Part shown: one piece after another, positions 1-64,000 of the stretch
Numbering within the stretch: position 1 is the stretch's first letter
Layout: every line of letters begins with the position of its first letter
From: a phage
Strand: one strand, 5' to 3'
Assembly: GCA_036253495.1 (NCBI GenBank)
Contig: GCA_036253495.1_4125.1
DNA: 64,000 nt
Made by a program: the position numbers and the translations under genes
The notes under the pieces: model-generated
The model's input: the letters and a program-made list of their open reading frames with translations, nothing else
What the model was told of the DNA's origin: nothing
Database searches by the model: none

Positions 1-110
1 ACCATATAAGGGTAACAGTTATGCACATGAATCCGTTCATAGTAGTAATTGCAATCATTATGGCAGTACAGGCCGTATTAGTTTACTTAAGCAAAGCAGG
101 AGTTATCTAA
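1..110 (+). CDS. 3' end of small hydrophobic protein (open to window edge; possible own start ATG 21)
   Basis: frame open from nt 3; tail NPFIVVIAIIMAVQAVLVYLSKAGVI is one TM-like helix; TAA 108-110. Confidence 0.35.
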   Translation, partial: HIRVTVMHMNPFIVVIAIIMAVQAVLVYLSKAGVI

Positions 111-111
111 A

Positions 112-285
112 ATGATCCATGTAGAATTATCAGTACTGAAAGATTTGTTTTATCGGATGGGTACTACTGGCGAATATCCGAAGGGTGATACCGCAAAACT
201 TTTTGTATCACTCGACTTATGGCAACGCGAACAATTAGTAACGTCCTGGCGTAAAGGTAAAGCCGACAAGGGGGCCGTAGCATGA
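112..285 (+). CDS. hypothetical small protein, 57 aa
   Basis: ATG 112 right after previous stop; stop overlaps next start (ATGA 282-285); below track cutoff; antisense track ORF 150..332 judged spurious. Confidence 0.45.
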   Translation: MIHVELSVLKDLFYRMGTTGEYPKGDTAKLFVSLDLWQREQLVTSWRKGKADKGAVA

Positions 286-431
286 AAGAATACATTTTCG
301 AAGTTACGTTTTTGGGTAAAGGTATGCATCAACTGATACGGTCCAGCGGATACAGTGTTAACCAGGCGTGGAATAACTTAAAACAAATGTACCCGAACGC
401 TATCACATATCGCAACCCTCGCGAGGCATAA
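282..431 (+). CDS. hypothetical small protein, 49 aa
   Basis: ATGA-coupled to upstream ORF; MKEYIFEVTFLGKG...; TAA 429-431 followed by hairpin 447-468. Confidence 0.45.
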   Translation: MKEYIFEVTFLGKGMHQLIRSSGYSVNQAWNNLKQMYPNAITYRNPREA

Positions 432-440
432 AATAAATTG

Positions 441-616
441 AAAAAAGGGATTGACTCCGGTCAGTCCCTTTGCTATTATATACGCATAGAAACAAATTAG
501 CCCACCGGGTGCATAAATGTATCTATTGTTTGCTGGTGGAGGTATTATCTAGTACTGAAAACTATTTTTAAAAAGTACTTGCATTGTACTTAGAATCAAG
601 TATAATGTTTTACATC
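441..616 (+). repeat. intergenic regulatory module, copy 1 of 3 (others 3745-3916, 6822-7001)
   Basis: A-run + GGGATTGACTCCGGTCAGTCCCTTTGCTATTATATA, conserved CCCA..GGGTGCATA.GTGTATCTA box, then a second promoter; blocks near-identical in all copies. Confidence 0.8.
447..479 (+). terminator. hairpin terminator with embedded promoter
   Basis: stem GGGATTGAC/GTCAGTCCC then TTT; TTGACT 451-456 lies in the stem-loop, N17, TATTAT 474-479. Confidence 0.55.
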
Positions 617-645
617 AGGACGGGGAATGAAACAAGTAACCCCGT
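579..645 (+). promoter_or_regulatory. early-type promoter + G-rich leader hairpin (no ORF directly downstream)
   Basis: TTGCAT 579-584, N16, TATAAT 601-606; hairpin ACGGGG/CCCCGT 620-645. Confidence 0.55.
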
Positions 646-694
646 TAAGTAGTCCAGGAGTAAGACATAAGAAAACCTCCCCTGATAAAATAGT

Positions 695-722
695 TTGACA
701 ATAGAAAGTAAACGAGTATAAT
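695..722 (+). promoter_or_regulatory. sigma70-like promoter
   Basis: TTGACA 695-700, N16, TATAAT 717-722. Confidence 0.7.
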
Positions 723-754
723 ACTTACATCAACCACTGATAAGGAAACATAAA

Positions 755-1030
755 ATGCGGATTCTACTGACAGCTAACGAAATCGAGCAAGTACTGACTA
801 CTAACCTGGAACAATGGAAACGTGATGCAGATATCCAGGCGGTACAATGGCTTAACGATAAGTTAACGCCAGATGACTTAAGCAAGATTGTTGACCCTCA
901 ATTCTATGAAGATATTCACGACACGGCTTTAAGCGTCGAGGATGTACTTGATAAGCACTACATTGATATTGATTTGCAGGTTTACGGTCGTAAAAACTTT
1001 ATCACTATTCACGACATTTACAATACTTAA
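755..1030 (+). CDS. hypothetical protein, 91 aa
   Basis: track ORF; SD AAGGAA upstream; own promoter 695-722. Confidence 0.7.
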   Translation: MRILLTANEIEQVLTTNLEQWKRDADIQAVQWLNDKLTPDDLSKIVDPQFYEDIHDTALSVEDVLDKHYIDIDLQVYGRKNFITIHDIYNT

Positions 1031-1033
1031 GTA

Positions 1034-1092
1034 TTGACAAAGTATCTTAGTACTGTATAATAGTTTACATCAAGAGGGGAATGGTTCCCCTC
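1034..1092 (+). promoter_or_regulatory. early promoter + leader hairpin
   Basis: TTGACA 1034-1039, N16, TATAAT 1056-1061 (AGTACT abuts -10); hairpin GAGGGGAA/TTCCCCTC 1074-1092. Confidence 0.75.
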
Positions 1093-1115
1093 CTAACAAA
1101 GAGAGAGAAATAAAA

Positions 1116-1298
1116 ATGGCTAAGTGCACTATCTGTAAGAAAGAAATCGTATTAGTTCCAAGTGCCCGTGAACGTGCCGCTCGGTTCGGTGGCAAAGCGT
1201 CAGACTATACAAAAATGTTTACTGCCCATGCAGATTGCCAGGTAGCAAAACGTTCACAAGAAAGCGTAGAATTAATGCGTAAACTTTCCAAAAAATAA
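1116..1298 (+). CDS. small Cys-containing protein, 60 aa (CxxC...HxxC, possible zinc ribbon)
   Basis: track ORF; CTICKK and HADC motifs; A-rich SD GAGAGAGAAATAAAA. Confidence 0.6.
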   Translation: MAKCTICKKEIVLVPSARERAARFGGKASDYTKMFTAHADCQVAKRSQESVELMRKLSKK

Positions 1299-1301
1299 GT
1301 A

Positions 1302-1362
1302 TTGACAAAGTATCTTAGTACTGTATAATAGTTTACATCAAGTGAGGGGAATGGTTCCCCTC
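1302..1362 (+). promoter_or_regulatory. early promoter + leader hairpin
   Basis: TTGACA 1302-1307, N16, TATAAT 1324-1329; hairpin 1344-1362; near-identical to 1034-1092. Confidence 0.75.
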
Positions 1363-1385
1363 CTAACTAAAAGAGAGAAATAAAA

Positions 1386-1709
1386 ATGGCTATGATCCTC
1401 ACCCAGAAAGTAGAACTGAAAATTGTAACATCCTTTGACATTAAAGTTAATCGGTGGACTGATTCACACGGCAATACTTACCACTCTTGCTACGTGTCTG
1501 CGTTAATTGGCGACCGCTGGGAGGATTTAGGACATGAAACCTTTACTTACGGTTACGGCACACAAGGCGAATACACGGGCTTGGAGATCATTAAAGAAAC
1601 GGTTATAGGTTTCAACCCGAAAGAAAAAGTTATTCATCAAATAGAAAAAGAGATCAACAAAGAAATAACAGTTCGCTACAACGATGTAAAACGTAAGAAA
1701 GACATGTAA
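1386..1709 (+). CDS. hypothetical protein, 107 aa
   Basis: track ORF with same leader/SD as 1116 gene. Confidence 0.7.
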   Translation: MAMILTQKVELKIVTSFDIKVNRWTDSHGNTYHSCYVSALIGDRWEDLGHETFTYGYGTQGEYTGLEIIKETVIGFNPKEKVIHQIEKEINKEITVRYNDVKRKKDM

Positions 1710-1731
1710 TAGAATCCATTTAAAGTACTAT

Positions 1732-1760
1732 TTGACATTGCCCAGATAGTACTTTATAAT
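1732..1760 (+). promoter_or_regulatory. sigma70-like promoter
   Basis: TTGACA 1732-1737, N17, TATAAT 1755-1760. Confidence 0.7.
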
Positions 1761-1804
1761 AGACTCTAGCTTGTAGTACTAACTTAACTAATAGGATGTA
1801 TACC

Positions 1805-2200
1805 ATGATTACTAAATTCTACGCTACCCGTGAAGCTGCCCGTATTGTTGCACGCGAGGAAGGAGCAGCATTTAAAGACATGGGCACGACCGCACCGAAA
1901 GGCCAACGCTGGGCCGTACAGTTCAAAGAAATCTCTGATATTGTGAATTCACCTGAACCAGTACTAACAGCAGCAGAACAGAAGAAAGCTGATGAACTGT
2001 CAGCAGTACTTAACGCTCAAGATGAATTTATCGCGGGTTCTGATATCAAAGTACAGGTAAATGCTAATGCATGGACTCACGCGGATCACCTGGCTAACCT
2101 GAAGCGTCCAAGTGAACTGGTTCGCAACCAGAAAGAGATCCGACACGACCGTAAGGGTAATCGTGTAACAGTATACAGTAAACGCCGCCAGGTTATCTAA
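1805..2200 (+). CDS. hypothetical protein, 131 aa
   Basis: track ORF 1796..2200; ATG 1805 preferred because AGGA 1793-1796 sits 8 nt upstream. Confidence 0.65.
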   Translation: MITKFYATREAARIVAREEGAAFKDMGTTAPKGQRWAVQFKEISDIVNSPEPVLTAAEQKKADELSAVLNAQDEFIAGSDIKVQVNANAWTHADHLANLKRPSELVRNQKEIRHDRKGNRVTVYSKRRQVI

Positions 2201-2222
2201 TAACTTGCAGTACTAACAACAC

Positions 2223-2247
2223 GGCGGGATCAGTTCCCGCCTTTTTT
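2223..2247 (+). terminator. rho-independent terminator
   Basis: GGCGGGA/TCCCGCC stem followed by T6. Confidence 0.8.
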
Positions 2248-2262
2248 ATAGGATAAACTAAA

Positions 2263-2517
2263 ATGATTAAGGTACAACTATCTAAAGATAATATCTTGCG
2301 GGTACACTATAAAGCCCCTCAGAGAATCATCACAAAGGCCGTACAGCTTGCTAATGAGTTTATTAATGGTAATCTATTGCCCAGGAAGTTAAGCAACGGC
2401 AAACTGCGTGTAATCGATGTAGACACTAACAACAGGATAGTAATCGAGAATACCGGAAAGATAAACCTCTATGAACACCAACAATATAATAAGAAAATAA
2501 AACTAATATCACGTTGA
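2263..2517 (+). CDS. hypothetical protein, 84 aa
   Basis: track ORF; SD AGGA; stop TGA lies inside next promoter -35. Confidence 0.65.
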   Translation: MIKVQLSKDNILRVHYKAPQRIITKAVQLANEFINGNLLPRKLSNGKLRVIDVDTNNRIVIENTGKINLYEHQQYNKKIKLISR

Positions 2518-2542
2518 CAGTACTCAATTGTTTTAGTACTAT
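2514..2542 (+). promoter_or_regulatory. sigma70-like promoter
   Basis: TTGACA 2514-2519, N17, TACTAT 2537-2542; two AGTACT in spacer region. Confidence 0.65.
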
Positions 2543-2570
2543 GTATCTATACCAACACGGGAGAAACAAA

Positions 2571-2789
2571 ATGAAATTATCTAAAATCGAAAAGAAAACT
2601 ATTGATGAAGCAGTTAAGCACGGTTATACCTTTCGTAATGATTCACATTTTACCAATTTTCAACAAGGGTATCGTACTATTAAAAAACTAATTGACAAAG
2701 GTTTATTAGTTAAAGTAGATAACGGTAACGGCGTGGAGTATCAGCCAACACAAGACGCATTATCTTTAAAGAAATATGCAATTATCTAA
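2571..2789 (+). CDS. hypothetical protein, 72 aa (possible winged-helix, weak)
   Basis: start re-set from 2514 (track ORF runs through promoter); SD GGGAGA; IKKLIDKGLLV segment. Confidence 0.55.
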   Translation: MKLSKIEKKTIDEAVKHGYTFRNDSHFTNFQQGYRTIKKLIDKGLLVKVDNGNGVEYQPTQDALSLKKYAII

Positions 2790-2818
2790 TTGACAGTACT
2801 CAAATGTTTTAGTACTAT
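2790..2818 (+). promoter_or_regulatory. sigma70-like promoter (duplicate of 2514 cassette)
   Basis: TTGACA 2790-2795, N17, TACTAT 2813-2818. Confidence 0.65.
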
Positions 2819-2854
2819 ATGTACATACCAACACGGAATAACTGGAGAAACAAA

Positions 2855-3082
2855 ATGATTAATATCTTAGAACGCATCAAAGAAACTACTACGCTGGTGG
2901 ATCTACTCAATGTACTGACTTTTAAAGTAACTCGGTTTAGTACTCCTGAATTTATCAACCTCATTGATAGTAAAGGTGAATACCGCATCACTATTGAAAA
3001 TGGTCGTGCTAATGTATTCAGTACTAAATCAGGTAAAACCGCAATTCATTCTGTAATTGCAAATAAAACTGTTGCAATCTAA
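2855..3082 (+). CDS. hypothetical protein, 75 aa
   Basis: start re-set from 2819; SD GGAGAAACAAA as in 2571 gene. Confidence 0.6.
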   Translation: MINILERIKETTTLVDLLNVLTFKVTRFSTPEFINLIDSKGEYRITIENGRANVFSTKSGKTAIHSVIANKTVAI

Positions 3083-3130
3083 TTAGTACTAACATATAAT
3101 AGTCACATCAAGGCAGGGAATACCTCCCTG
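3072..3130 (+). promoter_or_regulatory. early promoter + leader hairpin
   Basis: TTGCAA 3072-3077, N17, TATAAT 3095-3100; hairpin CAGGGA/TCCCTG 3114-3130. Confidence 0.65.
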
Positions 3131-3151
3131 CTATCTTAAAGAGTAAATGCA

Positions 3152-3736
3152 ATGCGTAATTATACTAAATTCATCCGGGCACTGGCAGAAATGGAAACTA
3201 ACAAAGAGATCCTTACAGCTTGTCGGTTGGCTGGTCTGGAGATCATCGGGGCCGGATCATCCCGTATCGTATTCGCTTTAAATGATCGGTTAGTGATTAA
3301 GGTCGCTAATTGTGACGCTGGCGTAGAACAAAATGAAACAGAATGTAAGGTATGGAATTTTTTAGATTATGACCGCCCTCACCTTAAACAGTACTTTGCT
3401 AAGGTGCATATGCATTTAAGCGATCCTGATAATATGTTTATTGTTATGGATCGTTTGAGTACTGCAAGCAAAGGCAGTGTAAAGCACGTTAACGCTTGCA
3501 ATGAATTAAAGTACAATGTCAAACGTAACACTATTGAACGCCAACACCATTTCGCTGATGCACTACAACACGTTGATGATACCTTATCAACACTAACGAT
3601 AAGAGATATCAGAAAGCAGAACATAGGCCAAGATCGCAATGGCCTGATTAAAGTACTTGATTACGGTTTAACCCGCAATATCTGGAATCAGTACTATAAA
3701 CAACGCGACGTAAAAGCCGTAACTATAACACGATAA
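3152..3736 (+). CDS. small protein-kinase-like protein, 194 aa
   Basis: GAGSSRIVF (Gly loop), VIKVA (Lys), RDIRKQN (catalytic D..N spacing as in HRDxKxxN), LDYG (DFG-like). Confidence 0.6.
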   Translation: MRNYTKFIRALAEMETNKEILTACRLAGLEIIGAGSSRIVFALNDRLVIKVANCDAGVEQNETECKVWNFLDYDRPHLKQYFAKVHMHLSDPDNMFIVMDRLSTASKGSVKHVNACNELKYNVKRNTIERQHHFADALQHVDDTLSTLTIRDIRKQNIGQDRNGLIKVLDYGLTRNIWNQYYKQRDVKAVTITR

Positions 3737-3744
3737 AAAAGATT

Positions 3745-3916
3745 AAAAAAGGGATTGACTCCAGTCAGTCCCTTTGCTATTATATAGTCATTGAGAGATA
3801 ACTCACTGACCCATAGGGTGCATAAGTGTATCTATAATATAAGTATTGTCAGTACTGAAAACTATTTTAAAAAAGTACTTGCATTGTACTTAGAATCAAG
3901 TATAATGTTTTATATC
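3745..3916 (+). repeat. intergenic regulatory module, copy 2 of 3
   Basis: same hairpin/promoter block and second TTGCAT promoter as 441-616. Confidence 0.8.
3751..3783 (+). terminator. hairpin terminator with embedded promoter
   Basis: GGGATTGAC...GTCAGTCCC + TTT; TTGACT 3755-3760, N17, TATTAT 3778-3783. Confidence 0.55.
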
Positions 3917-3939
3917 GAGAGGGGGAAACGGTTCTCCCT
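3879..3939 (+). promoter_or_regulatory. early promoter + leader hairpin
   Basis: TTGCAT 3879-3884, N16, TATAAT 3901-3906; hairpin 3920-3939. Confidence 0.7.
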
Positions 3940-3958
3940 GGCAATAAGGAATAAAATC

Positions 3959-4180
3959 ATGACTACAATGACTTGCATTTACGCTTCCAATCTTCTGAAT
4001 GATGCGGCCTTTAATGTTGATTCAGAATATCAATGTTATCGGGATGAAAATAAAAAAGTTTTTGTAGTTGATAATAATGGTTTCCATATTGAATTGCAAT
4101 CCGGCTTCACTGGCGTTGATGGTAAATCAGTATGGGGCGTACAGGATGATAAAGGTACATATCATTTTAAACGTAATTAA
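3959..4180 (+). CDS. hypothetical protein, 73 aa
   Basis: start re-set from 3791 (track ORF reads through promoter and hairpin); SD AAGGAATAAAATC. Confidence 0.65.
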   Translation: MTTMTCIYASNLLNDAAFNVDSEYQCYRDENKKVFVVDNNGFHIELQSGFTGVDGKSVWGVQDDKGTYHFKRN

Positions 4181-4183
4181 GTA

Positions 4184-4242
4184 TTGACAAAGTATCTTAG
4201 TACTGTATAATAGTTTACATCAAGGGGAGAATAGTTCTCCCC
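4184..4242 (+). promoter_or_regulatory. early promoter + leader hairpin
   Basis: TTGACA 4184-4189, N16, TATAAT 4206-4211; hairpin GGGGAGAA/TTCTCCCC 4224-4242. Confidence 0.75.
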
Positions 4243-4263
4243 GATACTAAAAGGAATAAAATC

Positions 4264-4671
4264 ATGACTACTACTAATCAAGCTCGGTCCATCGCCAACG
4301 ATAAAAATCATGCTGCAATGGTCGCTGGTTACATTGAAGCTATGCAATTCAGTACTGTACACAATGAGAACGGCGAATACCTGGAAGATTATGAATTATC
4401 AGAGCAAGCCCATCAAGCGGCAGTGATTGCATGTTCACGTTTCCTTGCTGTACATGGTGAAGATATGGAAACAGTACAAAAACACCATAATCCTGATTAT
4501 ACTTATAATCATGCAGGTCATGATCTCTTTCTTACTCGCGAAGGTCACGGTACTGGCTTTTGGGATCGTGATATCGGTCACTATGACGATGTATTCACTA
4601 AGTACTGCGAAGAAATCAACGTTTGCGATCCCTATGTAGGCGATGATAATCTAATCTATATGGGCGAATAA
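4264..4671 (+). CDS. hypothetical protein, 135 aa
   Basis: track ORF; SD AAGGAA; His/Gly-rich segment GHDLFLTREGHGTGFWDR; no family named. Confidence 0.75.
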   Translation: MTTTNQARSIANDKNHAAMVAGYIEAMQFSTVHNENGEYLEDYELSEQAHQAAVIACSRFLAVHGEDMETVQKHHNPDYTYNHAGHDLFLTREGHGTGFWDRDIGHYDDVFTKYCEEINVCDPYVGDDNLIYMGE

Positions 4672-4677
4672 AAGTAC

Positions 4678-4736
4678 TTGACAAAGTATATCAGTACTGT
4701 ATAATAGTTTACATCAAGGGGAGAATAGTTCTCCCC
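4678..4736 (+). promoter_or_regulatory. early promoter + leader hairpin
   Basis: TTGACA 4678-4683, N16, TATAAT 4700-4705; hairpin 4718-4736. Confidence 0.75.
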
Positions 4737-4758
4737 ACCAATAAAAGGAAACAACATT

Positions 4759-5031
4759 ATGTCAAGCTACTCCGCTACTATGATCATTAAAGATATGAAC
4801 GGTAATCCTACTTCTGCTGGTGGATCATTTGGAAACATTAACTTAGATGGTCGGTTATCAATGGAATCAGCCATCAATGCAGCGAAAGAAGTTTTTAAGA
4901 ATGAATGTACTGTAAGCAAGCTAGATTATATGGGCTTCGCTATCGAGAAAACTAAACGTTTTGTGGACTACAAAAATCCACTAATGATTGATACTAACCT
5001 GAAAGCTAACGAAGTGGAATACTTATTATGA
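4759..5031 (+). CDS. hypothetical protein, 90 aa
   Basis: track ORF; SD AAGGAA. Confidence 0.7.
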   Translation: MSSYSATMIIKDMNGNPTSAGGSFGNINLDGRLSMESAINAAKEVFKNECTVSKLDYMGFAIEKTKRFVDYKNPLMIDTNLKANEVEYLL

Positions 5032-5219
5032 CAGTTGAAGAAGTTAAAAAAGTACTGGCAGTACTACGCTATCATAATCATTGCAAGGTGAAGAATGATC
5101 CTGATTATGTTGATTCATCCCTGGAGGAAGACACCTTAAACGCGATAAGCCATATGCAAACATTAGCAAAGCGTATGACCGAAAAGAATAGGCCGGACTA
5201 TATCGGAAATAAAATTTAA
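5028..5219 (+). CDS. hypothetical protein, 63 aa
   Basis: ATGA overlap with upstream stop. Confidence 0.6.
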   Translation: MTVEEVKKVLAVLRYHNHCKVKNDPDYVDSSLEEDTLNAISHMQTLAKRMTEKNRPDYIGNKI

Positions 5220-5226
5220 AAAGTAC

Positions 5227-5288
5227 TTGCATTGTAGTTAGATTAAAGTATAATGTTTTATATCGAGAGGGGGAAATGGTTTCCCCTC
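5227..5288 (+). promoter_or_regulatory. early promoter + leader hairpin
   Basis: TTGCAT 5227-5232, N16, TATAAT 5249-5254; hairpin 5267-5288. Confidence 0.7.
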
Positions 5289-5306
5289 AAGTCCAGGAGA
5301 TACACC

Positions 5307-5570
5307 ATGAACACTATCGAAATCACTATTAATGCTCACGTATACGACAACGTAGTACTGCAAACTACTATGACCGCTAACGATACCAGTACTTTGCGGA
5401 ATACTGTTATAAGTGCTGTATGTGCCGCTATCGGTGATGTATCCCTGGAAAATGCAGAACACATCAACAACGGTTTCACTATGTGCAAACGTGATAACGC
5501 AAAACATATCATCGTAGAAGGTTACGGCGGTGTAGAATATAACCTTTATATGAAAAAAGTACTTGCATAG
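5307..5570 (+). CDS. hypothetical protein, 87 aa
   Basis: start re-set from 5253; SD CAGGAGA. Confidence 0.65.
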   Translation: MNTIEITINAHVYDNVVLQTTMTANDTSTLRNTVISAVCAAIGDVSLENAEHINNGFTMCKRDNAKHIIVEGYGGVEYNLYMKKVLA

Positions 5571-5619
5571 TAACTAAAACAAAGTATAATGTTTTGCATA
5601 GGGGGAGATATCCTCCCCC
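5563..5619 (+). promoter_or_regulatory. early promoter + leader hairpin
   Basis: TTGCAT 5563-5568, N16, TATAAT 5585-5590; hairpin GGGGGAG/CTCCCCC 5601-5619. Confidence 0.7.
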
Positions 5620-5638
5620 ACTAATAAGGAGTACTACG

Positions 5639-5863
5639 ATGGCTAATCATGATGAACTGATTCGGGAAGTAGCTAACCTGGCGGCAGAAAAGAAATCATT
5701 TGATTCTATCTATAACACCGCTCACCGTGATTCAGTACTGGCATGTAATCAGGATCAAAAAGATGAACTGATCGCAACCTATCATGAAGCATGGAAGTAT
5801 TACCGTCAATGGGAGAAAGAAGAAAAAGCATCAACCATAAGAGGATTAAATAATCTAGTATAA
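5639..5863 (+). CDS. hypothetical protein, 74 aa
   Basis: start re-set from 5594; SD AAGGAG. Confidence 0.65.
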   Translation: MANHDELIREVANLAAEKKSFDSIYNTAHRDSVLACNQDQKDELIATYHEAWKYYRQWEKEEKASTIRGLNNLV

Positions 5864-5915
5864 CAATAAAAGGGGATGATAATATCCCCTTAATAATTTC
5901 TATAATAGGTTAACA

Positions 5916-6182
5916 ATGAAAAAGAAAACAACATATCGCTATAATAAAAATTATCAATCCGTTGTATTAGATCACTCTATGCTCCCGCTCGTTGTCCCTG
6001 CCGTTGGTGTAGTCTATCAATCCATATACTGGTCAAGGAAACAACAAAAGTACTTAAAAGGCCCACTAGCACGTTATGAGGGTAACGGTGTATGGTCCGA
6101 TCCGTTACATCCAATCACTACGCGTTATATTGAATATTTTCCTTATTGTGACTACATTGAAATACATCCTAAATTTAATTGA
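5916..6182 (+). CDS. hypothetical protein, 88 aa (paralog of 6263..6520)
   Basis: shares LP(L/V)..P..G..Y......Y.GNG.W.DP..PI....DYIE pattern with next gene. Confidence 0.65.
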   Translation: MKKKTTYRYNKNYQSVVLDHSMLPLVVPAVGVVYQSIYWSRKQQKYLKGPLARYEGNGVWSDPLHPITTRYIEYFPYCDYIEIHPKFN

Positions 6183-6187
6183 TAGTA

Positions 6188-6241
6188 TTGACAGTACTAA
6201 CTGATAGTGTATAATGTTTTGCATAGGGGGAATACTCCCCC
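6188..6241 (+). promoter_or_regulatory. early promoter + leader hairpin
   Basis: TTGACA 6188-6193, N16, TATAAT 6210-6215; hairpin GGGGG/CCCCC 6226-6241. Confidence 0.7.
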
Positions 6242-6262
6242 AATATTAAAAGGGGAATCATC

Positions 6263-6520
6263 ATGGAACAATTCACACAATATCGGGTAAATCCTCAAGC
6301 TATGGCCTACGTAGAAGACCATAAAACGTTACCAGTACTGCAACCAGTTAAAGGCCGTATCTATCGTGGCCTTGCATGGAATACGGCCCAGGATGGATAT
6401 AAAACCGTTGCCGTGGGGATGTATTGCGGGAATGGTGAATGGTTTGATCCTAACAATCCGATTGCACTTGACAGTACTGAAAAAATGAAATGGGCCGACT
6501 ATATCGAGGATATCTCATAA
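6263..6520 (+). CDS. hypothetical protein, 85 aa (paralog of 5916..6182)
   Basis: track ORF; SD AAAGGGGAA. Confidence 0.7.
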   Translation: MEQFTQYRVNPQAMAYVEDHKTLPVLQPVKGRIYRGLAWNTAQDGYKTVAVGMYCGNGEWFDPNNPIALDSTEKMKWADYIEDIS

Positions 6521-6526
6521 AACTAT

Positions 6527-6587
6527 TTGACAGTACTATCATATAGTGTATAATGTTTTACATAGAGCGGGGGAATAGTTCTCCCGC
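6527..6587 (+). promoter_or_regulatory. early promoter + leader hairpin
   Basis: TTGACA 6527-6532, N16, TATAAT 6549-6554; hairpin 6567-6587. Confidence 0.7.
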
Positions 6588-6609
6588 CAATAGTTTGGAG
6601 TAAAACATT

Positions 6610-6810
6610 ATGTCAATCGCTATCGCCCTGGTTGAAGTACTGAAAGAAGCTAAAGCTAACCTGATCGACGTAAAGATCCAGGAACTACAATCCGGCTTAA
6701 TCGGCTGTACTTGTACCGCTGGTGGGGCGACAGATTATCGTGAATTCGAATCACTCGAATCTATGGTTCGGTATCTTACAATGATCGTGGAAGATTGGAA
6801 GATCATCTAA
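6610..6810 (+). CDS. hypothetical protein, 66 aa
   Basis: track ORF; SD TGGAG. Confidence 0.65.
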   Translation: MSIAIALVEVLKEAKANLIDVKIQELQSGLIGCTCTAGGATDYREFESLESMVRYLTMIVEDWKII

Positions 6811-6828
6811 CAAAAAAGAATAAAAAAA

Positions 6829-6861
6829 GGGATTGACTCCGGTCAGTCCCTTTGCTATTAT
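6829..6861 (+). terminator. hairpin terminator with embedded promoter
   Basis: hairpin 6829-6850 + TTT; TTGACT 6833-6838, N17, TATTAT 6856-6861. Confidence 0.55.
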
Positions 6862-6973
6862 ATACGCATAGACAAAAACTAGCCCACAGGGTGCATAGGT
6901 GTATCTAAAATATATAGTTAATAACGGTGAGTAACTATCTGCTGGTGGAGTGAAAACTATTAATAAAAAACTA

Positions 6974-7001
6974 TTGACAAAGTATAGCAGTACTGCAATA
7001 A
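6974..7001 (+). promoter_or_regulatory. sigma70-like promoter (weaker -10)
   Basis: TTGACA 6974-6979, N16, CAATAA 6996-7001. Confidence 0.5.
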
Positions 7002-7055
7002 TGTATCTCGTAGGGCGGCAATGGTGCGACGGTCCACAAAGTTAGGAGATTCAAA

Positions 7056-7388
7056 ATGAGTACTTCAATCGCTATCGTAAACGCTTTCATCCGTACCAAT
7101 GTTTCATCTGTATTCATTGACGGGCTGGATCGGGAAGTAGAATACTCAATCATTATCGCACAAACTGCAAACGGTGCTCGGTATATCCTCAATGATAGTG
7201 AAGCAAATCACTACTACTACACTAAAGCTACTGGCTTTAAACGCATCGATGCGGACGTAGTATACGCTAAGATGAATAAGCTGGTAGACAAGATTAACGC
7301 TAAAGGTACTATCGATTTACAGTACTGGACCGAAACCGATCCAGAATATGGATCACATCGCTACCTGAATCCAGGTATTAAAATGTAA
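7056..7388 (+). CDS. hypothetical protein, 110 aa
   Basis: track ORF; SD TAGGAGA. Confidence 0.7.
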   Translation: MSTSIAIVNAFIRTNVSSVFIDGLDREVEYSIIIAQTANGARYILNDSEANHYYYTKATGFKRIDADVVYAKMNKLVDKINAKGTIDLQYWTETDPEYGSHRYLNPGIKM

Positions 7389-7395
7389 AAAGTAC

Positions 7396-7457
7396 TTGCA
7401 TAGTACTTAGTAAAGTGTATAATGTTTTACATAGAGAGGGGGAAATGGTTCTCCCTC
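7396..7457 (+). promoter_or_regulatory. early promoter + leader hairpin
   Basis: TTGCAT 7396-7401, N16, TATAAT 7418-7423; hairpin 7436-7457. Confidence 0.7.
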
Positions 7458-7477
7458 CTAAATTAAGGAGTTTTATC

Positions 7478-7879
7478 ATGACCTTCTCAATCACTTCTTA
7501 CGCTGACGTTTTAGTACTGGCTCGGACTTTTGGTAAAGATGCACTGGAGTACGCTGTAAGTAATGGTACTATCCAACCGGAGCAGTGCCGCATCATTGGA
7601 AACTGCAAACGTTGGGCGGTATCCAATACTATTGCACTGGAAAACTTCAACGATGGCAACAATGAATATTCTGTTGATGTAGTATTCGAAGCCGTTGATC
7701 TCGGCGGTATCTATAACACTAACCTGAATGATGTGCGTATCGTTCGCACGGGGTTCGGTGCTTATGATGTATCTATTCGTGAAGCTATGAACACCGGATA
7801 CATTAGCAAGGACTTACTTGCTCACATCATGCAGCTGTGGACGGAACGTAACGAAGCACGCACTATCTTAGGACTGTAA
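7478..7879 (+). CDS. hypothetical protein, 133 aa
   Basis: start re-set from 7415; SD AAGGAG. Confidence 0.7.
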   Translation: MTFSITSYADVLVLARTFGKDALEYAVSNGTIQPEQCRIIGNCKRWAVSNTIALENFNDGNNEYSVDVVFEAVDLGGIYNTNLNDVRIVRTGFGAYDVSIREAMNTGYISKDLLAHIMQLWTERNEARTILGL

Positions 7880-7947
7880 GCATTACACATCACCAAACAT
7901 CATAGGCCGCTCTCTAGCGGCCTTAACTATATCAGGAGTACACACAC

Positions 7948-8157
7948 ATGATCTATACAGTATACAGCGTTCTAGGTACTATTGCAGGCGTACACGATAA
8001 CGTCAATGATGCTATGCGTACAGTACTGCAACAGGTTCCACTAAAGCCTAAGACTATTAAGCAGATGACAGCACGACTAACCAGGGCAAAGGCTGGCGGT
8101 GAAGTCTGGCAGGACTACGCGGATACGCAGATTATCATTGCAGTAAGTAATGATTAA
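7948..8157 (+). CDS. hypothetical protein, 69 aa
   Basis: track ORF; SD CAGGAG; preceded by hairpin AGGCCGC/GCGGCCT 7904-7923. Confidence 0.6.
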   Translation: MIYTVYSVLGTIAGVHDNVNDAMRTVLQQVPLKPKTIKQMTARLTRAKAGGEVWQDYADTQIIIAVSND

Positions 8158-8201
8158 TGAATTAAATGATTCAGTACTAAAACTATTAGTCAGAAAATAA
8201 T

Positions 8202-8230
8202 CGGTGCATTTTTAAAATGCATCGTTTTTT
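8202..8230 (+). terminator. rho-independent terminator closing the small-gene region
   Basis: CGGTGCATTT/AAATGCATCG stem followed by T6. Confidence 0.75.
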
Positions 8231-8339
8231 ATTTTAACCAGTACACTATAACGTATGAAATAGTTTCGACCTGTTATTATAACTTAGGGCAACTAGGGGC
8301 GGGTAATTGCTTAGCTCGTGTGAAGGGGTTCATAGGGTA

Positions 8340-8367
8340 TTGACTTTTTATATGAATCGTGTATTAT
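8340..8367 (+). promoter_or_regulatory. promoter of the family A array
   Basis: TTGACT 8340-8345, N16, TATTAT 8362-8367. Confidence 0.6.
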
Positions 8368-8397
8368 ATGATTGATATTAATTTTAAGGGAGTCCCT

Positions 8398-8595
8398 ATG
8401 CGTATTTTAACACAAGAAGAGCATCACGAAAGACTTATCAATAACATGGCTATGATAATGTATAAGTCTCATAAACGTGGTAATGCCTATAAACGTGAAT
8501 TAGTTATGGAACTATTCTTAGGAACTAACTTACAAAATGAATATGTTAAACTATATGTAAAAGAGTTATGTTTAGAGATAAATGGTAAACTATGA
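8398..8595 (+). CDS. family A (LGTNYQ-motif) paralog A1, 65 aa
   Basis: start re-set from 8359; SD AAGGGAG; motif FLGTNLQNEY; ATGA overlap with A2. Confidence 0.7.
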   Translation: MRILTQEEHHERLINNMAMIMYKSHKRGNAYKRELVMELFLGTNLQNEYVKLYVKELCLEINGKL

Positions 8596-8792
8596 AAATG
8601 CGTACATTAACTCAAGATGAATATCATCATATACTACGTAAAAACACGGCAAGAATTTACCAAAGCAATGTGCACTTAGAAAGAGTTGAGTTGTACCTGT
8701 TGATTACGATGGGAACAAACTATCAGGAAGTGTGGATAACTCACTATTTGGAATCTTTGAAAGCTGACATACGAGCTAGGAGAAAACTATGA
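8592..8792 (+). CDS. family A paralog A2, 66 aa
   Basis: motif TMGTNYQEVW; ATGA junctions; about 80% aa identity to A3. Confidence 0.75.
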   Translation: MKMRTLTQDEYHHILRKNTARIYQSNVHLERVELYLLITMGTNYQEVWITHYLESLKADIRARRKL

Positions 8793-8989
8793 AAATGCGT
8801 ACATTAACCGAAAAAGAATATCAAGCTCTACTACGTAAAAACATGGTAAGGATTTACCAAAGCGATGTGCACTTAGAAAGAGTTGAGTTGTACCTTTTGA
8901 TTACAATGGGAACCAACTATCAGGAAGCATTGATATCGAAATATTTGGAATCTTTGAAAGCTGACATACGAGCGAGGTGCAAACATTGA
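8789..8989 (+). CDS. family A paralog A3, 66 aa
   Basis: motif TMGTNYQEAL; long DNA stretches identical to A2. Confidence 0.75.
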   Translation: MKMRTLTEKEYQALLRKNMVRIYQSDVHLERVELYLLITMGTNYQEALISKYLESLKADIRARCKH

Positions 8990-9195
8990 AAATCATAACA
9001 CAGACACAAGCATTTGGTCGTATATTGAAATACCTTGATGACATGATAGATATACATAGTGACCTCCCTAAAACTGTAATCGACGCCAAAAGAGCAGAAT
9101 ATCGCATGATGGCTGTACTGAACACAAACTTTCAGGAAGAGTATGTCAATGATTGGATTGGATTTTTAATTGAAGATATAAAGAGTAAACTATGA
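8977..9195 (+). CDS. family A paralog A4 (non-ATG start)
   Basis: motif VLNTNFQEEY; GTG 8977 or, by family alignment, TTG 8986 forming TTGA overlap with A3 stop. Confidence 0.6.
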   Translation: MQTLKIITQTQAFGRILKYLDDMIDIHSDLPKTVIDAKRAEYRMMAVLNTNFQEEYVNDWIGFLIEDIKSKL

Positions 9196-9404
9196 TTATA
9201 TTAACACCAGAGCAATATAGGAAACGTTACAATTCTAAGCAGATTGAAATCTTGCTGATATATGCAGACAGGGATGATGTATACTTATCAAAAGTTATGG
9301 AAAAAGAATTACTTATGGGTGTCTTCTTAGGAACTGACCACCAGAAATCTTATGTCCAAGAGTATCTAATAGCTCTTGAGAAATACATCAGGAGTAAACT
9401 ATGA
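9192..9404 (+). CDS. family A paralog A5, 70 aa
   Basis: motif FLGTDHQKSY; ATGA overlap. Confidence 0.7.
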   Translation: MIILTPEQYRKRYNSKQIEILLIYADRDDVYLSKVMEKELLMGVFLGTDHQKSYVQEYLIALEKYIRSKL

Positions 9405-9625
9405 ACTGCATTAATAACTTTGAATACGAGGCTCGCTCAAGGTGTGCATCTCAAAAAGAGAACCACATTTACTTCACTATGATGTACTTATCTTGGAATG
9501 AAATTGAAGAAATGGTTGCTGAAGTATGGCTGTTTGAATTCATGGGGACGCAGTATCAGAATAGGTTTGTGGGTGAGTATCTTAATGTTCTTATGAAACA
9601 TATAGAAAGAAAGGGAATGAACTAA
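9401..9625 (+). CDS. family A paralog A6, 74 aa
   Basis: motif FMGTQYQNRF; ATGA overlap. Confidence 0.7.
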   Translation: MNCINNFEYEARSRCASQKENHIYFTMMYLSWNEIEEMVAEVWLFEFMGTQYQNRFVGEYLNVLMKHIERKGMN

Positions 9626-9876
9626 TGAAAGTATTATCAAGCACTGAGTATCAATCTGCCCTATTCTCTTTACTAAACACCCTTCGCAAGAACAATGAAC
9701 TTTATCCTTCCCCTGAGAATGATGTAGTTAATGGTGACGTGTTTCTACTTAAATTCGTTGGAACTAATAAACAAGATATCTTCACTGATCGTTATATCAA
9801 TGCACTAAGAAACCTTGTAGCGTATAAAACCCGCCAGGCCAAAAGAGAATGGAAGAGACAATGCGATCCAGAATAA
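9625..9876 (+). CDS. family A paralog A7, 83 aa
   Basis: motif FVGTNKQDIF; TAATG overlap. Confidence 0.7.
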   Translation: MKVLSSTEYQSALFSLLNTLRKNNELYPSPENDVVNGDVFLLKFVGTNKQDIFTDRYINALRNLVAYKTRQAKREWKRQCDPE

Positions 9877-10109
9877 ATCACATCATGTACGTTAAACTAT
9901 TTCAGAAACTAATCCACAAACACTATGATACAGTATCTGATAAACTCACTAATGATATCAGCAGACTTATTCACTGTGAAGCAGAGATGCTTGTACTGAT
10001 GACGGGAGACGATACACAAACAATCTCTAAGGCAATAGAGAACTATCTGGAAGCATATCAACAACATATAAGAACGGAAGTCTGGAGACGAGAGAATGAA
10101 AATCCTTAG
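9849..10109 (+). CDS. family A paralog A8 (divergent)
   Basis: degenerate motif LMTGDDTQTI; alternative start ATG 9861. Confidence 0.5.
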   Translation: MEETMRSRINHIMYVKLFQKLIHKHYDTVSDKLTNDISRLIHCEAEMLVLMTGDDTQTISKAIENYLEAYQQHIRTEVWRRENENP

Positions 10110-10311
10110 TGGGTATGAATATTACAGGCTGTTGCGAACTATACAAGCAAAAGTTTCTAGTATTTCTTTAAACAAATCTATTGCACAAGTGGACAAATGT
10201 GTTATAATAACTGAAATGAAGCTATCTATCTTCATTGGGACAAACTATCAAAGCATCTACACTGACGCATGGTTAGCAAGTCTACGTAACAAGGTGATAT
10301 CCAGAGAATGA
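10096..10311 (+). CDS. family A paralog A9, 71 aa
   Basis: motif FIGTNYQSIY. Confidence 0.7.
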   Translation: MKILSGYEYYRLLRTIQAKVSSISLNKSIAQVDKCVIITEMKLSIFIGTNYQSIYTDAWLASLRNKVISRE

Positions 10312-10526
10312 AAAAATTACAAGGTTTTGAATATATTAAGCTTCTGCAAACCTGTGAAATCCAAAGAAGAAAGATTCAAAAGGCTAAAAGAATTACCGCA
10401 GAACGAAAGTTTACACTGATAACTGAAGTCTATGTAGAGGCACTCTTAGGCACAAACTATCAACAAACGTATATAGACCTATGGATTGATGCACTCCAGA
10501 AAGAGGTTAAAAGTAAATGCAAATGA
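10308..10526 (+). CDS. family A paralog A10, 72 aa
   Basis: motif LLGTNYQQTY; ATGA overlap. Confidence 0.7.
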   Translation: MKKLQGFEYIKLLQTCEIQRRKIQKAKRITAERKFTLITEVYVEALLGTNYQQTYIDLWIDALQKEVKSKCK

Positions 10527-10741
10527 TTAATTTAAGTAAAGATGAATATTATGTACGTCTTGCAAAAACTTATTCATTACGCAAGGCCATTTATGAAAGT
10601 CACATTATTGAACAATCAAATAAGTGGATTGTAGTAAATGAAATCAAGATGCTTTCAGTCTTAGGAACAAACTATCAAGCGAGTGCTGTACTGAAGGTCA
10701 TTAATGCACTTCAAAATGAGGTCCAAAGTAAATGCAAATGA
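10517..10741 (+). CDS. family A paralog A11, 74 aa
   Basis: motif VLGTNYQASA; junction AAATGCAAATGA. Confidence 0.7.
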   Translation: MQMINLSKDEYYVRLAKTYSLRKAIYESHIIEQSNKWIVVNEIKMLSVLGTNYQASAVLKVINALQNEVQSKCK

Positions 10742-10995
10742 TCAATTTAAGTCAAGATGAATATAACGAGCGACTTGCAAAAATCTCACCTAAACGTAAT
10801 GCAATCTATCACAGCCAAGAAATTCAACACAGTAAGAAGATGATTATGTTTCGTGAGTTAAAGATGGGTGTCTTCTTAGGAACAAACTATCAAGAGACAG
10901 AAGTAAATCGCGTCATAACCGAGTTACTCATGGAAATCAGAGGTAAGCTGTACTTTCATCAAATGACCCAACCACTGAGGTGTAATGAGAAATGA
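10732..10995 (+). CDS. family A paralog A12, 87 aa
   Basis: motif FLGTNYQETE; junction AAATGCAAATGA; N-terminus close to A11. Confidence 0.7.
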   Translation: MQMINLSQDEYNERLAKISPKRNAIYHSQEIQHSKKMIMFRELKMGVFLGTNYQETEVNRVITELLMEIRGKLYFHQMTQPLRCNEK

Positions 10996-11228
10996 ATAAA
11001 ATTAATAACATCAACTTAGCAGAAAGATTTGATAGAATTGGGGAAGCTCTGAGAAGATACGATAAAGCATATGGTCATTTAAGCTTTACCATAGAAACGA
11101 GATATGCCCTTGAAGAAGAGTTTAAAATGCATAGTCTCTTAGGCACACAGTATCAAAAACAATATGTTCAAAAATGGATTGAATGTTTAATCCAAACAAT
11201 TCATGTGAGGAACATAAAATGCAAATGA
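10992..11228 (+). CDS. family A paralog A13, 78 aa
   Basis: motif LLGTQYQKQY; ATGA overlap. Confidence 0.7.
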   Translation: MNKINNINLAERFDRIGEALRRYDKAYGHLSFTIETRYALEEEFKMHSLLGTQYQKQYVQKWIECLIQTIHVRNIKCK

Positions 11229-11473
11229 TATACTTAACAGACGATGAAATAAAAGAAAGAATAATTAAATCCAGAAAACATACAAATCAACTGCCAAAAG
11301 ACCCAAATCAAACCCCTGCTGAAAGGAGTGCAGAAGTATTATATCAACAACTCCTGTACTTTCTTGGAACTGATAGACAGGATTATTATGTTCGATCGAT
11401 TCTTAGATATCTTAAAATGACTATTCAGGAAAAGATACATGACCAAATATATAAAAATCTTAACAGTCAATGA
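11219..11473 (+). CDS. family A paralog A14, 84 aa
   Basis: start re-set from 11183 to the MQM start at the AAATGCAAATGA junction; motif FLGTDRQDYY. Confidence 0.65.
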   Translation: MQMIYLTDDEIKERIIKSRKHTNQLPKDPNQTPAERSAEVLYQQLLYFLGTDRQDYYVRSILRYLKMTIQEKIHDQIYKNLNSQ

Positions 11474-11690
11474 ATATCATAAGATTATCATGAAGACTAA
11501 TATTGAGAATTCTAAAAAATCAAATACCAAGTACATTCTGGAACACACATTTGAAGAACGACAATTAGCTTTAGTTGAAGCAAAACTTCTTGCACTATTA
11601 GGGACTAACTATCAAGACGAGTACGTAAGAAAACTAATATACCTTTTAACTAAACACATCAGGAAAAGAAATGCAGCACTTGACAGATGA
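11439..11690 (+). CDS. family A paralog A15, 83 aa
   Basis: motif LLGTNYQDEY. Confidence 0.7.
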   Translation: MTKYIKILTVNEYHKIIMKTNIENSKKSNTKYILEHTFEERQLALVEAKLLALLGTNYQDEYVRKLIYLLTKHIRKRNAALDR

Positions 11691-11880
11691 CGAATACGGT
11701 GTTATCATCCTTGATGTTATCAATAAAGAATACCATAGGAAACAACGATACGCTTGTTATGAAGATAAACAGCTTTCTATAGCTGAACAACAATTAGTTC
11801 ATTTATTAGGAACAAACTATCAAGAACAATGCACTGAACGTTACCTGTATCTACTGTCGAGGAAAACACAAAGATTATGA
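11671..11880 (+). CDS. family A paralog A16, 69 aa
   Basis: motif LLGTNYQEQC. Confidence 0.7.
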   Translation: MQHLTDDEYGVIILDVINKEYHRKQRYACYEDKQLSIAEQQLVHLLGTNYQEQCTERYLYLLSRKTQRL

Positions 11881-12092
11881 AAATTTTAAGCGAAGGTGAT
11901 GAAGTAATATTACTTATAGAGAATTCAAGTAAATTCTTAAACATATCACTGTCTGATATAGATGAAGATGACAAAGAAGTACTGAGAGCAGATTTAAGAG
12001 TACTGTTACATCTCGGAACAAACCTACAAGAACAATTTGTTGAGGACTACATCAATGAACTTAAAGAATCAGTACTGAGAAGATGCAAATGA
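11877..12092 (+). CDS. family A paralog A17, 71 aa
   Basis: motif HLGTNLQEQF; ATGA overlap. Confidence 0.7.
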   Translation: MKILSEGDEVILLIENSSKFLNISLSDIDEDDKEVLRADLRVLLHLGTNLQEQFVEDYINELKESVLRRCK

Positions 12093-12325
12093 AAATCATT
12101 TCACCTACTGAATACAACCAACTATTAAGTAGTTTAATTCCAAAGTTGCATCGTAGCTGGTCAGCAGAATTATCACAGGATGAAAAAAATATTCTAATAA
12201 GTGAAATCTATGTTCTAGCTACTATAGGAACTAACTATCAAGAACACATCATCGTGGATTATATTAATACACTTAAAAGGGTAATACAATTAAAATGCAC
12301 AGACAGCACATACACAAACCCCTAG
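12083..12325 (+). CDS. family A paralog A18, 80 aa
   Basis: motif TIGTNYQEHI; junction GATGCAAATGA. Confidence 0.7.
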   Translation: MQMKIISPTEYNQLLSSLIPKLHRSWSAELSQDEKNILISEIYVLATIGTNYQEHIIVDYINTLKRVIQLKCTDSTYTNP

Positions 12326-12525
12326 GAACAGCAGAATACATTGAACTAATGGCAGCAAACTTCTCATCCTTTCAGAAACTGAGGCAAGAATCAAATAATG
12401 ATTTAGAATATCATATCAAAAGTTCAGATTTAAGATTGTTACTCACTCTAGGAACAGACAGTCAGTACAAATTCGTACAGGAGCATATTAGAGCACTTTT
12501 AAATGGCATCAGGGATAAACTATGA
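12295..12525 (+). CDS. family A paralog A19, 76 aa
   Basis: motif TLGTDSQYKF. Confidence 0.65.
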   Translation: MHRQHIHKPLGTAEYIELMAANFSSFQKLRQESNNDLEYHIKSSDLRLLLTLGTDSQYKFVQEHIRALLNGIRDKL

Positions 12526-12737
12526 AGGAAATATCAAATCAAGAGTACTTGGCACTATTCAGAAAAAATAAGAAAGAATTTATTGTACTTGATACAAGAA
12601 CTGATATAGGGGAACTTGAAAAAAATCTTTTGCGTTCAGATATGATAGTACTGATACTCTTAGGAACACAGCATCAAGAAAGAACTGTTAATTCACACAT
12701 AGAAATACTTAAGAAGCTTATACAGGAAAAGTTATGA
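12522..12737 (+). CDS. family A paralog A20, 71 aa
   Basis: motif LLGTQHQERT; ATGA overlap. Confidence 0.7.
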   Translation: MKEISNQEYLALFRKNKKEFIVLDTRTDIGELEKNLLRSDMIVLILLGTQHQERTVNSHIEILKKLIQEKL

Positions 12738-12955
12738 GAATCATAACACAAAAAGATATGTTTAAGTTAGCAAGGGATCATGCATCTGAAATTGATGCTA
12801 TAGTATCAAAAAGTTACAATGACCCTTATACACAAGATGTACACTACAATGAATTATGGGTGTATATACTTTTAGATACAAATTATCAAGAGCAAGCAGT
12901 ACAGAGGTATTTGAGTGCTTTAAGTACTGCTACTGCTAATGGAATAGGTGTTTAA
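12734..12955 (+). CDS. family A paralog A21, 73 aa
   Basis: motif LLDTNYQEQA; ATGA overlap. Confidence 0.7.
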   Translation: MRIITQKDMFKLARDHASEIDAIVSKSYNDPYTQDVHYNELWVYILLDTNYQEQAVQRYLSALSTATANGIGV

Positions 12956-12957
12956 AA

Positions 12958-13299
12958 ATGAAAACTAATATTCAACTTAAGGTTTATAAATCATTTGCAA
13001 GTACATATATCAAATGCAGTCTATGTAAAGATGTAATGGACTACAAAGGTAAGCCATTCACGATTACTTACGATTCTACAAGAGGTTTTTATATATCTTT
13101 TGCTGATTACAAATATAACATGTACGAACACATTGACATTGAAGATTTAAGTACTTTATCTGAAGAAGAATACTTTCAAGAATCATTAGTATGGGATTTA
13201 GAGTTTCCTATGCCATTGGTACATAAGATGATAGTACTAATAAAAGAAACTAAACAGGAGCCTAATAGTGCTTATGAAGAACACATTATTGAGTACTGA
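12958..13299 (+). CDS. family B (FQ-motif) paralog B1, short form, 113 aa
   Basis: motif EEEYFQESLVWD. Confidence 0.75.
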   Translation: MKTNIQLKVYKSFASTYIKCSLCKDVMDYKGKPFTITYDSTRGFYISFADYKYNMYEHIDIEDLSTLSEEEYFQESLVWDLEFPMPLVHKMIVLIKETKQEPNSAYEEHIIEY

Positions 13300-13302
13300 A
13301 CC

Positions 13303-13533
13303 ATGAAAAGATTATCATTCGAAGAGTACTGCAAGCTTATTAATACTTTACAACCACAAATAAAACAAATAAATTCTCTTCCTATATCCCAAGAAGAACG
13401 TGCAGTACTGAAAGATGAGTTAATTTTAAAATGCACAGTAGGTACTAACTATCAAGCTGATAGTGTTCGTTATCTAATTTGGGGTTTAATGTGCATAATA
13501 GAGAACAAAGCAGTTGACAGTACTCTAATGTAG
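13303..13533 (+). CDS. family A paralog A22, 76 aa
   Basis: motif TVGTNYQADS. Confidence 0.7.
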   Translation: MKRLSFEEYCKLINTLQPQIKQINSLPISQEERAVLKDELILKCTVGTNYQADSVRYLIWGLMCIIENKAVDSTLM

Positions 13534-13542
13534 TGCTATAGT
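13514..13542 (+). promoter_or_regulatory. sigma70-like promoter
   Basis: TTGACA 13514-13519, N17, TATAGT 13537-13542. Confidence 0.6.
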
Positions 13543-13582
13543 GTCAGTACTTTTTCGAGCGTTAAAATATAGGGTACAGATT

Positions 13583-13828
13583 ATGTTAAAATTTTTAAAT
13601 TTCCTTATCGTCTTGTGTATTGTTCTTGGGATTGCACCGTTTGTATTAGCGTATCTGGATTCAGATGAAATGCACAAGATGAATTGCACAAAGACAGGAC
13701 AGAGTAGAAAAGAGACGGTTATGATGCCCGTAACGGTTATTGTGAATAACATGCCGATTACAAACATGGTCCCTACCCTAACGACAACGTACCAGTACTC
13801 TTGTGATGACGGAGAGAGGTGGAGATAA
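13583..13828 (+). CDS. small membrane-anchored protein, 81 aa
   Basis: start re-set from 13541; N-terminal MLKFLNFLIVLCIVLGIAPFVLAYL hydrophobic helix. Confidence 0.55.
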   Translation: MLKFLNFLIVLCIVLGIAPFVLAYLDSDEMHKMNCTKTGQSRKETVMMPVTVIVNNMPITNMVPTLTTTYQYSCDDGERWR

Positions 13829-13835
13829 TGCGATA

Positions 13836-14162
13836 ATGCGTAAGATCAATTGTATAAAAAGAGCGAATACATGTTTCATTGCGTTGACCAATGTACCGGG
13901 TGGGTCTGGTGTTAAGATATTTGAGTACAATAAAGTTGATAATTGTTTCTATTGGGTAGAAGGTATCAAATCATATGAAAATACGATAGCAGTACCGAAT
14001 CTAGTTGATATCTCTGAAGAAGAAGAGTTTCAGTACATGTTAGTACACGATGATTCTTTTGGGTTGACATACAAAGAGATGAAGGAAGTACAAAGGCAGA
14101 TGATATCATGTATGAATATTTCTAAGCATTTCCTTCAAAATATTCATCCAATTTACGTATAA
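13836..14162 (+). CDS. family B paralog B2, short form, 108 aa
   Basis: motif EEEEFQYMLVHD; ATG 13836 chosen by alignment with B1/B3 N-termini (track GTG 13803). Confidence 0.65.
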   Translation: MRKINCIKRANTCFIALTNVPGGSGVKIFEYNKVDNCFYWVEGIKSYENTIAVPNLVDISEEEEFQYMLVHDDSFGLTYKEMKEVQRQMISCMNISKHFLQNIHPIYV

Positions 14163-14171
14163 GAGATTAAT

Positions 14172-14507
14172 ATGAAATTCAACATTCATAGAATTAATTC
14201 CGGTTGTATATTTGCTTATACGCATGAGAATTACAAGAAGTACATGAATCATGAAGTACATTATGTTTTTGAGGACGGTAAAGAATATTTTGCTTATTTG
14301 AGTCCCAGGAGTTTAGGTAAGTACGAGTTGCTTCAGGATCTTTCTCTTATGCAGGAAGATGAATTATTTCAGTACAGTCTAATTCATGACCCTTATATGT
14401 TTGATATAGATATTATGTGCAGTTTACAGAAGAGGATGAAAGAAGTTTGGGATTCGATTAAAAGAGGTGATTGTATAGAATATGATAGTATACAAGAAGA
14501 TGCCTAA
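14172..14507 (+). CDS. family B paralog B3, short form, 111 aa
   Basis: motif EDELFQYSLIHD. Confidence 0.75.
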   Translation: MKFNIHRINSGCIFAYTHENYKKYMNHEVHYVFEDGKEYFAYLSPRSLGKYELLQDLSLMQEDELFQYSLIHDPYMFDIDIMCSLQKRMKEVWDSIKRGDCIEYDSIQEDA

Positions 14508-14700
14508 CGGATATGAATTGAAGTACAGACATTTTATTCGAAATGTAGATTCAGATCCTTTTAATGTTAAAATGGCAGAGTTCGATTTATTATTTTATCT
14601 AGGAACGAGAGCACAGCCACAATTCGTTGATGCATACATAAGGGCTTTACGAACAGAGATAGTATGCACACCAAAGGAGTCTAAATGTACAAAAATGTAA
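14500..14700 (+). CDS. family A paralog A23, 66 aa
   Basis: motif YLGTRAQPQF; ATG 14500 fits family length (track 14482). Confidence 0.6.
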   Translation: MPNGYELKYRHFIRNVDSDPFNVKMAEFDLLFYLGTRAQPQFVDAYIRALRTEIVCTPKESKCTKM

Positions 14701-14942
14701 ACCATCATTTGTACGCATCAAAGTACAGGGATTTTTGTTTACAAGGGGGCGATGAAGATTTTGCTTTGCGATTATCGGAATTTAATATGTTATTTTATCT
14801 TGGTACATCAGTACAAGAAGAAATGGTACAGAAATTTATCAAGCACCTTGAACGAAAAATTCATACGCAAATTTTGGTTGTTAAGTTACAGAATGAGATA
14901 AATGAATACAATGCAGAATCTAACAATAGTACAGGATCTTAG
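14685..14942 (+). CDS. family A paralog A24, 85 aa
   Basis: motif YLGTSVQEEM. Confidence 0.65.
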   Translation: MYKNVNHHLYASKYRDFCLQGGDEDFALRLSEFNMLFYLGTSVQEEMVQKFIKHLERKIHTQILVVKLQNEINEYNAESNNSTGS

Positions 14943-15303
14943 ACCAGTAATAATGATGTTAAATGCAAGACGAGATTTATGGCACGAAATGCATAACAAG
15001 AAGGATTCATTTGCACAAATCAATTTAGTCTTTCAGGAGTTAATCCAGAGTGCATTGGATGTTATTGAACCAAAATACAAAGATGGTATATTCTGTGTAA
15101 AGAATGCAGTTCGTCCTCATGCAATTCCAAGGAAAATTAAGTTAGCTAGATTAACATTTGACGAGAGGGATTTCTTCAGTTATAATCCCAGTACAGCTTT
15201 ATATTTTATTCCTGATTCAGACAAATATCATCCTATCCATTACGGATGGATTATGTCTTATATAGTAAATGAAACGGAATACCCTATTAAATGGGAAAGA
15301 TGA
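14902..15303 (+). CDS. hypothetical protein, about 130 aa (start uncertain)
   Basis: track ORF; no family motif. Confidence 0.55.
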   Translation: MNTMQNLTIVQDLRPVIMMLNARRDLWHEMHNKKDSFAQINLVFQELIQSALDVIEPKYKDGIFCVKNAVRPHAIPRKIKLARLTFDERDFFSYNPSTALYFIPDSDKYHPIHYGWIMSYIVNETEYPIKWER

Positions 15304-15479
15304 TGATAGATGTTAAGACATTAAATGCATTACAGGATTCATTATTAGATAGTATTAAGCTGTATTACAATATGCATTTGAGGGGTGGTATCAATGATTA
15401 CAATTATTATTTGAGTGTAATTATATTTGAGCATCTTTCAGTACAGGATAGAATTTTACACAAGTACAAACATTATTGA
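15300..15479 (+). CDS. hypothetical small protein, 59 aa
   Basis: ATG 15300 gives ATGA overlap with upstream stop (track 15291). Confidence 0.5.
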   Translation: MMIDVKTLNALQDSLLDSIKLYYNMHLRGGINDYNYYLSVIIFEHLSVQDRILHKYKHY

Positions 15480-15490
15480 GGAAACAAAAT

Positions 15491-15850
15491 ATGTTCAATA
15501 AAATCATGTTCATTTTAACATTTGTGTTTTTATCATTCACAAACACCGCTCATGCAGTACATGCAGAACAGGCATCATCGGATGTACCGTTATATGAAAC
15601 ATACAAATTTGATTGCAGATTGCAGAATAATGAAATAATCAATATCTTTTTACACAATACAGAAGTACCTTATTTGCAGATTGAAGCAACGAAGTACATG
15701 TATTATGGTACGAATTCGGTACAGGAATTTTTATTCAAACACACCAATCAGGATGTAATTATATCATTGCAGTACGTTGATAGTTCATTGTCTTTAATGC
15801 ATTTCAAGAATGCAGAGGGATTAGTTACAGTGCTCAAATGCTATAGGTAA
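15491..15850 (+). CDS. secreted/periplasmic protein with signal peptide, 119 aa
   Basis: SD GAGGA; MFNKIMFILTFVFLSFTNTAHA then VHAEQ (AxA-type cleavage site). Confidence 0.65.
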   Translation: MFNKIMFILTFVFLSFTNTAHAVHAEQASSDVPLYETYKFDCRLQNNEIINIFLHNTEVPYLQIEATKYMYYGTNSVQEFLFKHTNQDVIISLQYVDSSLSLMHFKNAEGLVTVLKCYR

Positions 15851-15856
15851 TAATAT

Positions 15857-16372
15857 ATGAATGAAATTGAATTATTAACGCACAAGATTAGTACAATAAT
15901 GCTTATGCTCAAAAATAATCATCCTATACATAAGTACATTGATATAGATGAATTACGCATAGAAGATAGGCATGGTAAATTATCGTTTATGTTTCACAAT
16001 GCAAATAATGCAGGGAATGTTAACGTTTGTATTGCAGCATTTACCCAAGCCAATCCAGTACAAACATCTCCTGTTGTATACGAAAATAAAGAAGGGTATT
16101 TGTGGGTAAACACAAACGATTATTTCTTTTATGATTTGAAACAAGATGATGAAGTAGAAGAACGAATTGATTTAATTGATATTAGTACAGATTGTAGTGC
16201 TGAATTATTTCAGAAATCGTTATTATATAGTCCTCGTCAAATGCATTATCTAAAGTTATTCAGTTCATTGTACGCGAATCCTTTAATTAAGGGTTTTAAA
16301 TTTTATATAAAAGTTCCTGACATTCAAGCAGTTTATGATATTTTGATGCAAGGATATAGTTATGAAGTATAG
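15857..16372 (+). CDS. family B paralog B4, 171 aa
   Basis: motif SAELFQKSLLYS. Confidence 0.7.
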   Translation: MNEIELLTHKISTIMLMLKNNHPIHKYIDIDELRIEDRHGKLSFMFHNANNAGNVNVCIAAFTQANPVQTSPVVYENKEGYLWVNTNDYFFYDLKQDDEVEERIDLIDISTDCSAELFQKSLLYSPRQMHYLKLFSSLYANPLIKGFKFYIKVPDIQAVYDILMQGYSYEV

Positions 16373-16670
16373 AATGCTCTATACAAAAGATATGATTTAT
16401 GTTGAATTAGAAGGCGATGAAGACGGTTGGAATTTGATTTATTCATGTAGTTCAGGTTGGTACATGGCACATTTAAATGATAACGAAGTCACAGATTATT
16501 TTGTAGATTTCAATACATTATCCGACGAAGAATTGTTTCAACAGCAATTAGTGATTGACACAGGTGGATATGATGTGTTATTATTAAAAAAGATACAGAA
16601 AGCTGTTATGAATTTTAATGCCCAGGTATCCGAATGGGAAAGGAAATATTATGACCTCGAAGTACAATAA
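16362..16670 (+). CDS. family B paralog B5, short form, 102 aa
   Basis: motif DEELFQQQLVID. Confidence 0.7.
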   Translation: MKYRMLYTKDMIYVELEGDEDGWNLIYSCSSGWYMAHLNDNEVTDYFVDFNTLSDEELFQQQLVIDTGGYDVLLLKKIQKAVMNFNAQVSEWERKYYDLEVQ

Positions 16671-17019
16671 TACATTTGATATCAATAAGTTAACAGAATG
16701 GTTTTATAATATTGAAATTGAAGCTATTCCGTATCATAAGTACGAACAAAGTGATTTGCGTAGTATAGATATTCGTGAGTTGTATGCATATTATCAGAGT
16801 GCATTAGAGATGCATAAGATATTTTTGAGTACAGAATACATGACACGTTGTAAGGATGCGTTTGATGAATTCAAGAAGAATGATAATTTAGTACAGAAAT
16901 ATGTAATAGCAAAGTACATGTACCTTCAGGGAATTACAAGTACAGTGGAATTCAATACAGTTCTTGCTTTAGTTGAGATTATTTTATTATGCAAAAATGT
17001 AAAGTGGAATTTAGTTTAG
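16651..17019 (+). CDS. hypothetical protein, 122 aa
   Basis: start re-set from 16618; SD GGGAAAGGAAA; no FQ motif. Confidence 0.55.
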   Translation: MTSKYNNTFDINKLTEWFYNIEIEAIPYHKYEQSDLRSIDIRELYAYYQSALEMHKIFLSTEYMTRCKDAFDEFKKNDNLVQKYVIAKYMYLQGITSTVEFNTVLALVEIILLCKNVKWNLV

Positions 17020-17486
17020 AGAGTGCTGTACAGTACGTTAAGTACATTGAAGGTGTATACAATATAATGAAAGCATATGAAGGAAAAGGATATGCTTCAA
17101 TAAATCACAAATATGATTATATTAACAATCAGTTAGAAGAATCAAATTCAGGTAAAGTGCTTTTTAGTTTTTTATATTTTGCTCCTGACAATGTATATCC
17201 TGATGAAAATGATCTTCGTCTGGAAAGAGATGACCTTTGGTATATGTATCCAGGACGTGATAAGCCAATGGATGATGCTTTGTTGGAAATCAAATACAGT
17301 ACAGAACCTTTGACACCGGAGTTGTGGTTCCAGTACAGTACAATACATGAAGAAATTGATATCTTTTTCTACGCAATATATAAGATGCTTTATGAGAATG
17401 GTGTGCTTAAGAATCATGTATATTTTTATTTCCAGCAAATGAAAAATGTATATGAGTCCTTTTACCCAACCGAGCCTGTATCGTAA
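16989..17486 (+). CDS. family B paralog B6, long form, 165 aa
   Basis: motif PELWFQYSTIHE; N-terminal SLESAVQYVKYIEGVY helix. Confidence 0.7.
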   Translation: MQKCKVEFSLESAVQYVKYIEGVYNIMKAYEGKGYASINHKYDYINNQLEESNSGKVLFSFLYFAPDNVYPDENDLRLERDDLWYMYPGRDKPMDDALLEIKYSTEPLTPELWFQYSTIHEEIDIFFYAIYKMLYENGVLKNHVYFYFQQMKNVYESFYPTEPVS

Positions 17487-17512
17487 GATATGGGCTTTTT
17501 TACGTTTTGGTA

Positions 17513-17541
17513 TTGACACAGTACAGAATCGGTGCTAACAT
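17513..17541 (+). promoter_or_regulatory. sigma70-like promoter
   Basis: TTGACA 17513-17518, N17, TAACAT 17536-17541. Confidence 0.55.
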
Positions 17542-17568
17542 ACCTGAACCATTTTTAAGGAGAACCCA

Positions 17569-18111
17569 ATGCAAACATCGCAAAAATCGCAAAAATCGCA
17601 AGTACAGAAAGCAATGACATTCAATGAAATTGGTGCATTTAAAGATAAGATTATTGATTGTATTGAATACGCGATTTGTAGTAATATCAAAAGTATAGAG
17701 GTATTTAACAAGTCAAATCGCTCTTACCATATGATGTACATTGCAAACAATAATGGTATCATTCCATTTGTTTCGGATAGTACAATATGGTTCGCTTGCG
17801 ATGTGAAAAAATACACAATAGGTTCATATGTCTTCGGTAAACATGGTGATCTAATTATTCCTGAGCATTGTATGCAAGAAGAAGAATATTTTCAAAAGCA
17901 ATGTGTACATGAACCATTAGAGATGGTTGCTTTATATATGATACCTTATATCTCTAAATGTGTTCATGAGAATAAAGCTCCGTGGAATCATGAATTTGTA
18001 TCGTTGAAGTTATTGTATAATGTTTTAGTACAATATTATGATTACAGACACGAGGGTACAATCAGCGATGTATGGGATTTCGAAAATTTAAGGGTAAAAA
18101 CATATGAATAA
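17569..18111 (+). CDS. family B paralog B7, long form, 180 aa
   Basis: motif EEEYFQKQCVHE; SD AAGGAGA. Confidence 0.75.
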   Translation: MQTSQKSQKSQVQKAMTFNEIGAFKDKIIDCIEYAICSNIKSIEVFNKSNRSYHMMYIANNNGIIPFVSDSTIWFACDVKKYTIGSYVFGKHGDLIIPEHCMQEEEYFQKQCVHEPLEMVALYMIPYISKCVHENKAPWNHEFVSLKLLYNVLVQYYDYRHEGTISDVWDFENLRVKTYE

Positions 18112-18742
18112 TTTTCCAAGAAATGCTTCACCGTATGAGGTGATGAAGTTCATGGAGCCTCATGTTCCTTATATGTTTGAAATGCTAAAGAAGTTCAATG
18201 CTATTTTCCCTGAGAATTCAAAATTGGAGATTCCATTTGATTCCGCATCCAGATACAGTGCATCCTGTGGTAAATTAGTTTTAGTTATCGGTAGTGACAG
18301 AATTGGTTTCAGGGAAGTATTTGACACGTCATTAGCATTTGGTATATTCGATAACAACAATAACATCACATACATTGACAAGTACATTTGCGACATAGCA
18401 GGTTCATCTAAGCCGGATTCCTTTGTGGATTCAGTTGCAGATTATGGTGTTTCAAAAGATGGTAATGTAATAAGTACAAAGACGTTCATATCATTATCGT
18501 TAGACGATGACATATGTTACATTGCAGGTCAAGAGTACGAGGGTGTAGAGGAAGTGCTTTTTCAAATGTCCTTAGTACAGAAGGATATGGTGGACCCTAC
18601 CGAAATCCTGAAGTTGTGCAAATATGCAAATGAGTACAAGAAATTGATTGAACCTGGGTTTAGTTTCAGTGCACAGAGTCCGCATTTTCAGATAAAAGTA
18701 TATGAAGATTTCATTTTGAAGTTAAAAGAGATTGTGTTATAA
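18104..18742 (+). CDS. family B paralog B8, long form, 212 aa
   Basis: motif EEVLFQMSLVQK. Confidence 0.75.
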   Translation: MNNFPRNASPYEVMKFMEPHVPYMFEMLKKFNAIFPENSKLEIPFDSASRYSASCGKLVLVIGSDRIGFREVFDTSLAFGIFDNNNNITYIDKYICDIAGSSKPDSFVDSVADYGVSKDGNVISTKTFISLSLDDDICYIAGQEYEGVEEVLFQMSLVQKDMVDPTEILKLCKYANEYKKLIEPGFSFSAQSPHFQIKVYEDFILKLKEIVL

Positions 18743-18794
18743 TACGCAATAACATGCAATAACACACAATACAACAAAGACGGGAGTGATTTAG

Positions 18795-19331
18795 ATGATC
18801 CAGCACAAACATTTTGAGTACGAGTTCGCTGACAATTTAGTAAAAATCGTACAGGCGTTTGAGGCTGGGGATTTTGACCACATCTATCCTAAGCACAAGG
18901 AAGGATGGCTTGAGCCTAAGAGCGATATTGAAAAGTATCCATCTATTGTGTATTACAGGAGAGATACGGTAATGCACGCTGTAGGTGAGAAGATGCAGTT
19001 AGAGTATTGTCTTTTGTTCAATGCTATTACATCGGCTACATCAGCATCTGAAGAGTTCGCTCCAGTGAATTGGATTCGTTATTTGGATATGAGCAAGAGA
19101 GAGGAAGAAACCTTTTTTGCTTTAACAAAGCACGTTGATATTGCAACCTTGAATCCTAACATCCTGAGTCCTGAAGAATATTTTCAGGAGTCCTTAGTAC
19201 AAGATCCTTATGTTTTACAGGTGCAGCAAGTATATAATGTATTACGTGCTAATGTGAAAACGAATTTCTTTTTAGCTTTAACGTGGTACGATAGGTTAGT
19301 AAAAGATCTCAAAGAGATTAAGGGGGAGTAA
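18795..19331 (+). CDS. family B paralog B9, long form, 178 aa
   Basis: motif PEEYFQESLVQD; SD GGGAG. Confidence 0.75.
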   Translation: MIQHKHFEYEFADNLVKIVQAFEAGDFDHIYPKHKEGWLEPKSDIEKYPSIVYYRRDTVMHAVGEKMQLEYCLLFNAITSATSASEEFAPVNWIRYLDMSKREEETFFALTKHVDIATLNPNILSPEEYFQESLVQDPYVLQVQQVYNVLRANVKTNFFLALTWYDRLVKDLKEIKGE

Positions 19332-19897
19332 TGCTGGACCTTCAGGACATAGAAAGTACATGCAAAGCGATAGAAGATGATTTAGAATACATCAAGGGGT
19401 TGTATTTAATTGTAGATAGGATTTACAAAAATCCGAATGCGTTTCAGGAAACGTACCAGCATGATAAATTTCGTCACGAACCAATCATTACGCTTATGTC
19501 GGATTTATCGATTTACGAAAGAAAATCCAACAAATCACATAGTGTATTATTTGTGAGTACAGATAGATTTTACAGTACAACATCAATTTGTTCAGATGTA
19601 TCATGTGCATGGTTCAGTTCAAATGAATATATAACAGTTAAAAATAATGGCGAAAATGAGAAATTAAAAGTAAGTGAGCTTATTGATTTGATGCCATATA
19701 GTCCTGATGTTGTGTTTCAGTACAGTACATTGCACGATTATAATTCAATACGATATCGTTATTTTGTTAAGCATTATTATGATACCTTCGGGGAGTTGAC
19801 GGAGAAGTTAACGTTGAGATTTGACCGTGATATCGATCTCGTTGCAATGCTTCAGTACATACAGTACGTGTTTGATAAGGACGCGGAAAAGGGGTAA
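19331..19897 (+). CDS. family B paralog B10, long form, 188 aa
   Basis: motif PDVVFQYSTLHD; TAATG overlap. Confidence 0.75.
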   Translation: MLDLQDIESTCKAIEDDLEYIKGLYLIVDRIYKNPNAFQETYQHDKFRHEPIITLMSDLSIYERKSNKSHSVLFVSTDRFYSTTSICSDVSCAWFSSNEYITVKNNGENEKLKVSELIDLMPYSPDVVFQYSTLHDYNSIRYRYFVKHYYDTFGELTEKLTLRFDRDIDLVAMLQYIQYVFDKDAEKG

Positions 19898-20097
19898 TTT
19901 TAAAATGATAAATATAGGCTTGTTTTTGGGGGTCAAAAAAATTTTCGCTGAAAAACATGTTAAGGTATATGTTTAATATAAAATTTTATATTGTGTTTTT
20001 CAGAGTACAGTTCATGTTTCCTTAAACAAAAAATACCCCGCCGCCGAACGTGCTCCTTATATTGTAGTTTACCTTATTAATTATAGTAGAGGTTATT

Positions 20098-20454
20098 ATG
20101 AGCAATGATTTTGCTATTCACAGTTTTTTCTACAAAAAGGTTGAGTTCTATTGTAATCTCGTTAAGGGTGATACCAATCATTCGTTGGACCAATATATTA
20201 AGTACACCTCAAATGGATTTTCTTTTATTGATTACGGTCGAGTGGGTGGTGGTGTTAATGAACCTCTACTGGACTATACAGAAATGGATGAGGCTACACT
20301 ATTTCAGGAATCATTAGTGTTCGATAAGAAATATATTTGTACACTAGATGAAGTTATTGGTATTCAGAATATCATGAAAGAACACTCTGCGAAGTGCATG
20401 ATAGAATTAACTCAAGATAAGCACAAGACTGTTCAGTACCATTTCAATCTTTAG
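20098..20454 (+). CDS. family B paralog B11, short form, 118 aa
   Basis: motif EATLFQESLVFD. Confidence 0.75.
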   Translation: MSNDFAIHSFFYKKVEFYCNLVKGDTNHSLDQYIKYTSNGFSFIDYGRVGGGVNEPLLDYTEMDEATLFQESLVFDKKYICTLDEVIGIQNIMKEHSAKCMIELTQDKHKTVQYHFNL

Positions 20455-20465
20455 GGGTCTTAACT

Positions 20466-20810
20466 ATGACATACAATGAATACCGTGAAATAGATCTTCT
20501 CCAGAATACATTATATGAAATTGAAGATTTAATGCACGGATGGACAAGTCTTTCTTTCTTTAATGAAATGTTCGAAGAAATAAAAGTAGTACTACAGAAA
20601 AAACATAATGGTACTAAAATTAAAATAAAGACTTTCACTGGAGAAGTCTGGTGCGGAGAAATTGTGAAATACATTATAACTCGCAATAACGCATCATTCT
20701 GTTTGAATACTGGTCATTACAGAAATCATTTCAACAATAGCAGTACTCAAATTATTTCCGAGGAAGAATACAATGAGCACTGTAATAAACTTCTTAAGAG
20801 TAGATTCTAA
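20466..20810 (+). CDS. hypothetical protein, 114 aa (family C-like)
   Basis: helical N-terminus then NGTKIKIKTFTGEVWCGEIVKYI, resembling family C; no FQ motif. Confidence 0.6.
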   Translation: MTYNEYREIDLLQNTLYEIEDLMHGWTSLSFFNEMFEEIKVVLQKKHNGTKIKIKTFTGEVWCGEIVKYIITRNNASFCLNTGHYRNHFNNSSTQIISEEEYNEHCNKLLKSRF

Positions 20811-21136
20811 TGAATACTAAAATATATGTTTCTTCAAGTACAATGGGAAGTGGTTTTACTTATACGTGCTTTTTTACTACATTGAATAAAACACCTATAT
20901 TGATTATTCGTGATTTCAATGAATGTAATATAGAGTACGTATCCAAAACAGATAAGCTTCCTAATTACATCGAATGCGAATACATGGAGAACTATGAAAG
21001 TTTTATATTTCAGGAATCATTAGTATGGGATAAAGAAATCGATTTCTTTATGTACCTTGCATTACAAAAGTACTACAGAGATAACAAGGACCAAATAGTT
21101 CGTTCTTGCATTTATTCTATTAATCTGGAGTACTGA
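20810..21136 (+). CDS. family B paralog B12, short form, 108 aa
   Basis: motif ESFIFQESLVWD. Confidence 0.75.
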   Translation: MNTKIYVSSSTMGSGFTYTCFFTTLNKTPILIIRDFNECNIEYVSKTDKLPNYIECEYMENYESFIFQESLVWDKEIDFFMYLALQKYYRDNKDQIVRSCIYSINLEY

Positions 21137-21306
21137 TGCTTAAAAAAGAACAAATGGAATCATTAATGAATGCAGTTATTCGTCGTTTTGTTAAAGACAT
21201 TAGTCATAAAAACTGTATTACAAATGACAGGTACGGTATAGAATTGTATATAGCTAATATTCACATGGCGTACAGAGAATATATTAAGACACGTCACAGG
21301 GGTTGA
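21136..21306 (+). CDS. hypothetical small protein, 56 aa
   Basis: TGATG overlap upstream; ends ...TRHRG inside the 27-bp junction repeat also ending B13; below track cutoff. Confidence 0.4.
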   Translation: MLKKEQMESLMNAVIRRFVKDISHKNCITNDRYGIELYIANIHMAYREYIKTRHRG

Positions 21307-21307
21307 A

Positions 21308-21790
21308 ATGAGTTTAGAAAGTGCATTGAAAGAAGCAAAGAAGATTCATGAGTACATGAATATGGCAAAAGAAGGTTCAGTTTACGGTATTTTCAAAGAC
21401 ACAAGTACTCAATATTATGTCTCTGATAACCTCATTGATAATGACTTCCCAGATACAGAAACGTGCGTACTAGATACCGACCCTAATGATTATGAATGTT
21501 TCATTGATATGCATAATGAGTACATGGTCTATGTTAATGATGGAGATATTACCATCTACAGTACTGTCCACGATACCGATGACATTATAATTCCGTGTGC
21601 AGTACTGGAAGGTCCGTGGGATAGTGAAGAGTATTACTTCCAACAAAGTACTGTATACAATGAAGAAGAACTTGATTGTATTGTAATTATGTGGTACTTT
21701 AAAAGTATTGGTTCTGAGAACTTCTATTTCGATTACAGATACGTAAAGAAAACTGTAGATAACGGTATTAATAAACTTCACAGGGGTTGA
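21308..21790 (+). CDS. family B paralog B13, long form, 160 aa
   Basis: motif EEYYFQQSTVYN; N-term MSLESALKEAKKIHEYM; C-term FYFDYRY. Confidence 0.8.
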   Translation: MSLESALKEAKKIHEYMNMAKEGSVYGIFKDTSTQYYVSDNLIDNDFPDTETCVLDTDPNDYECFIDMHNEYMVYVNDGDITIYSTVHDTDDIIIPCAVLEGPWDSEEYYFQQSTVYNEEELDCIVIMWYFKSIGSENFYFDYRYVKKTVDNGINKLHRG

Positions 21791-21791
21791 A

Positions 21792-22235
21792 ATGAGTTTA
21801 GAAAGAGCACTAGAACTAGCCAACAAAATACATCACTTCCACGATAACATAAAAAGTGGGTTCTATGGTGATAAAGTAAGTGCATTTGGTAATGAGTATT
21901 ATCTATCAGGTATAAAGACATACTCTGCTGATATTTTACTTATGGGTCATGATAAAGACAATACTATACAGTACTCTTCATGTAGTCAATATACTAGTTT
22001 TATGGTATATATTCCAGGTACTAAGATTACTTTTGACACAACAAATACACCTGTTGACTTCGGGGTACTTGATGGCCCGTGGGGTACTGAAGAGTATTAC
22101 TTCCAACAGAGTCTCATTTTTAACCAAGAAATGCTTGATTCCTTGGTTGTGTTGTGGTACTTTAAGGAATTGAATTTTGAACCATTCTTTCTTGACTGGG
22201 GAGCATGTGAATATTTAAGTACAGGGGATTTGTAA
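21792..22235 (+). CDS. family B paralog B14, long form, 147 aa
   Basis: motif EEYYFQQSLIFN; N-term MSLERALELANKIHHF. Confidence 0.8.
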   Translation: MSLERALELANKIHHFHDNIKSGFYGDKVSAFGNEYYLSGIKTYSADILLMGHDKDNTIQYSSCSQYTSFMVYIPGTKITFDTTNTPVDFGVLDGPWGTEEYYFQQSLIFNQEMLDSLVVLWYFKELNFEPFFLDWGACEYLSTGDL

Positions 22236-22690
22236 TGTCGTTACAAAGTGCATTGAAAGAAGCAAAGAAGATTCATGAGTACATGATTAAGGTCAAAGGT
22301 GGAGAAATTCCAGGTATCTTCAAAATGTCAGAGACAGAATATTGCACGAAGAATATTGAGGATTTTGATGGTTCTGATACATTAGTACTGCAATGTGATG
22401 ATTATGATCATGATAATTGTGGTTATAACCCTTTGTACTACTTTATCAATTACTACCCAGGGTCAGATATAACCGTATACAACCCTGATTATTATGGTAA
22501 AGATTTGACAATTCCGTTTTCAGTACTGGATGGTCCGTGGGATAGTGAAGAGTATTACTTTCAGCAAAGTACTGTATATACTGAACATGAACTCGATACT
22601 CTGGTCATTATGTGGTACTTTAAAAGTATAGATTCAACATGTTTCTATATGGATTATGAATACATAGAGACACAGAAATATAAGAGGTAA
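22235..22690 (+). CDS. family B paralog B15, long form, 151 aa
   Basis: motif EEYYFQQSTVYT; termini near-identical to B13, centre divergent. Confidence 0.8.
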   Translation: MSLQSALKEAKKIHEYMIKVKGGEIPGIFKMSETEYCTKNIEDFDGSDTLVLQCDDYDHDNCGYNPLYYFINYYPGSDITVYNPDYYGKDLTIPFSVLDGPWDSEEYYFQQSTVYTEHELDTLVIMWYFKSIDSTCFYMDYEYIETQKYKR

Positions 22691-22695
22691 TTGTA

Positions 22696-23142
22696 ATGTT
22701 TTTTTATTATTATGAAGTAAATGATAAGTTGGTTCAGGATATTGTACAAATAATCAAGTACTTCAATGATAATCCTAACGTATTGGGTAGTGAGCTTGAA
22801 TACGAGAAAGGTGGGTGTGTATATTTTACTTTCTGTGGTGGGTGCTCGGAAGAGCAATCATTTTTCAATTCTTATTCAAATTACATCTCCTATAATGCAC
22901 TTGCAGACGAGTTGATTGTGGTACGTGACAGTAGTGATGACCGTACAGTGTATACCAGAGAGACAATACAAAGTGTAGGTAATGAAGAAGGATACTTTCA
23001 ATTGAGTACAGTACTTAATCATGAAGAACTACATGTATTACGTTTGTTTTATCTTATTAGTACTATGAACTTGAAGCACGATCAGGTATACATTGATTTA
23101 GATTACTTTGAGTACTTACGTAAGATTAGTTCTAAAAAATAA
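22696..23142 (+). CDS. family B paralog B16, long form, 148 aa
   Basis: motif EEGYFQLSTVLN; C-term VYIDLDYFEY. Confidence 0.75.
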   Translation: MFFYYYEVNDKLVQDIVQIIKYFNDNPNVLGSELEYEKGGCVYFTFCGGCSEEQSFFNSYSNYISYNALADELIVVRDSSDDRTVYTRETIQSVGNEEGYFQLSTVLNHEELHVLRLFYLISTMNLKHDQVYIDLDYFEYLRKISSKK

Positions 23143-23152
23143 GTTCATGCTA

Positions 23153-23180
23153 TTGACAAGAGCCTGTACTGTGTTACAAT
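23153..23180 (+). promoter_or_regulatory. sigma70-like promoter
   Basis: TTGACA 23153-23158, N16, TACAAT 23175-23180. Confidence 0.6.
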
Positions 23181-23214
23181 GCACAGTAATATTAATTCAA
23201 AAGGTGCACATTAA

Positions 23215-23748
23215 ATGATTATTGATGCTTACAATGCTGAGGAAATGCAGGAATTATCTCGTAAAATCAACATTATAGTTCCTTTGCTTAAGGATTGCAG
23301 TACTGGTTTGATTCCATCACGAGACATTATTAAAGAAGGATACTACCTACAGGCAGTCTATAAGGGTGGTACATTTCATCGTTGTCGTGTATTACGTGAT
23401 GGCCTTCCTGCACTTACACTCATTGGTATTGGTATTGCCTTATGCGGTACGAACCGTTTGTACTTGAATGAAAAAAATCAAATCATGAATTTGTTTTATA
23501 CAGGAAAAAGTACTGAATTATATTTTGGTATTCAGAACTGGTGGGATACAGTAAAGAGTAGTACTATTGAAATCCCAAAATACAATTACAACGCATTTGA
23601 AGAGCAGATGTTTCAATTGTCATGTACAGATGACATGTACATGATTCTACGTCTATATATGGAGATGCAAATGAACTTCAGAAGTAATTTATACATTGAT
23701 ACTTCAACATTTGAATTCGAAGATGTATTCGTTGATGGTATACTATGA
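23215..23748 (+). CDS. family B paralog B17, long form, 177 aa
   Basis: motif EEQMFQLSCTDD; C-term LYIDTSTFEF. Confidence 0.75.
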   Translation: MIIDAYNAEEMQELSRKINIIVPLLKDCSTGLIPSRDIIKEGYYLQAVYKGGTFHRCRVLRDGLPALTLIGIGIALCGTNRLYLNEKNQIMNLFYTGKSTELYFGIQNWWDTVKSSTIEIPKYNYNAFEEQMFQLSCTDDMYMILRLYMEMQMNFRSNLYIDTSTFEFEDVFVDGIL

Positions 23749-23972
23749 AGTATATTCCAAAACACCAGTACTACAGGATGTGTTCTGACATTTACACAAA
23801 ATGGAATACATTTCATCCCCTTTTGAAGAAGAGGCGTCCATATCATGATTACAAGTTGAATCATTTTCTTGGAACTAATTATCAAGAGGTTGTGATGAAA
23901 GATTACATTTTTAACCTTCAGAAATTAATTCAGAATAAAGTTCAAGGAAAGGGGGAGTCACCGTGGGTATAA
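23745..23972 (+). CDS. family A paralog A25, 75 aa
   Basis: motif FLGTNYQEVV; ATGA overlap. Confidence 0.7.
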   Translation: MKYIPKHQYYRMCSDIYTKWNTFHPLLKKRRPYHDYKLNHFLGTNYQEVVMKDYIFNLQKLIQNKVQGKGESPWV

Positions 23973-24169
23973 GACACAGAGACATGCAAGATATTCTTAA
24001 CCAATACAGTGCTCAAATGTTCACTGCAATCAGGTCTTCCAATCAAAATGACGTGTCGGAATTACAGTTACTGATGTACATAGGGACACAATACCAGGAG
24101 GCTTCAGTTGAGACGTATATTAAGTACCTATTGGGTATTATAAGGATGAAAAATGGACAATACTTTTGA
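23963..24169 (+). CDS. family A paralog A26
   Basis: motif YIGTQYQEAS; GTG 23963 or ATG 23984. Confidence 0.6.
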   Translation: MGIRHRDMQDILNQYSAQMFTAIRSSNQNDVSELQLLMYIGTQYQEASVETYIKYLLGIIRMKNGQYF

Positions 24170-24389
24170 ACAAGCACCAGCATCGGATTTTAGTTATGGG
24201 TTTATTATAGATATATTTTCTGGTACTGAAGAATCGGATATACCTCTCTATATCTTTGCTAATATGCGTTATATTTTTCGTATTGCAGAGGACAGTGACA
24301 AATCTGATATGTCTTTTATGATTAAAAAAATTATATACCTATCGTGCTATGAATATATGAATAAAATGAGCGAACACTATGACCTATGA
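24153..24389 (+). CDS. hypothetical protein, 78 aa
   Basis: track ORF; no family motif. Confidence 0.55.
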   Translation: MDNTFEQAPASDFSYGFIIDIFSGTEESDIPLYIFANMRYIFRIAEDSDKSDMSFMIKKIIYLSCYEYMNKMSEHYDL

Positions 24390-24927
24390 TGAGATAATTT
24401 CTTTTGCAAATAAGTTAAGTACACTAACCAAATTGACGGAAGTAGTACTGCAAGATGAGCGTATACTTTCTAGGAGTGAGCTAATTGTTTCACAACACGA
24501 TTACATGACGTATATGTCTTTCAGATCGTCAGGCCGAACAATTATTAAGTTCGGTTCTGTTCCTGAAACAAATGGAAAATTATCTATGTGCACCCATAAC
24601 AATGGGGAATTGTATGGATTAGTGTACAGAAAAGATTCGACAGTACTGAATACTTTTAATGCAGGTGCGAGTGCAGTTGATGTTACATCATTAAGCGATG
24701 TTGACAAACACATAGATTTACCACACCTTGAAATTAATGAAGAAAGTGTTTTTCAGTTAAGTACAGTGTACAATGATATTGAAGTGTTTGGTATTTCTTT
24801 GTGGAATATCCTTCGTTTAAGGGATGATGCTCCTGTATTTGTATATGCAAATTATGAAGACATTGATACTTGTATTGATGAAATGGAGAAATACATTGAT
24901 CAATTTAAACAAAACTTCCACATTTGA
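24379..24927 (+). CDS. family B paralog B18, long form, 182 aa
   Basis: motif EESVFQLSTVYN. Confidence 0.75.
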   Translation: MTYDEIISFANKLSTLTKLTEVVLQDERILSRSELIVSQHDYMTYMSFRSSGRTIIKFGSVPETNGKLSMCTHNNGELYGLVYRKDSTVLNTFNAGASAVDVTSLSDVDKHIDLPHLEINEESVFQLSTVYNDIEVFGISLWNILRLRDDAPVFVYANYEDIDTCIDEMEKYIDQFKQNFHI

Positions 24928-25474
24928 TATTCACGAGAAAGCTAAGCTACTCATCAGTACTGCTGAATATTATTACGATACAGTACTGAGTCAATCACCT
25001 TCTACATTTCGTGATTTAGTTAAATCATTTAATAAAACACAAAAAGAATGTGAGCTTTCATATAATGGTGTGAACTTTATGTATATTAAACCATATATGT
25101 CAAAGCGTGATTTGATTAAATGCAATGATGATTTCAAGATTGATCGTGATTTAAATCGTTTCTTCTACGATGTAAGAAGCAATCTGTATCAACTTACATT
25201 AAATTCCAGTACTTCTTTCATTATTGGATTGGGTAAGAATTTAGGCACAGGTACTTCATTTTATAATAAAGGTGCAGTACAAGATGTGGATCTCAATCCA
25301 AGTACTGATGTTGCATTCCAACAGGATTTGATTATGAATGTGGATTCAGCATCAGTATACAGTTCTAATGTTCTGTGTAAGGAATTTCAGAATTCCAAAA
25401 TTCTTGAGTTATTGTACATTGCGGATTGCAATATACTGTACAAATTTTGTACTCATCTGAAGGAGATTTTATGA
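24878..25474 (+). CDS. family B paralog B19 (start uncertain)
   Basis: motif TDVAFQQDLIMN; last in-frame ATG before B18 stop is 24878 (50-nt overlap); track start 24824. Confidence 0.55.
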   Translation: MKWRNTLINLNKTSTFDIHEKAKLLISTAEYYYDTVLSQSPSTFRDLVKSFNKTQKECELSYNGVNFMYIKPYMSKRDLIKCNDDFKIDRDLNRFFYDVRSNLYQLTLNSSTSFIIGLGKNLGTGTSFYNKGAVQDVDLNPSTDVAFQQDLIMNVDSASVYSSNVLCKEFQNSKILELLYIADCNILYKFCTHLKEIL

Positions 25475-25839
25475 AAAAAGAAATTAGAATCCAATTCGGT
25501 ATGAGGAAAAAAGAGGTCATTTGTACACTGAATCATGAGGTCGTGGAAAGGTTTGATGCATTACAAAAATTCTCCCATTTTGTTCTTGTACTATATGAAA
25601 ATGGGTCTTTTAAAATCTTCACATATGATGATTCAAAAAATTATCGTAATGATTTTGTAAATCTTACAGTACTGTCAGAAGAGGAATTCTTTCAGGAAAG
25701 TACAGTTTGGGATTTACCAGGAGCACCAATTGAATACGTCCGTGCTACACAGGTAGAGATGATCAAAGCAATGCAGAACTATCCAGAAGATCATATGACT
25801 AAGTTTCCTGAATCTATTCATGTAGAGGTTGAGTACTGA
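25471..25839 (+). CDS. family B paralog B20, short form, 122 aa
   Basis: motif EEEFFQESTVWD; SD AAGGAG; ATGA overlap (track 25426). Confidence 0.75.
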   Translation: MKKEIRIQFGMRKKEVICTLNHEVVERFDALQKFSHFVLVLYENGSFKIFTYDDSKNYRNDFVNLTVLSEEEFFQESTVWDLPGAPIEYVRATQVEMIKAMQNYPEDHMTKFPESIHVEVEY

Positions 25840-26177
25840 TGGATTTAGTAAAAGTTACTATAGCCAAACATCAGTACTATGTAATGATTGAGTTAGGTTA
25901 TAACCACAAGAAAGAACATTTTTATTATCTTACATATGAAAAGAATATGTTCAAGATAATCACTAATAATTTAGCACGAGATGTATATCATATTTTTGAT
26001 TACAGTGATTATAGTGAAGAAGAGTTATTTCAGGAATCATTAGTATGGGAGTACAATAGAATTGTAGATATTGAAAAGTTAATTAAGTATCAACAACTAA
26101 TGAAAGATATAATGAATAACTATCCATGTAAACTACAAAGAGAACTGGAATTTATTGTCCAATACAAAGAGGTTTAA
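25839..26177 (+). CDS. family B paralog B21, short form, 112 aa
   Basis: motif EEELFQESLVWE. Confidence 0.75.
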   Translation: MDLVKVTIAKHQYYVMIELGYNHKKEHFYYLTYEKNMFKIITNNLARDVYHIFDYSDYSEEELFQESLVWEYNRIVDIEKLIKYQQLMKDIMNNYPCKLQRELEFIVQYKEV

Positions 26178-26179
26178 TT

Positions 26180-26716
26180 ATGTTAGATTATGACAGAATA
26201 GAGAAAGATGATTGGGACGGTACTCACCATTTAAAGGTTGACACTTTTGAACACGCTCGCAGTACTGCTCAAGATCTTATGCAAATCCATGAGTTCATTT
26301 GTAATAACAGAGAGACTTCTATTTGGACAAAATCTGACAGATTTATTGATTCAAGTTATGATTACTTCAGTATTCGTTCAAATCATCTAGATGATGACGG
26401 GTACAGTGTTGATATGTTCAATATCAACAAATTTAATGACCCTGAATATGATCCAAAATACAGCGGTGGATTTTTAAGTTATTCCCCTAACTATGACAGA
26501 ATAAAGTTCTTTTACGTAGATACTGACATTGTTCTTCCATTTATCGAAGAAGAACTTACAGAAGAACTGTTCTTTCAGATGAGTACTGTTGACGACCCGT
26601 ACATAGTTGGTGTACAATTCATGTTCTCTTGGCTTAAACAGAATAACTTCCCTCCTTTTTATGTTGACCTTACTTTTTACGATCTAATTTGGAATTTTGT
26701 TCGTAATCCATCTTGA
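26180..26716 (+). CDS. family B paralog B22, long form, 178 aa
   Basis: motif EELFFQMSTVDD; N-term ARSTAQDLMQIHEF; C-term FYVDLTFYDL. Confidence 0.8.
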   Translation: MLDYDRIEKDDWDGTHHLKVDTFEHARSTAQDLMQIHEFICNNRETSIWTKSDRFIDSSYDYFSIRSNHLDDDGYSVDMFNINKFNDPEYDPKYSGGFLSYSPNYDRIKFFYVDTDIVLPFIEEELTEELFFQMSTVDDPYIVGVQFMFSWLKQNNFPPFYVDLTFYDLIWNFVRNPS

Positions 26717-26741
26717 CACCTCCTTCTGTGCATGATATAAT
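26713..26741 (+). promoter_or_regulatory. consensus promoter with extended -10
   Basis: TTGACA 26713-26718 (overlaps B22 stop), N17, TGaTATAAT ending 26741. Confidence 0.7.
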
Positions 26742-26772
26742 CTTTTTCATCTAATACGAAAAGGATCATATC

Positions 26773-27279
26773 ATGCAATTCAATCCTGAACTCTCATACA
26801 GTAATGCTATAACTTTTGCAGACAATTTAATTCGCATTCATAACTTTTTAAGAGATGTTGAAACTAATTTTGACGTTACATATGTGGACCCCAAAAGTGG
26901 TGAAATGTTTACCGATACAGTACAGGTATCCAGTATCCTGTCATTTCGTATGCATATGTTATACAGCAAAGTTGAAGCACATAATAATGTCAGAATTCTT
27001 GGTTCGTCATTCTTTGGATTCAATGCGAAAGCGAAAGGTACTCTTCGTTTTTATAAAGAATTTTTGGAGTACGAAGATATAGAATATATAGATCTCATTG
27101 ATATCAATGATGAGTGTGAATACTTTCAGTACTGCACAATCTATTCAGAAGATGTGGTTTTTGCATTAACTGCAATATCTGAATTGCATAAAAAATTACC
27201 ACCAGATGCCCAATTTTACTTTGACCTTAGTGATTATGATATCATGTTGGATCATATTAATCGTGTAGGAGAATTGTAA
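26773..27279 (+). CDS. family B paralog B23, long form, 168 aa
   Basis: motif ECEYFQYCTIYS; C-term FYFDLSDYDI. Confidence 0.8.
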   Translation: MQFNPELSYSNAITFADNLIRIHNFLRDVETNFDVTYVDPKSGEMFTDTVQVSSILSFRMHMLYSKVEAHNNVRILGSSFFGFNAKAKGTLRFYKEFLEYEDIEYIDLIDINDECEYFQYCTIYSEDVVFALTAISELHKKLPPDAQFYFDLSDYDIMLDHINRVGEL

Positions 27280-27782
27280 TGCCTGATATTAGTAAACTTA
27301 ATTACGATGAGATTGAACAGTACGCAAAAGATATCTACGAAATCTATGATGAATTCAAGAACAATACTACAGCATTTGGTTCAATGTATTCTCGAAAAAA
27401 GAGTCTTAACAGGGATAGGAAAAGTTGTTTAACATATACACAGAAATCGGGCGAAATGATGGAAATCTTCTGTGAATCATTTGATGATAGTGAATATAGT
27501 GTAGGCATGAATTACCTATCTTACTCAAAAAAAGGTGAAGTTGTAGTAGATTTACGTCTTGAAAATGGTCGTAATAGAAAGAGTAGTATCAATGAAGAAG
27601 ATGTAAAACTAATTTCTGAAGAAGATTACTTTCAGTTAAGTACTACTATGAATATGTTGGTATTGAGTGTCATAACACTCTACGGTTTCCTTCGATATAA
27701 GCATGAAATTGAAACTGACTTCTATTTTGATTTGAATGATTTTGAAGTATGCAAGGGATATCTAAATGGGAAAAGTAGTTGA
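27279..27782 (+). CDS. family B paralog B24, long form, 167 aa
   Basis: motif EEDYFQLSTTMN; C-term FYFDLNDFEV. Confidence 0.8.
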   Translation: MPDISKLNYDEIEQYAKDIYEIYDEFKNNTTAFGSMYSRKKSLNRDRKSCLTYTQKSGEMMEIFCESFDDSEYSVGMNYLSYSKKGEVVVDLRLENGRNRKSSINEEDVKLISEEDYFQLSTTMNMLVLSVITLYGFLRYKHEIETDFYFDLNDFEVCKGYLNGKSS

Positions 27783-28104
27783 TATTGAGTACATGCACGA
27801 TGGTGATGAAATTTTCATTGTCCAAAAAGAATGCAAGGCTGGACATTGGGTTATCTTCTCTGTAGAAGAGGATGAATCCATTGTATCTTTTATTTCTACT
27901 AAACACAAAGATACGAATTTAGAACTTCTTTACAATTTAAGTGAAGAAGAACTATTTCAAATGAGCACTGCATTTGAATATGATGTATACGAATTATTAG
28001 ATGTACAGAATATTTTGTTGGAGTCTCTTCAGAAACTAAAACACAAAGATTTATTTCTGGTTAAATCATTTATGATGCACAAATATACACTTGAGGTGGA
28101 TTAA
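27766..28104 (+). CDS. family B paralog B25, short form, 112 aa
   Basis: motif EEELFQMSTAFE. Confidence 0.75.
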   Translation: MGKVVDIEYMHDGDEIFIVQKECKAGHWVIFSVEEDESIVSFISTKHKDTNLELLYNLSEEELFQMSTAFEYDVYELLDVQNILLESLQKLKHKDLFLVKSFMMHKYTLEVD

Positions 28105-28535
28105 TGTATTTTGAAATTATAAAAGTTAAATCAAAGGCGTTACTTAATACAAGATTTCAAACGTATGGTTGCACTCATAGTGTAATGCTGGATGATAATA
28201 ACGAATTGTATTATTCTAAAGTAACACAACCAGTACCGGAGAATAAATTCTATATCTATTCTCACAAAGATAACTCACAATATGACATTGAGAATCTCGC
28301 TGTAATGCCACCTGACGAGCTATTTCAGTACAGCTTAGTATGTCCTTACCGTGGTGATATTGACCTTCTCAAGAAGATTCAGGAGGGTTTAATGGACTTT
28401 GTGCCTAAGTCTAGCCCTGAATATTTTTCAACTAATGTAGAGTTTTTAAAGATCGAAAGAGAAATTCCTGATTATATGCTTAGTGATGATGAGTTCTACG
28501 ATAAGCATTTCCCAGGAAAAAAATGGAGAGATTAA
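28104..28535 (+). CDS. family B paralog B26, 143 aa
   Basis: motif PDELFQYSLVCP. Confidence 0.75.
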   Translation: MYFEIIKVKSKALLNTRFQTYGCTHSVMLDDNNELYYSKVTQPVPENKFYIYSHKDNSQYDIENLAVMPPDELFQYSLVCPYRGDIDLLKKIQEGLMDFVPKSSPEYFSTNVEFLKIEREIPDYMLSDDEFYDKHFPGKKWRD

Positions 28536-29005
28536 TGACATTCCAGGAAGATATTGATTTTGCAAAAAAGATTTACAAAATTCATCTTATAATGGAAAGT
28601 ACTGAGTTCCAAAAGCGTTCATATGTCGATAAGATTAAAAGCTGTGATAAAAGTTCATTTGTCATAAAACTACCAACATTCAAATCCAAAAGAGAGGCCA
28701 TCTACGCTACGATTTATGATGATTCAGAATACAATCTAATGGATTTGTACATGACCTTTACCCCAGGGAATACACTTGTATGTTACTTCCAATGGGAGGA
28801 AGAGACAATTGTACTTGATAATATAAGTTCTTATAAGCCCACTGAAGAGACGCACTTTCAGTTATCTTTGATCTATACAGAAGAAACGGTTCGTGCTATA
28901 ATGTTGTATTCATATCTCAATAGTGTAAATGCCAGTGCTTTCTATCTGGATTTAGTACATCTTGAACTTATTGAGGAATTACTTGCAGAGGAACTTTCTC
29001 TATGA
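28535..29005 (+). CDS. family B paralog B27, long form, 156 aa
   Basis: motif EETHFQLSLIYT; SD GGAGAG, TAATG overlap (track 28523); C-term FYLDLVHLEL. Confidence 0.75.
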   Translation: MTFQEDIDFAKKIYKIHLIMESTEFQKRSYVDKIKSCDKSSFVIKLPTFKSKREAIYATIYDDSEYNLMDLYMTFTPGNTLVCYFQWEEETIVLDNISSYKPTEETHFQLSLIYTEETVRAIMLYSYLNSVNASAFYLDLVHLELIEELLAEELSL

Positions 29006-29472
29006 TAGAATCCGACGAGTTAGTACTGGATGGTCACGTTATCCGATACGATTCATTTGCGGCGTGTATTGATTTTGCAAAGATTTTGATGAAGATTTAT
29101 CATGCTGGTAATAATGGTAAATTTGACAAAGTGTTTGAAAAATCATTTACTCATAATGCATGGTATTACGCTGGTACTGAAGTTTTAAACATAGGGGAAT
29201 CAGTGTGTGATAATGAATCATTCATGAGCTTTGATTACTATTATATTCAGTACCATTCATACCTTGATAAAATTTGTGTTCATGACAGTGATTTTAAAGT
29301 ATTACCTTCATATATTGAAATATGTAATGAAGAGATGTACTTTCAAAACTCATTATTATATACAAGTAATATACTTTTACTATCTGTGATTGTAACATAC
29401 TTAAGAAGCGAAGGACTTAATTCCTTTTATATTGATTTGGATTTCTTTAATACATTTTTGGAACATTTATAA
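29002..29472 (+). CDS. family B paralog B28, long form, 156 aa
   Basis: motif EEMYFQNSLLYT; C-term FYIDLDFFNT. Confidence 0.8.
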   Translation: MIESDELVLDGHVIRYDSFAACIDFAKILMKIYHAGNNGKFDKVFEKSFTHNAWYYAGTEVLNIGESVCDNESFMSFDYYYIQYHSYLDKICVHDSDFKVLPSYIEICNEEMYFQNSLLYTSNILLLSVIVTYLRSEGLNSFYIDLDFFNTFLEHL

Positions 29473-29481
29473 AGGTGCTAT

Positions 29482-29988
29482 ATGTCGAGGAAACTATCAG
29501 AACTAATAAAGTTCGCAAAGGATTGTCTTGATACAATAACTTATTTGTACGTTAATGAAGTTAATTTGCATAGATATTTCGCTATCCATCACAGTACTGA
29601 ATCGTCTTTCAATATTCGTCACGGTGCTCATAGTATATATTTTCATACTAAAGCTGAAGATCGTCTGGCTCATTCTATGTTTGAGAAAGGTAAAACGGAC
29701 TATATTCTATTTCGTTCAGATGGTTCTGATATAAAATATATTTCACACCAAAGAGGAAAAGCCCAATTTATTAATCATATACTTCCGTACATTACGGATT
29801 TAACGGATGAAAATTATTTCCAAAATTCATTAATTTACAATGACTCTGAACTTAAAGCTATGTTTATTCTATCGTACTTTAAAAAATATAGTGAGTTTCA
29901 GAGAATTAGTTTTGAATTTGCTTCAATGAAGCACTTTATTAAACAGGTAAGGATTTTAAAAAATGCTGACAAACGAAACAATAGATAA
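29482..29988 (+). CDS. family B paralog B29, long form, 168 aa
   Basis: motif DENYFQNSLIYN. Confidence 0.8.
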   Translation: MSRKLSELIKFAKDCLDTITYLYVNEVNLHRYFAIHHSTESSFNIRHGAHSIYFHTKAEDRLAHSMFEKGKTDYILFRSDGSDIKYISHQRGKAQFINHILPYITDLTDENYFQNSLIYNDSELKAMFILSYFKKYSEFQRISFEFASMKHFIKQVRILKNADKRNNR

Positions 29989-30574
29989 AATTAGTCAGAT
30001 AAGTTTAGAACTAATTCGTATTCATGAATTTGCATGGCGTCTAACAAATCGTGTTATTTCATTTCATACCAGTACTGACCAAAATTCTACATACAAATTT
30101 GACCGTGGTGACAAATGGTTTGATTTAATGGATGAAAATGATAAATGTATCATCTGCGTAAGAACTGAATTGACCGACCGCAACAGTGCAAGAGATTTAG
30201 ATATATATATGCCCAGTTCTTATATTTGTATCTCAAGAAGCGATGGTATTTTTATTAGTTCATCTGGACTTAATTATCTTAATAAAGTCTACATTGATAT
30301 GGATGAAGAAGAATACTATGTCACAACACATGAACCTGAATTTCTGGATATTCCAGATGATGATGTACTCGACGAAACATTGTTTCAGTACTCATTAATT
30401 CACAACGCCTGTGTTATTGATGCTATTAAATTTTGTAAAAATCTATCCCCTAAATTACCATTAACAAAGTATATCAAATTAGAACCTGAAATATTCAAAG
30501 AACAGGACTGGGATGGGTTATTACTTAAATTAAAAAGTATTACTGAAGAAAACATATGTACAATTGAGGATTAA
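29963..30574 (+). CDS. family B paralog B30, long form, 203 aa
   Basis: motif DETLFQYSLIHN. Confidence 0.75.
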   Translation: MLTNETIDKISQISLELIRIHEFAWRLTNRVISFHTSTDQNSTYKFDRGDKWFDLMDENDKCIICVRTELTDRNSARDLDIYMPSSYICISRSDGIFISSSGLNYLNKVYIDMDEEEYYVTTHEPEFLDIPDDDVLDETLFQYSLIHNACVIDAIKFCKNLSPKLPLTKYIKLEPEIFKEQDWDGLLLKLKSITEENICTIED

Positions 30575-30578
30575 TTGA

Positions 30579-31211
30579 ATGAGTACAAAAAGAAAACCAA
30601 TTTCAAAGTACGTTTTTCATCGCCTAGAATATAAGCACTGCATTGCGTATGCACGAGCCTTAACGGACATATTACCACGTCTGAAAGATGATAAGTTCCT
30701 TGAATGTTATGACATGCGTTTTCATAACAATGTTCTTGAGTACATAGAATCAGATGATAGTGAGTTGAATGAAGTATGGCTTGATTTCAGTCCTAGTGGT
30801 TTAGATAAAAATAGAGTTGGGAACTTGGGTCTATTTTATACGCACTGCTTGAACTTCGATTTGTCAGATAAAACATTAGTACTGGATAGTAATGAGGTAC
30901 TTAGATTGAACCTCAATGTTATGGATTATTCAGAAGAATCATTCTTTCAAAATAGTTTAATATATGAACCGAATGATTTATTATATACTATTGTTTTCCC
31001 ATATCTACATGAGCACCTTAAAGGTACTACAGTTCAAAGAGCAGACATTACCTTTAGTTTAGTAAATTTATTCAAGTACAGTGACGTATTCAAAGAAATA
31101 TGTATTGAAGGCGGTTACTTCGATGACCTTGCTGATTTGAATAACATGGCGTTTGAAAATGATAATTATTTTAACGATACCTATATAGGCGGTTCAAGGA
31201 TAATGAAATGA
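30579..31211 (+). CDS. family B paralog B31, long form, 210 aa
   Basis: motif EESFFQNSLIYE. Confidence 0.75.
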   Translation: MSTKRKPISKYVFHRLEYKHCIAYARALTDILPRLKDDKFLECYDMRFHNNVLEYIESDDSELNEVWLDFSPSGLDKNRVGNLGLFYTHCLNFDLSDKTLVLDSNEVLRLNLNVMDYSEESFFQNSLIYEPNDLLYTIVFPYLHEHLKGTTVQRADITFSLVNLFKYSDVFKEICIEGGYFDDLADLNNMAFENDNYFNDTYIGGSRIMK

Positions 31212-31759
31212 GTTTACCATTAACAATAAACCCAGTACTAAAAGATCTATCTAAAGTTATTATGAACTTTTTTCCTATTGTACTACAAGATATAAAACCT
31301 ATATCAAATCTTGGTTCATGTTATATTCGACACAGTAATAATAAAAACGGTACTATAGGTACTTTGTACATTAGTGATAGTTCATTGTTTCTTTTGCACC
31401 CTGAGTTATCAGATGAAGAAATTGCAGATGGTTGTTCGGAGGCACAGAATCGTGTACTCACCCGTTATCCATATGTGTACATAAGCAGCATTAAACATAA
31501 AAATCTTGCTAATAACTTTTGCCAATGCAATCACGGTGATAACTTAATAGATTTAAATGTTGACGATGGGGTGCTTTTCCAGTACAGTACTCTATATGAT
31601 CAGTTAACAATGGATATCATTGAGTTGGATAAGTTAGTGCGTGATTACATCCCTGATGGTTTCTATCTTACAATGGATCTTAATGTACTGAATTCCGTAA
31701 TGGAACAAGGCACTCTACCAAACATTCTGAGAGACTTACGAGCATTTAAAAGACCCTGA
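31208..31759 (+). CDS. family B paralog B32, long form, 183 aa
   Basis: motif DGVLFQYSTLYD; stop codon sits in loop of terminator. Confidence 0.75.
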   Translation: MSLPLTINPVLKDLSKVIMNFFPIVLQDIKPISNLGSCYIRHSNNKNGTIGTLYISDSSLFLLHPELSDEEIADGCSEAQNRVLTRYPYVYISSIKHKNLANNFCQCNHGDNLIDLNVDDGVLFQYSTLYDQLTMDIIELDKLVRDYIPDGFYLTMDLNVLNSVMEQGTLPNILRDLRAFKRP

Positions 31760-31771
31760 TGGGTCTTTTTT
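31749..31771 (+). terminator. rho-independent terminator
   Basis: AAGACCC/GGGTCTT stem followed by T-run. Confidence 0.8.
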
Positions 31772-31781
31772 CGTTTATAGG

Positions 31782-31810
31782 TTGACATTAGTAATGTAGA
31801 GTGTTAGAAT
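31782..31810 (+). promoter_or_regulatory. promoter of the B33-MCP unit
   Basis: TTGACA 31782-31787, N17, TAGAAT 31805-31810. Confidence 0.65.
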
Positions 31811-31841
31811 ATTGTAACCTATTTAAAAGAGAGCGTATTTT

Positions 31842-32390
31842 ATGGATAGCATTGTAAATATTATTGAATGCATGATTTATATTTTTAAAAACAGTCCTGA
31901 TAATAAGACTGTTAATTTTGAGTTAGGTGAATTAAATATCAACCCAAAAGAATCTCCATCAGTATATTCTAATATTACATTGTTCATTAGTGGTTTAGGT
32001 TATGTCGTAAAGATCATTAATGCGACACAACGTAGACAAGAATACAAGATGGAAATTCTACGCGGAGATAGTGAAATTCGTCTATATAATGTATCACGCT
32101 ACACTAAGATACTGGTAAAACATTCTTATGAAGATGACGAGAAGTTAGCTGTAGCTAAAATTGATTCAAACACTTTCAAAGAACAAATGTTCATGGCTGC
32201 TATGTCATATGATCAATTAACTTATAATAAGCTAGAAATGGGTTATAAATTACTTAGGTTATTAGAAGATCATTATGAAATTACAATTATGGACAAATTG
32301 CTTACCAAAAGCCAAGAGGAACTAGAGAAAATGCATTTGTTATTAAAAAAATATATTGATGATAATTTAAATTATGGAGAAGTACGTTGA
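31842..32390 (+). CDS. family B-like divergent paralog B33, 182 aa
   Basis: degenerate motif [12 protein letters not shown] at the family position; co-transcribed with MCP. Confidence 0.6.
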
Positions 32391-33799
32391 AAAGTAATTT
32401 AGAAAATATACGCAAAAAAGCCGATAATTTAGTACTATGTTGTATAGGGGCTTTATTCGCTGTTACTTTAGTTTCCGGTGTTGTTCATGGTAGTTTTATT
32501 ATTGCACTAATCGGTGCAGTTTTATTATTAGTAATGCTAACTCCTTTACTATTTGTTGAAAGTAATGCGTTCACTCGAACGTTGTTAAGTATAAATGTGA
32601 TGTGCTGGAGTGCGTTACTAATACATCTTGGCTTAGGGATGGTGGAATGGCACTTTACAGTTTTTGTCTTTTTAAGTTTATTGATTGTATGGCGTGACTG
32701 GCGTTGTGTATTAGCAGGTTCAGTACTGATTGCTATACATCATTTATTATTTGGATTGTTACAGGGTGCTGGAATTCCAATATTATTCGTGTTTTCTTTT
32801 CACCATATTTCGTTATGGCACATTATAGAGCACGCAATATATGTAGTAGTACAGGCAATAGTTCTGATGTACGTAGCGTACATTATGGAGAAAGATGCAA
32901 ATGAAGCAGATGAAATTCAACGAATTGCAAGATCAGTGAATTCTGAAGACGGCAATATTACTTTAGAAATACAAAATAATCATTTCAACTCCGAATTTGC
33001 ACAGACTTTTAGTAAAACAATATCAGCTATGCGTGAGGCAATTGAACAAGTACAAATTACAGTTCAGTCAATGAAAAGCAACTCCTATCATCTCGAAAGT
33101 AAAAGTAATGATTTAGCTTTCAGAACTGAAACACAAGGACAGGCACTTACTCAAATCGCTGCTGCTATGGAAGAATTAAGTGCTACATCTGCAAATACAT
33201 CTGATAACTCCAATACTGCAAAAAGTATGGTTAAAACTACAAAAGAATCCAGTACTAATGCAATTGAAAGTATCAATAATTGCAAAGAGCAGATGGATAG
33301 AATTAAAGAAGATTCTAATGCTATAGTTGCTATACTCAAAAATATAGAAACTATTGCTTTCCAGACTAATATTCTTTCTTTAAATGCCAGTATTGAAGCT
33401 GCTAAAGCTGGTGAACATGGACGTGGATTCTCTGTTGTTGCACAGGAAGTTCGTAACTTAGCAATGAAATGTGATGCATGTAGTAAAGAAATTAAAGAAA
33501 TCGTTGATAACTCCGTAAAAAACAACAACCAAGGAATAGAACAAATCAACGAAACTGCAAGTGATATTGATTCTATTGTAAAAAATGTTGATTCACTCTT
33601 GCAGTTCATTGATGATTTAGCTATAATGGCTGAACAACAAAGCATTGCAATCCTTCAGGTTACTGAGAGTGTTAATATGATGGACCGTTCAGTACAGCAA
33701 AATGCGGAGCATGTAAAGGACACAATGATGATGGTAGACAATCAACAGTCTGAAGTACATGCTTTACAAAAAGCCACTTCGATTTTTAACGTGAAATAA
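32387..33799 (+). CDS. methyl-accepting chemotaxis protein (multi-TM His-rich N-domain + MCP signalling domain), 470 aa
   Basis: [37 protein letters not shown] matches the MCP hairpin-tip core (cf. Tsr [37 protein letters not shown]); TTG start in TTGA overlap, SD GGAGA. Confidence 0.93.
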
Positions 33800-33805
33800 T
33801 TTTAA

Positions 33806-33844
33806 AGCCAGGGTATTGACTCTGGCTTTTTTCTTTGCTATTAT
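33806..33844 (+). terminator. terminator with embedded promoter (4th copy of this design)
   Basis: AGCCAG/CTGGCT stem + T6; TTGACT 33816-33821 in the loop, N17, TATTAT 33839-33844. Confidence 0.65.
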
Positions 33845-33872
33845 TTTAATATTATTTAACCGAGGATATCAT

Positions 33873-34427
33873 ATGGACAATTACCTATTAATCTTACAAA
33901 TTTACAACGAACTGGGAAAACTTCTTGAAACGTGTAATTCACAGGGACGTAAATTAAGAATCGGTTTCGATTATGAAATTGAATACACAGGAGAGGGTAT
34001 TGCAACGCAGCAGATGTTCACAGAAGAAAATAAAACTATTCTGTGCGTTTACCCACATGAAGGTGATGAGGAAGACTGTGTTGTTGATTTTTCATATGAC
34101 AGTTCTTGGGCTTTTATTTCACGTAATCCTCGAATGAAAGAGGCAGTGGATTACAAAGAACCATCATATGATCCTATTGCGTTGTTCAGTACTGAGAATT
34201 TAGAAGAACAAAATTTCCAGAGTTCTGTAACTCACGATAAATTAATCACTGATGCACTTACGATTGAAGCTTTAGCACGTAACTATAAATTTGATTTCAA
34301 TCTCAATAATTATTATATGTCATATAGTGCAACAGCATCATTACTCACTGATGATCAATTAGTAGTATTACTCAAGGACTTGAAAAACTACGCACAAACG
34401 AGAAAAGAACATGAAAACACTAATTGA
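33873..34427 (+). CDS. family B paralog B34, long form, 184 aa
   Basis: motif EEQNFQSSVTHD; start re-set from 33816 (track ORF runs through terminator). Confidence 0.7.
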   Translation: MDNYLLILQIYNELGKLLETCNSQGRKLRIGFDYEIEYTGEGIATQQMFTEENKTILCVYPHEGDEEDCVVDFSYDSSWAFISRNPRMKEAVDYKEPSYDPIALFSTENLEEQNFQSSVTHDKLITDALTIEALARNYKFDFNLNNYYMSYSATASLLTDDQLVVLLKDLKNYAQTRKEHENTN

Positions 34428-34983
34428 TATTTTTAAAGTACTAGAAGAACTTACTCATAAGTTAGATGAACAAAAAAGAACTGAGAATATTTTTCATTAC
34501 TTCAACAATCCAATGTACCGATTAGTTTTTGATTGCAGTACTTTGTATCGTTATGCTAATATCCAAATACAACACTGCATTCAACATAAAACCAAAAATA
34601 TATGGTCAGTTGATGCTTCTTATGTGGCATCAGGCAGAGAGAGTAAATTTTTGGGTTCAGTTTCTGATTGTAGTCTTACTGTGAATAAACTCAAAGAAAC
34701 TAACGAATTAATCGTCAGAAATTTGTACGATGATTATTATGATGATGAAGAATATCTTCATATTGCACCTGAGCTACAAAATCCAGAAGAGCGAGAAGCA
34801 TATCTTTTCCAGTTGTCGTTGCTCCCAGGTTATGATATGATAGCTAAAGCTGATTTTGTATATCAACTATCAATGCAACTTGGTAGTGGGGAGTGTTCTG
34901 CTTTCAATAATCTATACAATGAAAGTACTGAAACACAAGAAGAATTATTGGAGGAATTAAATGCATTTCTCAAATCTTTATAA
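34411..34983 (+). CDS. family B paralog B35, 190 aa
   Basis: motif EAYLFQLSLLPG. Confidence 0.7.
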   Translation: MKTLIDIFKVLEELTHKLDEQKRTENIFHYFNNPMYRLVFDCSTLYRYANIQIQHCIQHKTKNIWSVDASYVASGRESKFLGSVSDCSLTVNKLKETNELIVRNLYDDYYDDEEYLHIAPELQNPEEREAYLFQLSLLPGYDMIAKADFVYQLSMQLGSGECSAFNNLYNESTETQEELLEELNAFLKSL

Positions 34984-35539
34984 TTACATGTCCGAAGAGT
35001 ATCAATATTACACTAAGATGGTTTTGAAAGTGAATGCTATTCTTAATAGTGATTTATGTAAAACTAAAAAGACATTTAATCTCCCATATATGCGTTTGGC
35101 GATTACTAAAGACCAGGAAGGTATGTATGATCATGCAGTAGTTTCGATGAATGATCTACGTGTCTTTCTGATAATTAAGTACAATAAAGAAGATTTAACC
35201 AACAACGATGGGTACATTAACTACGATTATATTATTGGAGGAAATGCTGAAGTTCCAGGGACAAGTGAATTTGCAGGGATTGTTATTTCAGGTAAAAAAA
35301 TTCCAAAGATTAATCTTAACAGTAGTACTATAGAAGAAGAACTATTCCAGTTAAGTACTATGTACAGTACTAACGAATTGGATTTATTACTTTTCAGTAC
35401 AATCGTCAATCATGAACTGGATAAGAAAGACAAATACTGTCCATTGCAACAAATTGTTCATCGTTTCAAACGTAGTGAATTTAAAAGAATTCATGAAGGT
35501 CTGGACAGTCTTATTAACAATACTGGGGATTTCTCATGA
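34961..35539 (+). CDS. family B paralog B36, 192 aa
   Basis: motif EEELFQLSTMYS; SD GGAGGA. Confidence 0.75.
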   Translation: MHFSNLYNYMSEEYQYYTKMVLKVNAILNSDLCKTKKTFNLPYMRLAITKDQEGMYDHAVVSMNDLRVFLIIKYNKEDLTNNDGYINYDYIIGGNAEVPGTSEFAGIVISGKKIPKINLNSSTIEEELFQLSTMYSTNELDLLLFSTIVNHELDKKDKYCPLQQIVHRFKRSEFKRIHEGLDSLINNTGDFS

Positions 35540-36096
35540 AATATAGTCTTTACTATAGAGGGAAGTTCCTTGAGAAGTTTATTGAAGATTGTGTAGCTGC
35601 ACTGAGTTTAATTCGTGAAGGTGAATACATTAAAGTCAATCACACTGTACTAAGAGATCTTAATTTTTTTCTGAGTGGTGATTTGAATAATGATATGCAC
35701 TTCACAATAACGTACAACCACAAAGATATCATTGAAATCAATACACAACAACGACACATAAAAGAATACACCCGATTACGCAATACCAAGACAAAGCGTG
35801 TAGTAATTAAAAAAGGTGATGTAGAGTTGATGTGTAAAGATAGTACTGCAATAGATATCAGTACTTACTTCGATAATGAAGAAGATATGGATTGTGATTG
35901 CTTCCAGAAGAGTTTAATTATTGATGATCCGTATGTACTGTACGGTGCAGTACTGGCTCCGTTCTGTCAGAAGAACTTACCAGATGGATGTACGGTTGAA
36001 TTGAACTTGACAGAACTCATGAATGATGATATATTTGAGTACATGAGTACTAACTCCAAGGCAATGATTGAACATATTAAGGCAATCCAATGTTAA
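35536..36096 (+). CDS. family B paralog B37, 186 aa
   Basis: motif DCDCFQKSLIID; ATGA overlap. Confidence 0.7.
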   Translation: MKYSLYYRGKFLEKFIEDCVAALSLIREGEYIKVNHTVLRDLNFFLSGDLNNDMHFTITYNHKDIIEINTQQRHIKEYTRLRNTKTKRVVIKKGDVELMCKDSTAIDISTYFDNEEDMDCDCFQKSLIIDDPYVLYGAVLAPFCQKNLPDGCTVELNLTELMNDDIFEYMSTNSKAMIEHIKAIQC

Positions 36097-36575
36097 ATCC
36101 AGCAGACGTTATTAAATTTTGTAAAATTCTTGAGAAGTATTCTCATAAATTTGTGCACGAAGTACAGATAATGATTGATGGCATTCCCTTTAACTTCGTG
36201 AAAAACAACGACATTATCGCTGTGTTCTGTGGCTCATGGACATTTTGTGAACTCAACTGTCAAGAATCTCAAAATGTTATTGTGAAACGAAACATGATCC
36301 TATCAAGGGAAAGTTCAGTATTCATTGAACCAAGTGGTGAAATCATATACGAGAAAAAGAACGGCGACAGAACTTTAGATGATTTTATGGCTGAATTGAG
36401 CCTTGATAATGAGTTTCATAGAAATGCAGTACTGATACATAGTGCTATGGTGCATGAAACTAATTTAAATTCTATATCAATTAATTTCGGTGTTTATTCT
36501 TATTACAAATTTACATTTGATATGATATTTCAAACACTTAACAAACATCCTATATTCTGGAAATGCAATGAATAA
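36090..36575 (+). CDS. family B-like degenerate paralog B38, 161 aa
   Basis: array position and size; motif decayed (DFMAELSLDNE). Confidence 0.5.
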   Translation: MLNPADVIKFCKILEKYSHKFVHEVQIMIDGIPFNFVKNNDIIAVFCGSWTFCELNCQESQNVIVKRNMILSRESSVFIEPSGEIIYEKKNGDRTLDDFMAELSLDNEFHRNAVLIHSAMVHETNLNSISINFGVYSYYKFTFDMIFQTLNKHPIFWKCNE

Positions 36576-37026
36576 AGACGATTACGAATTACTGAAAAAG
36601 TTAATCCAGTACTGCCTCAATGAACTGGATAATGGTAAAGCTCGAAAATCAGGTTCATGGTTTGATGTAAGCTATCCATCAGACGGCGATGATATGATGA
36701 CATTATGGTCAAATGAAAGATACATTGATTATAGTGTAATGGATAATACTACTATAGATTATGTCAATGACAATGTATGGTATTTCAATACACAGTTAAT
36801 CATTGATATTAAAAGTATAGATTTAAGTACTGAGATTGATGAAGCAACCATATTTCAATTAAGTACTTTGTATTCTGATGAAGTGATATATCCGTTATTA
36901 CTTCTCCTACAGTTGCGAGCCATTGCAGCAGAACGTGGTTTCACATCCATATCATTTGCTCATGACATTGATGTACGAAGAGCTGAAATTACAAAATTAG
37001 TTGAGGGATATGATGGAACACTTTAG
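36568..37026 (+). CDS. family B paralog B39, 152 aa
   Basis: motif EATIFQLSTLYS. Confidence 0.75.
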   Translation: MNKDDYELLKKLIQYCLNELDNGKARKSGSWFDVSYPSDGDDMMTLWSNERYIDYSVMDNTTIDYVNDNVWYFNTQLIIDIKSIDLSTEIDEATIFQLSTLYSDEVIYPLLLLLQLRAIAAERGFTSISFAHDIDVRRAEITKLVEGYDGTL

Positions 37027-37504
37027 TACTAAAGACTTTGTGGAATTGCATAAAATTCTTGAAGAAAAATATATCAATGAACAATATGGTCGATTCGAAC
37101 TGGCTCCAGATATTATTCTTAAAATACAAAAAGATGGTATGATCCGAGTTGTATTTGAGCAGAAAAGAGGTTTAGACCATGACATTTTCATGCTCTTTGA
37201 TAGCAATAGTCCTATCTATGATGCACCAAGTTTCGATACAAGCACCATTGGTTCACAATCCGCAGTCTTTCATCCAGGAACTACTGTTGTAAAAATCGAT
37301 GGTGTAGATTGCAACATGCGACCTGTATCATTGGATGAAATTGATGAAGTTGAATTTCAGAACAGTACTGTGAATAATTATAGTGCAATGTTCACCTACA
37401 TGTGCTATCTTAACAGTACTTGTTGCAAATTTCTTATGTACACATCGTATGTAAATGAAGATGAAGTACTACACTATGTATTGAAAAAACTAAGAGAATT
37501 ATGA
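37010..37504 (+). CDS. family B paralog B40, 164 aa
   Basis: motif DEVEFQNSTVNN; ATG 37010 after SD GAGGGA (track TTG 37001). Confidence 0.7.
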   Translation: MMEHFSTKDFVELHKILEEKYINEQYGRFELAPDIILKIQKDGMIRVVFEQKRGLDHDIFMLFDSNSPIYDAPSFDTSTIGSQSAVFHPGTTVVKIDGVDCNMRPVSLDEIDEVEFQNSTVNNYSAMFTYMCYLNSTCCKFLMYTSYVNEDEVLHYVLKKLREL

Positions 37505-37505
37505 T

Positions 37506-38108
37506 ATGATCATTGACATGCCTATTCTTAATAAAATGCTTAACCCTGTCATTACGTTAGCTAAAAGTATTTCTAATAATGAAAAGTTGCATCTCCCATA
37601 CTCTATGTTAACGTATGCAACTGATTTTTACAGGATTGAAATCTCGGCATGTGAACAACGAATTACACTAGCATTCAAACGCCTTGGTGCTGGACTTGCA
37701 AATGATTTTGATATTTCACTGATACTTCATGGTGAATTAGAAGATAGTAAAATTCTGTCCTATGAAAGAATTCTTCGCAGTACAAATGAAATAAAATTAT
37801 TCAAAACATTTTCACATTATAATGGTTCTGATGTTTCATATTATTTTGATAAGGATTCATTTAAGAATATCAAAAGTGTTGAAGTGAAAGATTTCAGCGA
37901 AGAATGGTATTTTCAAAATACATTAATTCATTCTTTACCTTCATATGAAGAAATGAAGATGAACATTGATCTTTATGAAAAATTAAAATCAGAACTGAAA
38001 TGTAATTTTCTATTATCAATGAACTACAAAAAGATCAGTACTGATGTGGTATTGGAAGATGAACTAATGAAACGAATTTGGTCTGCTATACCAGTTATTA
38101 AGGAATAA
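37506..38108 (+). CDS. family B paralog B41, 200 aa
   Basis: motif EEWYFQNTLIHS. Confidence 0.75.
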   Translation: MIIDMPILNKMLNPVITLAKSISNNEKLHLPYSMLTYATDFYRIEISACEQRITLAFKRLGAGLANDFDISLILHGELEDSKILSYERILRSTNEIKLFKTFSHYNGSDVSYYFDKDSFKNIKSVEVKDFSEEWYFQNTLIHSLPSYEEMKMNIDLYEKLKSELKCNFLLSMNYKKISTDVVLEDELMKRIWSAIPVIKE

Positions 38109-38110
38109 TA

Positions 38111-38650
38111 ATGCACATTGCAACATTATCAAATACTAAAGAATTTGAGCTATGGCCTGAGAAAGTTAACAGCTTAAGACAGCGTTATGTGAATTTCTGC
38201 CGTGGTATCAGGAAAGCCAGTAGAATGTCACATTCACTAAGCATGTCAATTGATGGTTGTGTTATGAATGCAGATAAGAACCGTTTGTACGTTGAATCAT
38301 ACAGTTCGCAAGCTCTGTACATTATGCTTCATGCTGGTACACAAATCCCACAGAATTCGATTGGTTGTTATTCAATTACATGGTCTGGACGAAAGTCTAC
38401 TAAATTATATCCGTGCAAAAGAAACGACCAATCGTTCAGTGTTGATATTAATTACTGTGAGTACACTGAAGAAGAACACTTTCAGCACAGTACTCTTCAT
38501 GATATCATTGAGTACAATGAATGCATCAATGTACTGGATAAATGTTATGATTTAGAACATAATACTGGTATCGTTGTAGTTAATAATTGCTTTTTTGATA
38601 GTGATGTACTTGATACATTAGATTATTTTTTAGAGGGTTACAATGACTAA
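38111..38650 (+). CDS. family B paralog B42, 179 aa
   Basis: motif EEEHFQHSTLHD. Confidence 0.75.
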   Translation: MHIATLSNTKEFELWPEKVNSLRQRYVNFCRGIRKASRMSHSLSMSIDGCVMNADKNRLYVESYSSQALYIMLHAGTQIPQNSIGCYSITWSGRKSTKLYPCKRNDQSFSVDINYCEYTEEEHFQHSTLHDIIEYNECINVLDKCYDLEHNTGIVVVNNCFFDSDVLDTLDYFLEGYND

Positions 38651-39260
38651 CATTAGAACAGAGTATGTTAAGTACGAGAAAGCACTACGTGATTTACTAA
38701 ACATTGCACCGGATTTAATTAGAGCTAAACAAACACTATTTGACAAGTACGGTCCGAAAAGTGAACTCAAGCTATCAAAAAAGGGAAAACCCACACAATA
38801 TACAACGCTGTATAATAGATATAGCGTTGGGATTTGTAATATCTATACAGATGAATTAGTACTGGAATTAACCCAAGACGATGATGAAGAAGCACATGAT
38901 TTATTTCCTGAATTTGAAGAGTGCATGTTTAGTCCAGGTAATCCAGTGTTTTTAACCTTAAATGATGGAAGAAAAACGCTAAAAGAATCGTTCATCACAT
39001 ATGATGCCAAAACTAAAACACTAATGGATATTGAATCTGGGTATAAGACTGATCTGAAATCACTTGAAGATTGTAAGGGTGCATTGTTTCAGATGGGTGT
39101 AATCACAGAGGTTACCACTACACCAGAAGAATTATGGCTTATGGTTTCAGTACTGAATGATTGGTACAAAGTGAAGAGTCTACGAAATATGTTCATTTAT
39201 ATCAAGCCTGATTGCATCAAGAAAGAAACACTAATTAACAATATGGTAATACCTGAATGA
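38643..39260 (+). CDS. family B paralog B43, 205 aa
   Basis: motif KGALFQMGVITE. Confidence 0.65.
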   Translation: MTNIRTEYVKYEKALRDLLNIAPDLIRAKQTLFDKYGPKSELKLSKKGKPTQYTTLYNRYSVGICNIYTDELVLELTQDDDEEAHDLFPEFEECMFSPGNPVFLTLNDGRKTLKESFITYDAKTKTLMDIESGYKTDLKSLEDCKGALFQMGVITEVTTTPEELWLMVSVLNDWYKVKSLRNMFIYIKPDCIKKETLINNMVIPE

Positions 39261-39856
39261 AAAAAGATCCAAATGAAGACTTAATCAATTCTTTAAGTAC
39301 TATCAAAGATTTGTGGTTACGATATCGTGGATTGTATAGTGTTAAAGATACAGAAAATAACATACTCCAAAGTCTTAAAATCACGATTCGAATGCAATTC
39401 AAAAATGGAATGGCAGTTGATGTTGAGATGAACAAAACTGGAGTTTATGTATATGATGGTTCTCGAACTGCAATCTTTATGGCAGAATTCATAGATGAAG
39501 ACTGTAATCTATATTGTTCATACGACATTGAAAGTGGTGATATCGAAATGTTCGCTAATGAACCTATCCTGCTCCGTTTCACTAAATCATGGAATGAAGA
39601 TTACATTATATATCAAAATGGAGGCTTCTTAAATTCCGATGAGGAACCCATCGATAACATAGAAGAAATGGCATTCCAGAGTAGTACTGTTAATGATGAT
39701 GCATTATCTTATCAAGAAATCCTTGACACAGTGAATGGTTATGATAAGATACAGGCTGCAATGAAAGAGAACGGTATCTGTTACCTTACAGTACTGGACA
39801 AACTCTTCTACGATGAACTGTGTTCGTACCTGAACTGTATTCTCACTGAGGATTGA
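39257..39856 (+). CDS. family B paralog B44, 199 aa
   Basis: motif EEMAFQSSTVND; ATGA overlap. Confidence 0.7.
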   Translation: MKKDPNEDLINSLSTIKDLWLRYRGLYSVKDTENNILQSLKITIRMQFKNGMAVDVEMNKTGVYVYDGSRTAIFMAEFIDEDCNLYCSYDIESGDIEMFANEPILLRFTKSWNEDYIIYQNGGFLNSDEEPIDNIEEMAFQSSTVNDDALSYQEILDTVNGYDKIQAAMKENGICYLTVLDKLFYDELCSYLNCILTED

Positions 39857-40272
39857 TGATGATTCTATACCATGCAAGTACTGTTAAAATTGACAACTTC
39901 TACATTCCTTATGGTGGTTTACATATGGGAGGGAAGCATAGTGCTCTTGAGGCTGCGTTACGCAAGCTGAGAAGCCCACTGAACGTTGTTGATGCTGACA
40001 CGGTGTACTTGCATACCTTAGAAGTTGACGTTGATAACGTGCTTCTGTGTGAGGATATGGGTAGTGATGACGAATGGCGATCACTTATTGAGTATTGTGA
40101 TACTGAAGGTTACGATGCAGTTCAGTACAAGAATGAATACGAGCCGGACAATGTTCCTAGTTATATGATTTGGGATACATCTAAAGTTCGTATTGTTGAA
40201 GTTGATGCTATGCATATGGATGAAGCTGAAATGATTATCGAAGATTTTCTTGATGAATATGAAGGTGTATAA
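39853..40272 (+). CDS. non-family insert, 139 aa; possible minimal H-Y-E ADP-ribosyltransferase-like protein (speculative)
   Basis: N-terminal LYHAST (cf. HG[ST] of Tpt1/PARP-type ARTs), GGLHMGG, and YKNEYE resembling the PARP catalytic-Glu segment YNEYIVY; by-eye motif match only. Confidence 0.3.
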   Translation: MMMILYHASTVKIDNFYIPYGGLHMGGKHSALEAALRKLRSPLNVVDADTVYLHTLEVDVDNVLLCEDMGSDDEWRSLIEYCDTEGYDAVQYKNEYEPDNVPSYMIWDTSKVRIVEVDAMHMDEAEMIIEDFLDEYEGV

Positions 40273-40796
40273 TGACTGATTCAATGACAGTACTGGTACG
40301 TACTAAGTTACTATTGAAGATTGGTGAGATTTTCACAGATCTTATGCACAATCAAATTGATATTACAGAACTAGATATTAAGCAACCGTGGGAAATTACA
40401 AGGTTCTCGGCGTTCCACCGATTGTCATATAAAGGTGAAACTGTTCTTGATTTTAATCACAAAGCAAAATTCATGGATTATGCCGCGTTGTACCGAAATA
40501 ATTATTCAGGTTGTATAACCAATAACTTCAAAGGAATAAAAGTACAGATTGAATCAATTGAATTTAACGAATTACTATATCCAGAATTTAAGTTAACTGA
40601 AGAATCTATGTTTCAGTACTCACTAATTCTAAAAGATCTAGAAACTCTAGAGTACTACAGAGAGTTAGTAGATATTTTTATGAATGTTCGTCTTTCAAAA
40701 GATATTGTGATATTCTGGTATACAGAGCGTATTACAGAGGAAGTACTTGAAGAATTTCTCGTAAATATGACAGCTATTAAGGAGAATTTATGTTAG
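40272..40796 (+). CDS. family B paralog B45, 174 aa
   Basis: motif EESMFQYSLILK. Confidence 0.75.
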   Translation: MTDSMTVLVRTKLLLKIGEIFTDLMHNQIDITELDIKQPWEITRFSAFHRLSYKGETVLDFNHKAKFMDYAALYRNNYSGCITNNFKGIKVQIESIEFNELLYPEFKLTEESMFQYSLILKDLETLEYYRELVDIFMNVRLSKDIVIFWYTERITEEVLEEFLVNMTAIKENLC

Positions 40797-41254
40797 ACAT
40801 TTTAGGAAACATTGATACGGTAAACTTTTTTATTCAAGACGCAATTATCAATATCACATCAAAGCCAATCCAAGTTAGAAGTAACTTTTATAGTGGGGAT
40901 GGTTATATGGTTGATATTGTTGAAGTTAAGAAAAATGTTTTCCAAATCAATATTCTCACACAAACGAGAACACAGATTTCTCGTATCATCATCAATAAAG
41001 ATGAAGCCGTCATTCGTTATAATTCAAAATTCATGATGTTCTTTAAAAAGAAAACTGGTATGTTCAGTACTAATCTCTTTGATGAATCATTTTATTCAAC
41101 CGATGTGGAATCTACCTTCTTCACACAAAGTACATTTATCAAATTTGATAGTATTGAGTTCGATTCAAATATCATGTCAGAAACATTACAATGCCTAAAG
41201 GTATTACATAATGAATTTACCAACTTTATCGATAGCCGAAACAAGATTAACTAA
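40790..41254 (+). CDS. family B-like degenerate paralog B46, 154 aa
   Basis: decayed motif ESTFFTQSTFIK. Confidence 0.55.
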   Translation: MLDILGNIDTVNFFIQDAIINITSKPIQVRSNFYSGDGYMVDIVEVKKNVFQINILTQTRTQISRIIINKDEAVIRYNSKFMMFFKKKTGMFSTNLFDESFYSTDVESTFFTQSTFIKFDSIEFDSNIMSETLQCLKVLHNEFTNFIDSRNKIN

Positions 41255-41669
41255 TATAAATGAATTAGTTAATGCTATCTTATCATGCAAATTAAAAATT
41301 GATACCAAATGTAAGTACAATGGTATTAATTTATACAAATTAAAATATTCACGAATACATAATTCAGTAAAATACATTTACGGTACTAGTCAAATCATCT
41401 TTGAAACGGTTACAGTGAACAGTAAATTACTTATTGATGTTTATATCAGTAATAAGATTAAAAATTCACAAAAAGTGTTGACAGTTTCTTCTGATAATGT
41501 TACTATGTTTGATACCAACAATAAGAAGTTAGATATTGATTTAGATGTTATTCTTGATGGTGACTTATTCCAGTACGAGTGTATTGGTCTAAATAATCCA
41601 TTTGATAAATCAGTACTAGTCAATTTAATCAAACATATTAAGGGTATTTTAGATGAAACTAACAACTGA
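41211..41669 (+). CDS. family B paralog B47, 152 aa
   Basis: motif DGDLFQYECIGL. Confidence 0.65.
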   Translation: MNLPTLSIAETRLTNINELVNAILSCKLKIDTKCKYNGINLYKLKYSRIHNSVKYIYGTSQIIFETVTVNSKLLIDVYISNKIKNSQKVLTVSSDNVTMFDTNNKKLDIDLDVILDGDLFQYECIGLNNPFDKSVLVNLIKHIKGILDETNN

Positions 41670-42153
41670 TATGAAACTTTGCATTTCTTTGATTATGCGT
41701 TCATTCGATGACAAAAGGACAAGTAAAGTTACTATCACCAATGACCATTTACAATGCAGTACACTCAATAGTACTGTAGTTTTCGGATTACATAGCCTCC
41801 GTTTGACGATAGTAAATAATATTGACAATACGGCGATGTGTATTACCCCCTGCCACGTTCAGGATGAACATGGTGTTTATCTTCACCACATGGGGACTTC
41901 GTATTTCATTTTCAATGAAGAAAAGGGAGTACAAAAAGACTTTAACACGTTGTGCGTAGACGGCGGTGAATTGTTCCAGATGGGAACTTTATATCAGTGT
42001 GATTTTACTGATACATCTGAAGTACTTCCATTATTTCTTGATCTCATTAAGAATTTAGGTTCATTTACTGGTCGCTATAACAAATCATTAAAGGCACAGG
42101 CAATTCAAAATATCTCGGAAGCAATAGAATATTACGAAAACGCTGTGTCGTAA
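41653..42153 (+). CDS. family B paralog B48, 166 aa
   Basis: motif GGELFQMGTLYQ. Confidence 0.65.
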   Translation: MKLTTDMKLCISLIMRSFDDKRTSKVTITNDHLQCSTLNSTVVFGLHSLRLTIVNNIDNTAMCITPCHVQDEHGVYLHHMGTSYFIFNEEKGVQKDFNTLCVDGGELFQMGTLYQCDFTDTSEVLPLFLDLIKNLGSFTGRYNKSLKAQAIQNISEAIEYYENAVS

Positions 42154-42193
42154 CACCAGCACATGGATGTGCGATGACGATCAAGGATAGATC

Positions 42194-42667
42194 ATGGAGA
42201 TTAAAACTGTTGAAAACGGAAAGATTGATGACATTTTAGAGTTGGACGCTTTCAAAGTGCATGATATAATGTTTAACGTAAGAGACATTATCCAATGCCT
42301 TTTCTTGTGCAGCAAGTCAATGTATGAACATTTCCATTGCCCACGTACTAATATTTTTATACTAACTATCAGTACTGAAAACTCATTTATAATGGGTATA
42401 CCAATGAATACGAATGAAGAATATATTGATTGTGTTGTTCGTAATGATCCTTCTATCACACCACAGAGTGAAGTGCATAAGAAGAAAAATACATATACTA
42501 TTAAAGACGATAAAATTATGATGTGCGTTACCAAGGGTTTTCTACTTGACAACTTCATAATCAAAGATAGTTATCATGACTTTAAAGTATCTGAGAAGCA
42601 AGTCAACGTAGTTCTATATGCAAGTGATATCGAGAGCCTTACAGTGAAAGATCCAGACCTGGAGTAA
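42194..42667 (+). CDS. hypothetical protein, 157 aa
   Basis: track ORF; no family motif; antisense track ORF 42181..42564 judged spurious. Confidence 0.6.
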   Translation: MEIKTVENGKIDDILELDAFKVHDIMFNVRDIIQCLFLCSKSMYEHFHCPRTNIFILTISTENSFIMGIPMNTNEEYIDCVVRNDPSITPQSEVHKKKNTYTIKDDKIMMCVTKGFLLDNFIIKDSYHDFKVSEKQVNVVLYASDIESLTVKDPDLE

Positions 42668-42669
42668 TT

Positions 42670-42807
42670 ATGGCTAAGAAATCTAAAGTAAACAACTTTG
42701 TTGCAAAGCACTGTAATGAGTTTAATAAGGCTCAAGTGCACGTGGACCGCAAGAAAGCTGCAAAAAATGGAAAAATTAAACACCAGTCGAGATTTTATCT
42801 CGACTAA
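42670..42807 (+). CDS. 45-aa Lys-rich protein, ArfA-like in size, charge and gene design (speculative)
   Basis: SD GGAG 7 nt upstream; MAKKSKVNNFVAKHCNEFNKAQVHVDRKKAAKNGKIKHQSRFYLD; last 7 codons form the terminator stem; below track cutoff. Confidence 0.4.
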   Translation: MAKKSKVNNFVAKHCNEFNKAQVHVDRKKAAKNGKIKHQSRFYLD

Positions 42808-42813
42808 TTTTTT
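42785..42813 (+). terminator. rho-independent terminator overlapping the 3' end of the 45-codon ORF
   Basis: perfect 9-bp stem AGTCGAGAT/ATCTCGACT, stop TAA directly after stem, then T6. Confidence 0.8.
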
Positions 42814-42829
42814 GTCCGAGGAAATGTAA

Positions 42830-43666
42830 ATGTTCTTAAACTTCAAAGAGTATTCAGTACTTGATCATATCAAGATTCTATCTGAGAATCCTGAAACATT
42901 TGGTGCAGTAAAAACAGCAAATGGAGAATCTTATGATGTTTATAACATTACAGGACATACTGTTTCTGTAAAAAACAATATCCGTCCTTCGACACTAGAT
43001 ATTAATATTCGTAATAATGAAACTTATGAAACTTCACTATCATACGAATATGATTCAGATCTTAAGTCTGAAATATTCAACACACCATCAGTCCATTATT
43101 ACAAGTCAGAAGATACAATTCGTTACCGAGATACCACGATTAATGATATAGTTTTTAATCGTAGAATTAATGCCAGTGGTATAGTTTCAGTTCGTAGTAC
43201 TGATAGATTTGCAAAATATACTGTCGAAAATAATGTACGATCATTTGAAACAACTTTCCGTCTAACACAAGGTACAGAAGAAAGCAACATCACACTCCAA
43301 GAACGTTTGTCATCAGACGGGATTATTATGCGTAGTGTTGCTTTTTTCAGATATAACACCGAAGATGGGCGTCCAGTGATGTGTGATTTGGATATCACTC
43401 GTACAGGTGATAAAACAATTGCCACTATAACCTCTGGATACCGACATTCGTTTACATTAGAACTGGATGTACCTGATGCATCATTACTTGGTATTTTTGA
43501 TCCGCTGGCAGCATTTCAAGCAGAGTTAGTACTGAACCCTAAGCAGTACGAGATTCTTGATATCTTACGTAAAGGCATAGTTAATAAGTTGAAAACTTAC
43601 CAACAGTTAGGTGGTAAGATGAGTATAGTTAATACTATTCTCGAAAATATTGAAAGAGTAAGTTAA
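42830..43666 (+). CDS. family B-like long paralog B49, 278 aa
   Basis: motif PLAAFQAELVLN about 45 aa from C-terminus; enlarged N-terminal part. Confidence 0.6.
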   Translation: MFLNFKEYSVLDHIKILSENPETFGAVKTANGESYDVYNITGHTVSVKNNIRPSTLDINIRNNETYETSLSYEYDSDLKSEIFNTPSVHYYKSEDTIRYRDTTINDIVFNRRINASGIVSVRSTDRFAKYTVENNVRSFETTFRLTQGTEESNITLQERLSSDGIIMRSVAFFRYNTEDGRPVMCDLDITRTGDKTIATITSGYRHSFTLELDVPDASLLGIFDPLAAFQAELVLNPKQYEILDILRKGIVNKLKTYQQLGGKMSIVNTILENIERVS

Positions 43667-43686
43667 TACATGGAGATAGATTTAGT

Positions 43687-43989
43687 ATGGATACTAAATT
43701 TGAAATTAAATTCTTGACACAACCATATACTCCTAATACTGGGAAACGTTTTATTCCTGAAGGAGCAGTAGAGGTTGTTCACCCTGATGGTACTAAATTG
43801 TATTTGAATCCATGTTCATATGAGCGTGCTGTTGAAATGCTTATCATGAACTGTAAGCACAATACAAAGACAGAGGACAGTAAGTACATCAGTTATCTAT
43901 ATAGCGAGCACATCCTCGACTTCCAAGACGAGAATATGTTCATCCTTGCAATTCAAGACTTTGAAAATTGGATTGAAAATATTGTCTAA
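43687..43989 (+). CDS. hypothetical protein, 100 aa
   Basis: track ORF. Confidence 0.65.
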   Translation: MDTKFEIKFLTQPYTPNTGKRFIPEGAVEVVHPDGTKLYLNPCSYERAVEMLIMNCKHNTKTEDSKYISYLYSEHILDFQDENMFILAIQDFENWIENIV

Positions 43990-43996
43990 AATCATC

Positions 43997-44024
43997 TGGA
44001 CATATGACAATTCAATGATATAAT
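43997..44024 (+). promoter_or_regulatory. promoter with extended -10
   Basis: TGGACA 43997-44002, N16, TGaTATAAT ending 44024. Confidence 0.55.
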
Positions 44025-44055
44025 GTTCGCATCTTTTTGATAAACGGAGATAAAG

Positions 44056-44442
44056 ATGAATACAAGTTCTATTCTAAAAGCAATTGGTGGTGTACTTCTC
44101 ATCGAGGTACAAGGTGAACCAAAACTATGTTGTTTAGAAGATATGAAACAAACTAAATTCTTTGGTACTGGTCAGATTTTCAATGCAATTCGTGTTTTGA
44201 ATGATAAAACAGTAGGTGACTACGGTCGTGCATGGCCTAACTATCGCAATGACGAAGGTGAAATCAGTACTGACTGGAAAACAATTGAAGCTGTTCGTCA
44301 GAATTGTGATTCAGATTGGGATTTCATTGTTGAAGTGTGTAATCAACTTCAAGAAGAAGTACCAGAGATTGTTGAACGTAAAGAAGTACTATCACAGCTA
44401 GAGAAGTTCCGTCACGGAACACTACAATACGAAGTACTGTAA
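44056..44442 (+). CDS. hypothetical protein, 128 aa
   Basis: track ORF; SD CGGAGA. Confidence 0.7.
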   Translation: MNTSSILKAIGGVLLIEVQGEPKLCCLEDMKQTKFFGTGQIFNAIRVLNDKTVGDYGRAWPNYRNDEGEISTDWKTIEAVRQNCDSDWDFIVEVCNQLQEEVPEIVERKEVLSQLEKFRHGTLQYEVL

Positions 44443-44496
44443 TATCTCCGATTATTAAAACAAACTAATTAAACATTATATAAAAAGGAATTTAAA

Positions 44497-44805
44497 ATGG
44501 AAGACAACGGAATGAAATTTGATATGTTTGAAGGTGTACCAGAGTTTGATTTCAACAAGCTTGAAAATGGCGAAGAAGCAGAACTCGTAAGTGTTACCTT
44601 AAAATCGGATACTAAGAAGAAATACTCTTCAGCAGTTCGTGCTCGTTCACAAGAAGAATATGAAACGTTCATTGAAAGTATTCATTATGAAACAATGACT
44701 CGTGCAGATGGAAGTACTTATGAAGTTCGCGTTACAGTACTGAAACCTGAAGTTAATCCTCTTGAGAATTTGAAACCAGTCTACTGCTGGGGAACCTCAA
44801 ACTAA
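44497..44805 (+). CDS. hypothetical protein, 102 aa
   Basis: track ORF; SD AAAGGAA. Confidence 0.7.
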   Translation: MEDNGMKFDMFEGVPEFDFNKLENGEEAELVSVTLKSDTKKKYSSAVRARSQEEYETFIESIHYETMTRADGSTYEVRVTVLKPEVNPLENLKPVYCWGTSN

Positions 44806-44820
44806 TACATAATAAAAAAA

Positions 44821-44845
44821 GGTCGGGAATATTCTCGGCCTTTTT
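44821..44845 (+). terminator. rho-independent terminator
   Basis: GGTCGGGA/TCTCGGCC stem (two G-U pairs), loop ATAT, T5. Confidence 0.7.
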
Positions 44846-44859
44846 GTCTATGAGGCACT

Positions 44860-45699
44860 ATGAAATTAAATTTTATTATCAACTTTAATGTTAAAGAAAC
44901 CGATCATTACGCATCAGAAGATGACCGTGTTGCACCAGCTTCGTCTGAATACATCAGAAATGAAAATGTCCATATGCATGAAAATTATTTCGACTTTGGT
45001 AATTTTATTATCTACCGTGGATTTAAGGATGTTGTATTCCGTTCCAGATATGAAGACTTTGAACATGCACTCATTGATGTACCAGATGAATTAGTATTCC
45101 AGTTCATGTTACTTGGTATTAAAGATTATGACTTTATAGTTTATAACCATTATACTAAGCGTATTATGATTGGTAATGATTCATATGATCTTACTTATTA
45201 TTCCAGTACTGATGAAGATTTAGAAAATATTAAACGCCGTTCTGGTGGTATACGTAATTGTTCATCTTCAAACTCCAGTAGAATGAGTGAAAGGTTTTTT
45301 GATTTCAAAAATAGCAATAATAACGACTGTGAAGACGCGGACAATACTGAACATGTAATGTTTGAAATTGACCACAATAATGGATATAATGACTTCCTTA
45401 ATGTTCTGAAGCCTTATATCAATCATAAATTCATCAAAGATGTAAATCTGGTAGCTCGTGACTTACAGTACAGTGATCGTACTGGTGGTATGCCTGTACC
45501 AATGGATCGTGTATGTACGAACAATACAGTGTTTAATGTACCACGAGAAGATGTTGCATTTGTATTTCTGGCATTTTTGAATTCAGATGCACTATGGGAC
45601 GATAATGAAAGACAATTTAGTTCAAGACATATTGAAATAATTCGTCAAAATACATTACTACTGTGGAAGAAATTTACTGAAAATACCCAGGACAAATAA
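44860..45699 (+). CDS. family B-like protein B50 with long C-terminal extension, 279 aa
   Basis: PDELVFQFMLLG in the N-terminal third; remainder unrelated. Confidence 0.55.
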   Translation: MKLNFIINFNVKETDHYASEDDRVAPASSEYIRNENVHMHENYFDFGNFIIYRGFKDVVFRSRYEDFEHALIDVPDELVFQFMLLGIKDYDFIVYNHYTKRIMIGNDSYDLTYYSSTDEDLENIKRRSGGIRNCSSSNSSRMSERFFDFKNSNNNDCEDADNTEHVMFEIDHNNGYNDFLNVLKPYINHKFIKDVNLVARDLQYSDRTGGMPVPMDRVCTNNTVFNVPREDVAFVFLAFLNSDALWDDNERQFSSRHIEIIRQNTLLLWKKFTENTQDK

Positions 45700-45716
45700 A
45701 TTCTTGGTGATATAAT
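45689..45716 (+). promoter_or_regulatory. candidate extended -10 promoter
   Basis: AGGACA 45689-45694, N16, TGaTATAAT (TATAAT 45711-45716); GGTGAT could alternatively be an SD for mini-ORF 45715..45780. Confidence 0.35.
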
Positions 45717-45719
45717 GAT

Positions 45720-45752
45720 GAGTGGCAATATATCTTTGTCACTCTTTTTTTT
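45720..45752 (+). terminator. rho-independent terminator
   Basis: GAGTGGCAA/TTGTCACTC stem (one G-U) followed by T8. Confidence 0.7.
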
Positions 45753-46391
45753 AATCCTGAAAGGTTCCATATGGAAATGATTAAGAGCCTAATCCACTCG
45801 AAAATGTAGAGGGTAGATGAGTAGTCCTTTCAGTACGAACAGCAGATGAAACCCGTCAGATGTGGGCATATTATGAACCCCTCACGGCAATGCGGCTGTA
45901 TAAAGAACTCCGATAAGCACACAGAGAGTTCCTAGATAGACATATAAGGATCGCACCTTACCAGATTTGCTAAGGGAGATTTCATTAGAAATTGCGGTCA
46001 ACTATTTGTACAAGATAGTTGCGTCCAAAATTTGGTGAAATCAAATACCAGTACTGTTCATATGGTACTCGTATTATGTGTCGGGATGTTTAAGACCGAC
46101 GACCGTTGCTACAAGAACCGCGATAGAGAGAAACAGAGCAACCCGCTTTCGCCTCGTTAAGAGAATTCGTGATATGAAATATGTGAAGACCACCAGCGTC
46201 AAATTTTAATTCTTTCCCCCAGTGGGGGGATGAAATATGCTCTTCCAAACCTCGTCAATATTAATTAAAACCATTTAGTACTATTAGAATTATTCAGAGC
46301 GTAGCGATGAATTAATTCTACTGATGTTGATTGAGTGCTAACGAAATCAATATCGAGTACATTATTTGATGTTTCCTAAAAAGGAATAATA
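45753..46391 (+). ncRNA. ORF-free, G+C-richer segment: candidate structured RNA or other non-coding element (class unknown)
   Basis: no ORF of 60 codons or more on either strand over about 640 bp in an otherwise saturated window; several local stems; strand assumed from context. Confidence 0.3.
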
Positions 46392-46934
46392 ATGCCTGTA
46401 TTTTCAAAGAACAAAACAACAGAGATCATTTATAAATCAAAAGAATTTGAAGTACTAGAAGAATTTGATAGAGATTCATTTGATGGATATAAAATAGTAA
46501 AAGAAAAAGGAACTATCAATCATATTGTTGAGTACATGGGAGGTGTAGAACTAGCAAAAATCACTTGTAGACCTACAAAAAACCCAGTAATTTTTTCTGT
46601 TCGCTATGGACATTACGGAGAAGAGCGATATAATTCTAATACAGTATCAAGGAAATTCCATGTTGTAGATGGGAAATTAGAAGGGGAATCCAGACAATAT
46701 AGTGTTCTTGGACTTCCTTTGTCAGTGAAGTACTTCCATCAAGGACATGATGTTACTATTGAAATTATGGATTTTATTGGGTTCAATGGTACAGTAGATG
46801 ACTTCAACTTCTATGTATTAGCAGAAGATGAAGCATTCAATATAATGATGAAGTACGGTTCTAGATTTAAATTTTTATATGAGTACAACCTGGACAGTAA
46901 ACTGTTCGATAATATCTTACAGAACTGTCTATAA
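46392..46934 (+). CDS. hypothetical protein, 180 aa
   Basis: track ORF; SD AAAGGAA; weak repeat-like G.LEGE...Y segments, not assigned. Confidence 0.7.
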   Translation: MPVFSKNKTTEIIYKSKEFEVLEEFDRDSFDGYKIVKEKGTINHIVEYMGGVELAKITCRPTKNPVIFSVRYGHYGEERYNSNTVSRKFHVVDGKLEGESRQYSVLGLPLSVKYFHQGHDVTIEIMDFIGFNGTVDDFNFYVLAEDEAFNIMMKYGSRFKFLYEYNLDSKLFDNILQNCL

Positions 46935-46951
46935 TTAAAGGACTTAATGAT

Positions 46952-47479
46952 ATGGGGAAAAAGGATAATCCCACAAAAAACAAACATTCGGTACACTTCA
47001 GTACTGGAAAAGATAACTGGACTACTCCAAAGGAATTCTTTGAAGATTTGGATGAAGTCTGGGGATTTACACTTGATGCAGCATGTGTTAAAGAAACTGC
47101 ATTATGTGACAAGTTTTTTACACCGGAAGATGATAGTCTTTCACAGGATTGGGGAAACAATATCGTCTTTCTTAACCCACCATACAGCGACCTGAAACCT
47201 TGGCTATCTAAGGCAGTTGATGCTTATAATAATGGTGCAACAGTACTGATACTTGTTCCATCACGTACTGATACAATTGCATTTCAGGAATATGCATCTA
47301 AGCTTTGTGACTGTATTTGTTTTATTAAAGGACGTTTAAAATTTGGCATCCCTGAAGAACCAGATAAAAAGACTGATAGTGCTCCATTCCCTAGCTGTTT
47401 AATAGTACTGGATAAGTACTTAACACCAGCTAAAATCAACCATCTTAAATCTATCGGTCAGGTGATGAAGAATATATGA
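46952..47479 (+). CDS. dam: phage N6-adenine DNA methyltransferase (Dam family)
   Basis: DNWTTPKEFFEDL...FTLDAAC...DSLSQDW...VFLNPPYS...PW pattern of phage Dam-type N6A methylases (NPPY catalytic motif). Confidence 0.8.
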   Translation: MGKKDNPTKNKHSVHFSTGKDNWTTPKEFFEDLDEVWGFTLDAACVKETALCDKFFTPEDDSLSQDWGNNIVFLNPPYSDLKPWLSKAVDAYNNGATVLILVPSRTDTIAFQEYASKLCDCICFIKGRLKFGIPEEPDKKTDSAPFPSCLIVLDKYLTPAKINHLKSIGQVMKNI

Positions 47480-48015
47480 AAGACACTTGTATAGTAACGT
47501 ATGGACGTATAAATCCAGTGCATTTGGGACATGGGTTAATTTTTGATAAAGCCGTATCGATGAAAGAACAATACAATGCTGATTTAAAAATATACCTTAG
47601 TACTACACAAGATTGTATTAAGAATCCATTACCACCTGAATTGAAAATGTATTACACTGAGGGTTTCTATCCAAGAATTCAACACAACATCAGTACTGAA
47701 GATAATCTTTTTGATATTATGCAGGAATTGAATGGTAAGTACAGTGATGTTCTTTTCATATGTGGTTCAGACAGGATAGAAAACTTTCAAAATGTACTTG
47801 ACAGATACAATGGAAACTTGTATAATTTTCGTAATATAAAAGCAATCCAAGCTGGTATAGACCGAACCGTTAGCAAGTACAGTTCAACTGAAATGCGTTC
47901 TTTTGCTAAGCGTGATGATTTTGAAAGCTTCAGTTCTTATCTACCAGGTGATGATAATGACTTGAAAATAAAACTTTTTAAAGATGTAATAAAATACATG
48001 AGGAAAGAACCATGA
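47476..48015 (+). CDS. cytidylyltransferase-superfamily nucleotidyltransferase (NMN/pantetheine-phosphate adenylyltransferase-like)
   Basis: GRINPVHLGH (HxGH motif) and YSSTEMR (ISSTxxR-like motif); ATGA overlap with dam. Confidence 0.6.
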   Translation: MKDTCIVTYGRINPVHLGHGLIFDKAVSMKEQYNADLKIYLSTTQDCIKNPLPPELKMYYTEGFYPRIQHNISTEDNLFDIMQELNGKYSDVLFICGSDRIENFQNVLDRYNGNLYNFRNIKAIQAGIDRTVSKYSSTEMRSFAKRDDFESFSSYLPGDDNDLKIKLFKDVIKYMRKEP

Positions 48016-48305
48016 CAGTACTCTTCAAAACTAACCCAGTACTATGGGAACAAAATGAAAGTTCAGGATATCGTAATATCCAAGTAGAATACAAAGGTAA
48101 CACTATTGTATCGGTTGTTGCGAACAAAACCCTAGGTGAATGGACATGTCAAGTGGTTCCAATGGGTTATTCATATCGTCTGGATGAAGTTGAATTTCTC
48201 GCTAATCTTTATTCACAAATGCAGTTCATTATGAACTTCCTTTGTACTGATACTGAACTTACACACGATGATGTAATCAACTTACTGGACAATTTACATG
48301 TCTGA
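48012..48305 (+). CDS. hypothetical protein, 97 aa
   Basis: ATGA overlap. Confidence 0.65.
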   Translation: MTVLFKTNPVLWEQNESSGYRNIQVEYKGNTIVSVVANKTLGEWTCQVVPMGYSYRLDEVEFLANLYSQMQFIMNFLCTDTELTHDDVINLLDNLHV

Positions 48306-48588
48306 AATAAATGATATCACTTCTATCATATTGGATGAGTGTATTTTAGGATCATACGAAACATTTTCAGTACTAGACGGTATAGAACTATGGCACATTA
48401 AATGCCGTGGTATCAATGGCTTCAGTACTGAATGCAAAAAACTCTTGACTTCGTGCAGTACTGAAGGTAAACTGTGTACAGTGAGGTCATCACCGAGTCT
48501 TTCATATACTGGATATATAATTTATCTTGGAAGTGATCATTTATTCTATCTCACCAAGGAGAACTATTTTGACAAATACAAACAGTAA
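48298..48588 (+). CDS. hypothetical protein, 96 aa
   Basis: track ORF. Confidence 0.65.
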   Translation: MSEINDITSIILDECILGSYETFSVLDGIELWHIKCRGINGFSTECKKLLTSCSTEGKLCTVRSSPSLSYTGYIIYLGSDHLFYLTKENYFDKYKQ

Positions 48589-49186
48589 TACATATTTTCG
48601 TTACCTACGCCTTGGGCTATCACTTCGTCCAATTCGAGGTAAATGTGATTCTCTTGCTGATTTAGATTATGCATATTCCATTTATGATGATGGTGTACAG
48701 TATGTTCTGGGTGACTTCGGTGAGTTTGAAGAAACCAATGACAGTACTGGTATTATGGACGGCATTGAGAATCTAGATTGCATCGTAAACAGTTCAAGAC
48801 ATGATGTAATCAAAGAAATTCATAAATTTATTGAAACTAACACAGCAAAAACTACATGGTGTTTAGTAGGTACAGATCCACAAATGGCAATTGCTTTTGG
48901 TAATGAAGATGGATATGTAGCACAACTTATCATGGATTTTGCATCTAAAGAGAAATTTGAAGAATTCAAAGCAAAGATGGTTCAATCACTTCTTCAGATG
49001 GGTATCCCTGAAGATAAGATGCCAGAGATTCAAGATATTGAAGAATTTGTCTTAATTCCTTCAGATGAAAAATATGACGTATTATTCAGTACTCTGAACA
49101 TTCCAGGTGTTATCGTTGAAAGCTTTGATGACGATGATGGTGAAATCTACATCGAACTGGATGATGATGACGACGACGATGAATAA
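48527..49186 (+). CDS. acidic protein with poly-Asp tail (start uncertain)
   Basis: C-terminus DDDDGEIYIELDDDDDDDE; only in-frame ATG overlaps the upstream gene by 62 nt. Confidence 0.55.
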   Translation: MEVIIYSISPRRTILTNTNSNTYFRYLRLGLSLRPIRGKCDSLADLDYAYSIYDDGVQYVLGDFGEFEETNDSTGIMDGIENLDCIVNSSRHDVIKEIHKFIETNTAKTTWCLVGTDPQMAIAFGNEDGYVAQLIMDFASKEKFEEFKAKMVQSLLQMGIPEDKMPEIQDIEEFVLIPSDEKYDVLFSTLNIPGVIVESFDDDDGEIYIELDDDDDDDE

Positions 49187-49190
49187 TAAT

Positions 49191-49218
49191 TATGCCCGAC
49201 TTTGTTCGGGCATCTTTT
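49191..49218 (+). terminator. rho-independent terminator
   Basis: ATGCCCGA/TCGGGCAT stem followed by T5. Confidence 0.85.
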
Positions 49219-49231
49219 TAAGGAAAAGTAA

Positions 49232-49504
49232 ATGGACTATCGAGTACTGAATAGAACATATAAAGCTTTATACAAAACATATATTGAAAGTAAAGTACAT
49301 AATCCTATCATTTATAAAAATCCAGTTTATATTATATGGAATGAATATTTTACAATGATTCAAAATTACTTTTACTCTAACGAAATCTTTATAGATGGTG
49401 AAATGCGTAAGCTAACACGCGTTGATAGTATAGGTGGTGAAATTGTGTTATTCTATACTGATTCTATTATTGGACAACAATCTATAAATTTAGAGATATT
49501 ATAA
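49232..49504 (+). CDS. family C (provisional) paralog C1, 90 aa
   Basis: N-term Y..L..TYK.LY; IFIDGEMRKLTRVDSIGGEI. Confidence 0.65.
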   Translation: MDYRVLNRTYKALYKTYIESKVHNPIIYKNPVYIIWNEYFTMIQNYFYSNEIFIDGEMRKLTRVDSIGGEIVLFYTDSIIGQQSINLEIL

Positions 49505-49770
49505 TGAATTATAAGGATTTACATTTCACCTATAAACTAACATTTTATATGTATCGTTATGCTGATAACAACTTCATGGATAATGCATTTTATCATCGTT
49601 TGTGGAGTGATTATATAAATTCTTTACGTGAACATTTTATAGGTACTATAATTCAATACGAAGGTAAAACAGTAAAAATATTTCAAGTTGATAGTTACAA
49701 CGGGGATCTATGCTTCAAGGGTAGAGATTCTAGTGATGGATTACATGAGATTTATATCTATGAATTATAA
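49504..49770 (+). CDS. family C paralog C2, 88 aa
   Basis: MNYKDLHFTYK; HFIGTIIQYEGKTVKIFQVDSYNGDL. Confidence 0.7.
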   Translation: MNYKDLHFTYKLTFYMYRYADNNFMDNAFYHRLWSDYINSLREHFIGTIIQYEGKTVKIFQVDSYNGDLCFKGRDSSDGLHEIYIYEL

Positions 49771-50035
49771 GGATTTACAATTCACGTACAAAATTCTTCA
49801 TGAACAATATGAACGTGGTGAAGGAATATTAACTTACGATGAACGAGATTTTTTTCTTACATTGTGGTGTGAATATTTGGCAATGATTAACGAGATTTTT
49901 GTTGATAAAGAATATATGATTGACGACATGACTGTACGTATTATCAGAATTAAAAGTTATAATGGAAGTCTTGTTGGAATTTACTATAACAATGAAAAGG
50001 CGAAAAGCGGATTTGTTGATTTGGAGTATCTATGA
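49760..50035 (+). CDS. family C paralog C3, 91 aa
   Basis: start re-set from 49688 to MNYKDLQFTYK; MTVRIIRIKSYNGSL. Confidence 0.7.
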   Translation: MNYKDLQFTYKILHEQYERGEGILTYDERDFFLTLWCEYLAMINEIFVDKEYMIDDMTVRIIRIKSYNGSLVGIYYNNEKAKSGFVDLEYL

Positions 50036-50295
50036 ACTATAATGATTTACAATTCACGTATCAACTTTTATATGATGATATGAATAACGAATTAGGTTTC
50101 TACTATGAAGTACGTAATAAAATATGGTCAAATTATCTATCTGAGATACAACATCATTTTATAGGACTTCCAATACGTAGAAATAATAAAAACTATCGTT
50201 GTACTGATGTAGTAAGTCATAGAGGTAGGTTGCGTTTAGAATTCTACCGCAGAGACGGGGACTTCATTGGTATAAATTTACTGGATTTTAAATGA
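50032..50295 (+). CDS. family C paralog C4, 87 aa
   Basis: MNYNDLQFTYQ; HFIGLPIRRNNKNYRCTDVVSHRGRL; ATGA overlap. Confidence 0.7.
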   Translation: MNYNDLQFTYQLLYDDMNNELGFYYEVRNKIWSNYLSEIQHHFIGLPIRRNNKNYRCTDVVSHRGRLRLEFYRRDGDFIGINLLDFK

Positions 50296-50580
50296 TGAAA
50301 AACAACTTAAAGGAAATACAAGTATTTTATAGATTCTTATACTTGTCATATGTAACAGATGAGTACTATGAAAGTGTGTATTATTTTTTTATGGCAACAT
50401 TACCGTACTATAGTAAGAGATTTATATATAGGAAAATCTATCATATCCAATGGTGAAAAATGTACCTGTACAGATGTTGTTAGTTTTAATGGTTCTTTAA
50501 CACTGTGTTTCAGATGCGATAATAATAGTGGGTCATTTTCATTAAACGTATATCAGTTAGAAGGAATAAATTTTGAATAA
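50292..50580 (+). pseudogene. family C paralog C5 split by a frameshift at a T7 run (pseudogene, slippage site or sequencing error)
   Basis: frame 0 from ATG 50292 gives the family N-half and stops at 50456; the family C-half (LWQHYRTIVRDLYIGKSI...TDVVSFNGSL) is in the +1 frame; frames meet at T7 50384-50390. Confidence 0.55.
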
Positions 50581-50773
50581 GTGTCCATATTGTAACAGTA
50601 CTCAATTAGCTCGTTTCCGCTTAGATTCAGACTGGGCCACTGGTGCTGGGGATTTCTTTCCCATCAATGATGATGCGGAATACACTGAAGAACAGCACAA
50701 AGATTTTGATAAATCATGGCGACCTGACATTGAGTGCATTTATTGCCTTAATTGTGAGCGTGTACATGACTAA
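50573..50773 (+). CDS. small zinc-ribbon protein, 66 aa
   Basis: CPYC...CIYCLNC (two CxxC pairs). Confidence 0.65.
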   Translation: MNKCPYCNSTQLARFRLDSDWATGAGDFFPINDDAEYTEEQHKDFDKSWRPDIECIYCLNCERVHD

Positions 50774-51029
50774 AGCTGAACTAATAGTTCATACATATAA
50801 AATGATATACAGTACTGAGTTATCCTGTGGTGCAGATAATCCAGTACTGGACTATTTTATAGAATCTTTGAAAGAACATTATATTGGTAAATCACTGATT
50901 CTTAATAATATTAATTTCACTGTAAAGGATGTAGCACCTGGAAAAAACGTACTAATAGTATGTGTTACTTCATCTGATAACCCAGTATACCCAATAACAA
51001 TAATTTTTGAGGTATTAGGTGATTTATGA
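50766..51029 (+). CDS. family C paralog C6, 87 aa
   Basis: start re-set from 50643; HYIGKSLILNNINFTVKDV. Confidence 0.65.
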   Translation: MTKAELIVHTYKMIYSTELSCGADNPVLDYFIESLKEHYIGKSLILNNINFTVKDVAPGKNVLIVCVTSSDNPVYPITIIFEVLGDL

Positions 51030-51316
51030 ATATCATTTTAATACAGAAAACATATGCTATATTGGTGAAAGATTATTCCATTACATTCGATTCACAAGAA
51101 AGTGCTCTACATAACCTATACAAAAACGTAACACAAGAATACAGAAATATGTTTTCTGACTTAGTAGTAGGAAGATATTTCAGTACTAGAAAATATCCAA
51201 AACTTCAAGCAGAGGATGTTTCTTTTTATTTCAATGGTCATATTACTATTCATAGTTTAGACCAAAATTCACCAACGTACTTAAACTTTTCATTCGATGA
51301 GGTAACCTTTTTATGA
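51026..51316 (+). CDS. family C paralog C7, 96 aa
   Basis: LVVGRYFSTRKYPKLQAEDV; ATGA overlap. Confidence 0.6.
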   Translation: MNIILIQKTYAILVKDYSITFDSQESALHNLYKNVTQEYRNMFSDLVVGRYFSTRKYPKLQAEDVSFYFNGHITIHSLDQNSPTYLNFSFDEVTFL

Positions 51317-51495
51317 GAACATTATTTTTTATCTGGAGTCTTTTTTCTCTTGCAGTACTGACAGTTGCAGGTGCTTATTCATTTTTAACAATGAATACAT
51401 GGTATATCAATTTACTATTTCCAATTGTCGGTGTAGGTTTAGGATTTACTTTACATAGTGTATGTAAGGATTTCAATGACAAATCAAACAAATGA
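51313..51495 (+). CDS. small membrane protein, 60 aa (two TM helices)
   Basis: FFIWSLFSLAVLTVAGAYSF and INLLFPIVGVGLGFTLHSV; ATGA overlap. Confidence 0.6.
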   Translation: MRTLFFIWSLFSLAVLTVAGAYSFLTMNTWYINLLFPIVGVGLGFTLHSVCKDFNDKSNK

Positions 51496-51760
51496 AGTAC
51501 TTATTGCTGAAACAATGAAGATGATTTATAGTATTACTACAGCACAGAATATGCCCTATCCCATTAAGTCTTTATTGAGGACCGTGTATCTTGTGACTGT
51601 GCAGGAATACTATAAATCCAAGCACAAAAGCATTATTAGTGTTTATCGTGATTATGAAAGGATTCGTATTTTGTACTGGAACAAGAACCGAGTACGTTCT
51701 GAATGTGACCTTGCGGACTTCAAATTAGAGAATCTTTATTGTTATAAAGCGGGACAGTAG
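51476..51760 (+). CDS. family C-like paralog C8 (divergent), 94 aa
   Basis: start re-set from 51458; size and position only, weak similarity. Confidence 0.5.
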   Translation: MTNQTNEVLIAETMKMIYSITTAQNMPYPIKSLLRTVYLVTVQEYYKSKHKSIISVYRDYERIRILYWNKNRVRSECDLADFKLENLYCYKAGQ

Positions 51761-51778
51761 TATAAGTAGTGATATAAT
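51751..51778 (+). promoter_or_regulatory. promoter with extended -10
   Basis: GGGACA 51751-51756, N16, TGaTATAAT ending 51778. Confidence 0.55.
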
Positions 51779-51818
51779 TGTTGGTATGGAATAATAACTA
51801 ACACAAGGAGCGTGTAGA

Positions 51819-52547
51819 GTGATTGACCGTATCAGATTTGCCAGCGAGTTAGCAAACCAATTAAACATTGCAAATTTCCAAATGCTAACATCCGTAATGG
51901 CAGAACATGCAACTGCATATTCAGTAAGTGGTGTCCAATGCGGACAAGAGAATTTACTAGCTGATGTATACAGTGAAGTGCAAGGTAAACAATATTCAGT
52001 CAAAACATACAAGGATAAGTTTGTTAGTCTGTATATGAACGGCGATATTGAAGAAGAACGTAAGTTTACCGATTTTATTATTGAACGTCGTGTATCAGGT
52101 GTGTCAAACCCGAATGCTGCAAGTGATGTAGTATTTGATGAAGTACTGAAAGATATATACGAAAATGAAGCGAAAAGTAAGAATCATTACAATGTACGTG
52201 AAACTAACACAGTGCTCTTGGGATATGATGAAGACGAATTTTTCTATTATTTCCGTATAACTGAAGTACCTTTTGATTATAAAAAACCACATACCACATG
52301 TGCTCGTGAATTTACTGAAAAGAGTAAAAACTACAAAAAGCACGAAGGCAATCGTTGTAGTGTAAATGGTTATGATGAGAATGGTGTACACATTTATGAA
52401 TGGGTACATCCGAACTGTCAGACTTACACACGTTGCCTTAAAAAGAGATATAATTTAGAAGAACATGAGTCTTTCTACTTCAAAGTTAAGAAGCAAGATT
52501 ATAACAGACCAGACGATTCTGAATTACTTGGTATGATTTACTTCTAA
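51819..52547 (+). CDS. hypothetical protein, 242 aa (GTG start)
   Basis: SD AAGGAG 9 nt upstream of GTG 51819. Confidence 0.7.
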   Translation: MIDRIRFASELANQLNIANFQMLTSVMAEHATAYSVSGVQCGQENLLADVYSEVQGKQYSVKTYKDKFVSLYMNGDIEEERKFTDFIIERRVSGVSNPNAASDVVFDEVLKDIYENEAKSKNHYNVRETNTVLLGYDEDEFFYYFRITEVPFDYKKPHTTCAREFTEKSKNYKKHEGNRCSVNGYDENGVHIYEWVHPNCQTYTRCLKKRYNLEEHESFYFKVKKQDYNRPDDSELLGMIYF

Positions 52548-52555
52548 GGTAAGTT

Positions 52556-52834
52556 ATGAATTTACAAAGAGATGTGTGGACATATGAATATCTTTTAGAA
52601 CTTTATGGTGATATGTATATTAAAAATAAACCATACATAGACGATATAAGGGCTATGATAGATGATTTTTCTTCTGAGTTTATTCCACTTTATACTAATA
52701 AAGAAGTTACACATAAATCAATGAATAAATCAGGTATCATTGATGAAATTGATTTTGATACACATGGTGTGTATTTTTATATTATTTTCTCCAATGATAC
52801 TGTTGGTATATACACGTATAAAGAATTAAAATAA
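52556..52834 (+). CDS. family C-like paralog C9, 92 aa
   Basis: helical N-half, beta-like C-half GIIDEIDFDTHGVYFYIIF. Confidence 0.55.
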   Translation: MNLQRDVWTYEYLLELYGDMYIKNKPYIDDIRAMIDDFSSEFIPLYTNKEVTHKSMNKSGIIDEIDFDTHGVYFYIIFSNDTVGIYTYKELK

Positions 52835-52839
52835 GTACA

Positions 52840-52866
52840 GGCCAGCATGGATTGCTGGTCTTTTTT
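52840..52866 (+). terminator. rho-independent terminator
   Basis: GGCCAGCA/TGCTGGTC stem followed by T6. Confidence 0.8.
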
Positions 52867-52877
52867 GTAGGTACATT

Positions 52878-53177
52878 ATGGACAAAATACAATTAGTTAG
52901 TAGTACTATAACAATGCTTGCTGATGTTGCCAGATGGAGCAGTGGTGGTTCCGTTAGTACTATGCTCGGTATACTCACGCAATACACCTATACATGCAAT
53001 GGAATGTTATATGGTAAGGAGGTTGAAATTGATGATCCCTATGGAATTCCCATATCATATGACCGAGGTGTAATAAAAAGGGTTACTCTGAGACTAACAT
53101 ATCATCCATATTTTGTAGTAGAACTTCCAGATGGAAAATTAAGAGAATATGTTGCTAAAAGGTTAAAACTAAAATGA
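52878..53177 (+). CDS. family C-like paralog C10, 99 aa
   Basis: MLYGKEVEIDDPYGIPISYDRGVIKRV. Confidence 0.55.
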   Translation: MDKIQLVSSTITMLADVARWSSGGSVSTMLGILTQYTYTCNGMLYGKEVEIDDPYGIPISYDRGVIKRVTLRLTYHPYFVVELPDGKLREYVAKRLKLK

Positions 53178-53752
53178 ATATTGTAGAATTAAGTACTAAG
53201 CTGATTACTATGCGTAACGAGTGGTACAATTGGTATTATAACGGTACTGACATGGATTTTTCAAAATATCCATTTATGGAATCAGGATGTGATTCAAGAT
53301 ACCGCTGGTTGAGTAAAGATGATTCTGGTTTACATATTCGAGTTGATGATAGTGGTCAGGGAATTATAAAAGATTTACTTCAAGTTGAAGAACTCGTCCA
53401 TGATGAGTGGTGTGATAATGATCCATACCTAGGAAATATAATTTATGTAACTGAAGATGATTGTATATTCGTCATTCAGCGTCATGGTGATTCTATGTTT
53501 TATATAGCAGACAGCAGTACACCTGAAGGTGCAGCATCAGATGGTCTTATTCCTAAGATTAATATATTAGATTTTGGCTTACCTGAGCACTTCCAGATGA
53601 GTACTCTATTCGATATTCCACCGTTTGAGTTCTTTGACGAATTTAAATTGTACTACAGTGATCTTCAGAAATTGAGTACAGAGAGTCGTATTGAAATAAC
53701 TGTCAGGTACATGGACGGGGCAAAATTAACCGACACGGGGATAGAATTTTGA
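53174..53752 (+). CDS. family B paralog B51, 192 aa (outlying copy)
   Basis: motif LPEHFQMSTLFD; ATGA overlap. Confidence 0.7.
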   Translation: MNIVELSTKLITMRNEWYNWYYNGTDMDFSKYPFMESGCDSRYRWLSKDDSGLHIRVDDSGQGIIKDLLQVEELVHDEWCDNDPYLGNIIYVTEDDCIFVIQRHGDSMFYIADSSTPEGAASDGLIPKINILDFGLPEHFQMSTLFDIPPFEFFDEFKLYYSDLQKLSTESRIEITVRYMDGAKLTDTGIEF

Positions 53753-54438
53753 TTAAAGATTTAGATAGAATTTTATATGTACTAAGGGGTGTAATTACTT
53801 TACAACCACAGATTAACCGCATGGAGAGAGCCTTTGAATTAAAATCAAGAGAAACTCCATATTCACATATATCAAATGTAGTTGGCTCATTCTGCTCTGA
53901 AGACTCTGCATATGATATATATGTGTGTGAAGTACAGCCCAGTAATGATCTTGGTTTTGCAATCTTCGATAAAAATCAAGTACTGGTCAGTATGTTTCAG
54001 TGCAATAATCCTTTCTGGAAAACATGCCTGTACCCTGATTGGGCTATGCTTGACCCTACGAAGAGTAAGATTAAAGTATATGACTCTAAGAATGAAGAAG
54101 TTGTTATTGATTTGGATGAATCAATGACAGAGGAAGAACACTTCCAGCTTATGATGATGCGTGCGATGCCAGACTATGAAGCAATGATTAACACAGTACA
54201 ATACATTAAGGATACGATGAGATCATTGTGTAATCATGAGTTTTGTCATCCAGTATCTTATGAACATTTGGATTTAGATTTCAGTACTATCAAGTTTAAA
54301 GATAGTGTTATTGAATATATCCAAGAGAACACTAAATTTGATTTTATTAGTACAATGACAAATAATCCAAATACTAATTTCAGGCATCAGTACAATGAAT
54401 CTTTGTCTAATGGTCGAGATACCAGTTGGTGGAAATAA
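53749..54438 (+). CDS. family B paralog B52, 229 aa (outlying copy)
   Basis: motif EEEHFQLMMMRA; TTG start in TTGA overlap. Confidence 0.65.
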   Translation: MIKDLDRILYVLRGVITLQPQINRMERAFELKSRETPYSHISNVVGSFCSEDSAYDIYVCEVQPSNDLGFAIFDKNQVLVSMFQCNNPFWKTCLYPDWAMLDPTKSKIKVYDSKNEEVVIDLDESMTEEEHFQLMMMRAMPDYEAMINTVQYIKDTMRSLCNHEFCHPVSYEHLDLDFSTIKFKDSVIEYIQENTKFDFISTMTNNPNTNFRHQYNESLSNGRDTSWWK

Positions 54439-54439
54439 T

Positions 54440-54703
54440 ATGAATATCCAAGATAGATTGCAATTGTTGCACACACTTGAAGAAGCTGCTTTTGAACTTG
54501 TTAATAAAATTGCACAAGAACTCCCAAAAGGAACCAACATTCGTGTTCGTGAAATGGATTATTTAACGGGAGAAATTGAAGAAAAAGTTCTAACAGTGAT
54601 CAAAGTAACATACTATGAATCAGAGTTATCAATTCAATGTAAGTCAGATAATGGTTACGTTTCCTACTATGGCACAGATGTAGATATAGAGGTAATTAGA
54701 TGA
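54440..54703 (+). CDS. family C-like paralog C11, 87 aa
   Basis: start re-set from 54395; KGTNIRVREMDYLTGEIEEKVLTVIKV. Confidence 0.55.
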   Translation: MNIQDRLQLLHTLEEAAFELVNKIAQELPKGTNIRVREMDYLTGEIEEKVLTVIKVTYYESELSIQCKSDNGYVSYYGTDVDIEVIR

Positions 54704-55845
54704 GTAATTTACGAGAAATATACAATGATTTAATGGAACTATGTGAATCTAATGATGCATTTTTCTATATAGATCACACAAGCCCTGGTGGTGGTTTATA
54801 CCGTGTATTCACCTATCGTCTGGCATCTTATACCGATTTCACAAATAAAAATGCACTAGAAACTCGTGGTTCTATGTGGGAAATTGATTCCAACGGAATT
54901 ATGATTCGTTGTGCAGCACGTACAATGAAAAAGTTCTTCAATGCATATGAAAACCCGTACACAATGTTCAGTACTGATACTACCTGTGATGATATTGCGG
55001 TTGTAATGCCTAAGCTAGATGGATCTATCATCAGCACATTCCGTGATAATGATGGTGAAATCCGTTGCAAATCACACACTTCGTTATCTTCTGACCATGC
55101 TATTAACAGTACTCGACTTTTGAACGAGAACCAAAATCTCTATCAATACATTGATGAAGCAGACCGTTTGGGCTATACTGTGAATCTGGAATACACAAGC
55201 CCAGAGTATCGAATTGTGTTACCATATCAGGTGGAACAGTTATTTGTTCTTAACGTTCGTCATCGTATTAGTGGTGAGTTGTTATGCGGTAAAGCACTAC
55301 GTGATAAGTTTCCATGCCTTTCACAGTACAGTACTAATATGACAGGTAATGACATTCATCATACATTCCCGATTATGCCTACATTTAAAGAGTCAATCGA
55401 TAAAGTACGTTCTATGATTGACATTGAAGGTTTTGTGTGTATAATGAAAGATGGTACAATGTGCAAAATCAAAACTGACTGGTATTGCTCTTTGCATTTA
55501 ACAAAAGATTCCATTCTTATTGATTCCCATTTATATGAAGCTGTACTGACTGGTGCAAGTGATGACTTAAAACAATTGTTCAGTACTGATACATATGCTA
55601 TGGATAAGATATTAAGAATGGAACAATTGGTATTTTCGTGCTATAATGCTTTACAAGATGAGGTAGAAAGCTTCGTCCATGCATACAAGCACTTAGAGCG
55701 AAAGGAATTCGCACAAAAGGTTCAGCAAGATTTACCGAATGTATTGAACCGACAAGGCTTGGCCTTTGCGTTGTACAATGGCAAAAGTGTCGATTATAAA
55801 GAGACTTTACTAAAGTACTACAAAGATGTACTAAAGGATTTTTAG
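54700..55845 (+). CDS. rnlA: RNA ligase 1 (T4 RnlA type)
   Basis: collinear by eye with T4 Rnl1: LMELCES..FFY, YR(V/I)F(T/S)Y..ASY.D, nucleotidyl-Lys motif PKLDGS, EGFV..MKDG...KIK.DWY..LH. Confidence 0.9.
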   Translation: MSNLREIYNDLMELCESNDAFFYIDHTSPGGGLYRVFTYRLASYTDFTNKNALETRGSMWEIDSNGIMIRCAARTMKKFFNAYENPYTMFSTDTTCDDIAVVMPKLDGSIISTFRDNDGEIRCKSHTSLSSDHAINSTRLLNENQNLYQYIDEADRLGYTVNLEYTSPEYRIVLPYQVEQLFVLNVRHRISGELLCGKALRDKFPCLSQYSTNMTGNDIHHTFPIMPTFKESIDKVRSMIDIEGFVCIMKDGTMCKIKTDWYCSLHLTKDSILIDSHLYEAVLTGASDDLKQLFSTDTYAMDKILRMEQLVFSCYNALQDEVESFVHAYKHLERKEFAQKVQQDLPNVLNRQGLAFALYNGKSVDYKETLLKYYKDVLKDF

Positions 55846-55874
55846 TACTAACTAGCCCAGCACAAGGAGAAGTG

Positions 55875-56129
55875 ATGGCTAAACCTAAGTATAAAAATGA
55901 TGGTTCCCTTTCTCCTACTGAGTTCAGGAAAATACAACAAGAAATCGATGATTTACAGCACAAACGCTCAATGAAAGGTGTGAAGATTAGTAAGAAGCGA
56001 ATCGAGAATACTTTTGGGTGTAGTAGTACTGAATATAAGAAGAAAAGGAAACCAAAGGATGTTAAGCCGAGAATACATGATGTAACTCGCTATACATCAA
56101 AACGTGAAAATAAATTCGATCCACTATAA
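55875..56129 (+). CDS. basic hypothetical protein, 84 aa
   Basis: SD AAGGAG; ATG 55875 (track GTG 55872); Lys/Arg-rich. Confidence 0.6.
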   Translation: MAKPKYKNDGSLSPTEFRKIQQEIDDLQHKRSMKGVKISKKRIENTFGCSSTEYKKKRKPKDVKPRIHDVTRYTSKRENKFDPL

Positions 56130-56138
56130 GGAGTTCAT

Positions 56139-56375
56139 ATGAAAGTTGAAGTTCAGCATAGTATTGTTCAGGATATGTCAGTGGTTAAGTTTCTTTCTCT
56201 GAAAGATTACTTCAGATGTATCAAGTTCCTTGAAGAATCTCAATTACAGTGGACCCCCTTAAAGTACAGTTCATCCAATGACACTGCTAGTATTCGTTGT
56301 GATGAAGCTGTACTTGTAAAAATCTCCAAGCGATTTGGAGTTGGGAAATACAATGAAAAACAATCATTCAAGTGA
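56139..56375 (+). CDS. hypothetical protein, 78 aa
   Basis: track ORF; SD AAGGAG. Confidence 0.65.
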   Translation: MKVEVQHSIVQDMSVVKFLSLKDYFRCIKFLEESQLQWTPLKYSSSNDTASIRCDEAVLVKISKRFGVGKYNEKQSFK

Positions 56376-56607
56376 TTTGTTATATTATAAAGTACTATCA
56401 GAATGTTTGACAGATGTATTGTACCGTGAGAGTAATACTCTACGTGCAAAATATATTAACAAAAGAGTACGTTATAAATCATCTTATGATGGGATGAATG
56501 TTTATGGTAAAATCACTAATGTATATGTAGATGATGATTTTACATTGAATATCACTGTCGATAATTGTATTGGTATCTCAATTGATGATATTATTGAGGT
56601 AATCTAA
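56353..56607 (+). CDS. family C paralog C12, 84 aa
   Basis: start re-set from 56335; KYINKRVRYKSSYDGMNVYGKITNVYV. Confidence 0.6.
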   Translation: MKNNHSSDLLYYKVLSECLTDVLYRESNTLRAKYINKRVRYKSSYDGMNVYGKITNVYVDDDFTLNITVDNCIGISIDDIIEVI

Positions 56608-56918
56608 TGAATAAAGCATTAAAAGAACTTCATAATTTAATGAATGCAGAAATTGAATTAACTAATACTATTTCTGAAATTGTTCATGATATGATTACAC
56701 AATACAAGAAATCACTCATTGGTAAGAAAGTTGAATGCTGGGATTACAACACTAAAACATGGTTCGAAACTATCATTAGTGATGTTAATGTTAAATTTCA
56801 TGTAGTTACTCATCACATTTCTGACGAGTGCTATGTAGAAGTAACTATAGGACACAACACGCGACATGAACGTTTTTCGTGGTACAATCTAAAGAATGTG
56901 AAATTTATTGAGGATTAA
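56607..56918 (+). CDS. family C paralog C13, 103 aa
   Basis: SLIGKKVECWDYNTKTWFETIISDV. Confidence 0.65.
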   Translation: MNKALKELHNLMNAEIELTNTISEIVHDMITQYKKSLIGKKVECWDYNTKTWFETIISDVNVKFHVVTHHISDECYVEVTIGHNTRHERFSWYNLKNVKFIED

Positions 56919-57851
56919 ATGCCAACTATTACACTAACAGTTGGATTGCCAGGATGTGGTAAAACCACGTGGGCAGTGCAAGAAATTAAAAAAGCAAAGT
57001 CCAAGACTATCAACATCAACCGTGATGATATTCGAGAGTCTATGGCTGGGTCACATGATGCTTATAAATTCACTGATGCGAACGAGAAGTACGTAACTAA
57101 TCAACAGTTCAGTGCAGCAAACGCCGCAGCAGCGAATGGATGGAACATTATTGTGTCCGATACGAACCTGAAACAAGGTTTTCGTGATGAATGGAAACGT
57201 TGGGCTAAAGATAATGGCTACGACTACAAAGAAAAGAACTTCTACGAAGATTTTGTACCGAATGAAGACCGTGGTGCAGATGTTCATGAATTCTTTAAGA
57301 TTAAGGAATTCGTGAAGCTCTGTAAGAAACGCAACCTTCTTCGTGAGCGTTCAGTACAAGATGAAATCATTGACACTATGGCAGATACGTACTATTATAG
57401 TAAGGCGATGCACATTGGTTACTATGGTAATGCACGTGAAGCTGCTATCATTGTTGATATCGACGGTACTCTTGCTCATAAGTGGGGACGTAACCCGTTT
57501 GATGAAAGTACTGTCCTTCAGGATACACCAGATGAAGAAGTAATTCTGTCTGTCATTGCTGAGGCTGTTTTCCATAAGCGTAAGGTAATCGTCATGAGTG
57601 GGCGTACTGAAGGGTGTCGTGCTGATACTGAACAGTGGCTTAAGAATTGGGGCATTCCCTACGATGTATTGTTAATGCGAGCTATCGATGATAAACGTCC
57701 TGATGATGTTGTCAAATTCGAGTTGTATATGAATAACGTTGTTAATCATTACGATGTTAAGAAAGTATTTGATGACAGGGCCGCCGTTGTATTCATGTGG
57801 CGTAAGCTACTAGGCTTGAAAGTATTTCAGGTGGAACCTGGACTATTTTGA
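56919..57851 (+). CDS. pseT: polynucleotide 5'-kinase / 3'-phosphatase (T4 PseT type)
   Basis: P-loop GLPGCGKTT, NINRDD, SDTNL, HAD phosphatase motif VDIDGTLA, MSGR, DDR..VV.MWR as in T4 Pnk. Confidence 0.93.
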   Translation: MPTITLTVGLPGCGKTTWAVQEIKKAKSKTININRDDIRESMAGSHDAYKFTDANEKYVTNQQFSAANAAAANGWNIIVSDTNLKQGFRDEWKRWAKDNGYDYKEKNFYEDFVPNEDRGADVHEFFKIKEFVKLCKKRNLLRERSVQDEIIDTMADTYYYSKAMHIGYYGNAREAAIIVDIDGTLAHKWGRNPFDESTVLQDTPDEEVILSVIAEAVFHKRKVIVMSGRTEGCRADTEQWLKNWGIPYDVLLMRAIDDKRPDDVVKFELYMNNVVNHYDVKKVFDDRAAVVFMWRKLLGLKVFQVEPGLF

Positions 57852-57860
57852 TTATTACAA

Positions 57861-57884
57861 AGGGATCAGTACTGATCCCTTTTC
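57861..57884 (+). terminator. rho-independent terminator (perfect 20-bp palindrome with AGTACT centre)
   Basis: AGGGATCAGT/ACTGATCCCT followed by TTTTCTTTT. Confidence 0.8.
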
Positions 57885-57903
57885 TTTTAATTTAGGTGAT
57901 ATA

Positions 57904-58164
57904 ATGGATAATAGTTATGATGTACATTTCAAACAATGCCAGTTGGTTTTACACTCCCTAATGGAAGAGTTGCGAATCAAGTACATAGGCAAAATTGCTA
58001 CATGTTTATCAACTGGAAGACGTGGGCAAATTGTAGAGATTTATTATTCTCCACTTAGTGATGAAATTAAAATAAAAGCTAAAATATTCCTAACTGGATC
58101 TAACAATTTCTTGGGTGAACATATGGTAAAAATTATCTCTGAATTATCGATAACGGATGAATAA
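57904..58164 (+). CDS. family C paralog C14, 86 aa
   Basis: KYIGKIATCLSTGRRGQIVEIY; SD AGGTGAT. Confidence 0.7.
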   Translation: MDNSYDVHFKQCQLVLHSLMEELRIKYIGKIATCLSTGRRGQIVEIYYSPLSDEIKIKAKIFLTGSNNFLGEHMVKIISELSITDE

Positions 58165-58166
58165 AC

Positions 58167-58433
58167 ATGGATATTAATAAAGATTTTAGATTTATCAATT
58201 CGCATATACAAGTACTGAAAACATTAGTAAAACAAGTATCAGAAAAATACACAGGAACTTATGTTAGATGTGCTTTTGATGCAAATGACTGGCAACGAAT
58301 TATAAAAATAGATTCAGTTTATCTTGATACAAATAATAGTATTACAGTTTCAGGTATTGATATGTATGGTCATCGATATCAATTTACTACAAGAGCCACA
58401 ATAACTACAGTGGATGGATATGAATACGAATGA
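58167..58433 (+). CDS. family C paralog C15, 88 aa
   Basis: KYTGTYVRCAFDANDWQRIIKIDSV. Confidence 0.65.
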   Translation: MDINKDFRFINSHIQVLKTLVKQVSEKYTGTYVRCAFDANDWQRIIKIDSVYLDTNNSITVSGIDMYGHRYQFTTRATITTVDGYEYE

Positions 58434-58719
58434 ATTCCAAGCATTATTGAAAACATTATATCTTCTTAAAGAAGAATCTCTTGCAATGTATAATGAAAAA
58501 CAATACAAGTTTGAAGAACAACTCATTCATTTTCATGATGAATATCTTGACTTTTTGAATAAAAAATACTCAAATGTTCAGTGCAAATATCGAGGTAGTG
58601 ATGTTATTATTACCGAAATCGAATCCAGTACTTACGGATATCCATACCTTTGTTGCAAATATATCCCAAGTAATATAACATTTCGCTCAAGAATGTATTC
58701 GAGGTTTATTTTTTCATGA
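58414..58719 (+). CDS. family C paralog C16, 101 aa
   Basis: KYSNVQCKYRGSDVIITEIESS. Confidence 0.6.
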   Translation: MDMNTNEFQALLKTLYLLKEESLAMYNEKQYKFEEQLIHFHDEYLDFLNKKYSNVQCKYRGSDVIITEIESSTYGYPYLCCKYIPSNITFRSRMYSRFIFS

Positions 58720-58997
58720 ATAATGATTCATTGAAGTTTTTTTATTATCATTATCGTATTTTACGTAGTTTATATTTTTCAGAATCCGATGAAAGATTAC
58801 TAACATCATTATCAGTACTGATGGATAATTACGAGAACGAATTATCAAAAGTGGTTTTTGGTGTCAATGTTCTAGATGATACCGATTTAACATGGACAAT
58901 TATTGAAGTGGCGACCTGGAATGGTAATATTTTGTACAGGTGCGAACGAGCAGGTTTTTTATGGGATGCAACATATGACGAGATTAGAATTGTATGA
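58716..58997 (+). CDS. family C paralog C17, 93 aa
   Basis: VVFGVNVLDDTDLTWTIIEV; ATGA overlap. Confidence 0.6.
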   Translation: MNNDSLKFFYYHYRILRSLYFSESDERLLTSLSVLMDNYENELSKVVFGVNVLDDTDLTWTIIEVATWNGNILYRCERAGFLWDATYDEIRIV

Positions 58998-59274
58998 CAG
59001 GCAAGTGAAATTGATAAGAGATACTCGTCGTTTCTTTCATACTCAATTAGTAGACCCATGTTATGATATTTCCGATTTCCTTGAAACCTATCTCCTTGAT
59101 CTAACTACACCACTGCTTAAAAAATACGTAGGAACAAAAGCTATATATCTTGGAAGAGAAGTTGAAATTACCAACATATCATATTCTTATGGGGCATACA
59201 TGTATACGGCAAAATCTGATAATGGACAAAGATATTATGCAATACGATCAAGAGAACTTACTATTATTGGATAG
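58975..59274 (+). CDS. family C paralog C18, 99 aa
   Basis: start re-set from 58903; KYVGTKAIYLGREVEITNISY. Confidence 0.6.
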   Translation: MTRLELYDRQVKLIRDTRRFFHTQLVDPCYDISDFLETYLLDLTTPLLKKYVGTKAIYLGREVEITNISYSYGAYMYTAKSDNGQRYYAIRSRELTIIG

Positions 59275-59566
59275 GCATCTTGCTATTCTTATCGACCTTG
59301 TGATGGAAAGTGATGTAAAAATTTTTGAAAGTAGATTTCTTGAGGATTATAAAACTGAATTGCAAGAACTGTACAAAGGTAAAAAAGTATTACTTAGTAC
59401 TGGTGACTATGGTAAAATTGAGTACGTGTATTATGAATGGAAAAAGGTTATATATTTTATAAAAACCAAAATAAAATACCAAAATAAAACAAGAACCTAT
59501 AAAGCATATTACGATTCAAATGAGATAGAGATTATATATGACCAACACGTTAATAACAAAAAGTGA
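59237..59566 (+). CDS. family C paralog C19 (start uncertain)
   Basis: LYKGKKVLLSTGDYGKIEYVYY; ATG 59237 or TTG 59266 (track 59150). Confidence 0.55.
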   Translation: MQYDQENLLLLDRHLAILIDLVMESDVKIFESRFLEDYKTELQELYKGKKVLLSTGDYGKIEYVYYEWKKVIYFIKTKIKYQNKTRTYKAYYDSNEIEIIYDQHVNNKK

Positions 59567-59861
59567 ATTAGATTATTTGAATTATATAAACAGATACTTT
59601 CTGATTCTATATAATATACTTCTTGAAGAACAATGCACTAAATCAAACCATCAGTTATATAACTATATTAACTGTATAATTAGTGAAATATATGAATCAT
59701 TGGAAAAGAGATTTAAGTACAGAACTATTAAGTGCGAAGATGATATTGTATATATTCATGGTGTTTTTGGTACAGGATATGGAATATTCGTTGATTATAA
59801 AATACACCCATTTGATCCGTACATAGAAAATAGTATGTACATAGAAGAGATTGAACTATGA
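59538..59861 (+). CDS. family C paralog C20, 107 aa
   Basis: RTIKCEDDIVYIHGVFGTGYGIFVDY. Confidence 0.6.
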   Translation: MTNTLITKSELDYLNYINRYFLILYNILLEEQCTKSNHQLYNYINCIISEIYESLEKRFKYRTIKCEDDIVYIHGVFGTGYGIFVDYKIHPFDPYIENSMYIEEIEL

Positions 59862-60175
59862 CACAAGAAGAATATAATAAATTAATAATGTACGAGAATC
59901 ATTTTAATTATTGTCTGAAATGGTTATTGTACATTGATAACGTTGAGATGGATATGTACAGAAAAGAGGTGAATAAACGTGTTAAAGATTTCTATTACGA
60001 ATTGACTGATCTTTTTTATAATAATGTAGTATATGAAGCAAATACCAGTCGTGATTATGACCTTTATATCAAGCAAATATGGGGTACTGACTACGGTCTG
60101 ATGATTGATTGCAGTACTGATGTTAATACAGACAGACCCAGTACTACATTGTATCTGGATGAGATTTTCATATGA
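59858..60175 (+). CDS. family C paralog C21, 105 aa
   Basis: DLYIKQIWGTDYGLMIDC (cf. C20); ATGA overlap. Confidence 0.6.
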   Translation: MTQEEYNKLIMYENHFNYCLKWLLYIDNVEMDMYRKEVNKRVKDFYYELTDLFYNNVVYEANTSRDYDLYIKQIWGTDYGLMIDCSTDVNTDRPSTTLYLDEIFI

Positions 60176-60474
60176 ATGAACTATTACTTTGTCATAAAAC
60201 ATACATTATGCTATTCAGAACGTGCCATGATATGCGAATTGAGGGGATACTAGACTACCCAACTATGATGATTAACTTCAGGGTGTTAATGGATTCATAT
60301 TCACAATCTGTTATTGATGCATTTGAAGGTAGAGAAATAAAGTTCAAAAATGCCAGGACAAATAATGAGCTATGTGATACAATTAAATCAGTGGGGATTT
60401 CGGTTCCAAATGTGTACGTAATCCCATTGATGTACGGAAAAGTAGTATCCACTAACGAAATTATTAGTATATGA
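60172..60474 (+). CDS. family C-like paralog C22, 100 aa
   Basis: FEGREIKFKNARTNN; ATGA overlap. Confidence 0.55.
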   Translation: MNELLLCHKTYIMLFRTCHDMRIEGILDYPTMMINFRVLMDSYSQSVIDAFEGREIKFKNARTNNELCDTIKSVGISVPNVYVIPLMYGKVVSTNEIISI

Positions 60475-60770
60475 TTAAAACATTATATGAAGCAGAAGAA
60501 ACATATAAACTTCTGTGGGAAACTTTTATTTTTGACAAATACTATAATAGAACTGAATGGTTAGAGGTAAGTAAAATATATCTTCAAATTTTAAATGATT
60601 ATTTTTGTCCGTTCGTTGCTGAATGTAAAAATAATCCAATTGAAGAAATTAATATAATCGAAATAGTAGATGGGTTTGGTGCGTGGTTGATATACCAAGA
60701 CAACTATCACTTTTCTAATTATATCGAAGATATCGGTAAAATAATTGTAATTAAAGGAGTCATACTATGA
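60471..60770 (+). CDS. family C-like paralog C23, 99 aa
   Basis: size, position, helical N-half; ATGA overlap. Confidence 0.55.
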   Translation: MIKTLYEAEETYKLLWETFIFDKYYNRTEWLEVSKIYLQILNDYFCPFVAECKNNPIEEINIIEIVDGFGAWLIYQDNYHFSNYIEDIGKIIVIKGVIL

Positions 60771-61384
60771 TTTATGCACTATACGTACTATACGTACTTG
60801 GTCTGGTTATTGGTTGGTTTTTGGCAAAATCTTACAACCGTAATGCACTGGCATACACAGTATTTGGTATTATTTTTACGCCAGTACTAGAACTAGGTTT
60901 ACTAATTATTATGGGTCGCCGTGACATGACACCAGTCATTGACGATAATCGTGATAAAGCAGTACATGATGTACCAGTTTTTGAAGGATATACGCCAACT
61001 TTAACTGTTGATGACGTTTACATTGATGGTGCTGCTGAAGAAGTTAAATCAGTTCAGGAAGAAGTTGAAGAAGTTCCAGTAAAAGAAGAACCACAACCAA
61101 AAGCATCAACAACTAAAACAAAAGCAAAAACTTCTAAGAAAACAAAAGGTCGCAAGACTAGCACTAAAAATACCAAAAAAACCAGTACAACTCGCAAAAG
61201 CACTAAAACTGATAAGGAAGCATCTTCCAGTACTACCAGTACTGATGATGGTACAAGCACTGTTCTACTGACAGCAGCAACAACTGCCGCAATTATCAGT
61301 ACTTCATCCTATAGCGACTCATCTTCCTCTTATGACAGTGGCTCTTGTGATAGTTCAAGCTCAAGTTCAGGAAGCTGTGATTAA
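60767..61384 (+). CDS. membrane protein with Lys/Thr-rich and Ser-rich low-complexity tail, 205 aa
   Basis: two N-terminal TM helices; KASTTKTKAKTSKKTKGRKTSTKNTKKTSTTRKSTK; C-terminus SSSYDSGSCDSSSSSSGSCD. Confidence 0.65.
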   Translation: MIYALYVLYVLGLVIGWFLAKSYNRNALAYTVFGIIFTPVLELGLLIIMGRRDMTPVIDDNRDKAVHDVPVFEGYTPTLTVDDVYIDGAAEEVKSVQEEVEEVPVKEEPQPKASTTKTKAKTSKKTKGRKTSTKNTKKTSTTRKSTKTDKEASSSTTSTDDGTSTVLLTAATTAAIISTSSYSDSSSSYDSGSCDSSSSSSGSCD

Positions 61385-61728
61385 TGGTTCCGTTATCATC
61401 TGAACTAAGGTACTTCGAATCTCTCCTTGATCTTCAATCAGAATTCGTTAGTACCTTAAAAAATAAATTAATAGGCAAAAAAGTAAAATTCACTCAAGAG
61501 TATATTGACCACATCAATAAGGCTAAGGAGGATGAAGTAGATTCTGACTGGATTTATTGTGATGATGAAGCTTCTCATATCAACGAAAATACAGTTATGT
61601 TTATTACTTTGTTGCGAGTAAAGAATTCATCAATCTATGTTGATGTTGAATATGAAAATCCAAAAAGTTCTGAATGGTACGGATTCACTTACCGTTTAGA
61701 TCGTTTAGAACTAATAGAAGAGGAATAA
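61384..61728 (+). CDS. family C paralog C24, 114 aa
   Basis: NKLIGKKVKFTQEY (cf. C13 SLIGKKVECW). Confidence 0.6.
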   Translation: MVPLSSELRYFESLLDLQSEFVSTLKNKLIGKKVKFTQEYIDHINKAKEDEVDSDWIYCDDEASHINENTVMFITLLRVKNSSIYVDVEYENPKSSEWYGFTYRLDRLELIEEE

Positions 61729-61971
61729 ATGATTTTATTTTTTGCTTTGTATGGTGTAGGAGTACTGAGTACATTTATCAGTACTTTTCTTATCATCAAT
61801 TGGGGTTCTTTTAAAGATACCCCTACCACAATGATTAATATTAGTACCTGCTCTATGTTATCAGTACTGTGGCCTGTGTCGTTGGTGTATCTTTTCATTT
61901 CAATCTGTAAAGATTTTTACGATACACTAACAAAATTCAAGAAGAAGAAACATGACAAAGACGGAAATTGA
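61729..61971 (+). CDS. small membrane protein, 80 aa
   Basis: ILFFALYGVGVLSTFISTFLII and CSMLSVLWPVSLVYLFISI helices; basic tail. Confidence 0.6.
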   Translation: MILFFALYGVGVLSTFISTFLIINWGSFKDTPTTMINISTCSMLSVLWPVSLVYLFISICKDFYDTLTKFKKKKHDKDGN

Positions 61972-62206
61972 ACAGTTAAAGATGTTACAATCGTTATCTG
62001 ATGATTTTGTCCAACGTGCTAAGCACAAATATATTGGTCAAGAAATTCTTCTTAAACACTCCAGAGGTTGGCAAAAAATATGCATAAGAGATATGGGAAC
62101 ATATTATGGTGATGTGCGATATTACGTAGATTGCTATGTTAATGACCAAATTGCCAATACTCAAGTTGTCACCTATGATAAAATTATATGGATTAAAGAA
62201 CAATGA
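61952..62206 (+). CDS. family C paralog C25, 84 aa
   Basis: KYIGQEILLKHSRGWQKICIRDM. Confidence 0.65.
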   Translation: MTKTEIEQLKMLQSLSDDFVQRAKHKYIGQEILLKHSRGWQKICIRDMGTYYGDVRYYVDCYVNDQIANTQVVTYDKIIWIKEQ

Positions 62207-62946
62207 AACATTTCTTAGAAGTAACAGTTCCTGATGAAAAAGATTTGTATATAGTAGGAGACATTCACGGTAATGCAAAACTATGGGAACATACCAAGAA
62301 AGAATTTGGTATTACTCCTGAAGATTATGTATTCAGTTTAGGCGATTTAATTGACAGAGGTGAGCAAAGTGCTCACCTTTTGTTTGAGTTTTTATTCGCT
62401 GAGAATCGATATATGATCATGGGCAATCATGAATCGATGTGTATTGATTCTGCAACTCATCGTGACTGGTATCATTGCTGGACACAGAATGGGGGCGATA
62501 AGTTCCTGGAAGAAGTTGGTGTATCAGGAGTGGAATTCTTCCGTCAGTACTTGAACCAGCTACCTATGATTATCCAAATCAATCACAGAGGACTCAAGAT
62601 TGGCCTCGTACATGCAAGTGTAGACCTTAAGCACACTGACTGGAATAAGTTCATTACTGGGACAAAATCAATGTCCAGTGATACAATTGAGTCATGCCTA
62701 TGGGACAGAAAGACATTTGATTTCTGTAAAGCTAACAACGTCTTTAATGCACCACGTATTGCTAACGTCGATTACGTTCTTAGTGGTCATACCGCTGTGT
62801 TTGATCCCCTAATTTATGGAAACCGTATCTGGATTGACAGTCAGTTCCTTACTGGTGATTTGACTATTGCTACCCCACAAGGTGGTAAGATGCGTTATTT
62901 GCGTAAAGAAAAAGACGAATATTCATTCAGTCGATTCAAAAGGTAA
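62203..62946 (+). CDS. Ser/Thr protein phosphatase (lambda-phosphatase / calcineurin-like metallophosphoesterase)
   Basis: GDIHGN, GDLIDRG, GNHE, later GH motifs in canonical order; ATGA overlap. Confidence 0.85.
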   Translation: MKHFLEVTVPDEKDLYIVGDIHGNAKLWEHTKKEFGITPEDYVFSLGDLIDRGEQSAHLLFEFLFAENRYMIMGNHESMCIDSATHRDWYHCWTQNGGDKFLEEVGVSGVEFFRQYLNQLPMIIQINHRGLKIGLVHASVDLKHTDWNKFITGTKSMSSDTIESCLWDRKTFDFCKANNVFNAPRIANVDYVLSGHTAVFDPLIYGNRIWIDSQFLTGDLTIATPQGGKMRYLRKEKDEYSFSRFKR

Positions 62947-62951
62947 TTATT

Positions 62952-63230
62952 ATGCATGACATGATTGATAGTGCATTAACCGAATTTAACTTTTTTAAAA
63001 AATCACTCGATACAATAATCAATGATACCAACCAACAAATGAAAGACCATTTAAGTGATAAATTGGTTGGTCGTTGGGTTGAGCTACCATATATAGATGG
63101 AACTACTGTTGGTGTGATTCATAGAATTGTAACAATTCATGAAGTGAAGGTGTATGTTGAAATTTTGGTTGACAATGAAACTAACAAATGTTTTGTACAA
63201 TTAAGCACTGAAGATTTAACTTTTTTATAA
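62952..63230 (+). CDS. family C paralog C26, 92 aa
   Basis: KLVGRWVELPYIDGTTVGVIHRIV. Confidence 0.6.
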   Translation: MHDMIDSALTEFNFFKKSLDTIINDTNQQMKDHLSDKLVGRWVELPYIDGTTVGVIHRIVTIHEVKVYVEILVDNETNKCFVQLSTEDLTFL

Positions 63231-63239
63231 GGATATAAA

Positions 63240-63467
63240 ATGAAAGTAATTTATGTTCAGGTTGAAAAATATCAAACTGAAGATGGTCGCATTTTTGATT
63301 CAGCTAAACAAGCTGAGCATCATGAACGTATTATTTCTGGTGTTCGTCGCATTTGTCCTAAATGTAACGGAACACAACAAGTTCCCGATGAAGAATTTCG
63401 TCGCTATTATGCATGTCCAGATTGTGATGGTAAAGGATATGTAGAAAAACAAGAGGTATGGAAGTGA
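63240..63467 (+). CDS. small zinc-finger protein (DnaJ-type CxxCxGxG repeats), 75 aa
   Basis: CPKCNGTQ and CPDCDGKG. Confidence 0.65.
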   Translation: MKVIYVQVEKYQTEDGRIFDSAKQAEHHERIISGVRRICPKCNGTQQVPDEEFRRYYACPDCDGKGYVEKQEVWK

Positions 63468-63877
63468 AACTATATTGCTTAACAAACATGTACTGTCAGG
63501 GTGTTCAGGCTGGCATTCAGGCATTTCATGCTGGTATTAAACTCGTCAAAGATTATGAAGGTTCAGTATTCAGTACTCTAATCGATGAATGGTATAATGA
63601 GCACGAAACTATTGTAATTCTCAATGCTGGCAACCAAGATAAATTAACCACTCATTACGAGAATCTATCCAAACAGGGCAAGGTTCCATTTGCTAAATTC
63701 AATGAACCAGGTTTGAACGATACCCTCACTAGTGTAGCAGTACTATGCACTGAAGAAATGATTGATGACATGGCACTGATGCGTACTAACGACCCAATGA
63801 CTGATTTACAGCTATGTCACAAATACGGTCATATGTACGAAACACTAAAAGCTATGAGTACAATGAGGACTATTTGA
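63458..63877 (+). CDS. hypothetical protein, 139 aa; weak PTH2 (peptidyl-tRNA hydrolase 2)-like pattern
   Basis: GVQAGIQAFHA...W....ETIVILNA...L..L...G.....F.EPGLN..LTSVAVL resembles the PTH2 layout; by eye only. Confidence 0.3.
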   Translation: MEVKLYCLTNMYCQGVQAGIQAFHAGIKLVKDYEGSVFSTLIDEWYNEHETIVILNAGNQDKLTTHYENLSKQGKVPFAKFNEPGLNDTLTSVAVLCTEEMIDDMALMRTNDPMTDLQLCHKYGHMYETLKAMSTMRTI

Positions 63878-64000
63878 TGAATTTTCCTGAAAAGATTTTC
63901 GTCGCAAGACGTTTTGTTAGTGGGGATCAGGTTGACGGATATATTATCGACGCAACTAAAATGCACACTAAAGCATTTGAAACTAAGAAAGAACGTGTTG
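63877..64000 (+). CDS. 5' end of hypothetical protein (runs off window)
   Basis: TGATG overlap; MNFPEKIFVARRFVSGDQVDGYIID... Confidence 0.5.
   Translation, partial: MNFPEKIFVARRFVSGDQVDGYIIDATKMHTKAFETKKERV

Follow-up and report, generated by a model that had tools for sequence, protein, structure and literature searches.

The stretch of DNA analysed here (the window; 64,000 nt) belongs to an A4-like jumbo coliphage, a lineage with a genome of 355 kb, and carries an intact chemoreceptor gene that was almost certainly captured as a whole methyl-accepting chemotaxis protein (MCP) gene of Enterobacterales type and has since been ameliorated to phage composition. Judging from its sequence, this MCP is not derived from Tsr but belongs to a distinct MCP family with six transmembrane (TM) helices. 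Comparison with Tsr, to which the initial annotation had likened the signalling domain, masks the true origin, as the whole protein, including the six-TM sensor, is of the Enterobacterales type. While the corresponding gene of phage A4, A4_379, was already annotated as a methyl-accepting chemotaxis protein in GenBank, it had never been studied; the non-Tsr origin and the six-TM histidine sensor are new here.

Organization of the MCP cassette

The MCP gene and the gene preceding it, orf182, form a two-gene cassette, which is bounded by a terminator, a sigma-70 promoter and a second terminator:

31748..31776, + strand, upstream intrinsic terminator (9-bp stem, 4-nt loop, T-run), which ends the preceding paralog gene (31208-31759)
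31782..31810, + strand, sigma-70-type promoter, TTGACA-17 nt-TAGAAT, with an extended -10 TG
31842..32390, + strand, orf182, first gene of the cassette, encoding a 182-aa soluble ORFan and translationally coupled to the MCP gene
32376..32380, + strand, Shine-Dalgarno sequence GGAGA, read from the sequence, 7 nt 5' of the TTG start
32387..33799, + strand, MCP coding sequence (470 aa, TTG start)
33804..33836, + strand, downstream intrinsic terminator (11-bp stem, 4-nt loop, T-run), 3' of the MCP stop codon
33816..33844, + strand, next promoter-like site, TTGACT-17-TATTAT with TG (10/12 match)

This order of elements had been proposed in the initial annotation and was confirmed by RNA folding and promoter scoring. 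The upstream terminator hairpin (31748-31769, followed by the T-run) folds at -14.3 kcal/mol (z=-4.98), with none of 200 shuffled sequences folding equally well, and the downstream hairpin (33804-33829) folds at -15.5 kcal/mol (z=-4.14). The cassette promoter matches the consensus at 11 of 12 positions and has the top score in the region from 30.5 to 35.5 kb. Near-consensus promoter sites were found 24 times on the + strand vs twice on the - strand, with approximately 3.7 expected per strand. The -35 of the promoter-like site at 33816..33844 lies inside the loop of the MCP terminator, and the next paralog gene (ATG at 33873) is located 3' of this site. Translational coupling also holds as proposed, with the TTG start of the MCP gene overlapping the TGA stop of orf182 as TTGA. 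Rfam and tRNA scans across the window yielded no matches, and a search for direct repeats that could represent an insertion scar around the cassette returned short matches at chance level only.

Assignment of the upstream gene to the paralog family of the flanking array ("family B", as B33) was not upheld. An iterated profile HMM built from 42 family members in the window gave E=33 for orf182, hhalign gave a probability of 0.1%, and the F-Q-x-S motif that is invariant in the paralog family is absent from orf182; by profile HMM and hhalign, orf182 is not detectably a divergent paralog. With the preceding paralog gene, orf182 shares a 15-nt match, 'YDQLT' (14 of 15 nt), which is within chance by a rough estimate. 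Homologues of orf182 were only found in A4-like phages; the protein has a weak match to PHROG 36809 (unknown function; E=1e-9), and the domain search returned no recognisable domain.

The signalling hairpin

The identification of the 470-aa product as an MCP was borne out by a match to Pfam MCPsignal (PF00015) of 127.3 bits (cut-off 34.6; E=7.1e-37; residues 281-434) and by a match to the Tsr structure 6s1k (E=7.5e-36). As in other MCPs, a long antiparallel coiled coil forms a hairpin that ends in a conserved tip, and the cytoplasmic part of the protein comprises the following features:

32891..33040, + strand, HAMP-like helix-connector-helix linker, residues 169-218, with connector EDGNITLEI (GGDLVKPIE in Tsr)
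33032..33796, + strand, kinase-control (signalling) hairpin, residues 216-470, 36-heptad (36H) length class
33170..33175, + strand, E262-E263 in EELSAT, the one canonical methylation motif kept, equivalent to the Tsr Q311 site by offset mapping to Tsr
33353..33463, + strand, hairpin tip, residues 323-359, the CheA/CheW and trimer-contact region

Residues 216-469 align without gaps to Tsr 264-517, and residues 246-469 to residues 1-224 of 1qu7. Judged from the ungapped Tsr alignment, the hairpin has the length of the 36H class, to which all E. coli receptors belong. The statement that there are no obvious indels relative to Tsr is therefore correct for the hairpin arms, and the sole indels (3 residues) are located in the HAMP-like linker, where phmmer placed residues 174-215 against the HAMP region of Tsr (219-263). 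In the AF2 model, a helix covering residues 143-184 is followed by an extended connector, which contains a G-N-I motif, and by a second helix that starts at residue 203. Pfam HAMP (PF00672) did not match the phage MCP, even at E<=10.

The hairpin tip (IAFQTN...VRNLA) is the most conserved stretch of the phage MCP and represents an invariant block throughout the six-TM MCP family. It had been described as nearly identical to that of Tsr; the match is real and all 7 substitutions are conservative, but identity is 30 of 37 residues (81%), and the wording was thus mildly overstated. One substitution affects the trimer-contact residue Tsr R388, which is K340 in the phage MCP and R in at least 90% of the family. 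At the other Tsr methylation sites, the equivalents of 297 and 493 are lost (E-T and K-D, respectively), while the equivalents of 304 and 502 read T-Q and Q-Q. The C-terminal NWETF tether is absent. Taken together with the conserved tip, the search of the A4 genome for CheW by tblastn, which found none, suggests that the phage MCP would couple to CheA through the CheW of the host.

A six-TM sensor with conserved histidines

The N-terminal part of the protein is a predicted membrane sensor, whose most conserved residues are as follows:

32387..32902, + strand, six-TM sensor, residues 1-172, unnamed family, predicted N-in, C-in topology
32645..32653, + strand, E87-W-H89, located where TM4 begins on the periplasmic side; H89 is found in 100% and E87 in 93% of 171 diverse representatives
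32738..32743, + strand, H118-H119 in TM5; H119 is invariant, H118 is 96% conserved
32831..32833, + strand, H149 in TM6, invariant in the family

The family comprises 5,638 representatives at 50% identity, which are nearly always fused to MCP signalling domains, and a near-identical protein, P0001, matches its profile at positions 8-174 with E=3.1e-55. Conservation across the 171 diverse family members reaches at least 85% at 26 positions, and the phage sensor retains 23 of these, including the invariant H89, H119 and H149 as well as E87, H118 and Q126. The sensor is thus still under constraint. Conservation and predicted topology suggest a sensing role for the histidine cluster.

The family has no Pfam model, and neither searches of Pfam (E<=10) and NCBIfam nor a search of PDB sequences with the domain profile found a match; MHYT-like and cytochrome-oxidase-like identities for the sensor are thus unsupported. 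A BFVD fold search identified no viral protein with the six-TM sensor fold at E<=1e-3. An alignment of the N-terminal domain only was too divergent for a pattern search.

Bacterial origin of the receptor

Full-length relatives of the phage MCP (37-40% identity, 99% coverage) are chromosomal MCPs of Enterobacter (Enterobacter soli, E. wuhouensis and E. chuandaensis), Pantoea, Siccibacter and Pseudocitrobacter, with the nearest bacterial protein being 40% identical. Sensor, linker and signalling parts each show 35-42% identity to the bacterial relatives, and in the phylogenetic tree the phage MCP is placed as a long-branch sister of the Enterobacter/Pantoea/Siccibacter/Pseudocitrobacter clade. 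The hairpin has the 36H length of Tsr, but the origin lies in the six-TM Enterobacterales family instead. The E. soli homologue lies 3' of exbBD and is an ordinary gene of the chromosome. By comparison, a DNA-level search of 5,426 complete genomes of E. coli (sensitivity to approximately 65-70% identity) found no Enterobacter-type gene, and the receptor type carried by the phage appears to be missing from E. coli itself.

Distribution and selection in the phage lineage

From 22 to 47 kb, the window is collinear with isolate phage A4 at 98.7-99% identity. The MCP gene is at least 99% identical in A4 and at least 4 other phage contigs of 351-359 kb; ten protein variants from contigs of this size are also at least 99% identical, and none of the 9 full-length variants has a disrupted reading frame. 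Relative to A4, the window gene has 22 synonymous and 3 non-synonymous codon differences, and all 8 differences in residues 1-172 are synonymous. This excess of synonymous differences indicates that the gene is under purifying selection.

The gene was correctly described as AT-rich like its surroundings; its GC content is 34.4% (window, 34.1%), and its GC3 of 24.8% matches that of the flanking genes. The three AGTACT copies reported at 32431, 32722 and 33251 are at exactly these positions (3 in 1.4 kb vs approximately 0.4 expected by chance), and AGTACT occurs 213 times across the window vs 18 times expected. Phage paralog genes flank the gene on both sides on the same strand, and the cassette is located in a part of a large tandem paralog array that is specific to the lineage. 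Other Asteriusviruses have no nucleotide similarity to the window from approximately 22.7 to 39.85 kb and no MCP match; as all PBECO4-type Asteriusviruses lack the gene, it must be dispensable for this phage type. The description of the gene as long-resident consequently stands as far as the ameliorated composition is concerned, but the gene does not extend beyond the A4-like lineage.

An MCPsignal relative was found in only a handful of real phage genomes in a set of 50,697 phage records, in agreement with the proposal that chemoreceptors are a rare phage cargo. Several small "phage" records with an MCP look like host DNA because they carry CheW as well. In IMG/VR, 264 viral contigs have MCPsignal relatives, none with more than 41% identity to the phage MCP; few of the alignments reach partly into the sensor, with the furthest beginning at residue 121, and many matches are at contig ends and probably represent host flanks.

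Proposed role and alternative explanations

Many small "phage" database records with MCP genes, which also carry CheW, point to contamination with host DNA, a chimeric assembly or a junction between prophage and host, but for the window such an origin is refuted. The sequence is collinear with A4 and the gene is flanked by phage paralogs; the same gene is present in A4 and at least four further phage contigs with phage composition and under purifying selection, the 5,426 E. coli genomes contain no match, and the nearest bacterial protein is only 40% identical. The initial annotation had rightly excluded contamination. It is also very improbable that the gene is a functionless passenger, that is, a host gene that recently hitch-hiked and has no role in the phage. 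Its restriction to one sub-lineage and to a hypervariable 17-kb stretch is what such a passenger would show, but the fully ameliorated GC3, the acquired AGTACT copies, the 22:3 ratio of synonymous to non-synonymous differences, the intact frames and the possession of its own promoter, ribosome-binding site and terminator argue for a gene in use. A use outside chemotaxis is quite improbable as well. Instead of controlling CheA, the MCP could serve in the membrane as a sensor or scaffold whose signal goes to a partner encoded by the phage, perhaps orf182; possible outputs would be lysis or persistence timing or the localization of phage processes to the cell pole. MCPs are known polar landmarks, the gene is tightly coupled to the lineage-specific ORFan orf182 and the A4 lineage is atypical and non-lytic in broth. 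Against this, orf182 has no recognisable domain, and the most conserved part of the protein is the tip that contacts CheA and CheW, 81% identical to Tsr and invariant in the family, which is what continued CheA/CheW coupling predicts.

Two readings in which the protein acts on the host chemotaxis system need to be set against each other. In one, the MCP would poison the arrays as a unit that adapts poorly but is dominant, and CheA would be locked in the on or off state, so that chemotaxis is abolished or the swimming mode fixed; infected cells might be kept in place, energy saved and flagellotropic or motility-dependent superinfection blocked. The conserved tip makes array entry plausible, the early and strong promoter would mean high expression, and the contact equivalent to Tsr R388 is now K. 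With two Tsr methylation sites lost and NWETF absent, leaving a single canonical methylation motif, adaptation may be poor, which would favour a locked output. However, a tip alone would suffice for poisoning, and yet the six-TM sensor retains 23 of 26 conserved positions and the invariant histidines, and synonymous differences outnumber non-synonymous ones over the whole length, with 8 of 8 being synonymous in residues 1-172. Poisoning is therefore considered unlikely. In the other reading, the phage MCP is incorporated into host arrays at an early stage of infection and provides them with a new sensory input; this is the preferred explanation, and its prospects are put close to, though short of, even. 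Array joining is suggested by a tip and length class that match those of E. coli receptors and by the lack of a phage CheW. Moreover, 36H receptors of other enterics signal via E. coli CheA and CheW.

If the phage MCP does add a sensory input, host RNA polymerase would transcribe the cassette early from the sigma-70 promoter, and the MCP would be translated by coupling to orf182 and inserted into the inner membrane with both termini inside. It would then enter host trimers-of-dimers and couple to host CheA and CheW. A membrane-embedded site near the periplasmic leaflet, formed by E87, H89, H118, H119, Q126 and H149, would sense a signal, the best candidates for which are a metal ion and a cofactor or ligand of haem or redox type; an E. 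coli homologue was not found for this step. Adaptation would proceed via the single retained EE site and, because the phage MCP has no NWETF tail, would rely on CheR and CheB tethered to neighbouring Tsr and Tar, resembling that of low-abundance receptors. Finally, infected or persistently infected cells could be steered, or held, by a cue that is favourable to the phage.

This last step leads to a broader proposal, which is rather unlikely as it stands: a non-temperate, persistently infecting jumbo coliphage might give E. coli a sense that the host appears to lack and thereby steer "virocells" to conditions or host densities from which the phage profits. A4 leaves broth cultures unlysed, and its infection strategy has been described as atypical (PMC9355613). 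Among the persistent infections found in E. coli assemblies, Asterius-like phages are over-represented (bioRxiv 10.1101/2024.12.31.630880), and such persistence would give a behavioural gene time to act.

Of all signalling pathways in biology, E. coli chemotaxis is understood best, and no virus-encoded receptor acting on it was found to be described in the literature searched. If the receptor is functional, infection may add or remove an input to the navigation of the cell, phages would manipulate host behaviour and not metabolism alone, and the persistent, non-lysing lifestyle of A4-like and Asterius-like phages could in part be explained. A functional receptor would also offer a convenient handle on the sensor family and its 5,638 representatives, since FRET, receptor-less strains and cryo-ET exist for E. 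coli. Should the steering proposal be true, it would represent the first viral control of bacterial navigation via a virus-encoded receptor and an experimental route to de-orphanise the sensor family in the E. coli chemotaxis model; should the protein do no more than jam the arrays, it would be a host-takeover or superinfection-exclusion factor of a new kind. As A4 was used in an anti-AIEC cocktail, the gene is also relevant to phage therapy.

Comparison with known systems

The closest known counterparts are the MCPs of the six-TM family in Enterobacterales and Burkholderiales, for example those of E. soli (P0006), Pseudocitrobacter corydidari (G163CM_43090), Siccibacter, Pantoea and Cupriavidus; no characterised member was found in the searches. 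These proteins share with the phage MCP the full-length architecture of approximately 470-485 aa, the 36H-length hairpin and the conserved residues D13, G84, E87, H89, H118, H119, Q126 and H149. The phage copy differs in being AT-rich (GC3 25%), in its long branch, in the absence of approximately 13 N-terminal residues, in the K at the Tsr R388 equivalent and in being encoded by a jumbo phage, virulent or persistent, and not by a chromosome.

With Tsr (and Tar, Trg and Tap), the phage MCP has in common the ungapped kinase-control module, the 81% tip, a HAMP-like linker and one EE-x-x-A-T motif. Unlike Tsr, it has no periplasmic four-helix-bundle ligand-binding domain and six rather than two TM helices; the cytoplasmic part is approximately 34% identical overall, and the equivalents of the 297 and 493 sites are lost. 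In lacking the NWETF tether it is like Trg, Tap and Aer. In the aerotaxis transducer HtrVIII of Halobacterium salinarum (class III topology), too, six membrane helices lead straight into the MCP signalling domain; neither protein has an extracellular domain, and the conserved membrane histidines of HtrVIII have been proposed to bind haem (PMC13401364). The TM region of HtrVIII was reported to be like cytochrome c oxidase subunit I, whereas the phage sensor has no cytochrome oxidase match. The predicted fold of the phage sensor resembles the six-TM anchors of the cyclases AC9 (6r3q), AC5 (8sl3) and Rv1625c (7yzi) and of the P. aeruginosa diguanylate cyclase ImcA (8wcn), but sequence identity to these anchors is only 10-15%; the likeness is thus one of fold, and the output of the phage protein is an MCP hairpin.

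Like phage morons, the cassette holds a host-derived gene, has its own promoter and terminator, is inserted between phage genes and is patchy among relatives, being found only in A4-like genomes. It differs from a classic moron in that the phage is not temperate and in that the base composition of the MCP gene does not contrast with that of its surroundings. Other phage MCP-like genes include PHROG 8572 and genes in Vibrio phage vB_VmeM-Yong and Microcystis phage MaAM05; matches to MCPsignal relatives in other large phages cover only part of the signalling domain. MCP-like genes have also been mentioned for Nitrosospira phages.

Organization and predicted expression of the MCP cassette

The methyl-accepting chemotaxis protein (MCP) is encoded in a cassette in which a promoter, a 182-aa ORF (orf182) and the MCP gene lie between two terminators:

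31748-31769: upstream terminator (RNA fold -14.3 kcal/mol, z=-5.0)
31782-31810, + strand: promoter TTGACA-17-TAGAAT with extended TG (11/12 match)
31842-32390, + strand: orf182, whose TGA stop overlaps the MCP TTG as TTGA
7 nt upstream of the MCP TTG start: Shine-Dalgarno GGAGA
32387-33799, + strand: MCP ORF (470 aa, TTG start)
33804-33829: downstream terminator (RNA fold -15.5 kcal/mol, z=-4.1)

The promoter, both terminators and the translational coupling had been proposed in the initial annotation and were all recovered, the coupling together with a Shine-Dalgarno sequence. Near-consensus sigma-70 sites (11-12/12) in the window number 24 on the + strand vs 2 on the - strand, with ~3.7 expected per strand, and of 99 ORFs with 100 aa or more, 92 run along the + strand. 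Given this excess of sigma-70 sites, the promoter at 31782-31810 is no chance match, and the window looks like a large early region under host RNA polymerase. Perfect TTGACA / TATAAT hexamers were found at 12 of the 24 sites; examples of near-consensus promoters on this strand are located at 695, 1034, 1302, 1732, 4184, 4678, 6188, 6527, 26713, 47798 and 55418. At 33804-33844, the next promoter-like site has its -35 hexamer (TTGACT) inside the loop and 3' arm of the post-MCP terminator, and termination and re-initiation signals therefore overlap. An antisense ORF of 164 aa (33151-33645, - strand) falls entirely within the MCP gene; its translation is low-complexity and Leu/Ser/Ile-rich, and it most likely reflects the codon pattern of the coiled coil and is no gene.

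The cassette interrupts a tandem array of paralogous + strand genes (at least 42 members in 12,958-40,796, and one at 53,749 [53749-54438]), which encode proteins of ~110-210 aa with an invariant F-Q-x-S motif and a pairwise identity of just 10-17%. While orf182 had initially been assigned to this family, profile comparisons did not bear this out (HMM E=33, hhalign probability 0.1%); it is an ORFan of the A4 lineage with only a weak match to PHROG 36809. The cassette has the appearance of a two-gene unit, running from promoter to terminator, that was inserted into the array; its layout is like that of a phage moron, although it shows no compositional contrast to its surroundings.

Distribution among phages and evidence for a resident gene

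Escherichia phage A4 (a 355,528 bp genome, ON286972, with E. coli LF82 as host) matches the window at 98.7-99% identity, and its record labels the same ORF, A4_379, 'methyl-accepting chemotaxis protein'. The gene call is therefore already in GenBank, and the paper reporting A4 does not mention the gene (PMC9355613). In the 90%-identity protein cluster of the MCP there are 10 variants with identities of 99% or more; several were found on contigs of 351-359 kb within 'E. coli' assemblies, and these contigs represent whole A4-like phage genomes. PBECO4-type Asteriusviruses align to the window up to ~22.66 kb and again from ~39.85 kb (80-88% identity), whereas the intervening 17 kb (~22660-39850), which hold the cassette, showed megablast similarity to A4 alone among phages. 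To judge from these alignments, this segment is an A4-lineage-specific hypervariable block of the paralog array, and a tblastn search for the MCP in other Asteriusviruses gave no match. G17-type Asteriusviruses also match both flanks at 80-88%. In the A4 genome, the MCP gene is located ~51 kb from the left end, in a ~90 kb block (1-92000) with over 200 small genes on the + strand, almost all of them hypothetical; the block also encodes DNA and RNA ligases, a polynucleotide kinase/phosphatase, a Dam-type methyltransferase, a Sir2-like protein and a Ser/Thr phosphatase.

Contamination, the least likely of the explanations considered, would place a host gene here. The MCP gene has a GC content of 34.4% (GC3, 24.8%), which matches its neighbours and the 34.1% of the window, so that the AT-richness noted initially holds, and the three AGTACT copies were found exactly at 32431, 32722 and 33251, compared to ~0.4 expected by chance. 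Comparison with A4 revealed 25 codon differences, 22 synonymous and 3 non-synonymous (dN/dS ~0.04 by a crude count), and a megablast search of 5,426 complete E. coli genomes found nothing resembling the cassette. The MCP gene is thus neither contamination nor decaying, in agreement with the initial claim of a phage gene. Across the window, AGTACT occurs 213 times vs ~18-21 expected, a 10- to 12-fold excess. No other palindromic hexamer is enriched to nearly this degree, and the extended form C-AGTACT-G accounts for about half of the copies. AGTACT is missing from 8179-11977 (3.8 kb) and 13800-20587 (6.8 kb), and several GC-rich palindromes, among them CCGCGG, CCATGG and AGCGCT, do not occur.

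Family and domains of the receptor

The closest database relatives of the MCP are full-length chromosomal MCPs of ~483 aa (99% coverage, 37-40% identity) in Enterobacter soli, E. wuhouensis, E. chuandaensis, Pseudocitrobacter corydidari, Pantoea and Siccibacter, followed at ~31% by proteins of Cupriavidus, Paraburkholderia and Aquabacterium. All three parts, membrane (35-41%), linker (32-46%) and signalling (35-38%), share comparable identity with the Enterobacterales group, and a neighbour-joining tree placed the phage protein as its long-branch sister. The gene was thus captured whole and is no Tsr-derived chimera. In E. soli, the homologous gene lies downstream of exbB-exbD and is an ordinary part of the chromosome. 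When it was searched against E. coli genomes at the DNA level (sensitivity to ~65-70% identity), only the hairpin-tip region of tar matched, and E. coli therefore appears to be without this receptor type.

Residues 1-172 (32387-32902) form six TM helices, probably with both termini inside according to the positive-inside rule. This sensor matched nothing in Pfam, NCBIfam or PDB sequences. A profile search of 1.84 billion sequences retrieved 5,638 representatives at 50% identity (E<=1e-3; 3,085 at E<=1e-10), and in 9 of 10 members checked (one weakly) the domain precedes an MCP signalling domain, sometimes with an extra PAS or HAMP. The 6-TM histidine-cluster domain (proteins P0121-P0268) makes up a large bacterial sensor family, almost always MCP-fused. 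Among 171 diverse members, H89, H119, H149, G84 and F93 are invariant and E87, H118, Q126 and D13 are 93-99% conserved; of the 26 positions conserved at 85% or more, 23 are retained in the phage. By helix position, the conserved polar residues are predicted to lie in the periplasmic half of TM4-TM6. An AF2 model from a 40-sequence alignment (pLDDT 93.4, pTM 0.87) resembles the 6-TM membrane anchors of class III adenylyl cyclases and the diguanylate cyclase ImcA, although sequence identity is only 10-15%; this predicted likeness is one of fold and does not imply homology. The BFVD viral structure set contained no protein with this fold.

The signalling domain had been recognized initially, and Pfam MCPsignal matches residues 281-434 with 127 bits (cut-off 34.6). 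E. coli Tsr is the closest solved structure (E=7.5e-36), and residues 216-469 align to Tsr 264-517 with zero gaps, yet the Tsr comparison tells only half the story of this MCP type. The hairpin tip, first described as nearly identical to that of Tsr, is strongly alike, but only 30 of its 37 residues are the same. Residues 169-218 form a HAMP-like helix-connector-helix whose alignment with the HAMP region of Tsr contains an indel of 3 residues; a Pfam HAMP search detected none.

Possible function

The best-supported reading is a working receptor, which would be made early from the host-type promoter and would enter host arrays by way of a tip and a length class that fit those of E. coli receptors; the histidine cluster would then allow it to signal a cue sensed in the membrane. 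CheW was not detectable in A4 by tblastn, and host CheA and CheW would therefore be needed, if the MCP signals at all. Alternatively, the protein could jam host arrays, a possibility that stays alive: only one canonical methylation motif is retained (E262-E263-L-S-A-T, mapped on Tsr), the equivalents of Tsr sites 297 and 493 are lost, R388 of Tsr is replaced by K, and the protein stops where residue 518 of Tsr would be and therefore has no NWETF tether. For jamming, however, the tip alone would suffice, and since selection has kept the sensor as well as the tip, a working receptor is favoured. A role unrelated to CheA is less likely than jamming, and a neutral passenger less likely still.

A4 did not lyse broth cultures (PMC9355613) and Asterius-like phages are enriched in persistent infections of sequenced E. 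coli isolates (bioRxiv 10.1101/2024.12.31.630880); infected cells may thus survive for long enough to swim, a context that favours a behavioural role. A literature search turned up no work on the function of a phage-encoded MCP. The finding is real and tractable and comes as a moderate surprise, with a function that is wholly inferred. What is new is the family assignment, the 6-TM histidine-cluster sensor with its cyclase-anchor-like predicted fold, the evidence that the gene is under selection in the phage, its confinement to the A4 lineage, and that E. coli appears to lack it.

Other large phages carry MCP-like genes only sporadically. Many short phage-labelled records (OR850984, OR845520, OR851771, OR84xxxx [Listeria phage LM], MT83xxxx and OQ572403) carry an MCP ~34% identical to this one along with CheW; because of this co-occurrence, several database 'phage' MCPs look like host chromosomal fragments that inflate the apparent frequency of phage MCPs.

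Follow-up and report, generated by a model that had tools for sequence, protein, structure and literature searches.

A new family of large structured RNA in Rak2/121Q-like jumbo phages and enterobacterial integrative islands

We wanted to investigate what is encoded in a long gap between the genes of a densely coding phage genome. The window, that is the whole 64-kb stretch of DNA that was analyzed, shares 99.7-99.8% identity with Escherichia phage A4, a jumbo phage resembling 121Q and Rak2, and ORFs of at least 60 codons occupy 94% of it. The original prediction, made from this DNA by itself, had pointed to a long ORF-free island richer in G+C, and both features were confirmed. The longest stretch with no ORF of this size on either strand measured 692 bp (45700-46391), and the second longest 422 bp (333-754). 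The G+C content was 39.3% at 45753-46391 and 42.5% in the conserved core described below (45786-46265), whereas the window as a whole has 34.1%; among 480-nt windows, the value of the core ranks between the 95th and the 99th percentile. Both neighbouring genes are complete when compared with PHROG profiles (44860-45699 covers positions 1-262 of 263 of phrog_15199, and 46392-46934 covers positions 14-189 of 191 of phrog_16210), in agreement with the earlier remark that no split flanking gene points to an intron. Genes of HNH homing endonucleases lie 1-3 kb upstream of the ORF-free stretch. Downstream, apparently the same gene, phrog_16210, follows the copy-1 orthologues of the element in other genera.

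Selection on the fold of the RNA

We observed that the element is approximately 70% conserved across genera, and about 100 homologues matched the family profile over the same span (nhmmer). The fold model was obtained by our own covariation scan on an L-INS-i alignment, and pairs were counted on 48 diverse homologues. RNAalifold by itself gave only an incomplete model. No additional helices emerged when the unpaired alignment columns were searched.

Pairing was canonical in 95.8% of the 4000 pair cells of the 48 homologues, compared with 38-44% in controls with slid partners, and 66 of the 86 pairs changed on both sides. There were 748 compensatory cells (slid controls, 72-117; shuffled controls, 199 ± 14; 0 of 500 shuffles as high). 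Frequent G-U pairs were seen on the plus strand only. The fold z-score was -2.95 for the plus strand and -1.29 for the minus strand, and substitutions avoided paired columns (4/172 vs 42/353). A signature of coding was absent: mismatches with the orthologue from phage 121Q were spread over the three codon positions (15/18/13), the indels relative to it were mostly not multiples of three (lengths 1, 1, 1, 1, 2, 3, 1, 1), and internal ORFs had no credible match in Pfam or PHROGs. Judged by sequence comparison, these results show that the fold of the plus-strand RNA is under selection. Folding against controls, covariation in relatives and a search for pseudogene remnants were checks that the original prediction had proposed. 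Its leading option, a large structured phage ncRNA, is borne out by a conserved promoter, a strand-specific fold, massive compensatory change and the missing coding signal.

We also compared the locus with known RNA families. Rfam searches of the whole window at gathering thresholds and of 45600-46500 at E up to 10 returned noise only (sRNA71, snoRNAs); the sRNA71 'match' was merely the terminator hairpin listed in Table 1. The ROOL model (RF03087) had no match in the window, in 45600-46500 (E up to 10) or in six bacterial homologue loci, and the GOLLD model (RF01998) had no match either. As predicted, tRNA, tmRNA and RNase P RNA were absent: ARAGORN found no tRNA and no tmRNA gene in the 64-kb window, unlike the usual setting of GOLLD, and Rfam had no match for RNase P RNA, tmRNA, 6S RNA or HEARO/omega RNA. 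Neither the group I intron model (RF00028), searched up to E = 10, nor the Rfam models of group II introns (domain V) had a match. PK-C with H12 was considered as a group I intron core and rejected, as it lacks a P8 hairpin and has no P4-P6 domain between its strands. A hammerhead was another candidate, with CAGAUGAG...GAA (CAGAUGA, H2, GAA, ~45813-45839) as its core. The hammerhead core consists of CUGANGA, stem II and GAAA, with an invariant unpaired A14. Here position 4 is A and not U, the equivalent of A14/A15.1 is a covarying pair (A-U 29, U-A 18; columns 116/221), and Rfam gave no match. No description of this RNA was found in the literature searched. The RNA family is new in that it lies outside Rfam 15 and the papers searched.

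Architecture of the RNA and its transcript

The core was modelled with at least 16 helices, three of which are long-range or pseudoknot pairings (PK-A, PK-B and PK-C; Table 1). PK-A crosses H3 and encloses H5, and the distant strand of PK-B directly adjoins the 3' strand of H11. The idea of a private 6-nt PK-B 'code' for each paralogue was dropped, since a single genome, that of Serratia phage BF, has UUGUAU in two of its copies (L028 and L033). The peripheral domain closed by H7 (45978-46042) contains the module UUUGUACAAGAUAGUUGCGUCCAAAAUU, including a hairpin at 45999-46021; depending on the copy, this module is present, absent or relocated into H13. Distant relatives retain only the 3' half of the core, with the H-type pseudoknot. 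The invariant joining regions of the core are typical of RNAs with a tertiary fold.

Most of the local helices named in the original prediction have a place in this model. The palindrome TTCCATATGGAA (45765-76) corresponds to the covarying H0. GTCGG/CCGAC became H9, GTTGCT/AGCAAC became the pseudoknot helix PK-C and CCCCC/GGGGG became H14, each counted on the 48 homologues, with only C-to-U changes in the 5' arm of H14. The AT-rich helix at 46285-46320 keeps its pairing in the 121Q orthologue despite different inner-stem sequences. CAACTAT/ATAGTTG (45999-46021) falls within the variable peripheral module; GGAUU/GAUCC is its positional equivalent in GAP32, and the alignment there is too poor for pair counts.

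Table 1. Features of the RNA gene and its surroundings (window coordinates; paired strands are separated by a slash or by 'with')
Feature	Position	Strand	Remarks
Promoter	45689-45716	+	-35-like AGGACA 45689-94; extended -10 TG 45708-09; TATAAT 45711-16
9-pair hairpin, then T8	45720-45752 (hairpin 45720-44)	+	terminator scan; intrinsic terminator of upstream gene
5' leader	45753-45785	+	conserved AAUCCUG 45753-59; variable hairpin H0 45765-68/45773-76, 4/4 pairs covary
Conserved RNA core	45786-46265	+	most of family profile; nhmmer match 45750-46264, E = 2e-121
H1, linker AUGA, H2	45789-45836	+	both-side changes in 7/8 pairs of H1 and 3/4 of H2
H1	45789-91, 94-95, 97-99 with 45809-16	+	conserved loop GAAAAUGUA
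H2	45821-23, 25 with 45832, 34-36	+	after linker AUGA
H3	45839-43/45895-99	+	100% paired; both-side changes in 3/5 pairs
H4	45853-56/45884-87	+	inside H3 with a variable hairpin; 100% paired; both-side changes in 2/4 pairs
PK-A, long-range pairing	AUG 45890-92 with CAU 45941-43	+	100% paired; variants AUG/CAU, ACA/UGU, AUA/UAU
H5	45905-10/45926-31	+	both-side changes in 6/6 pairs
H6	45945-49/45956-60	+	counted on 48 homologues
Invariant single strand UAAGGGAG	45971-78	+	AAGGGA identical in 48/48 sequences
H7	45978-82/46038-42	+	closes variable peripheral domain; both-side changes in 5/5 pairs
H8, 12-pair hairpin	46044-55/46064-75	+	both-side changes in 12/12 pairs; 96% of cells paired; UCAUAU (46058-63) in loop
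PK-B, loop to distant strand	UCAUAU 46058-63 with AUAUGA 46172-77	+	100% paired; both-side changes in 6/6 pairs
H9 hairpin	46080-84/46096-46100	+	both-side changes in 5/5 pairs
H-type pseudoknot	46105-46171	+	most conserved part; PK-C, H11, H12, H13
PK-C	GUUGC 46105-09 with GCAAC 46138-42	+	100% paired
H11	46119-23/46167-71	+	98% paired; both-side changes in 5/5 pairs
H12, GAGAG/CUUUC	46126-30/46146-50	+	100% paired
H13	46153-55/46161-63	+	96% paired
3' conserved block	46190-46265	+	CCAGCGUCAA box 46193-46202; H14; G-run 46224-29; CAAACCUCGUCAAUAUUAA box 46246-64
H14 hairpin	46215-19/46225-29	+	one-sided change: only C-to-U, 5' arm
Tail hairpin T1	46285-96/46308-20	+	loop GAGCGUAGCGA; kept in 121Q orthologue
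Tail hairpin T2	46327-32/46345-50	+	loop with UAACGA; kept in 121Q orthologue
Small hairpin UUCCU/AGGAA	46373-46391 (46373-77/46382-86)	+	contains ribosome-binding site of gene 46392; read from sequence

The predicted extended -10 promoter was upheld as the best sigma-70-like site of the region (10/12 matches plus TG). The stop codon of the upstream gene (45697-99) lies within it. A TGnTATAAT-like box was found in 31 of the 35 phage copies, at a distance of 52-100 nt before the loop of H1. The terminator hairpin follows the -10 box directly, and therefore the expected start (~45722-24) falls inside the 5' arm of this hairpin. The same hairpin and T-run were seen in the copy-1 orthologues of 121Q, GAP32, fHe-Yen9-04 and XbC2, and the GAP32 record annotates the orthologous hairpin as a terminator. 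Some bacterial copies are missing the leader, and their -10 box stands just before H1. We conclude that the RNA gene stands alone under its own predicted promoter, which has an extended -10 box and belongs to the host sigma-70 type.

At the other end, G46225-28 of the G-run was invariant (48/48 sequences), and it is followed by AT-rich sequence that is conserved and shows no covariation. The 3' block with its G-run and CGUCA boxes, being conserved without covariation, could be a DNA-level signal. T1 and T2 (46285-46350) are the divergent counterpart of a 3' domain that in most copies has ACG(A/U)AG in its loops; the 121Q orthologue has T1 and T2, with inner stems of another sequence. Close to the 3' end of the core, before H14, a hairpin and T-run are present in 17 of 36 other copies, and the window copy is without them. 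Terminators follow the 3' tail in some copies, and these two features speak for a discrete transcription unit; the scan of the window copy found no terminator between the RNA and gene 46392. We estimate that the non-coding RNA is roughly 0.5-0.65 kb in size with a conserved core of ~480 nt, and that the whole transcript is probably ~630 nt long (from ~45723 to ~46355, its ends and abundance being inferred).

Distribution of the family and possible functions

Phage A4 carries four diverged copies, each in a gene-free gap, at ~65, 126, 206 and 321 kb. The 64-kb window contains no further copy, the other three A4 copies lying outside it. The gene contexts of the four copies differ and the downstream genes are unrelated, and one copy stands between opposite-strand genes, which speaks for an element independent of its neighbours. 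Copy 3 has opposite-strand genes ahead of it, a bidirectional terminator at its end and a switch of gene orientation close by. Approximately 70 related Rak2/121Q-like jumbo phages have 4-5 copies each. Many GenBank records annotate 'hypothetical proteins' over these RNA genes.

In Citrobacter, Enterobacter, Serratia, Silvania and E. coli, the element occurs as a single copy adjoining an integrase gene within small islands of the integrase/cI/ner type, those of Citrobacter and Enterobacter including islands at ppdD. The genes seen within ~8 kb of each island encode an integrase, an S24 repressor resembling cI, a Ner-like protein and envelope proteins, and none for replication or packaging was seen in that span. 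The island copies run towards a convergent cI-like gene and are polyphyletic among the phage copies. When island ORFs were compared with the A4 genome (tblastn), the matches were the RNA region itself and one DUF4326 protein, and nothing else. A search of a plasmid collection found no copy. The loose pattern GACCGT...TAG..AGAAAC, used as a copy finder, gave mostly chance matches.

We favour, at evenly balanced confidence, a folded RNA that is made early and acts on a host partner. The host RNA polymerase would transcribe it early in infection, and it would act in trans as a folded particle: a scaffold, a sponge or mimic, a self-assembling RNA or a ribozyme. Since phages and islands have the host in common but no protein save the DUF4326 one (~8 kb per island), the partner would probably belong to the host. 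If the RNA acts in trans on such a partner, several copies would serve dosage. A cis, position-dependent role would fit 4-5 dispersed copies across genera at least as well. Alternatively, the conserved pseudoknot core may be a large ribozyme or self-assembling RNA of a class not seen before. The terminator-like hairpin right after the promoter, the missing terminator before gene 46392 and the 3' block as a possible DNA-level signal count against the favoured reading.

The main rival, which takes up the cis-element for replication or packaging of the original prediction and which we consider possible but doubtful, is an RNA-primed replication origin: in the manner of ColE1 RNA II or of ori(uvsY) and ori(34) of T4, a promoter-driven structured transcript would form a persistent RNA-DNA hybrid near the G-run (46224-29) and prime the leading strand. 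As a part of this reading, the copies would be multiple origins of the 350-kb genome, and the islands would have copied the element for replication, packaging and transduction. Put together as a tentative model, a self-folding 'origin RNA' would prime each of the 4-5 origins, and small SOS-type islands would have copied it repeatedly, a satellite parasitism by origin piracy. The dispersal of the A4 copies, each with its own promoter, is consistent with such a role, as are the orientation switch near copy 3 and the conserved extended -10 promoter that precedes the copies and would drive a transcript into the origin. The invariant G46225-28, the one-sided change in H14 and the conserved AT-rich sequence that follows also fit. 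ColE1 RNA II needs a G-rich segment for its hybrid, ~555 nt from its start; here the G-run lies ~505 nt from the expected start. Kreuzer and Alberts reportedly found in 1985-86 that T4 infection leads to replication and transduction of plasmids with T4 origins. The lack of replication and packaging genes in the islands (~8 kb each) would agree with piracy, and the polyphyly of the island copies is expected if islands must match their helper. In Pseudomonas, jumbo phages transduce islands of a broadly similar kind as satellites (PMC12595487), but that the present islands are satellites is a supposition. Moreover, a primer RNA has no obvious need for a 480-nt multi-pseudoknot fold with invariant junctions, and the terminator-like hairpin and T-run stand just upstream of the G-run in the 17 of 36 copies, though not in the window copy. 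The cumulative GC skew of A4 follows gene orientation only and marks no origins, and the absence from the plasmid collection also speaks against an origin.

A cis-regulatory 5' leader (riboswitch-like or an attenuator) of gene 46392 and its operon is highly improbable. The open path into gene 46392, the small hairpin containing its ribosome-binding site and the apparent recurrence of phrog_16210 after copy-1 orthologues would fit a leader, but unrelated genes follow the four paralogues, copy 3 faces opposite-strand genes and ends at a bidirectional terminator, and the island copies point towards the convergent cI-like gene. Half of the copies have the internal terminator-like hairpin, and 500-650 nt is far above the size of known leaders.

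We give almost no credence to a decayed protein gene, an option of the original prediction, or to a group I or group II intron: the lack of ORFs over 692 bp of a dense genome and the nearby HNH genes would suit them, but there is no codon periodicity, indels break the frame, internal ORFs match no protein family, coding cannot explain covariation at the RNA level, conservation of ~70% across genera is unexpected for a decaying gene, no Rfam intron family matched even at E up to 10, and an intron is rejected because the flanking genes are both complete.

Comparison with known RNAs

Large bacterial or phage RNAs with complex conserved folds are rare, and each one understood so far is either a catalyst or part of the core machinery (RNase P, self-splicing introns, tmRNA, guide RNAs of mobile nucleases) or a highly unusual object, as the ROOL/GOLLD cages are. 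The family described here is a previously unannotated one of this size class, with very strong covariation support, in a well-sampled and therapy-relevant group of coliphages. We know of no other large phage RNA with several diverged paralogues in every genome, nor of one exchanged repeatedly with the small integrative islands of its hosts. The RNA offers a handle on the start of infection or replication in jumbo phages of the Rak2 group and on whether enterobacterial islands exploit these phages, and the annotation of the overlying 'hypothetical proteins' in GenBank should be corrected.

PA5oct, a jumbo phage described as Rak2-related, has ORF-free transcripts of 236-619 nt supported by RNA-seq (ncRNA001-004; PMC7318152). 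Short pieces of ncRNA004 are reminiscent of the ACGAA loops, the G-hairpin and the peripheral module; the PA5oct RNAs gave no significant profile match (best E = 0.056 over 44 nt; core motifs all absent), and their homology would be conjectural. The pRNA of phi29 is likewise a phage-encoded structured RNA in which a loop-loop pairing covaries, but it is a single-copy RNA of 174 nt with an unrelated sequence, and nothing links the present RNA to packaging.

ColE1 RNA II is a structured RNA of ~500 nt that ends near a G-rich segment and is transcribed by the host RNA polymerase. The T4 R-loop origins ori(uvsY) and ori(34) are driven by promoters of the same polymerase, with several origins per genome, and neither system needs an initiator protein encoded by the element. 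Rak2/121Q-like phages have T4-like replication genes. However, RNA II and the T4 origin transcripts are without a comparable multi-pseudoknot core, the T4 origins have no sequence in common with one another, and here half of the copies have a terminator-like hairpin before the G-run, and a hybrid or a start of DNA synthesis is putative.

ROOL and GOLLD are similar in being stand-alone ncRNAs of phages or mobile DNA, 500-800 nt long, with many helices, pseudoknots and conserved junctions. The loop-to-strand pairing PK-B may be intramolecular or, like pairings in their cages, intermolecular (bioRxiv 10.1101/2024.12.08.627333). The present family differs from them in matching neither model in sequence or structure, and no tRNA genes lie nearby. 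Its hosts are Proteobacteria, while theirs are Firmicutes and relatives, and it is present as 4-5 diverged paralogues per genome instead of one, with further copies in integrase/cI/ner islands.

Identity and coding potential of the ORF-free stretch

We compared the ORF-free stretch with phage genomes by blastn. Positions 45600-46500, the region with 100-base flanks, shared 99.8% identity with Escherichia phage A4 (ON286972.1), and the ORF-free core at 45715-46385 shared 99.7%. A4 belongs to the genus Asteriusvirus, has a genome of 355.5 kb and falls in the 121Q/PBECO4 group within the Rak2-like jumbo phages; window positions correspond approximately to A4 positions minus 19383. The original prediction had described the stretch as lacking ORFs and rich in G+C, and we observed both. 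It spans 45700-46391 (692 bp) and is the longest in the window without a 60-codon ORF on either strand; ORFs of at least 60 codons cover 94% of the window. The second-longest such stretch is 333-754 (422 bp). G+C content was 39.3%, and 42.5% in the core of the RNA (45786-46265), compared with 34.1% window-wide.

Mismatches with the orthologue of phage 121Q were spread over the codon positions as 15/18/13, and the indels were 1, 1, 1, 1, 2, 3, 1 and 1 nt long. Ten ORFs of 26-52 codons overlap the region, and none is a credible gene. A Pfam scan of seven of them gave no match at threshold, and a PHROG profile scan matched 19 residues of one ORF to a PHROG without function (E about 1e-3). Since mismatches are even across codon positions, indels, mostly of 1-2 nt, break the frame and no internal ORF is credible, the badly decayed gene that had been left as an option is rejected. 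Both flanking genes matched PHROG profiles end to end; therefore no gene is split, in agreement with the original prediction, and an intron is rejected too. No tRNA or tmRNA genes were found in the window, and the suggested Rfam search returned zero family matches, both for the whole window at gathering thresholds and for the region at E up to 10.

The genes at 42830-43666 (278 codons) and 44860-45699 (279 codons) are paralogues in tandem, each with a small HNH endonuclease gene upstream. The second matches phrog_15199, a PHROG without assigned function.

RNA fold and transcription signals

The plus strand folded better than its shuffles (z = -2.95), while the minus strand did not clearly do so (z = -1.29). 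Helices were found by a covariation scan of 72 distinct full-length homologous sequences and counted on an alignment of 48 sequences sharing less than 93% identity. The resulting model contains 86 pairs in 16 helices. Canonical pairs occupied 95.8% of 4000 cells, compared with 38-44% in slid controls and 77.0 +/- 0.4% in shuffles, a value inflated by deriving the model from the sequences it was counted on. Both sides had changed in 66 of the 86 pairs (slid controls 25-36, shuffles 47.4 +/- 2.4), and this excess over the slid controls is too large for that circularity to explain. Compensatory cells numbered 748 (72-117 and 199 +/- 14, respectively; 748 was reached in 0 of 500 shuffles) and the covariation score was 0.525 (0.06-0.10 and 0.183 +/- 0.005). 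The homologues showed the covariation asked for in the original prediction. Further, paired columns were avoided by substitutions relative to 121Q (4/172 substituted vs 42/353 elsewhere). G-U pairs are common when the plus strand is read, and the equivalent minus-strand pairs are C-A mismatches; therefore the folding strand is plus. Three long-range or pseudoknot pairings (PK-A to PK-C) are listed in the table. Many joining segments were invariant in the 48 sequences, e.g. GAAAAUGUA, GAUGAG, AAACCCGU, UAAGGGAG, GACCGU and AGAAAC.

The promoter candidate noticed earlier ranks first among sigma-70-like sites in the region (AGGACA, 16 nt, TATAAT, with TG), and a TGnTATAAT-like box lies 52-100 nt upstream of the loop of helix H1 in 31 of 35 phage copies. 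With massive covariation of the plus-strand fold, a promoter-like site of its own and no coding signal, the leading option of a large structured non-coding RNA was borne out. Immediately 3' of the -10 box, at 45720-52, the window copy and orthologues of other genera carry a hairpin with a T-run, which reads as the terminator of the upstream gene. As the hairpin directly follows the box, the expected transcript start falls inside its 5' arm. At 45689-45752 the promoter is nested with this full intrinsic terminator (-10 box ending at 45716, 9-pair hairpin and T8 from 45720), and copy-1 orthologues from other genera keep the arrangement.

A second hairpin with a T-run, between the first CGUCA box and helix H14, occurs in 17 of 36 copies and is absent from the window copy. 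Most copies have an extra domain of ~100 nt 3' of the core, with hairpin loops ACG(A/U)AG; in the window copy this place is taken by two divergent hairpins, at 46285-46320 and 46327-46350. A terminator scan found none ahead of gene 46392. In many copies the conserved 3' box CGUCAGUAUAAAU (46246-46264 and equivalents; CGUCAAUAUUAAU in the window copy) looks like the late promoter TATAAATA of the T4 type. Among the A4 genes is one for a late sigma factor (A4_588).

The palindrome CAGTACTG occurs at 55 sites in the window against 0.87 expected (e.g. 131-138, 3850-3857, 46049-46056) and at 225 against 3.7 in A4, where AGTACT occurs 929 times against 120; density is highest at A4 1-25 kb. Coding as well as non-coding DNA carries the palindrome; some sites fall between the -35 and -10 boxes of promoter-like sequences, others within hairpin stems of the RNA family. 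The palindrome may be a protein-binding or modification site.

Copies in jumbo phages and bacterial islands

Matches to the non-coding stretch were found by blastn in 71 of 50,697 phage records, every one a jumbo phage genome of 310-386 kb. Identity was about 87% within Asteriusvirus and ~66-74% in GAP32, Serratia BF, Yersinia fHe-Yen9-04, Salmonella 7t3 and Munch, and Erwinia, Xanthomonas and Klebsiella phages. Among the matches listed, each record had 4 or 5 separate places. The whole A4 genome contains four copies; each lies on the plus strand, within a gap of 650-900 bp that has no CDS. Aligned parts were 73-79% identical to the window copy, with variable, indel-rich stretches alternating with near-invariant blocks.

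Positions of the long-range pairings and of the RNA copies in phage A4 (c1-c4)
Feature	Position	Strand	Remarks
PK-A	45890-92 with 45941-43	+	crosses H3
PK-B	46058-63 (loop of hairpin H8) with 46172-77	+	100% paired; 6/6 pairs covary; abuts 3' strand of H11
PK-C	46105-09 with 46138-42	+	H-type pseudoknot together with H12
c1	window 45700-46391	+	copy under study
c2	A4 about 125721-126310	+	CDS-free gap
c3	A4 about 205587-206122	+	flanked by two opposite-strand genes
c4	A4 about 320967-321452	+	downstream of sigma-70-family gene

Outside the window, A4 4139-6138 is a 2-kb CDS-free region dense with CAGTACTGA repeats and promoter-like sites, and it also holds GGCTAGAYGG-like repeats in a tandem block. 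This region could represent a genome end, origin or regulatory region. At A4 230273-232584 the annotation divides the large terminase subunit between two CDS 275 bp apart, which may reflect an intron or a frameshift.

Homologues were sought by scanning a conserved 22-nt pattern over IMG/VR, a metagenome collection and species-representative genomes, and an nhmmer profile built from the first matches separated true copies (E 1e-23 to 1e-133; E <= 1e-80 for the full-length ones used for structure) from chance matches. On other large myovirus contigs, a group of remoter relatives retains the 3' half alone. Several deposited phage genomes (e.g. PQ390715.1, OR699188.1, PP886230.1, LT960551.1) have up to six short "hypothetical proteins" called across the RNA gene, in one genome with ribosome-binding sites; these are probably false gene calls.

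Chromosomal contigs from two MAGs (Buttiauxella sp., uncultured Enterobacteriaceae bacterium), an unnamed Enterobacteriaceae isolate, a Serratia sp., Serratia fonticola, Citrobacter amalonaticus, Enterobacter chinensis and Silvania hatchlandensis carried true homologues (E about 1e-84 to 1e-99), as did a 2.8-kb contig binned as Clostridium sp. UBA10317 and 2 of 5,426 complete E. coli genomes. Rfam gave no match in the six of these loci that were scanned, and the element was on no plasmid of the plasmid collection. In most loci an integrase gene (large serine recombinase or tyrosine integrase) is followed by the RNA gene on the same strand, facing a cI-like S24 repressor gene; then come a Ner-like gene and envelope proteins. 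Serratia fonticola differs: two ParB-like genes and a serine recombinase lie on the strand opposite to its RNA gene. The RNA-bearing island of E. coli LR-29-1 (NZ_AP027515.1, 3470143-3488512) lies downstream of ffs, between ffs and ybaA, and RefSeq annotates nothing at the RNA. It also has DUF4326, DUF488 and dual-OB-domain genes, a resolvase, and an integrase interrupted by an IS3 element.

A tblastn comparison of all island ORFs with A4 matched the RNA region and, beyond it, a single DUF4326 protein, the sole island protein with an A4 homologue. An island copy used as query recovered, in the phage collection, the same roughly 70 jumbo phages and no others. In a distance tree, island copies fell at at least three places among phage copies, which means repeated exchange between phages and islands.

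Proposed role and comparison with known RNAs

The RNA gene has its own promoter, its fold is under strong selection, several copies are kept per phage genome, and small mobile islands share it. We propose, at about an even chance, that host polymerase would make the folded RNA early in infection, that it would act in trans on a host component, and that the several copies would serve dosage. Three features agree with this reading: invariant junctions in a ribozyme-like architecture, terminators inside the element that would delimit a discrete RNA, and the absence of a shared protein between phage and island settings (one DUF4326 protein excepted).

The main rival, which we consider possible and rather doubtful, is that the transcript serves as a structured primer, defining multiple replication origins, and that islands have copied it. 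Several points speak for it. The copies are dispersed, each with its own promoter; the G-run at 46224-29 is largely invariant, about 505 nt from the expected start; and the 3' block is conserved in sequence without covariation. T4 is known to replicate and transduce plasmids bearing T4 origins. Island copies are polyphyletic, and no replication or packaging genes were seen in the ~8 kb examined per island. Recently, satellite transduction of integrase-bearing islands by jumbo phages was demonstrated (PMC12595487). However, an origin primer leaves the elaborate fold unexplained, and half of the copies have a terminator-like hairpin upstream of the G-run. A leader regulating in cis is an unlikely explanation. 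The trans-acting folded RNA and the origin primer RNA are two testable models.

We found no description of this family in the full-text literature searched, and we regard a real, previously undescribed family of large structured RNAs as strongly supported. PA5oct, described as a relative of the Rak2 group, carries four lncRNAs supported by RNA-seq (PMC7318152); homology with any of them was sought and was not demonstrable. Its RNA-seq-supported ncRNA004 (MK797984, 246116-246734) has a hairpin CUUUCAG-UAUAGAUUCCGU-...CUGAAAG, another formed by CCC/GGGG and a long 3' hairpin whose loop reads ACGAAAACGAA; these recall modules of the family without a significant match. ROOL and GOLLD are alike in size, carriers and complexity, but the RNA fails both covariance models and is therefore a member of neither family. 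ColE1 RNA II and the T4 origin transcripts resemble it in general layout only.

Follow-up and report, generated by a model that had tools for sequence, protein, structure and literature searches.

A candidate family of diverged small proteins with a predicted helix-plus-barrel fold, interleaved with the RNA-repair genes of an Asteriusvirus jumbo phage

Between 49.2 and 63.2 kb of the window (the whole analysed stretch of 64,000 nt), small genes are packed around the RNA-repair enzymes of an E. coli jumbo phage, and profile comparisons indicate that about 21 of them belong to one real family of diverged paralogues, here called family C. The source is an Asteriusvirus jumbo phage, and the window is 98.4% identical to Escherichia phage A4. 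With a probability of roughly 55%, we interpret the family as diversified intracellular binding modules belonging to the accessory gene set of the phage. An earlier note on this DNA had proposed a family of about 26 copies (C1–C26), and the candidate ORFs were found at the coordinates it gave. The proposal holds for the larger part: 20 members are supported by a leave-one-out test and another, C21, via C20, whereas C8, C23 and a look-alike at 20466 are lost. Supported members are 84–114 aa long.

Within the window, pairwise phmmer searches gave links confined to C1–C6/7. The ORFs of the window and of nine related phages were then pooled, mixed with 2835 shuffled or reversed decoys and searched with iterative profiles. 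Starting from C13 or C24, these gained 15–16 window ORFs from both arrays and from the singles, and recruited none of the decoys (0/2835), enzymes or membrane-protein ORFs. In the leave-one-out test, the orthologues and close paralogues of the tested ORF were taken out of the profile and its score was set against 3000 composition-matched shuffles; for 20 ORFs, at most one shuffle (≤1/3000) equalled the real score. We also compared two profiles that share no members, an array-1 type (famI, 40 sequences) and a single-helix type (famII, 44 sequences). In an hhalign comparison the two are in register on a Y-I-G-K-x-V motif (E 9.8e-5, probability 58%), and candidates absent from the famI or famII profile rank above 17 ORFs of this region that served as controls (Mann-Whitney p 9e-7 and 2e-6). 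Both results argue, as the note had supposed, for one family rather than a collection of singletons.

The first array comprises C1–C7 (all genes and hairpins located here lie on the plus strand). C1 (49232–49504, 90 aa) matched C2–C5 in phmmer (E 1e-7 to 9e-6) and C2 (49504–49770, 88 aa) reached a leave-one-out E of 1.8e-8, each with 0/3000 shuffles. C3 (49760–50035, 91 aa) and C4 (50032–50295, 87 aa) were recovered by phmmer, profile and leave-one-out searches (≤1/3000). In line with the MNYKDL(H/Q)FTYK start that the note gave for several copies, C2–C4 start with MNYKDL or MNYNDL (MNYKDLHFTYK in C2, MNYKDLQFTYK in C3). The first 49 nt of C3 recur as direct DNA repeats in C2 and C4, and these 5′ repeats point to growth of the family by tandem duplication. 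C5 (50292–50580) is frameshifted in the window by one added T in a T-run at about 50384–50390, relative to the intact 94-aa A4_415; its C-terminal piece scored 0/3000. Both C6 (50766–51029, 87 aa; profile E 3.6e-24) and C7 (51026–51316, 96 aa; profile E 8e-25; phrog_28826) gave 0/3000 as well.

Among the singles, 0/3000 shuffles were found for C9 (52556–52834, 92 aa; leave-one-out E 4e-5), C12 (56353–56607, 84 aa; E 1.2e-5) and C25 (61952–62206, 84 aa; E 5.8e-5), the last of which lies directly upstream of the phosphatase gene. C13 (56607–56918, 103 aa; ≤1/3000) directly precedes pseT, and C26 (62952–63230, 92 aa; 1/3000; famII 99.2%) directly follows the phosphatase. C24 (61384–61728, 114 aa; 1/3000) is the seed that gained 15 window ORFs and no decoys. 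The second array opens with C14 (57904–58164, 86 aa; 0/3000; famII 98.1%), the first gene past the pseT terminator, and continues with C15 (58167–58433, 88 aa; 0/3000), C16 (58420–58719, 99 aa; leave-one-out E 1.5e-5; 0/3000), C17 (58716–58997, 93 aa; 0/3000, with 16.1 bits vs 10.6 for the best shuffle) and C18 (58975–59274, 99–102 aa; leave-one-out E 1e-4; 0/3000). C18 is a gap in the A4 annotation, and a 102-aa protein is called for it elsewhere (P0003). C19 (59237–59566, 109 aa; 1/3000; famII E 2.5e-4) and C20 (59538–59861, 107 aa; 0/3000; famI hhalign 96.6%, E 6e-10) complete the 20 ORFs. C21 (59858–60175, 105 aa), at 66/3000 when taken alone, is counted through its hhalign match to C20 (95.7%, E 3.7e-9).

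Three ORFs fall into a middle band: C10 (52878–53177; 7/3000; famII hhalign E 0.012), C11 in the slot directly upstream of rnlA (54440–54703; 6/3000; famII E 0.0029) and C22 (60172–60474; 13/3000; hhalign E 0.004 and 0.011). We consider this band unsafe because control ORF 48012 reached 3/3000. The RaK2 counterpart of the C11 slot, ORF463, is a clear family member (E 2.5e-10). Rejected were C8 (51476–51760), with 111/3000 shuffles and famI as its sole match (hhalign E 6.5e-4), C23 (60471–60770; 1811/3000; leave-one-out E 1100) and the look-alike in the array of family B (20466–20810; leave-one-out E 18; 125/3000; hhalign at control level). The earlier note had flagged C8–C11, C22 and C23 as uncertain, and it is there that the failures and borderline cases among the numbered candidates lie; C9 passes.

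At least two unrelated small-protein families might be joined here, alike in a helix-Gly-strand junction and in AT-rich amino-acid composition. Such a mixture would account for pairwise links limited to C1–C7, for the spread over 13 PHROGs families, for a famI–famII probability of just 58% and for the occasional score of a control ORF, one reaching p = 0.001 against shuffles, a second E = 0.008 in the leave-one-out test. Several members are supported by profile tests alone, and because controls can reach such values, individual weak members could be false. For the set as a whole we nevertheless think a mixture improbable, given that no decoy was recruited, that 20 ORFs beat their shuffles with their own relatives removed, that the alignments run the full length with the shared motif in register, that C20 of the second array matches the array-1 profile, and that two structure models agree in the order of elements and in the junction at which the motif lies.

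The IGK segment (HMM columns 42–48, Gly in 13/22) is the most conserved stretch of the family and held up against composition-matched shuffles. The motif forms a column in the alignment across 39 sequences, and the family alignments keep the same register over their full length. Two AlphaFold models, for C13 and C4 (pLDDT 84 and 90), place it at the helix-to-strand junction, and both have a helix, an aromatic-aliphatic-Gly turn and four to six strands. In C4 (pLDDT 89.6), helices at residues 3–18 and 25–43 are followed by four strands. The plan of a helical N-terminal half and a beta-barrel that the note had proposed thus recurs as the same element order in 2/2 models. The predicted family fold consists of a long helix (a helical hairpin in the C1–C7 branch), the Gly turn (IGK) and a four- to six-stranded barrel, which is SH3/Tudor-like in the C13 model.

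Compared with known barrels, the predicted fold has the SH3-like five-stranded barrel of Tudor/chromo/PWWP domains. Neither a KOW motif or profile (NusG/Spt5/uL24), nor the Sm1/Sm2 motifs of Sm/Hfq (LSM profile) with a short N-terminal helix, nor a PAZ profile with a basic pocket for nucleic-acid 3′ ends was found in family C. A Pfam search of 18 members gave no match, KOW, LSM, PAZ and CarD_TRCF included, with E values allowed up to 1. The likeness to the Tudor/chromo/PWWP “Royal”, KOW and PAZ barrels is one of fold class only, with no sequence-profile match and 5–20% identity in structural alignments; unlike them, family C has a long N-terminal helix or helical hairpin ahead of the barrel, and it has no established aromatic cage or KOW glycine pattern. 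Uncharacterised helix-plus-barrel proteins of similar size and layout were found among unrelated phages in BFVD (e.g., A0A6J5T4G7 and proteins of Achromobacter phage AchV4 and Burkholderia phage AH2; Foldseek E 3e-4 to 8e-3), but they are only 14–23% identical to family C, have no known function, and none is known as expanded.

In the column counts, conservation falls on hydrophobic core residues and on the turn Gly, with no conserved surface residues beyond the core and no conserved aromatic cluster outside it; for this reason the fold may be seen as a scaffold with diversifying surfaces. Most members have a pI of 4.4–6.7, none is ever fused to another domain, and no product of the family region in phAPEC6 (gp350–gp395) is one of the 62 proteins that mass spectrometry identified in virions of this phage (PMC7247149 Table 1). 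Being mostly acidic, unfused and undetected in virions, they are read as probable intracellular protein-binding modules. Small acidic proteins that are not virion-associated, encoded in a non-structural region and with a barrel class that fits the CarD/Mfd RNAP-interacting domain and NusG KOW, might also be transcription modulators, which would use their Tudor/KOW-like barrels to bind host RNA polymerase and redirect it in infection. This we find doubtful, since some 20 divergent copies are hard to square with a single conserved target, no CarD_TRCF or KOW sequence match exists, and a conserved surface is not seen.

An exhaustive search of 1.84e9 proteins returned 22 clusters only, all of 84–114 aa and all from ~350-kb E. 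coli phage contigs; the same proteins recur across several independent 350-kb contigs. Individual members match phrog_32291, 21004, 28826, 32812, 28139, 31355, 33398, 11429, 29135, 37322, 34190 and others, all from the same phage group. PHROGs places the members in 13 families of unknown function and treats more than ten of these as unrelated, whereas here they appear as one superfamily with a predicted fold. Copy number in the syntenic region is 12–16 in Asteriusvirus, 8 in RaK2 and none in GAP32, CBB and pEa50. Relatives are thus confined to Asteriusvirus-type contigs and, more weakly, RaK2, in agreement with the lineage-specific expansion that had been claimed.

Singles directly adjoin rnlA, pseT and the phosphatase gene, and the same slots are occupied in 121Q and RaK2, which could suggest accessory factors of the neighbouring RNA-repair/phosphatase enzymes: Sm/KOW/PAZ-like barrels that bind RNA ends or tRNA and pass them on to RnlA and PseT. 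The note, too, had raised interactions with these enzymes as something to check. In GAP32, CBB and Erwinia phage pEa_SNUABM_50 the order of RnlA, PseT and the phosphatase is preserved and no family member is detectable, which speaks against a functional tie. The majority of copies stand in arrays apart from the enzymes, most members are acidic, Pfam KOW, LSM and PAZ matches are zero, and the slot occupants are 30–44% identical where the enzymes of the same lineages are 83–90% identical. We therefore give the idea little credence. Under the binding-module interpretation, the sites beside RnlA, PseT and the phosphatase would be plastic insertion slots in a conserved gene order, with no enzyme partnership.

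In the genomes compared, members occupy fixed slots between conserved enzyme genes, and their sequences differ sharply among lineages. Gaps in DNA similarity to 121Q coincide exactly with C1–C4, C9–C10, C12–C13 and C14–C25 and have abrupt borders at gene ends. A terminator-like hairpin (49192–49213) directly before C1 marks the left border of variable segment 1, where similarity to 121Q stops at 49223, and another (57859–57882) between pseT and C14 marks that of the large variable segment, where it stops at 57890. The latter (57891–62178) is the largest segment without DNA similarity to 121Q, Turkey3 and JNE01 and contains C14–C25 and two membrane-type ORFs. Proteins in equivalent slots are 30–44% identical between lineages, as against 76–96% for flanking genes, and slot dS is ~1.3–1.5 (saturated) vs 0.3–0.7 for immediate neighbours (e.g., 55872, 56139 and pseT). 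Hyperplastic regions of T4-type phages hold small early ORFs shuffled between conserved genes. There, too, small non-structural ORFs lie between conserved enzyme genes with sharp similarity breaks, some beside stem-loops; here, in contrast, every variable gene is a copy from one family, and the borders of the variable segments showed no repeated promoter-stem-loop cassette.

Between close strains, the copies are under purifying selection, with a pooled pN/pS of 0.19 vs A4 (44 non-synonymous and 55 synonymous differences). C15 is a divergent allele relative to A4, with a patch of 47 nt differences and a pS of 0.54. Decaying duplicates without function, to which the frameshifted C5, the GC minimum of the window in the second array (0.291 at 58–60 kb) and the differing copy number among phages might point, are scarcely plausible in view of this pN/pS, of the recurrence of the same proteins in independent contigs, and of the remaining copies, which except for C5 are intact ORFs with coupled start/stop overlaps.

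The binding modules might be part of an accessory gene set for host takeover or counter-defence, with every copy tuned to its own target. Recombination between co-infecting relatives could supply new alleles, and with dS saturated, fast in-place divergence also fits. A more specific version, which we put forward only tentatively, is a repertoire of binders on one scaffold whose variable surfaces would each neutralise a different host factor (a defence system or takeover target), with alleles swapped as cassettes between co-infecting jumbo phages; if true, the copy set of a phage would help to decide which E. coli strains support its growth. As hypervariable cassettes in a conserved gene order that are nevertheless under purifying selection, the genes are good candidates for host-interaction determinants in Asteriusvirus, a group from which some phages are under consideration for therapy. 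Should the binder interpretation be right, the family would offer a compact scaffold diversified by nature and could guide the search for new host targets; if it is wrong, what remains is a cleaner annotation and a warning that adjacency to RnlA/PseT need not mean a shared pathway. Most jumbo-phage genes lack annotation, and about 20 “hypothetical proteins” per genome (more than 10 PHROGs) would become one family with a predicted fold.

Expansions of this kind have parallels. Bacillus phage G carries a zinc-ribbon family of ~35 copies (PMC7824862), likewise many tandem copies of a tiny domain in one phage lineage and with an unknown role, but of another fold and in another phage group; slot-wise hypervariability among close relatives is the trait of family C. 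About 10% of RaK2 proteins are paralogues according to the RaK2 paper. In the window, three expanded families account for about 43% of the genes (of the 159 ORFs with 45 aa or more, 25 belong to A, 23 to B and about 21 to C, where the A and B figures are lower bounds), less than the “more than half” first estimated.

The region 49232–63230, in which small candidate ORFs (C1–C26, numbered along the + strand) are interleaved with genes for RnlA, PseT and a phosphatase, matches Escherichia phage A4 from end to end at 98.4% identity. A4 is an Asteriusvirus of 355 kb, and its record lists every candidate as a hypothetical protein. The Asteriusvirus phages 121Q, PBECO4, phAPEC6 and G17 matched ~47% of it at ~86% identity. 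All genes lie on the + strand with little space between them, and many overlap start to stop in the ATGA manner. A scan for sigma-70 promoters returned 88 sites vs 95 in shuffled sequences, i.e., no excess.

All-against-all phmmer searches among the 159 + strand ORFs of the window linked C1–C6 only (E 4e-12 to 4e-4), and a profile seeded with C1–C5 converged, within the window, on exactly C1–C7 (array 1). Single-sequence phmmer was discarded as a family test, being too insensitive past this array, as was hhalign with shallow per-ORF alignments, where probabilities were low and the ranking alone was informative. Using the syntenic region from nine relatives (Turkey3, 121Q, JNE01, Turkey5, G17, RaK2, GAP32, CBB and Erwinia phage pEa_SNUABM_50), a pool of 567 ORFs and 2835 shuffled or reversed decoys was set up. 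Iterative profiles seeded with C13 or C24 gathered 15–16 window ORFs, taken from both arrays (the second being C14–C23) and from the singles, and drew in none of the 2835 decoys, no enzyme and no membrane-protein ORF.

Because iterative profiles may drift, three controls were run, which also bear on the rival explanation that the members are non-homologous look-alikes. When the family profile was stripped of the tested ORF, its orthologues and close paralogues, twelve ORFs scored E < 1e-3 and seven more between 1e-3 and 0.02, a range in which noise also occurred (a control cytidylyltransferase at E 0.008). Compared against such a leave-one-out profile with 3000 composition-matched shuffles per ORF, 20 ORFs (C1–C7, C9, C12–C20 and C24–C26) had their real score matched by at most 1/3000 shuffles. 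For C10, C11 and C22 the number was 6–13/3000, a band that is uncertain because a control ORF at 48012–48305 (97 aa, with strands first and helices after) gave 3/3000; its score is probably a chance match that marks the noise level of the test. Finally, two profiles without members in common, one of 40 array-1-type sequences and one of 44 single-helix-type sequences, aligned in register on a shared motif (hhalign E 9.8e-5, probability 58%), and candidates withheld from them outranked 17 control ORFs located in this part of the genome (Mann-Whitney p 9e-7 and 2e-6, respectively). C20 matched the array-1-type profile at 96.6%, and C21 paired with C20 at 95.7% (both hhalign). From these three controls we count about 21 supported, 3 borderline and 3 rejected members of a putative helix-plus-barrel paralogue family. 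The single family of about 26 copies proposed in an earlier note is therefore largely retained, trimmed to ~21; C8, C23 and a look-alike at 20466 in the array of paralogue family B were dropped, their shuffle-test scores being no better than those of controls.

Families A and B, named in the same note, are real: single linkage of phmmer hits at E < 1e-3 yielded 25 members for A (8359–24169) and 23 for B (12958–37026). With the helix-plus-barrel family they account for ~43% of the ORFs, a lower bound that falls short of the suggested share of more than half of the genes.

A helical N-terminal half followed by a small barrel had been guessed from the sequence, and AlphaFold models agree with it. 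That of C13 (pLDDT 84.2) has a helix at residues 3–37 and strands at 41–46, 51–56, 59–68, 73–83, 91–94 and 98–100, and that of C4 (pLDDT 89.6) has helices at 3–18 and 25–43 and four strands. The most conserved columns are the hydrophobic residues of the last helix, then the motif (K/H)(Y/F)(I/V)G(K/T)x(V/I), after which come an Ile and, at alternate positions, hydrophobics of the strands. In both models the Gly of the motif lies just after the helix end, and the first strand begins three or four residues past the helix; the motif is thus predicted to be a structural turn and does not look like an active site.

Functional leads came neither from Foldseek against viral models (BFVD), which returned uncharacterised proteins only, nor from Pfam, where no member matched any family. 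No relative was found by sequence in the PDB; the best match, eS7 (E 0.007), was discarded as partial. In PHROGs the members are scattered over 13 families, all of unknown function. Word-indexed searches of 5.8 billion proteins found close relatives only, and these together with an exhaustive HMMER search of 1.84 billion representatives recovered only proteins of 84–114 aa on ~350-kb E. coli phage contigs, with no domain fusions among them. Within the syntenic 20–64 kb, to which the counts refer, the profile found 16 copies in the window, 14 each in 121Q and G17, 12 each in Turkey3, JNE01 and Turkey5, and 8 in RaK2.

Given where the members sit, one rival explanation is that they are RNA-repair helpers. 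However, GAP32, CBB and pEa_SNUABM_50 keep the order of RnlA, PseT and phosphatase, and the family profile found no member in their syntenic regions. The adjacency has no demonstrated functional meaning, and in related genera the enzyme cluster does without the family.

DNA similarity to 121Q was limited to 47009–49223, 50206–52563, 53156–56356, 56918–57890 and 62179–63992, and the gaps between these blocks are exactly C1–C4, C9–C10, C12–C13 and C14–C25, with borders at gene ends. Terminator-like hairpins directly before C1 (49192–49213) and C14 (57859–57882) lie at the left borders of two variable segments, and a third (52839–52861) lies within one, between C9 and C10. Proteins in equivalent slots, i.e., positions between conserved genes, share 30–44% identity, vs 76–96% for the flanking enzymes. 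Estimated dS was about 1.3–1.5 in the slots vs 0.3–0.7 in adjoining genes (e.g., 55872, 56139 and pseT); this excess hints at allele replacement and not at fast in-place change alone, with the caveat that the estimates are saturated. C15 (58167–58433) carries 47/225 window-vs-A4 differences (pS 0.54) between nearly identical neighbours and resembles a patch of recombination through which a different allele entered. The lowest GC content of the whole window (0.291 at 58001–60000; 0.32–0.41 elsewhere) coincides with the A4-lineage-specific portion of array 2. Repeats at segment borders are reported to shuffle early genes in T4; a search for repeated elements of this type at the borders of the variable segments found none.

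The 5′ ends of C2–C4 still have a 49-nt DNA repeat in common, indicating recent tandem duplication, and one rival explanation is that the members are decaying duplicates. Comparison of the family with its near-identical A4 counterparts gave 44 non-synonymous and 55 synonymous differences (pN/pS 0.19; 0.11 in other genes), so the copies are under constraint.

Most members are acidic (pI 4.4–6.7), a point against general nucleic-acid binding. The 62 virion proteins listed for phAPEC6 (PMC7247149 Table 1) include no product of this region, which in that phage spans gp350–395 (RnlA is gp376c, PNK gp372c), and conservation within the family is restricted to core residues. Modulation of RNA polymerase is a further rival explanation. 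No Asteriusvirus transcriptome was found in the literature. Taking together acidity, absence from the virion proteins, core-only conservation and dispensability for the enzymes, we favour intracellular protein-binding modules: the members would be diversified parts of an accessory gene set and might act in host takeover or counter-defence.

Lineage-specific expansions as such are already known from jumbo phages, for example RaK2, in which ~10% of the proteins are paralogues (PMC3622015), and Bacillus phage G with its zinc-ribbon expansion (PMC7824862). For the helix-plus-barrel family, its unification, fold and slot-wise hypervariability, we found no prior description; publications on RaK2 and phAPEC6 and overviews of jumbo phages offer general remarks on paralogues only.

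Several single genes deserve mention. C5 is broken into two ORFs (50292–50456 and 50359–50580) by one surplus T in a T-run (50383–50390) relative to its intact 94-aa counterpart A4_415; the frameshift is either genuine or a sequencing artefact of the homopolymer. C18 (58966/58975–59274) is an intact family member that is unannotated in the A4 GenBank record (gap at 79003–79243) and called in other assemblies as a 101–104 aa protein (P0003, P0006–P0008). C10 and C11 are separated by a pair of larger ORFs (53174–53752 and 53749–54438) that are weakly similar to ORFs of the B-family region (27766–28104, E 2.9e-4; 38111–38650, E 1.6e-4) and may be outlying B-type copies. The 205-aa protein encoded at 60767–61384 starts with a membrane segment and has a low-complexity tail rich in Ser, Thr and Lys; it differs from A4 by in-frame 3-nt and 9-nt indels, and its identity to the corresponding proteins of 121Q and JNE01 is only ~38–43%. 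Inside array 1, 50573–50773 encodes a zinc-ribbon-like 66-aa protein with two CxxC pairs, whose DNA, unlike that of its neighbours, is conserved out to RaK2 (73.6% over 50564–50755). Downstream of a DnaJ-like ORF lies a conserved gene (63458–63877; L008 15667–16080) that is variously annotated across records as hydrolase, peptidyl-tRNA hydrolase or serine/threonine phosphatase.
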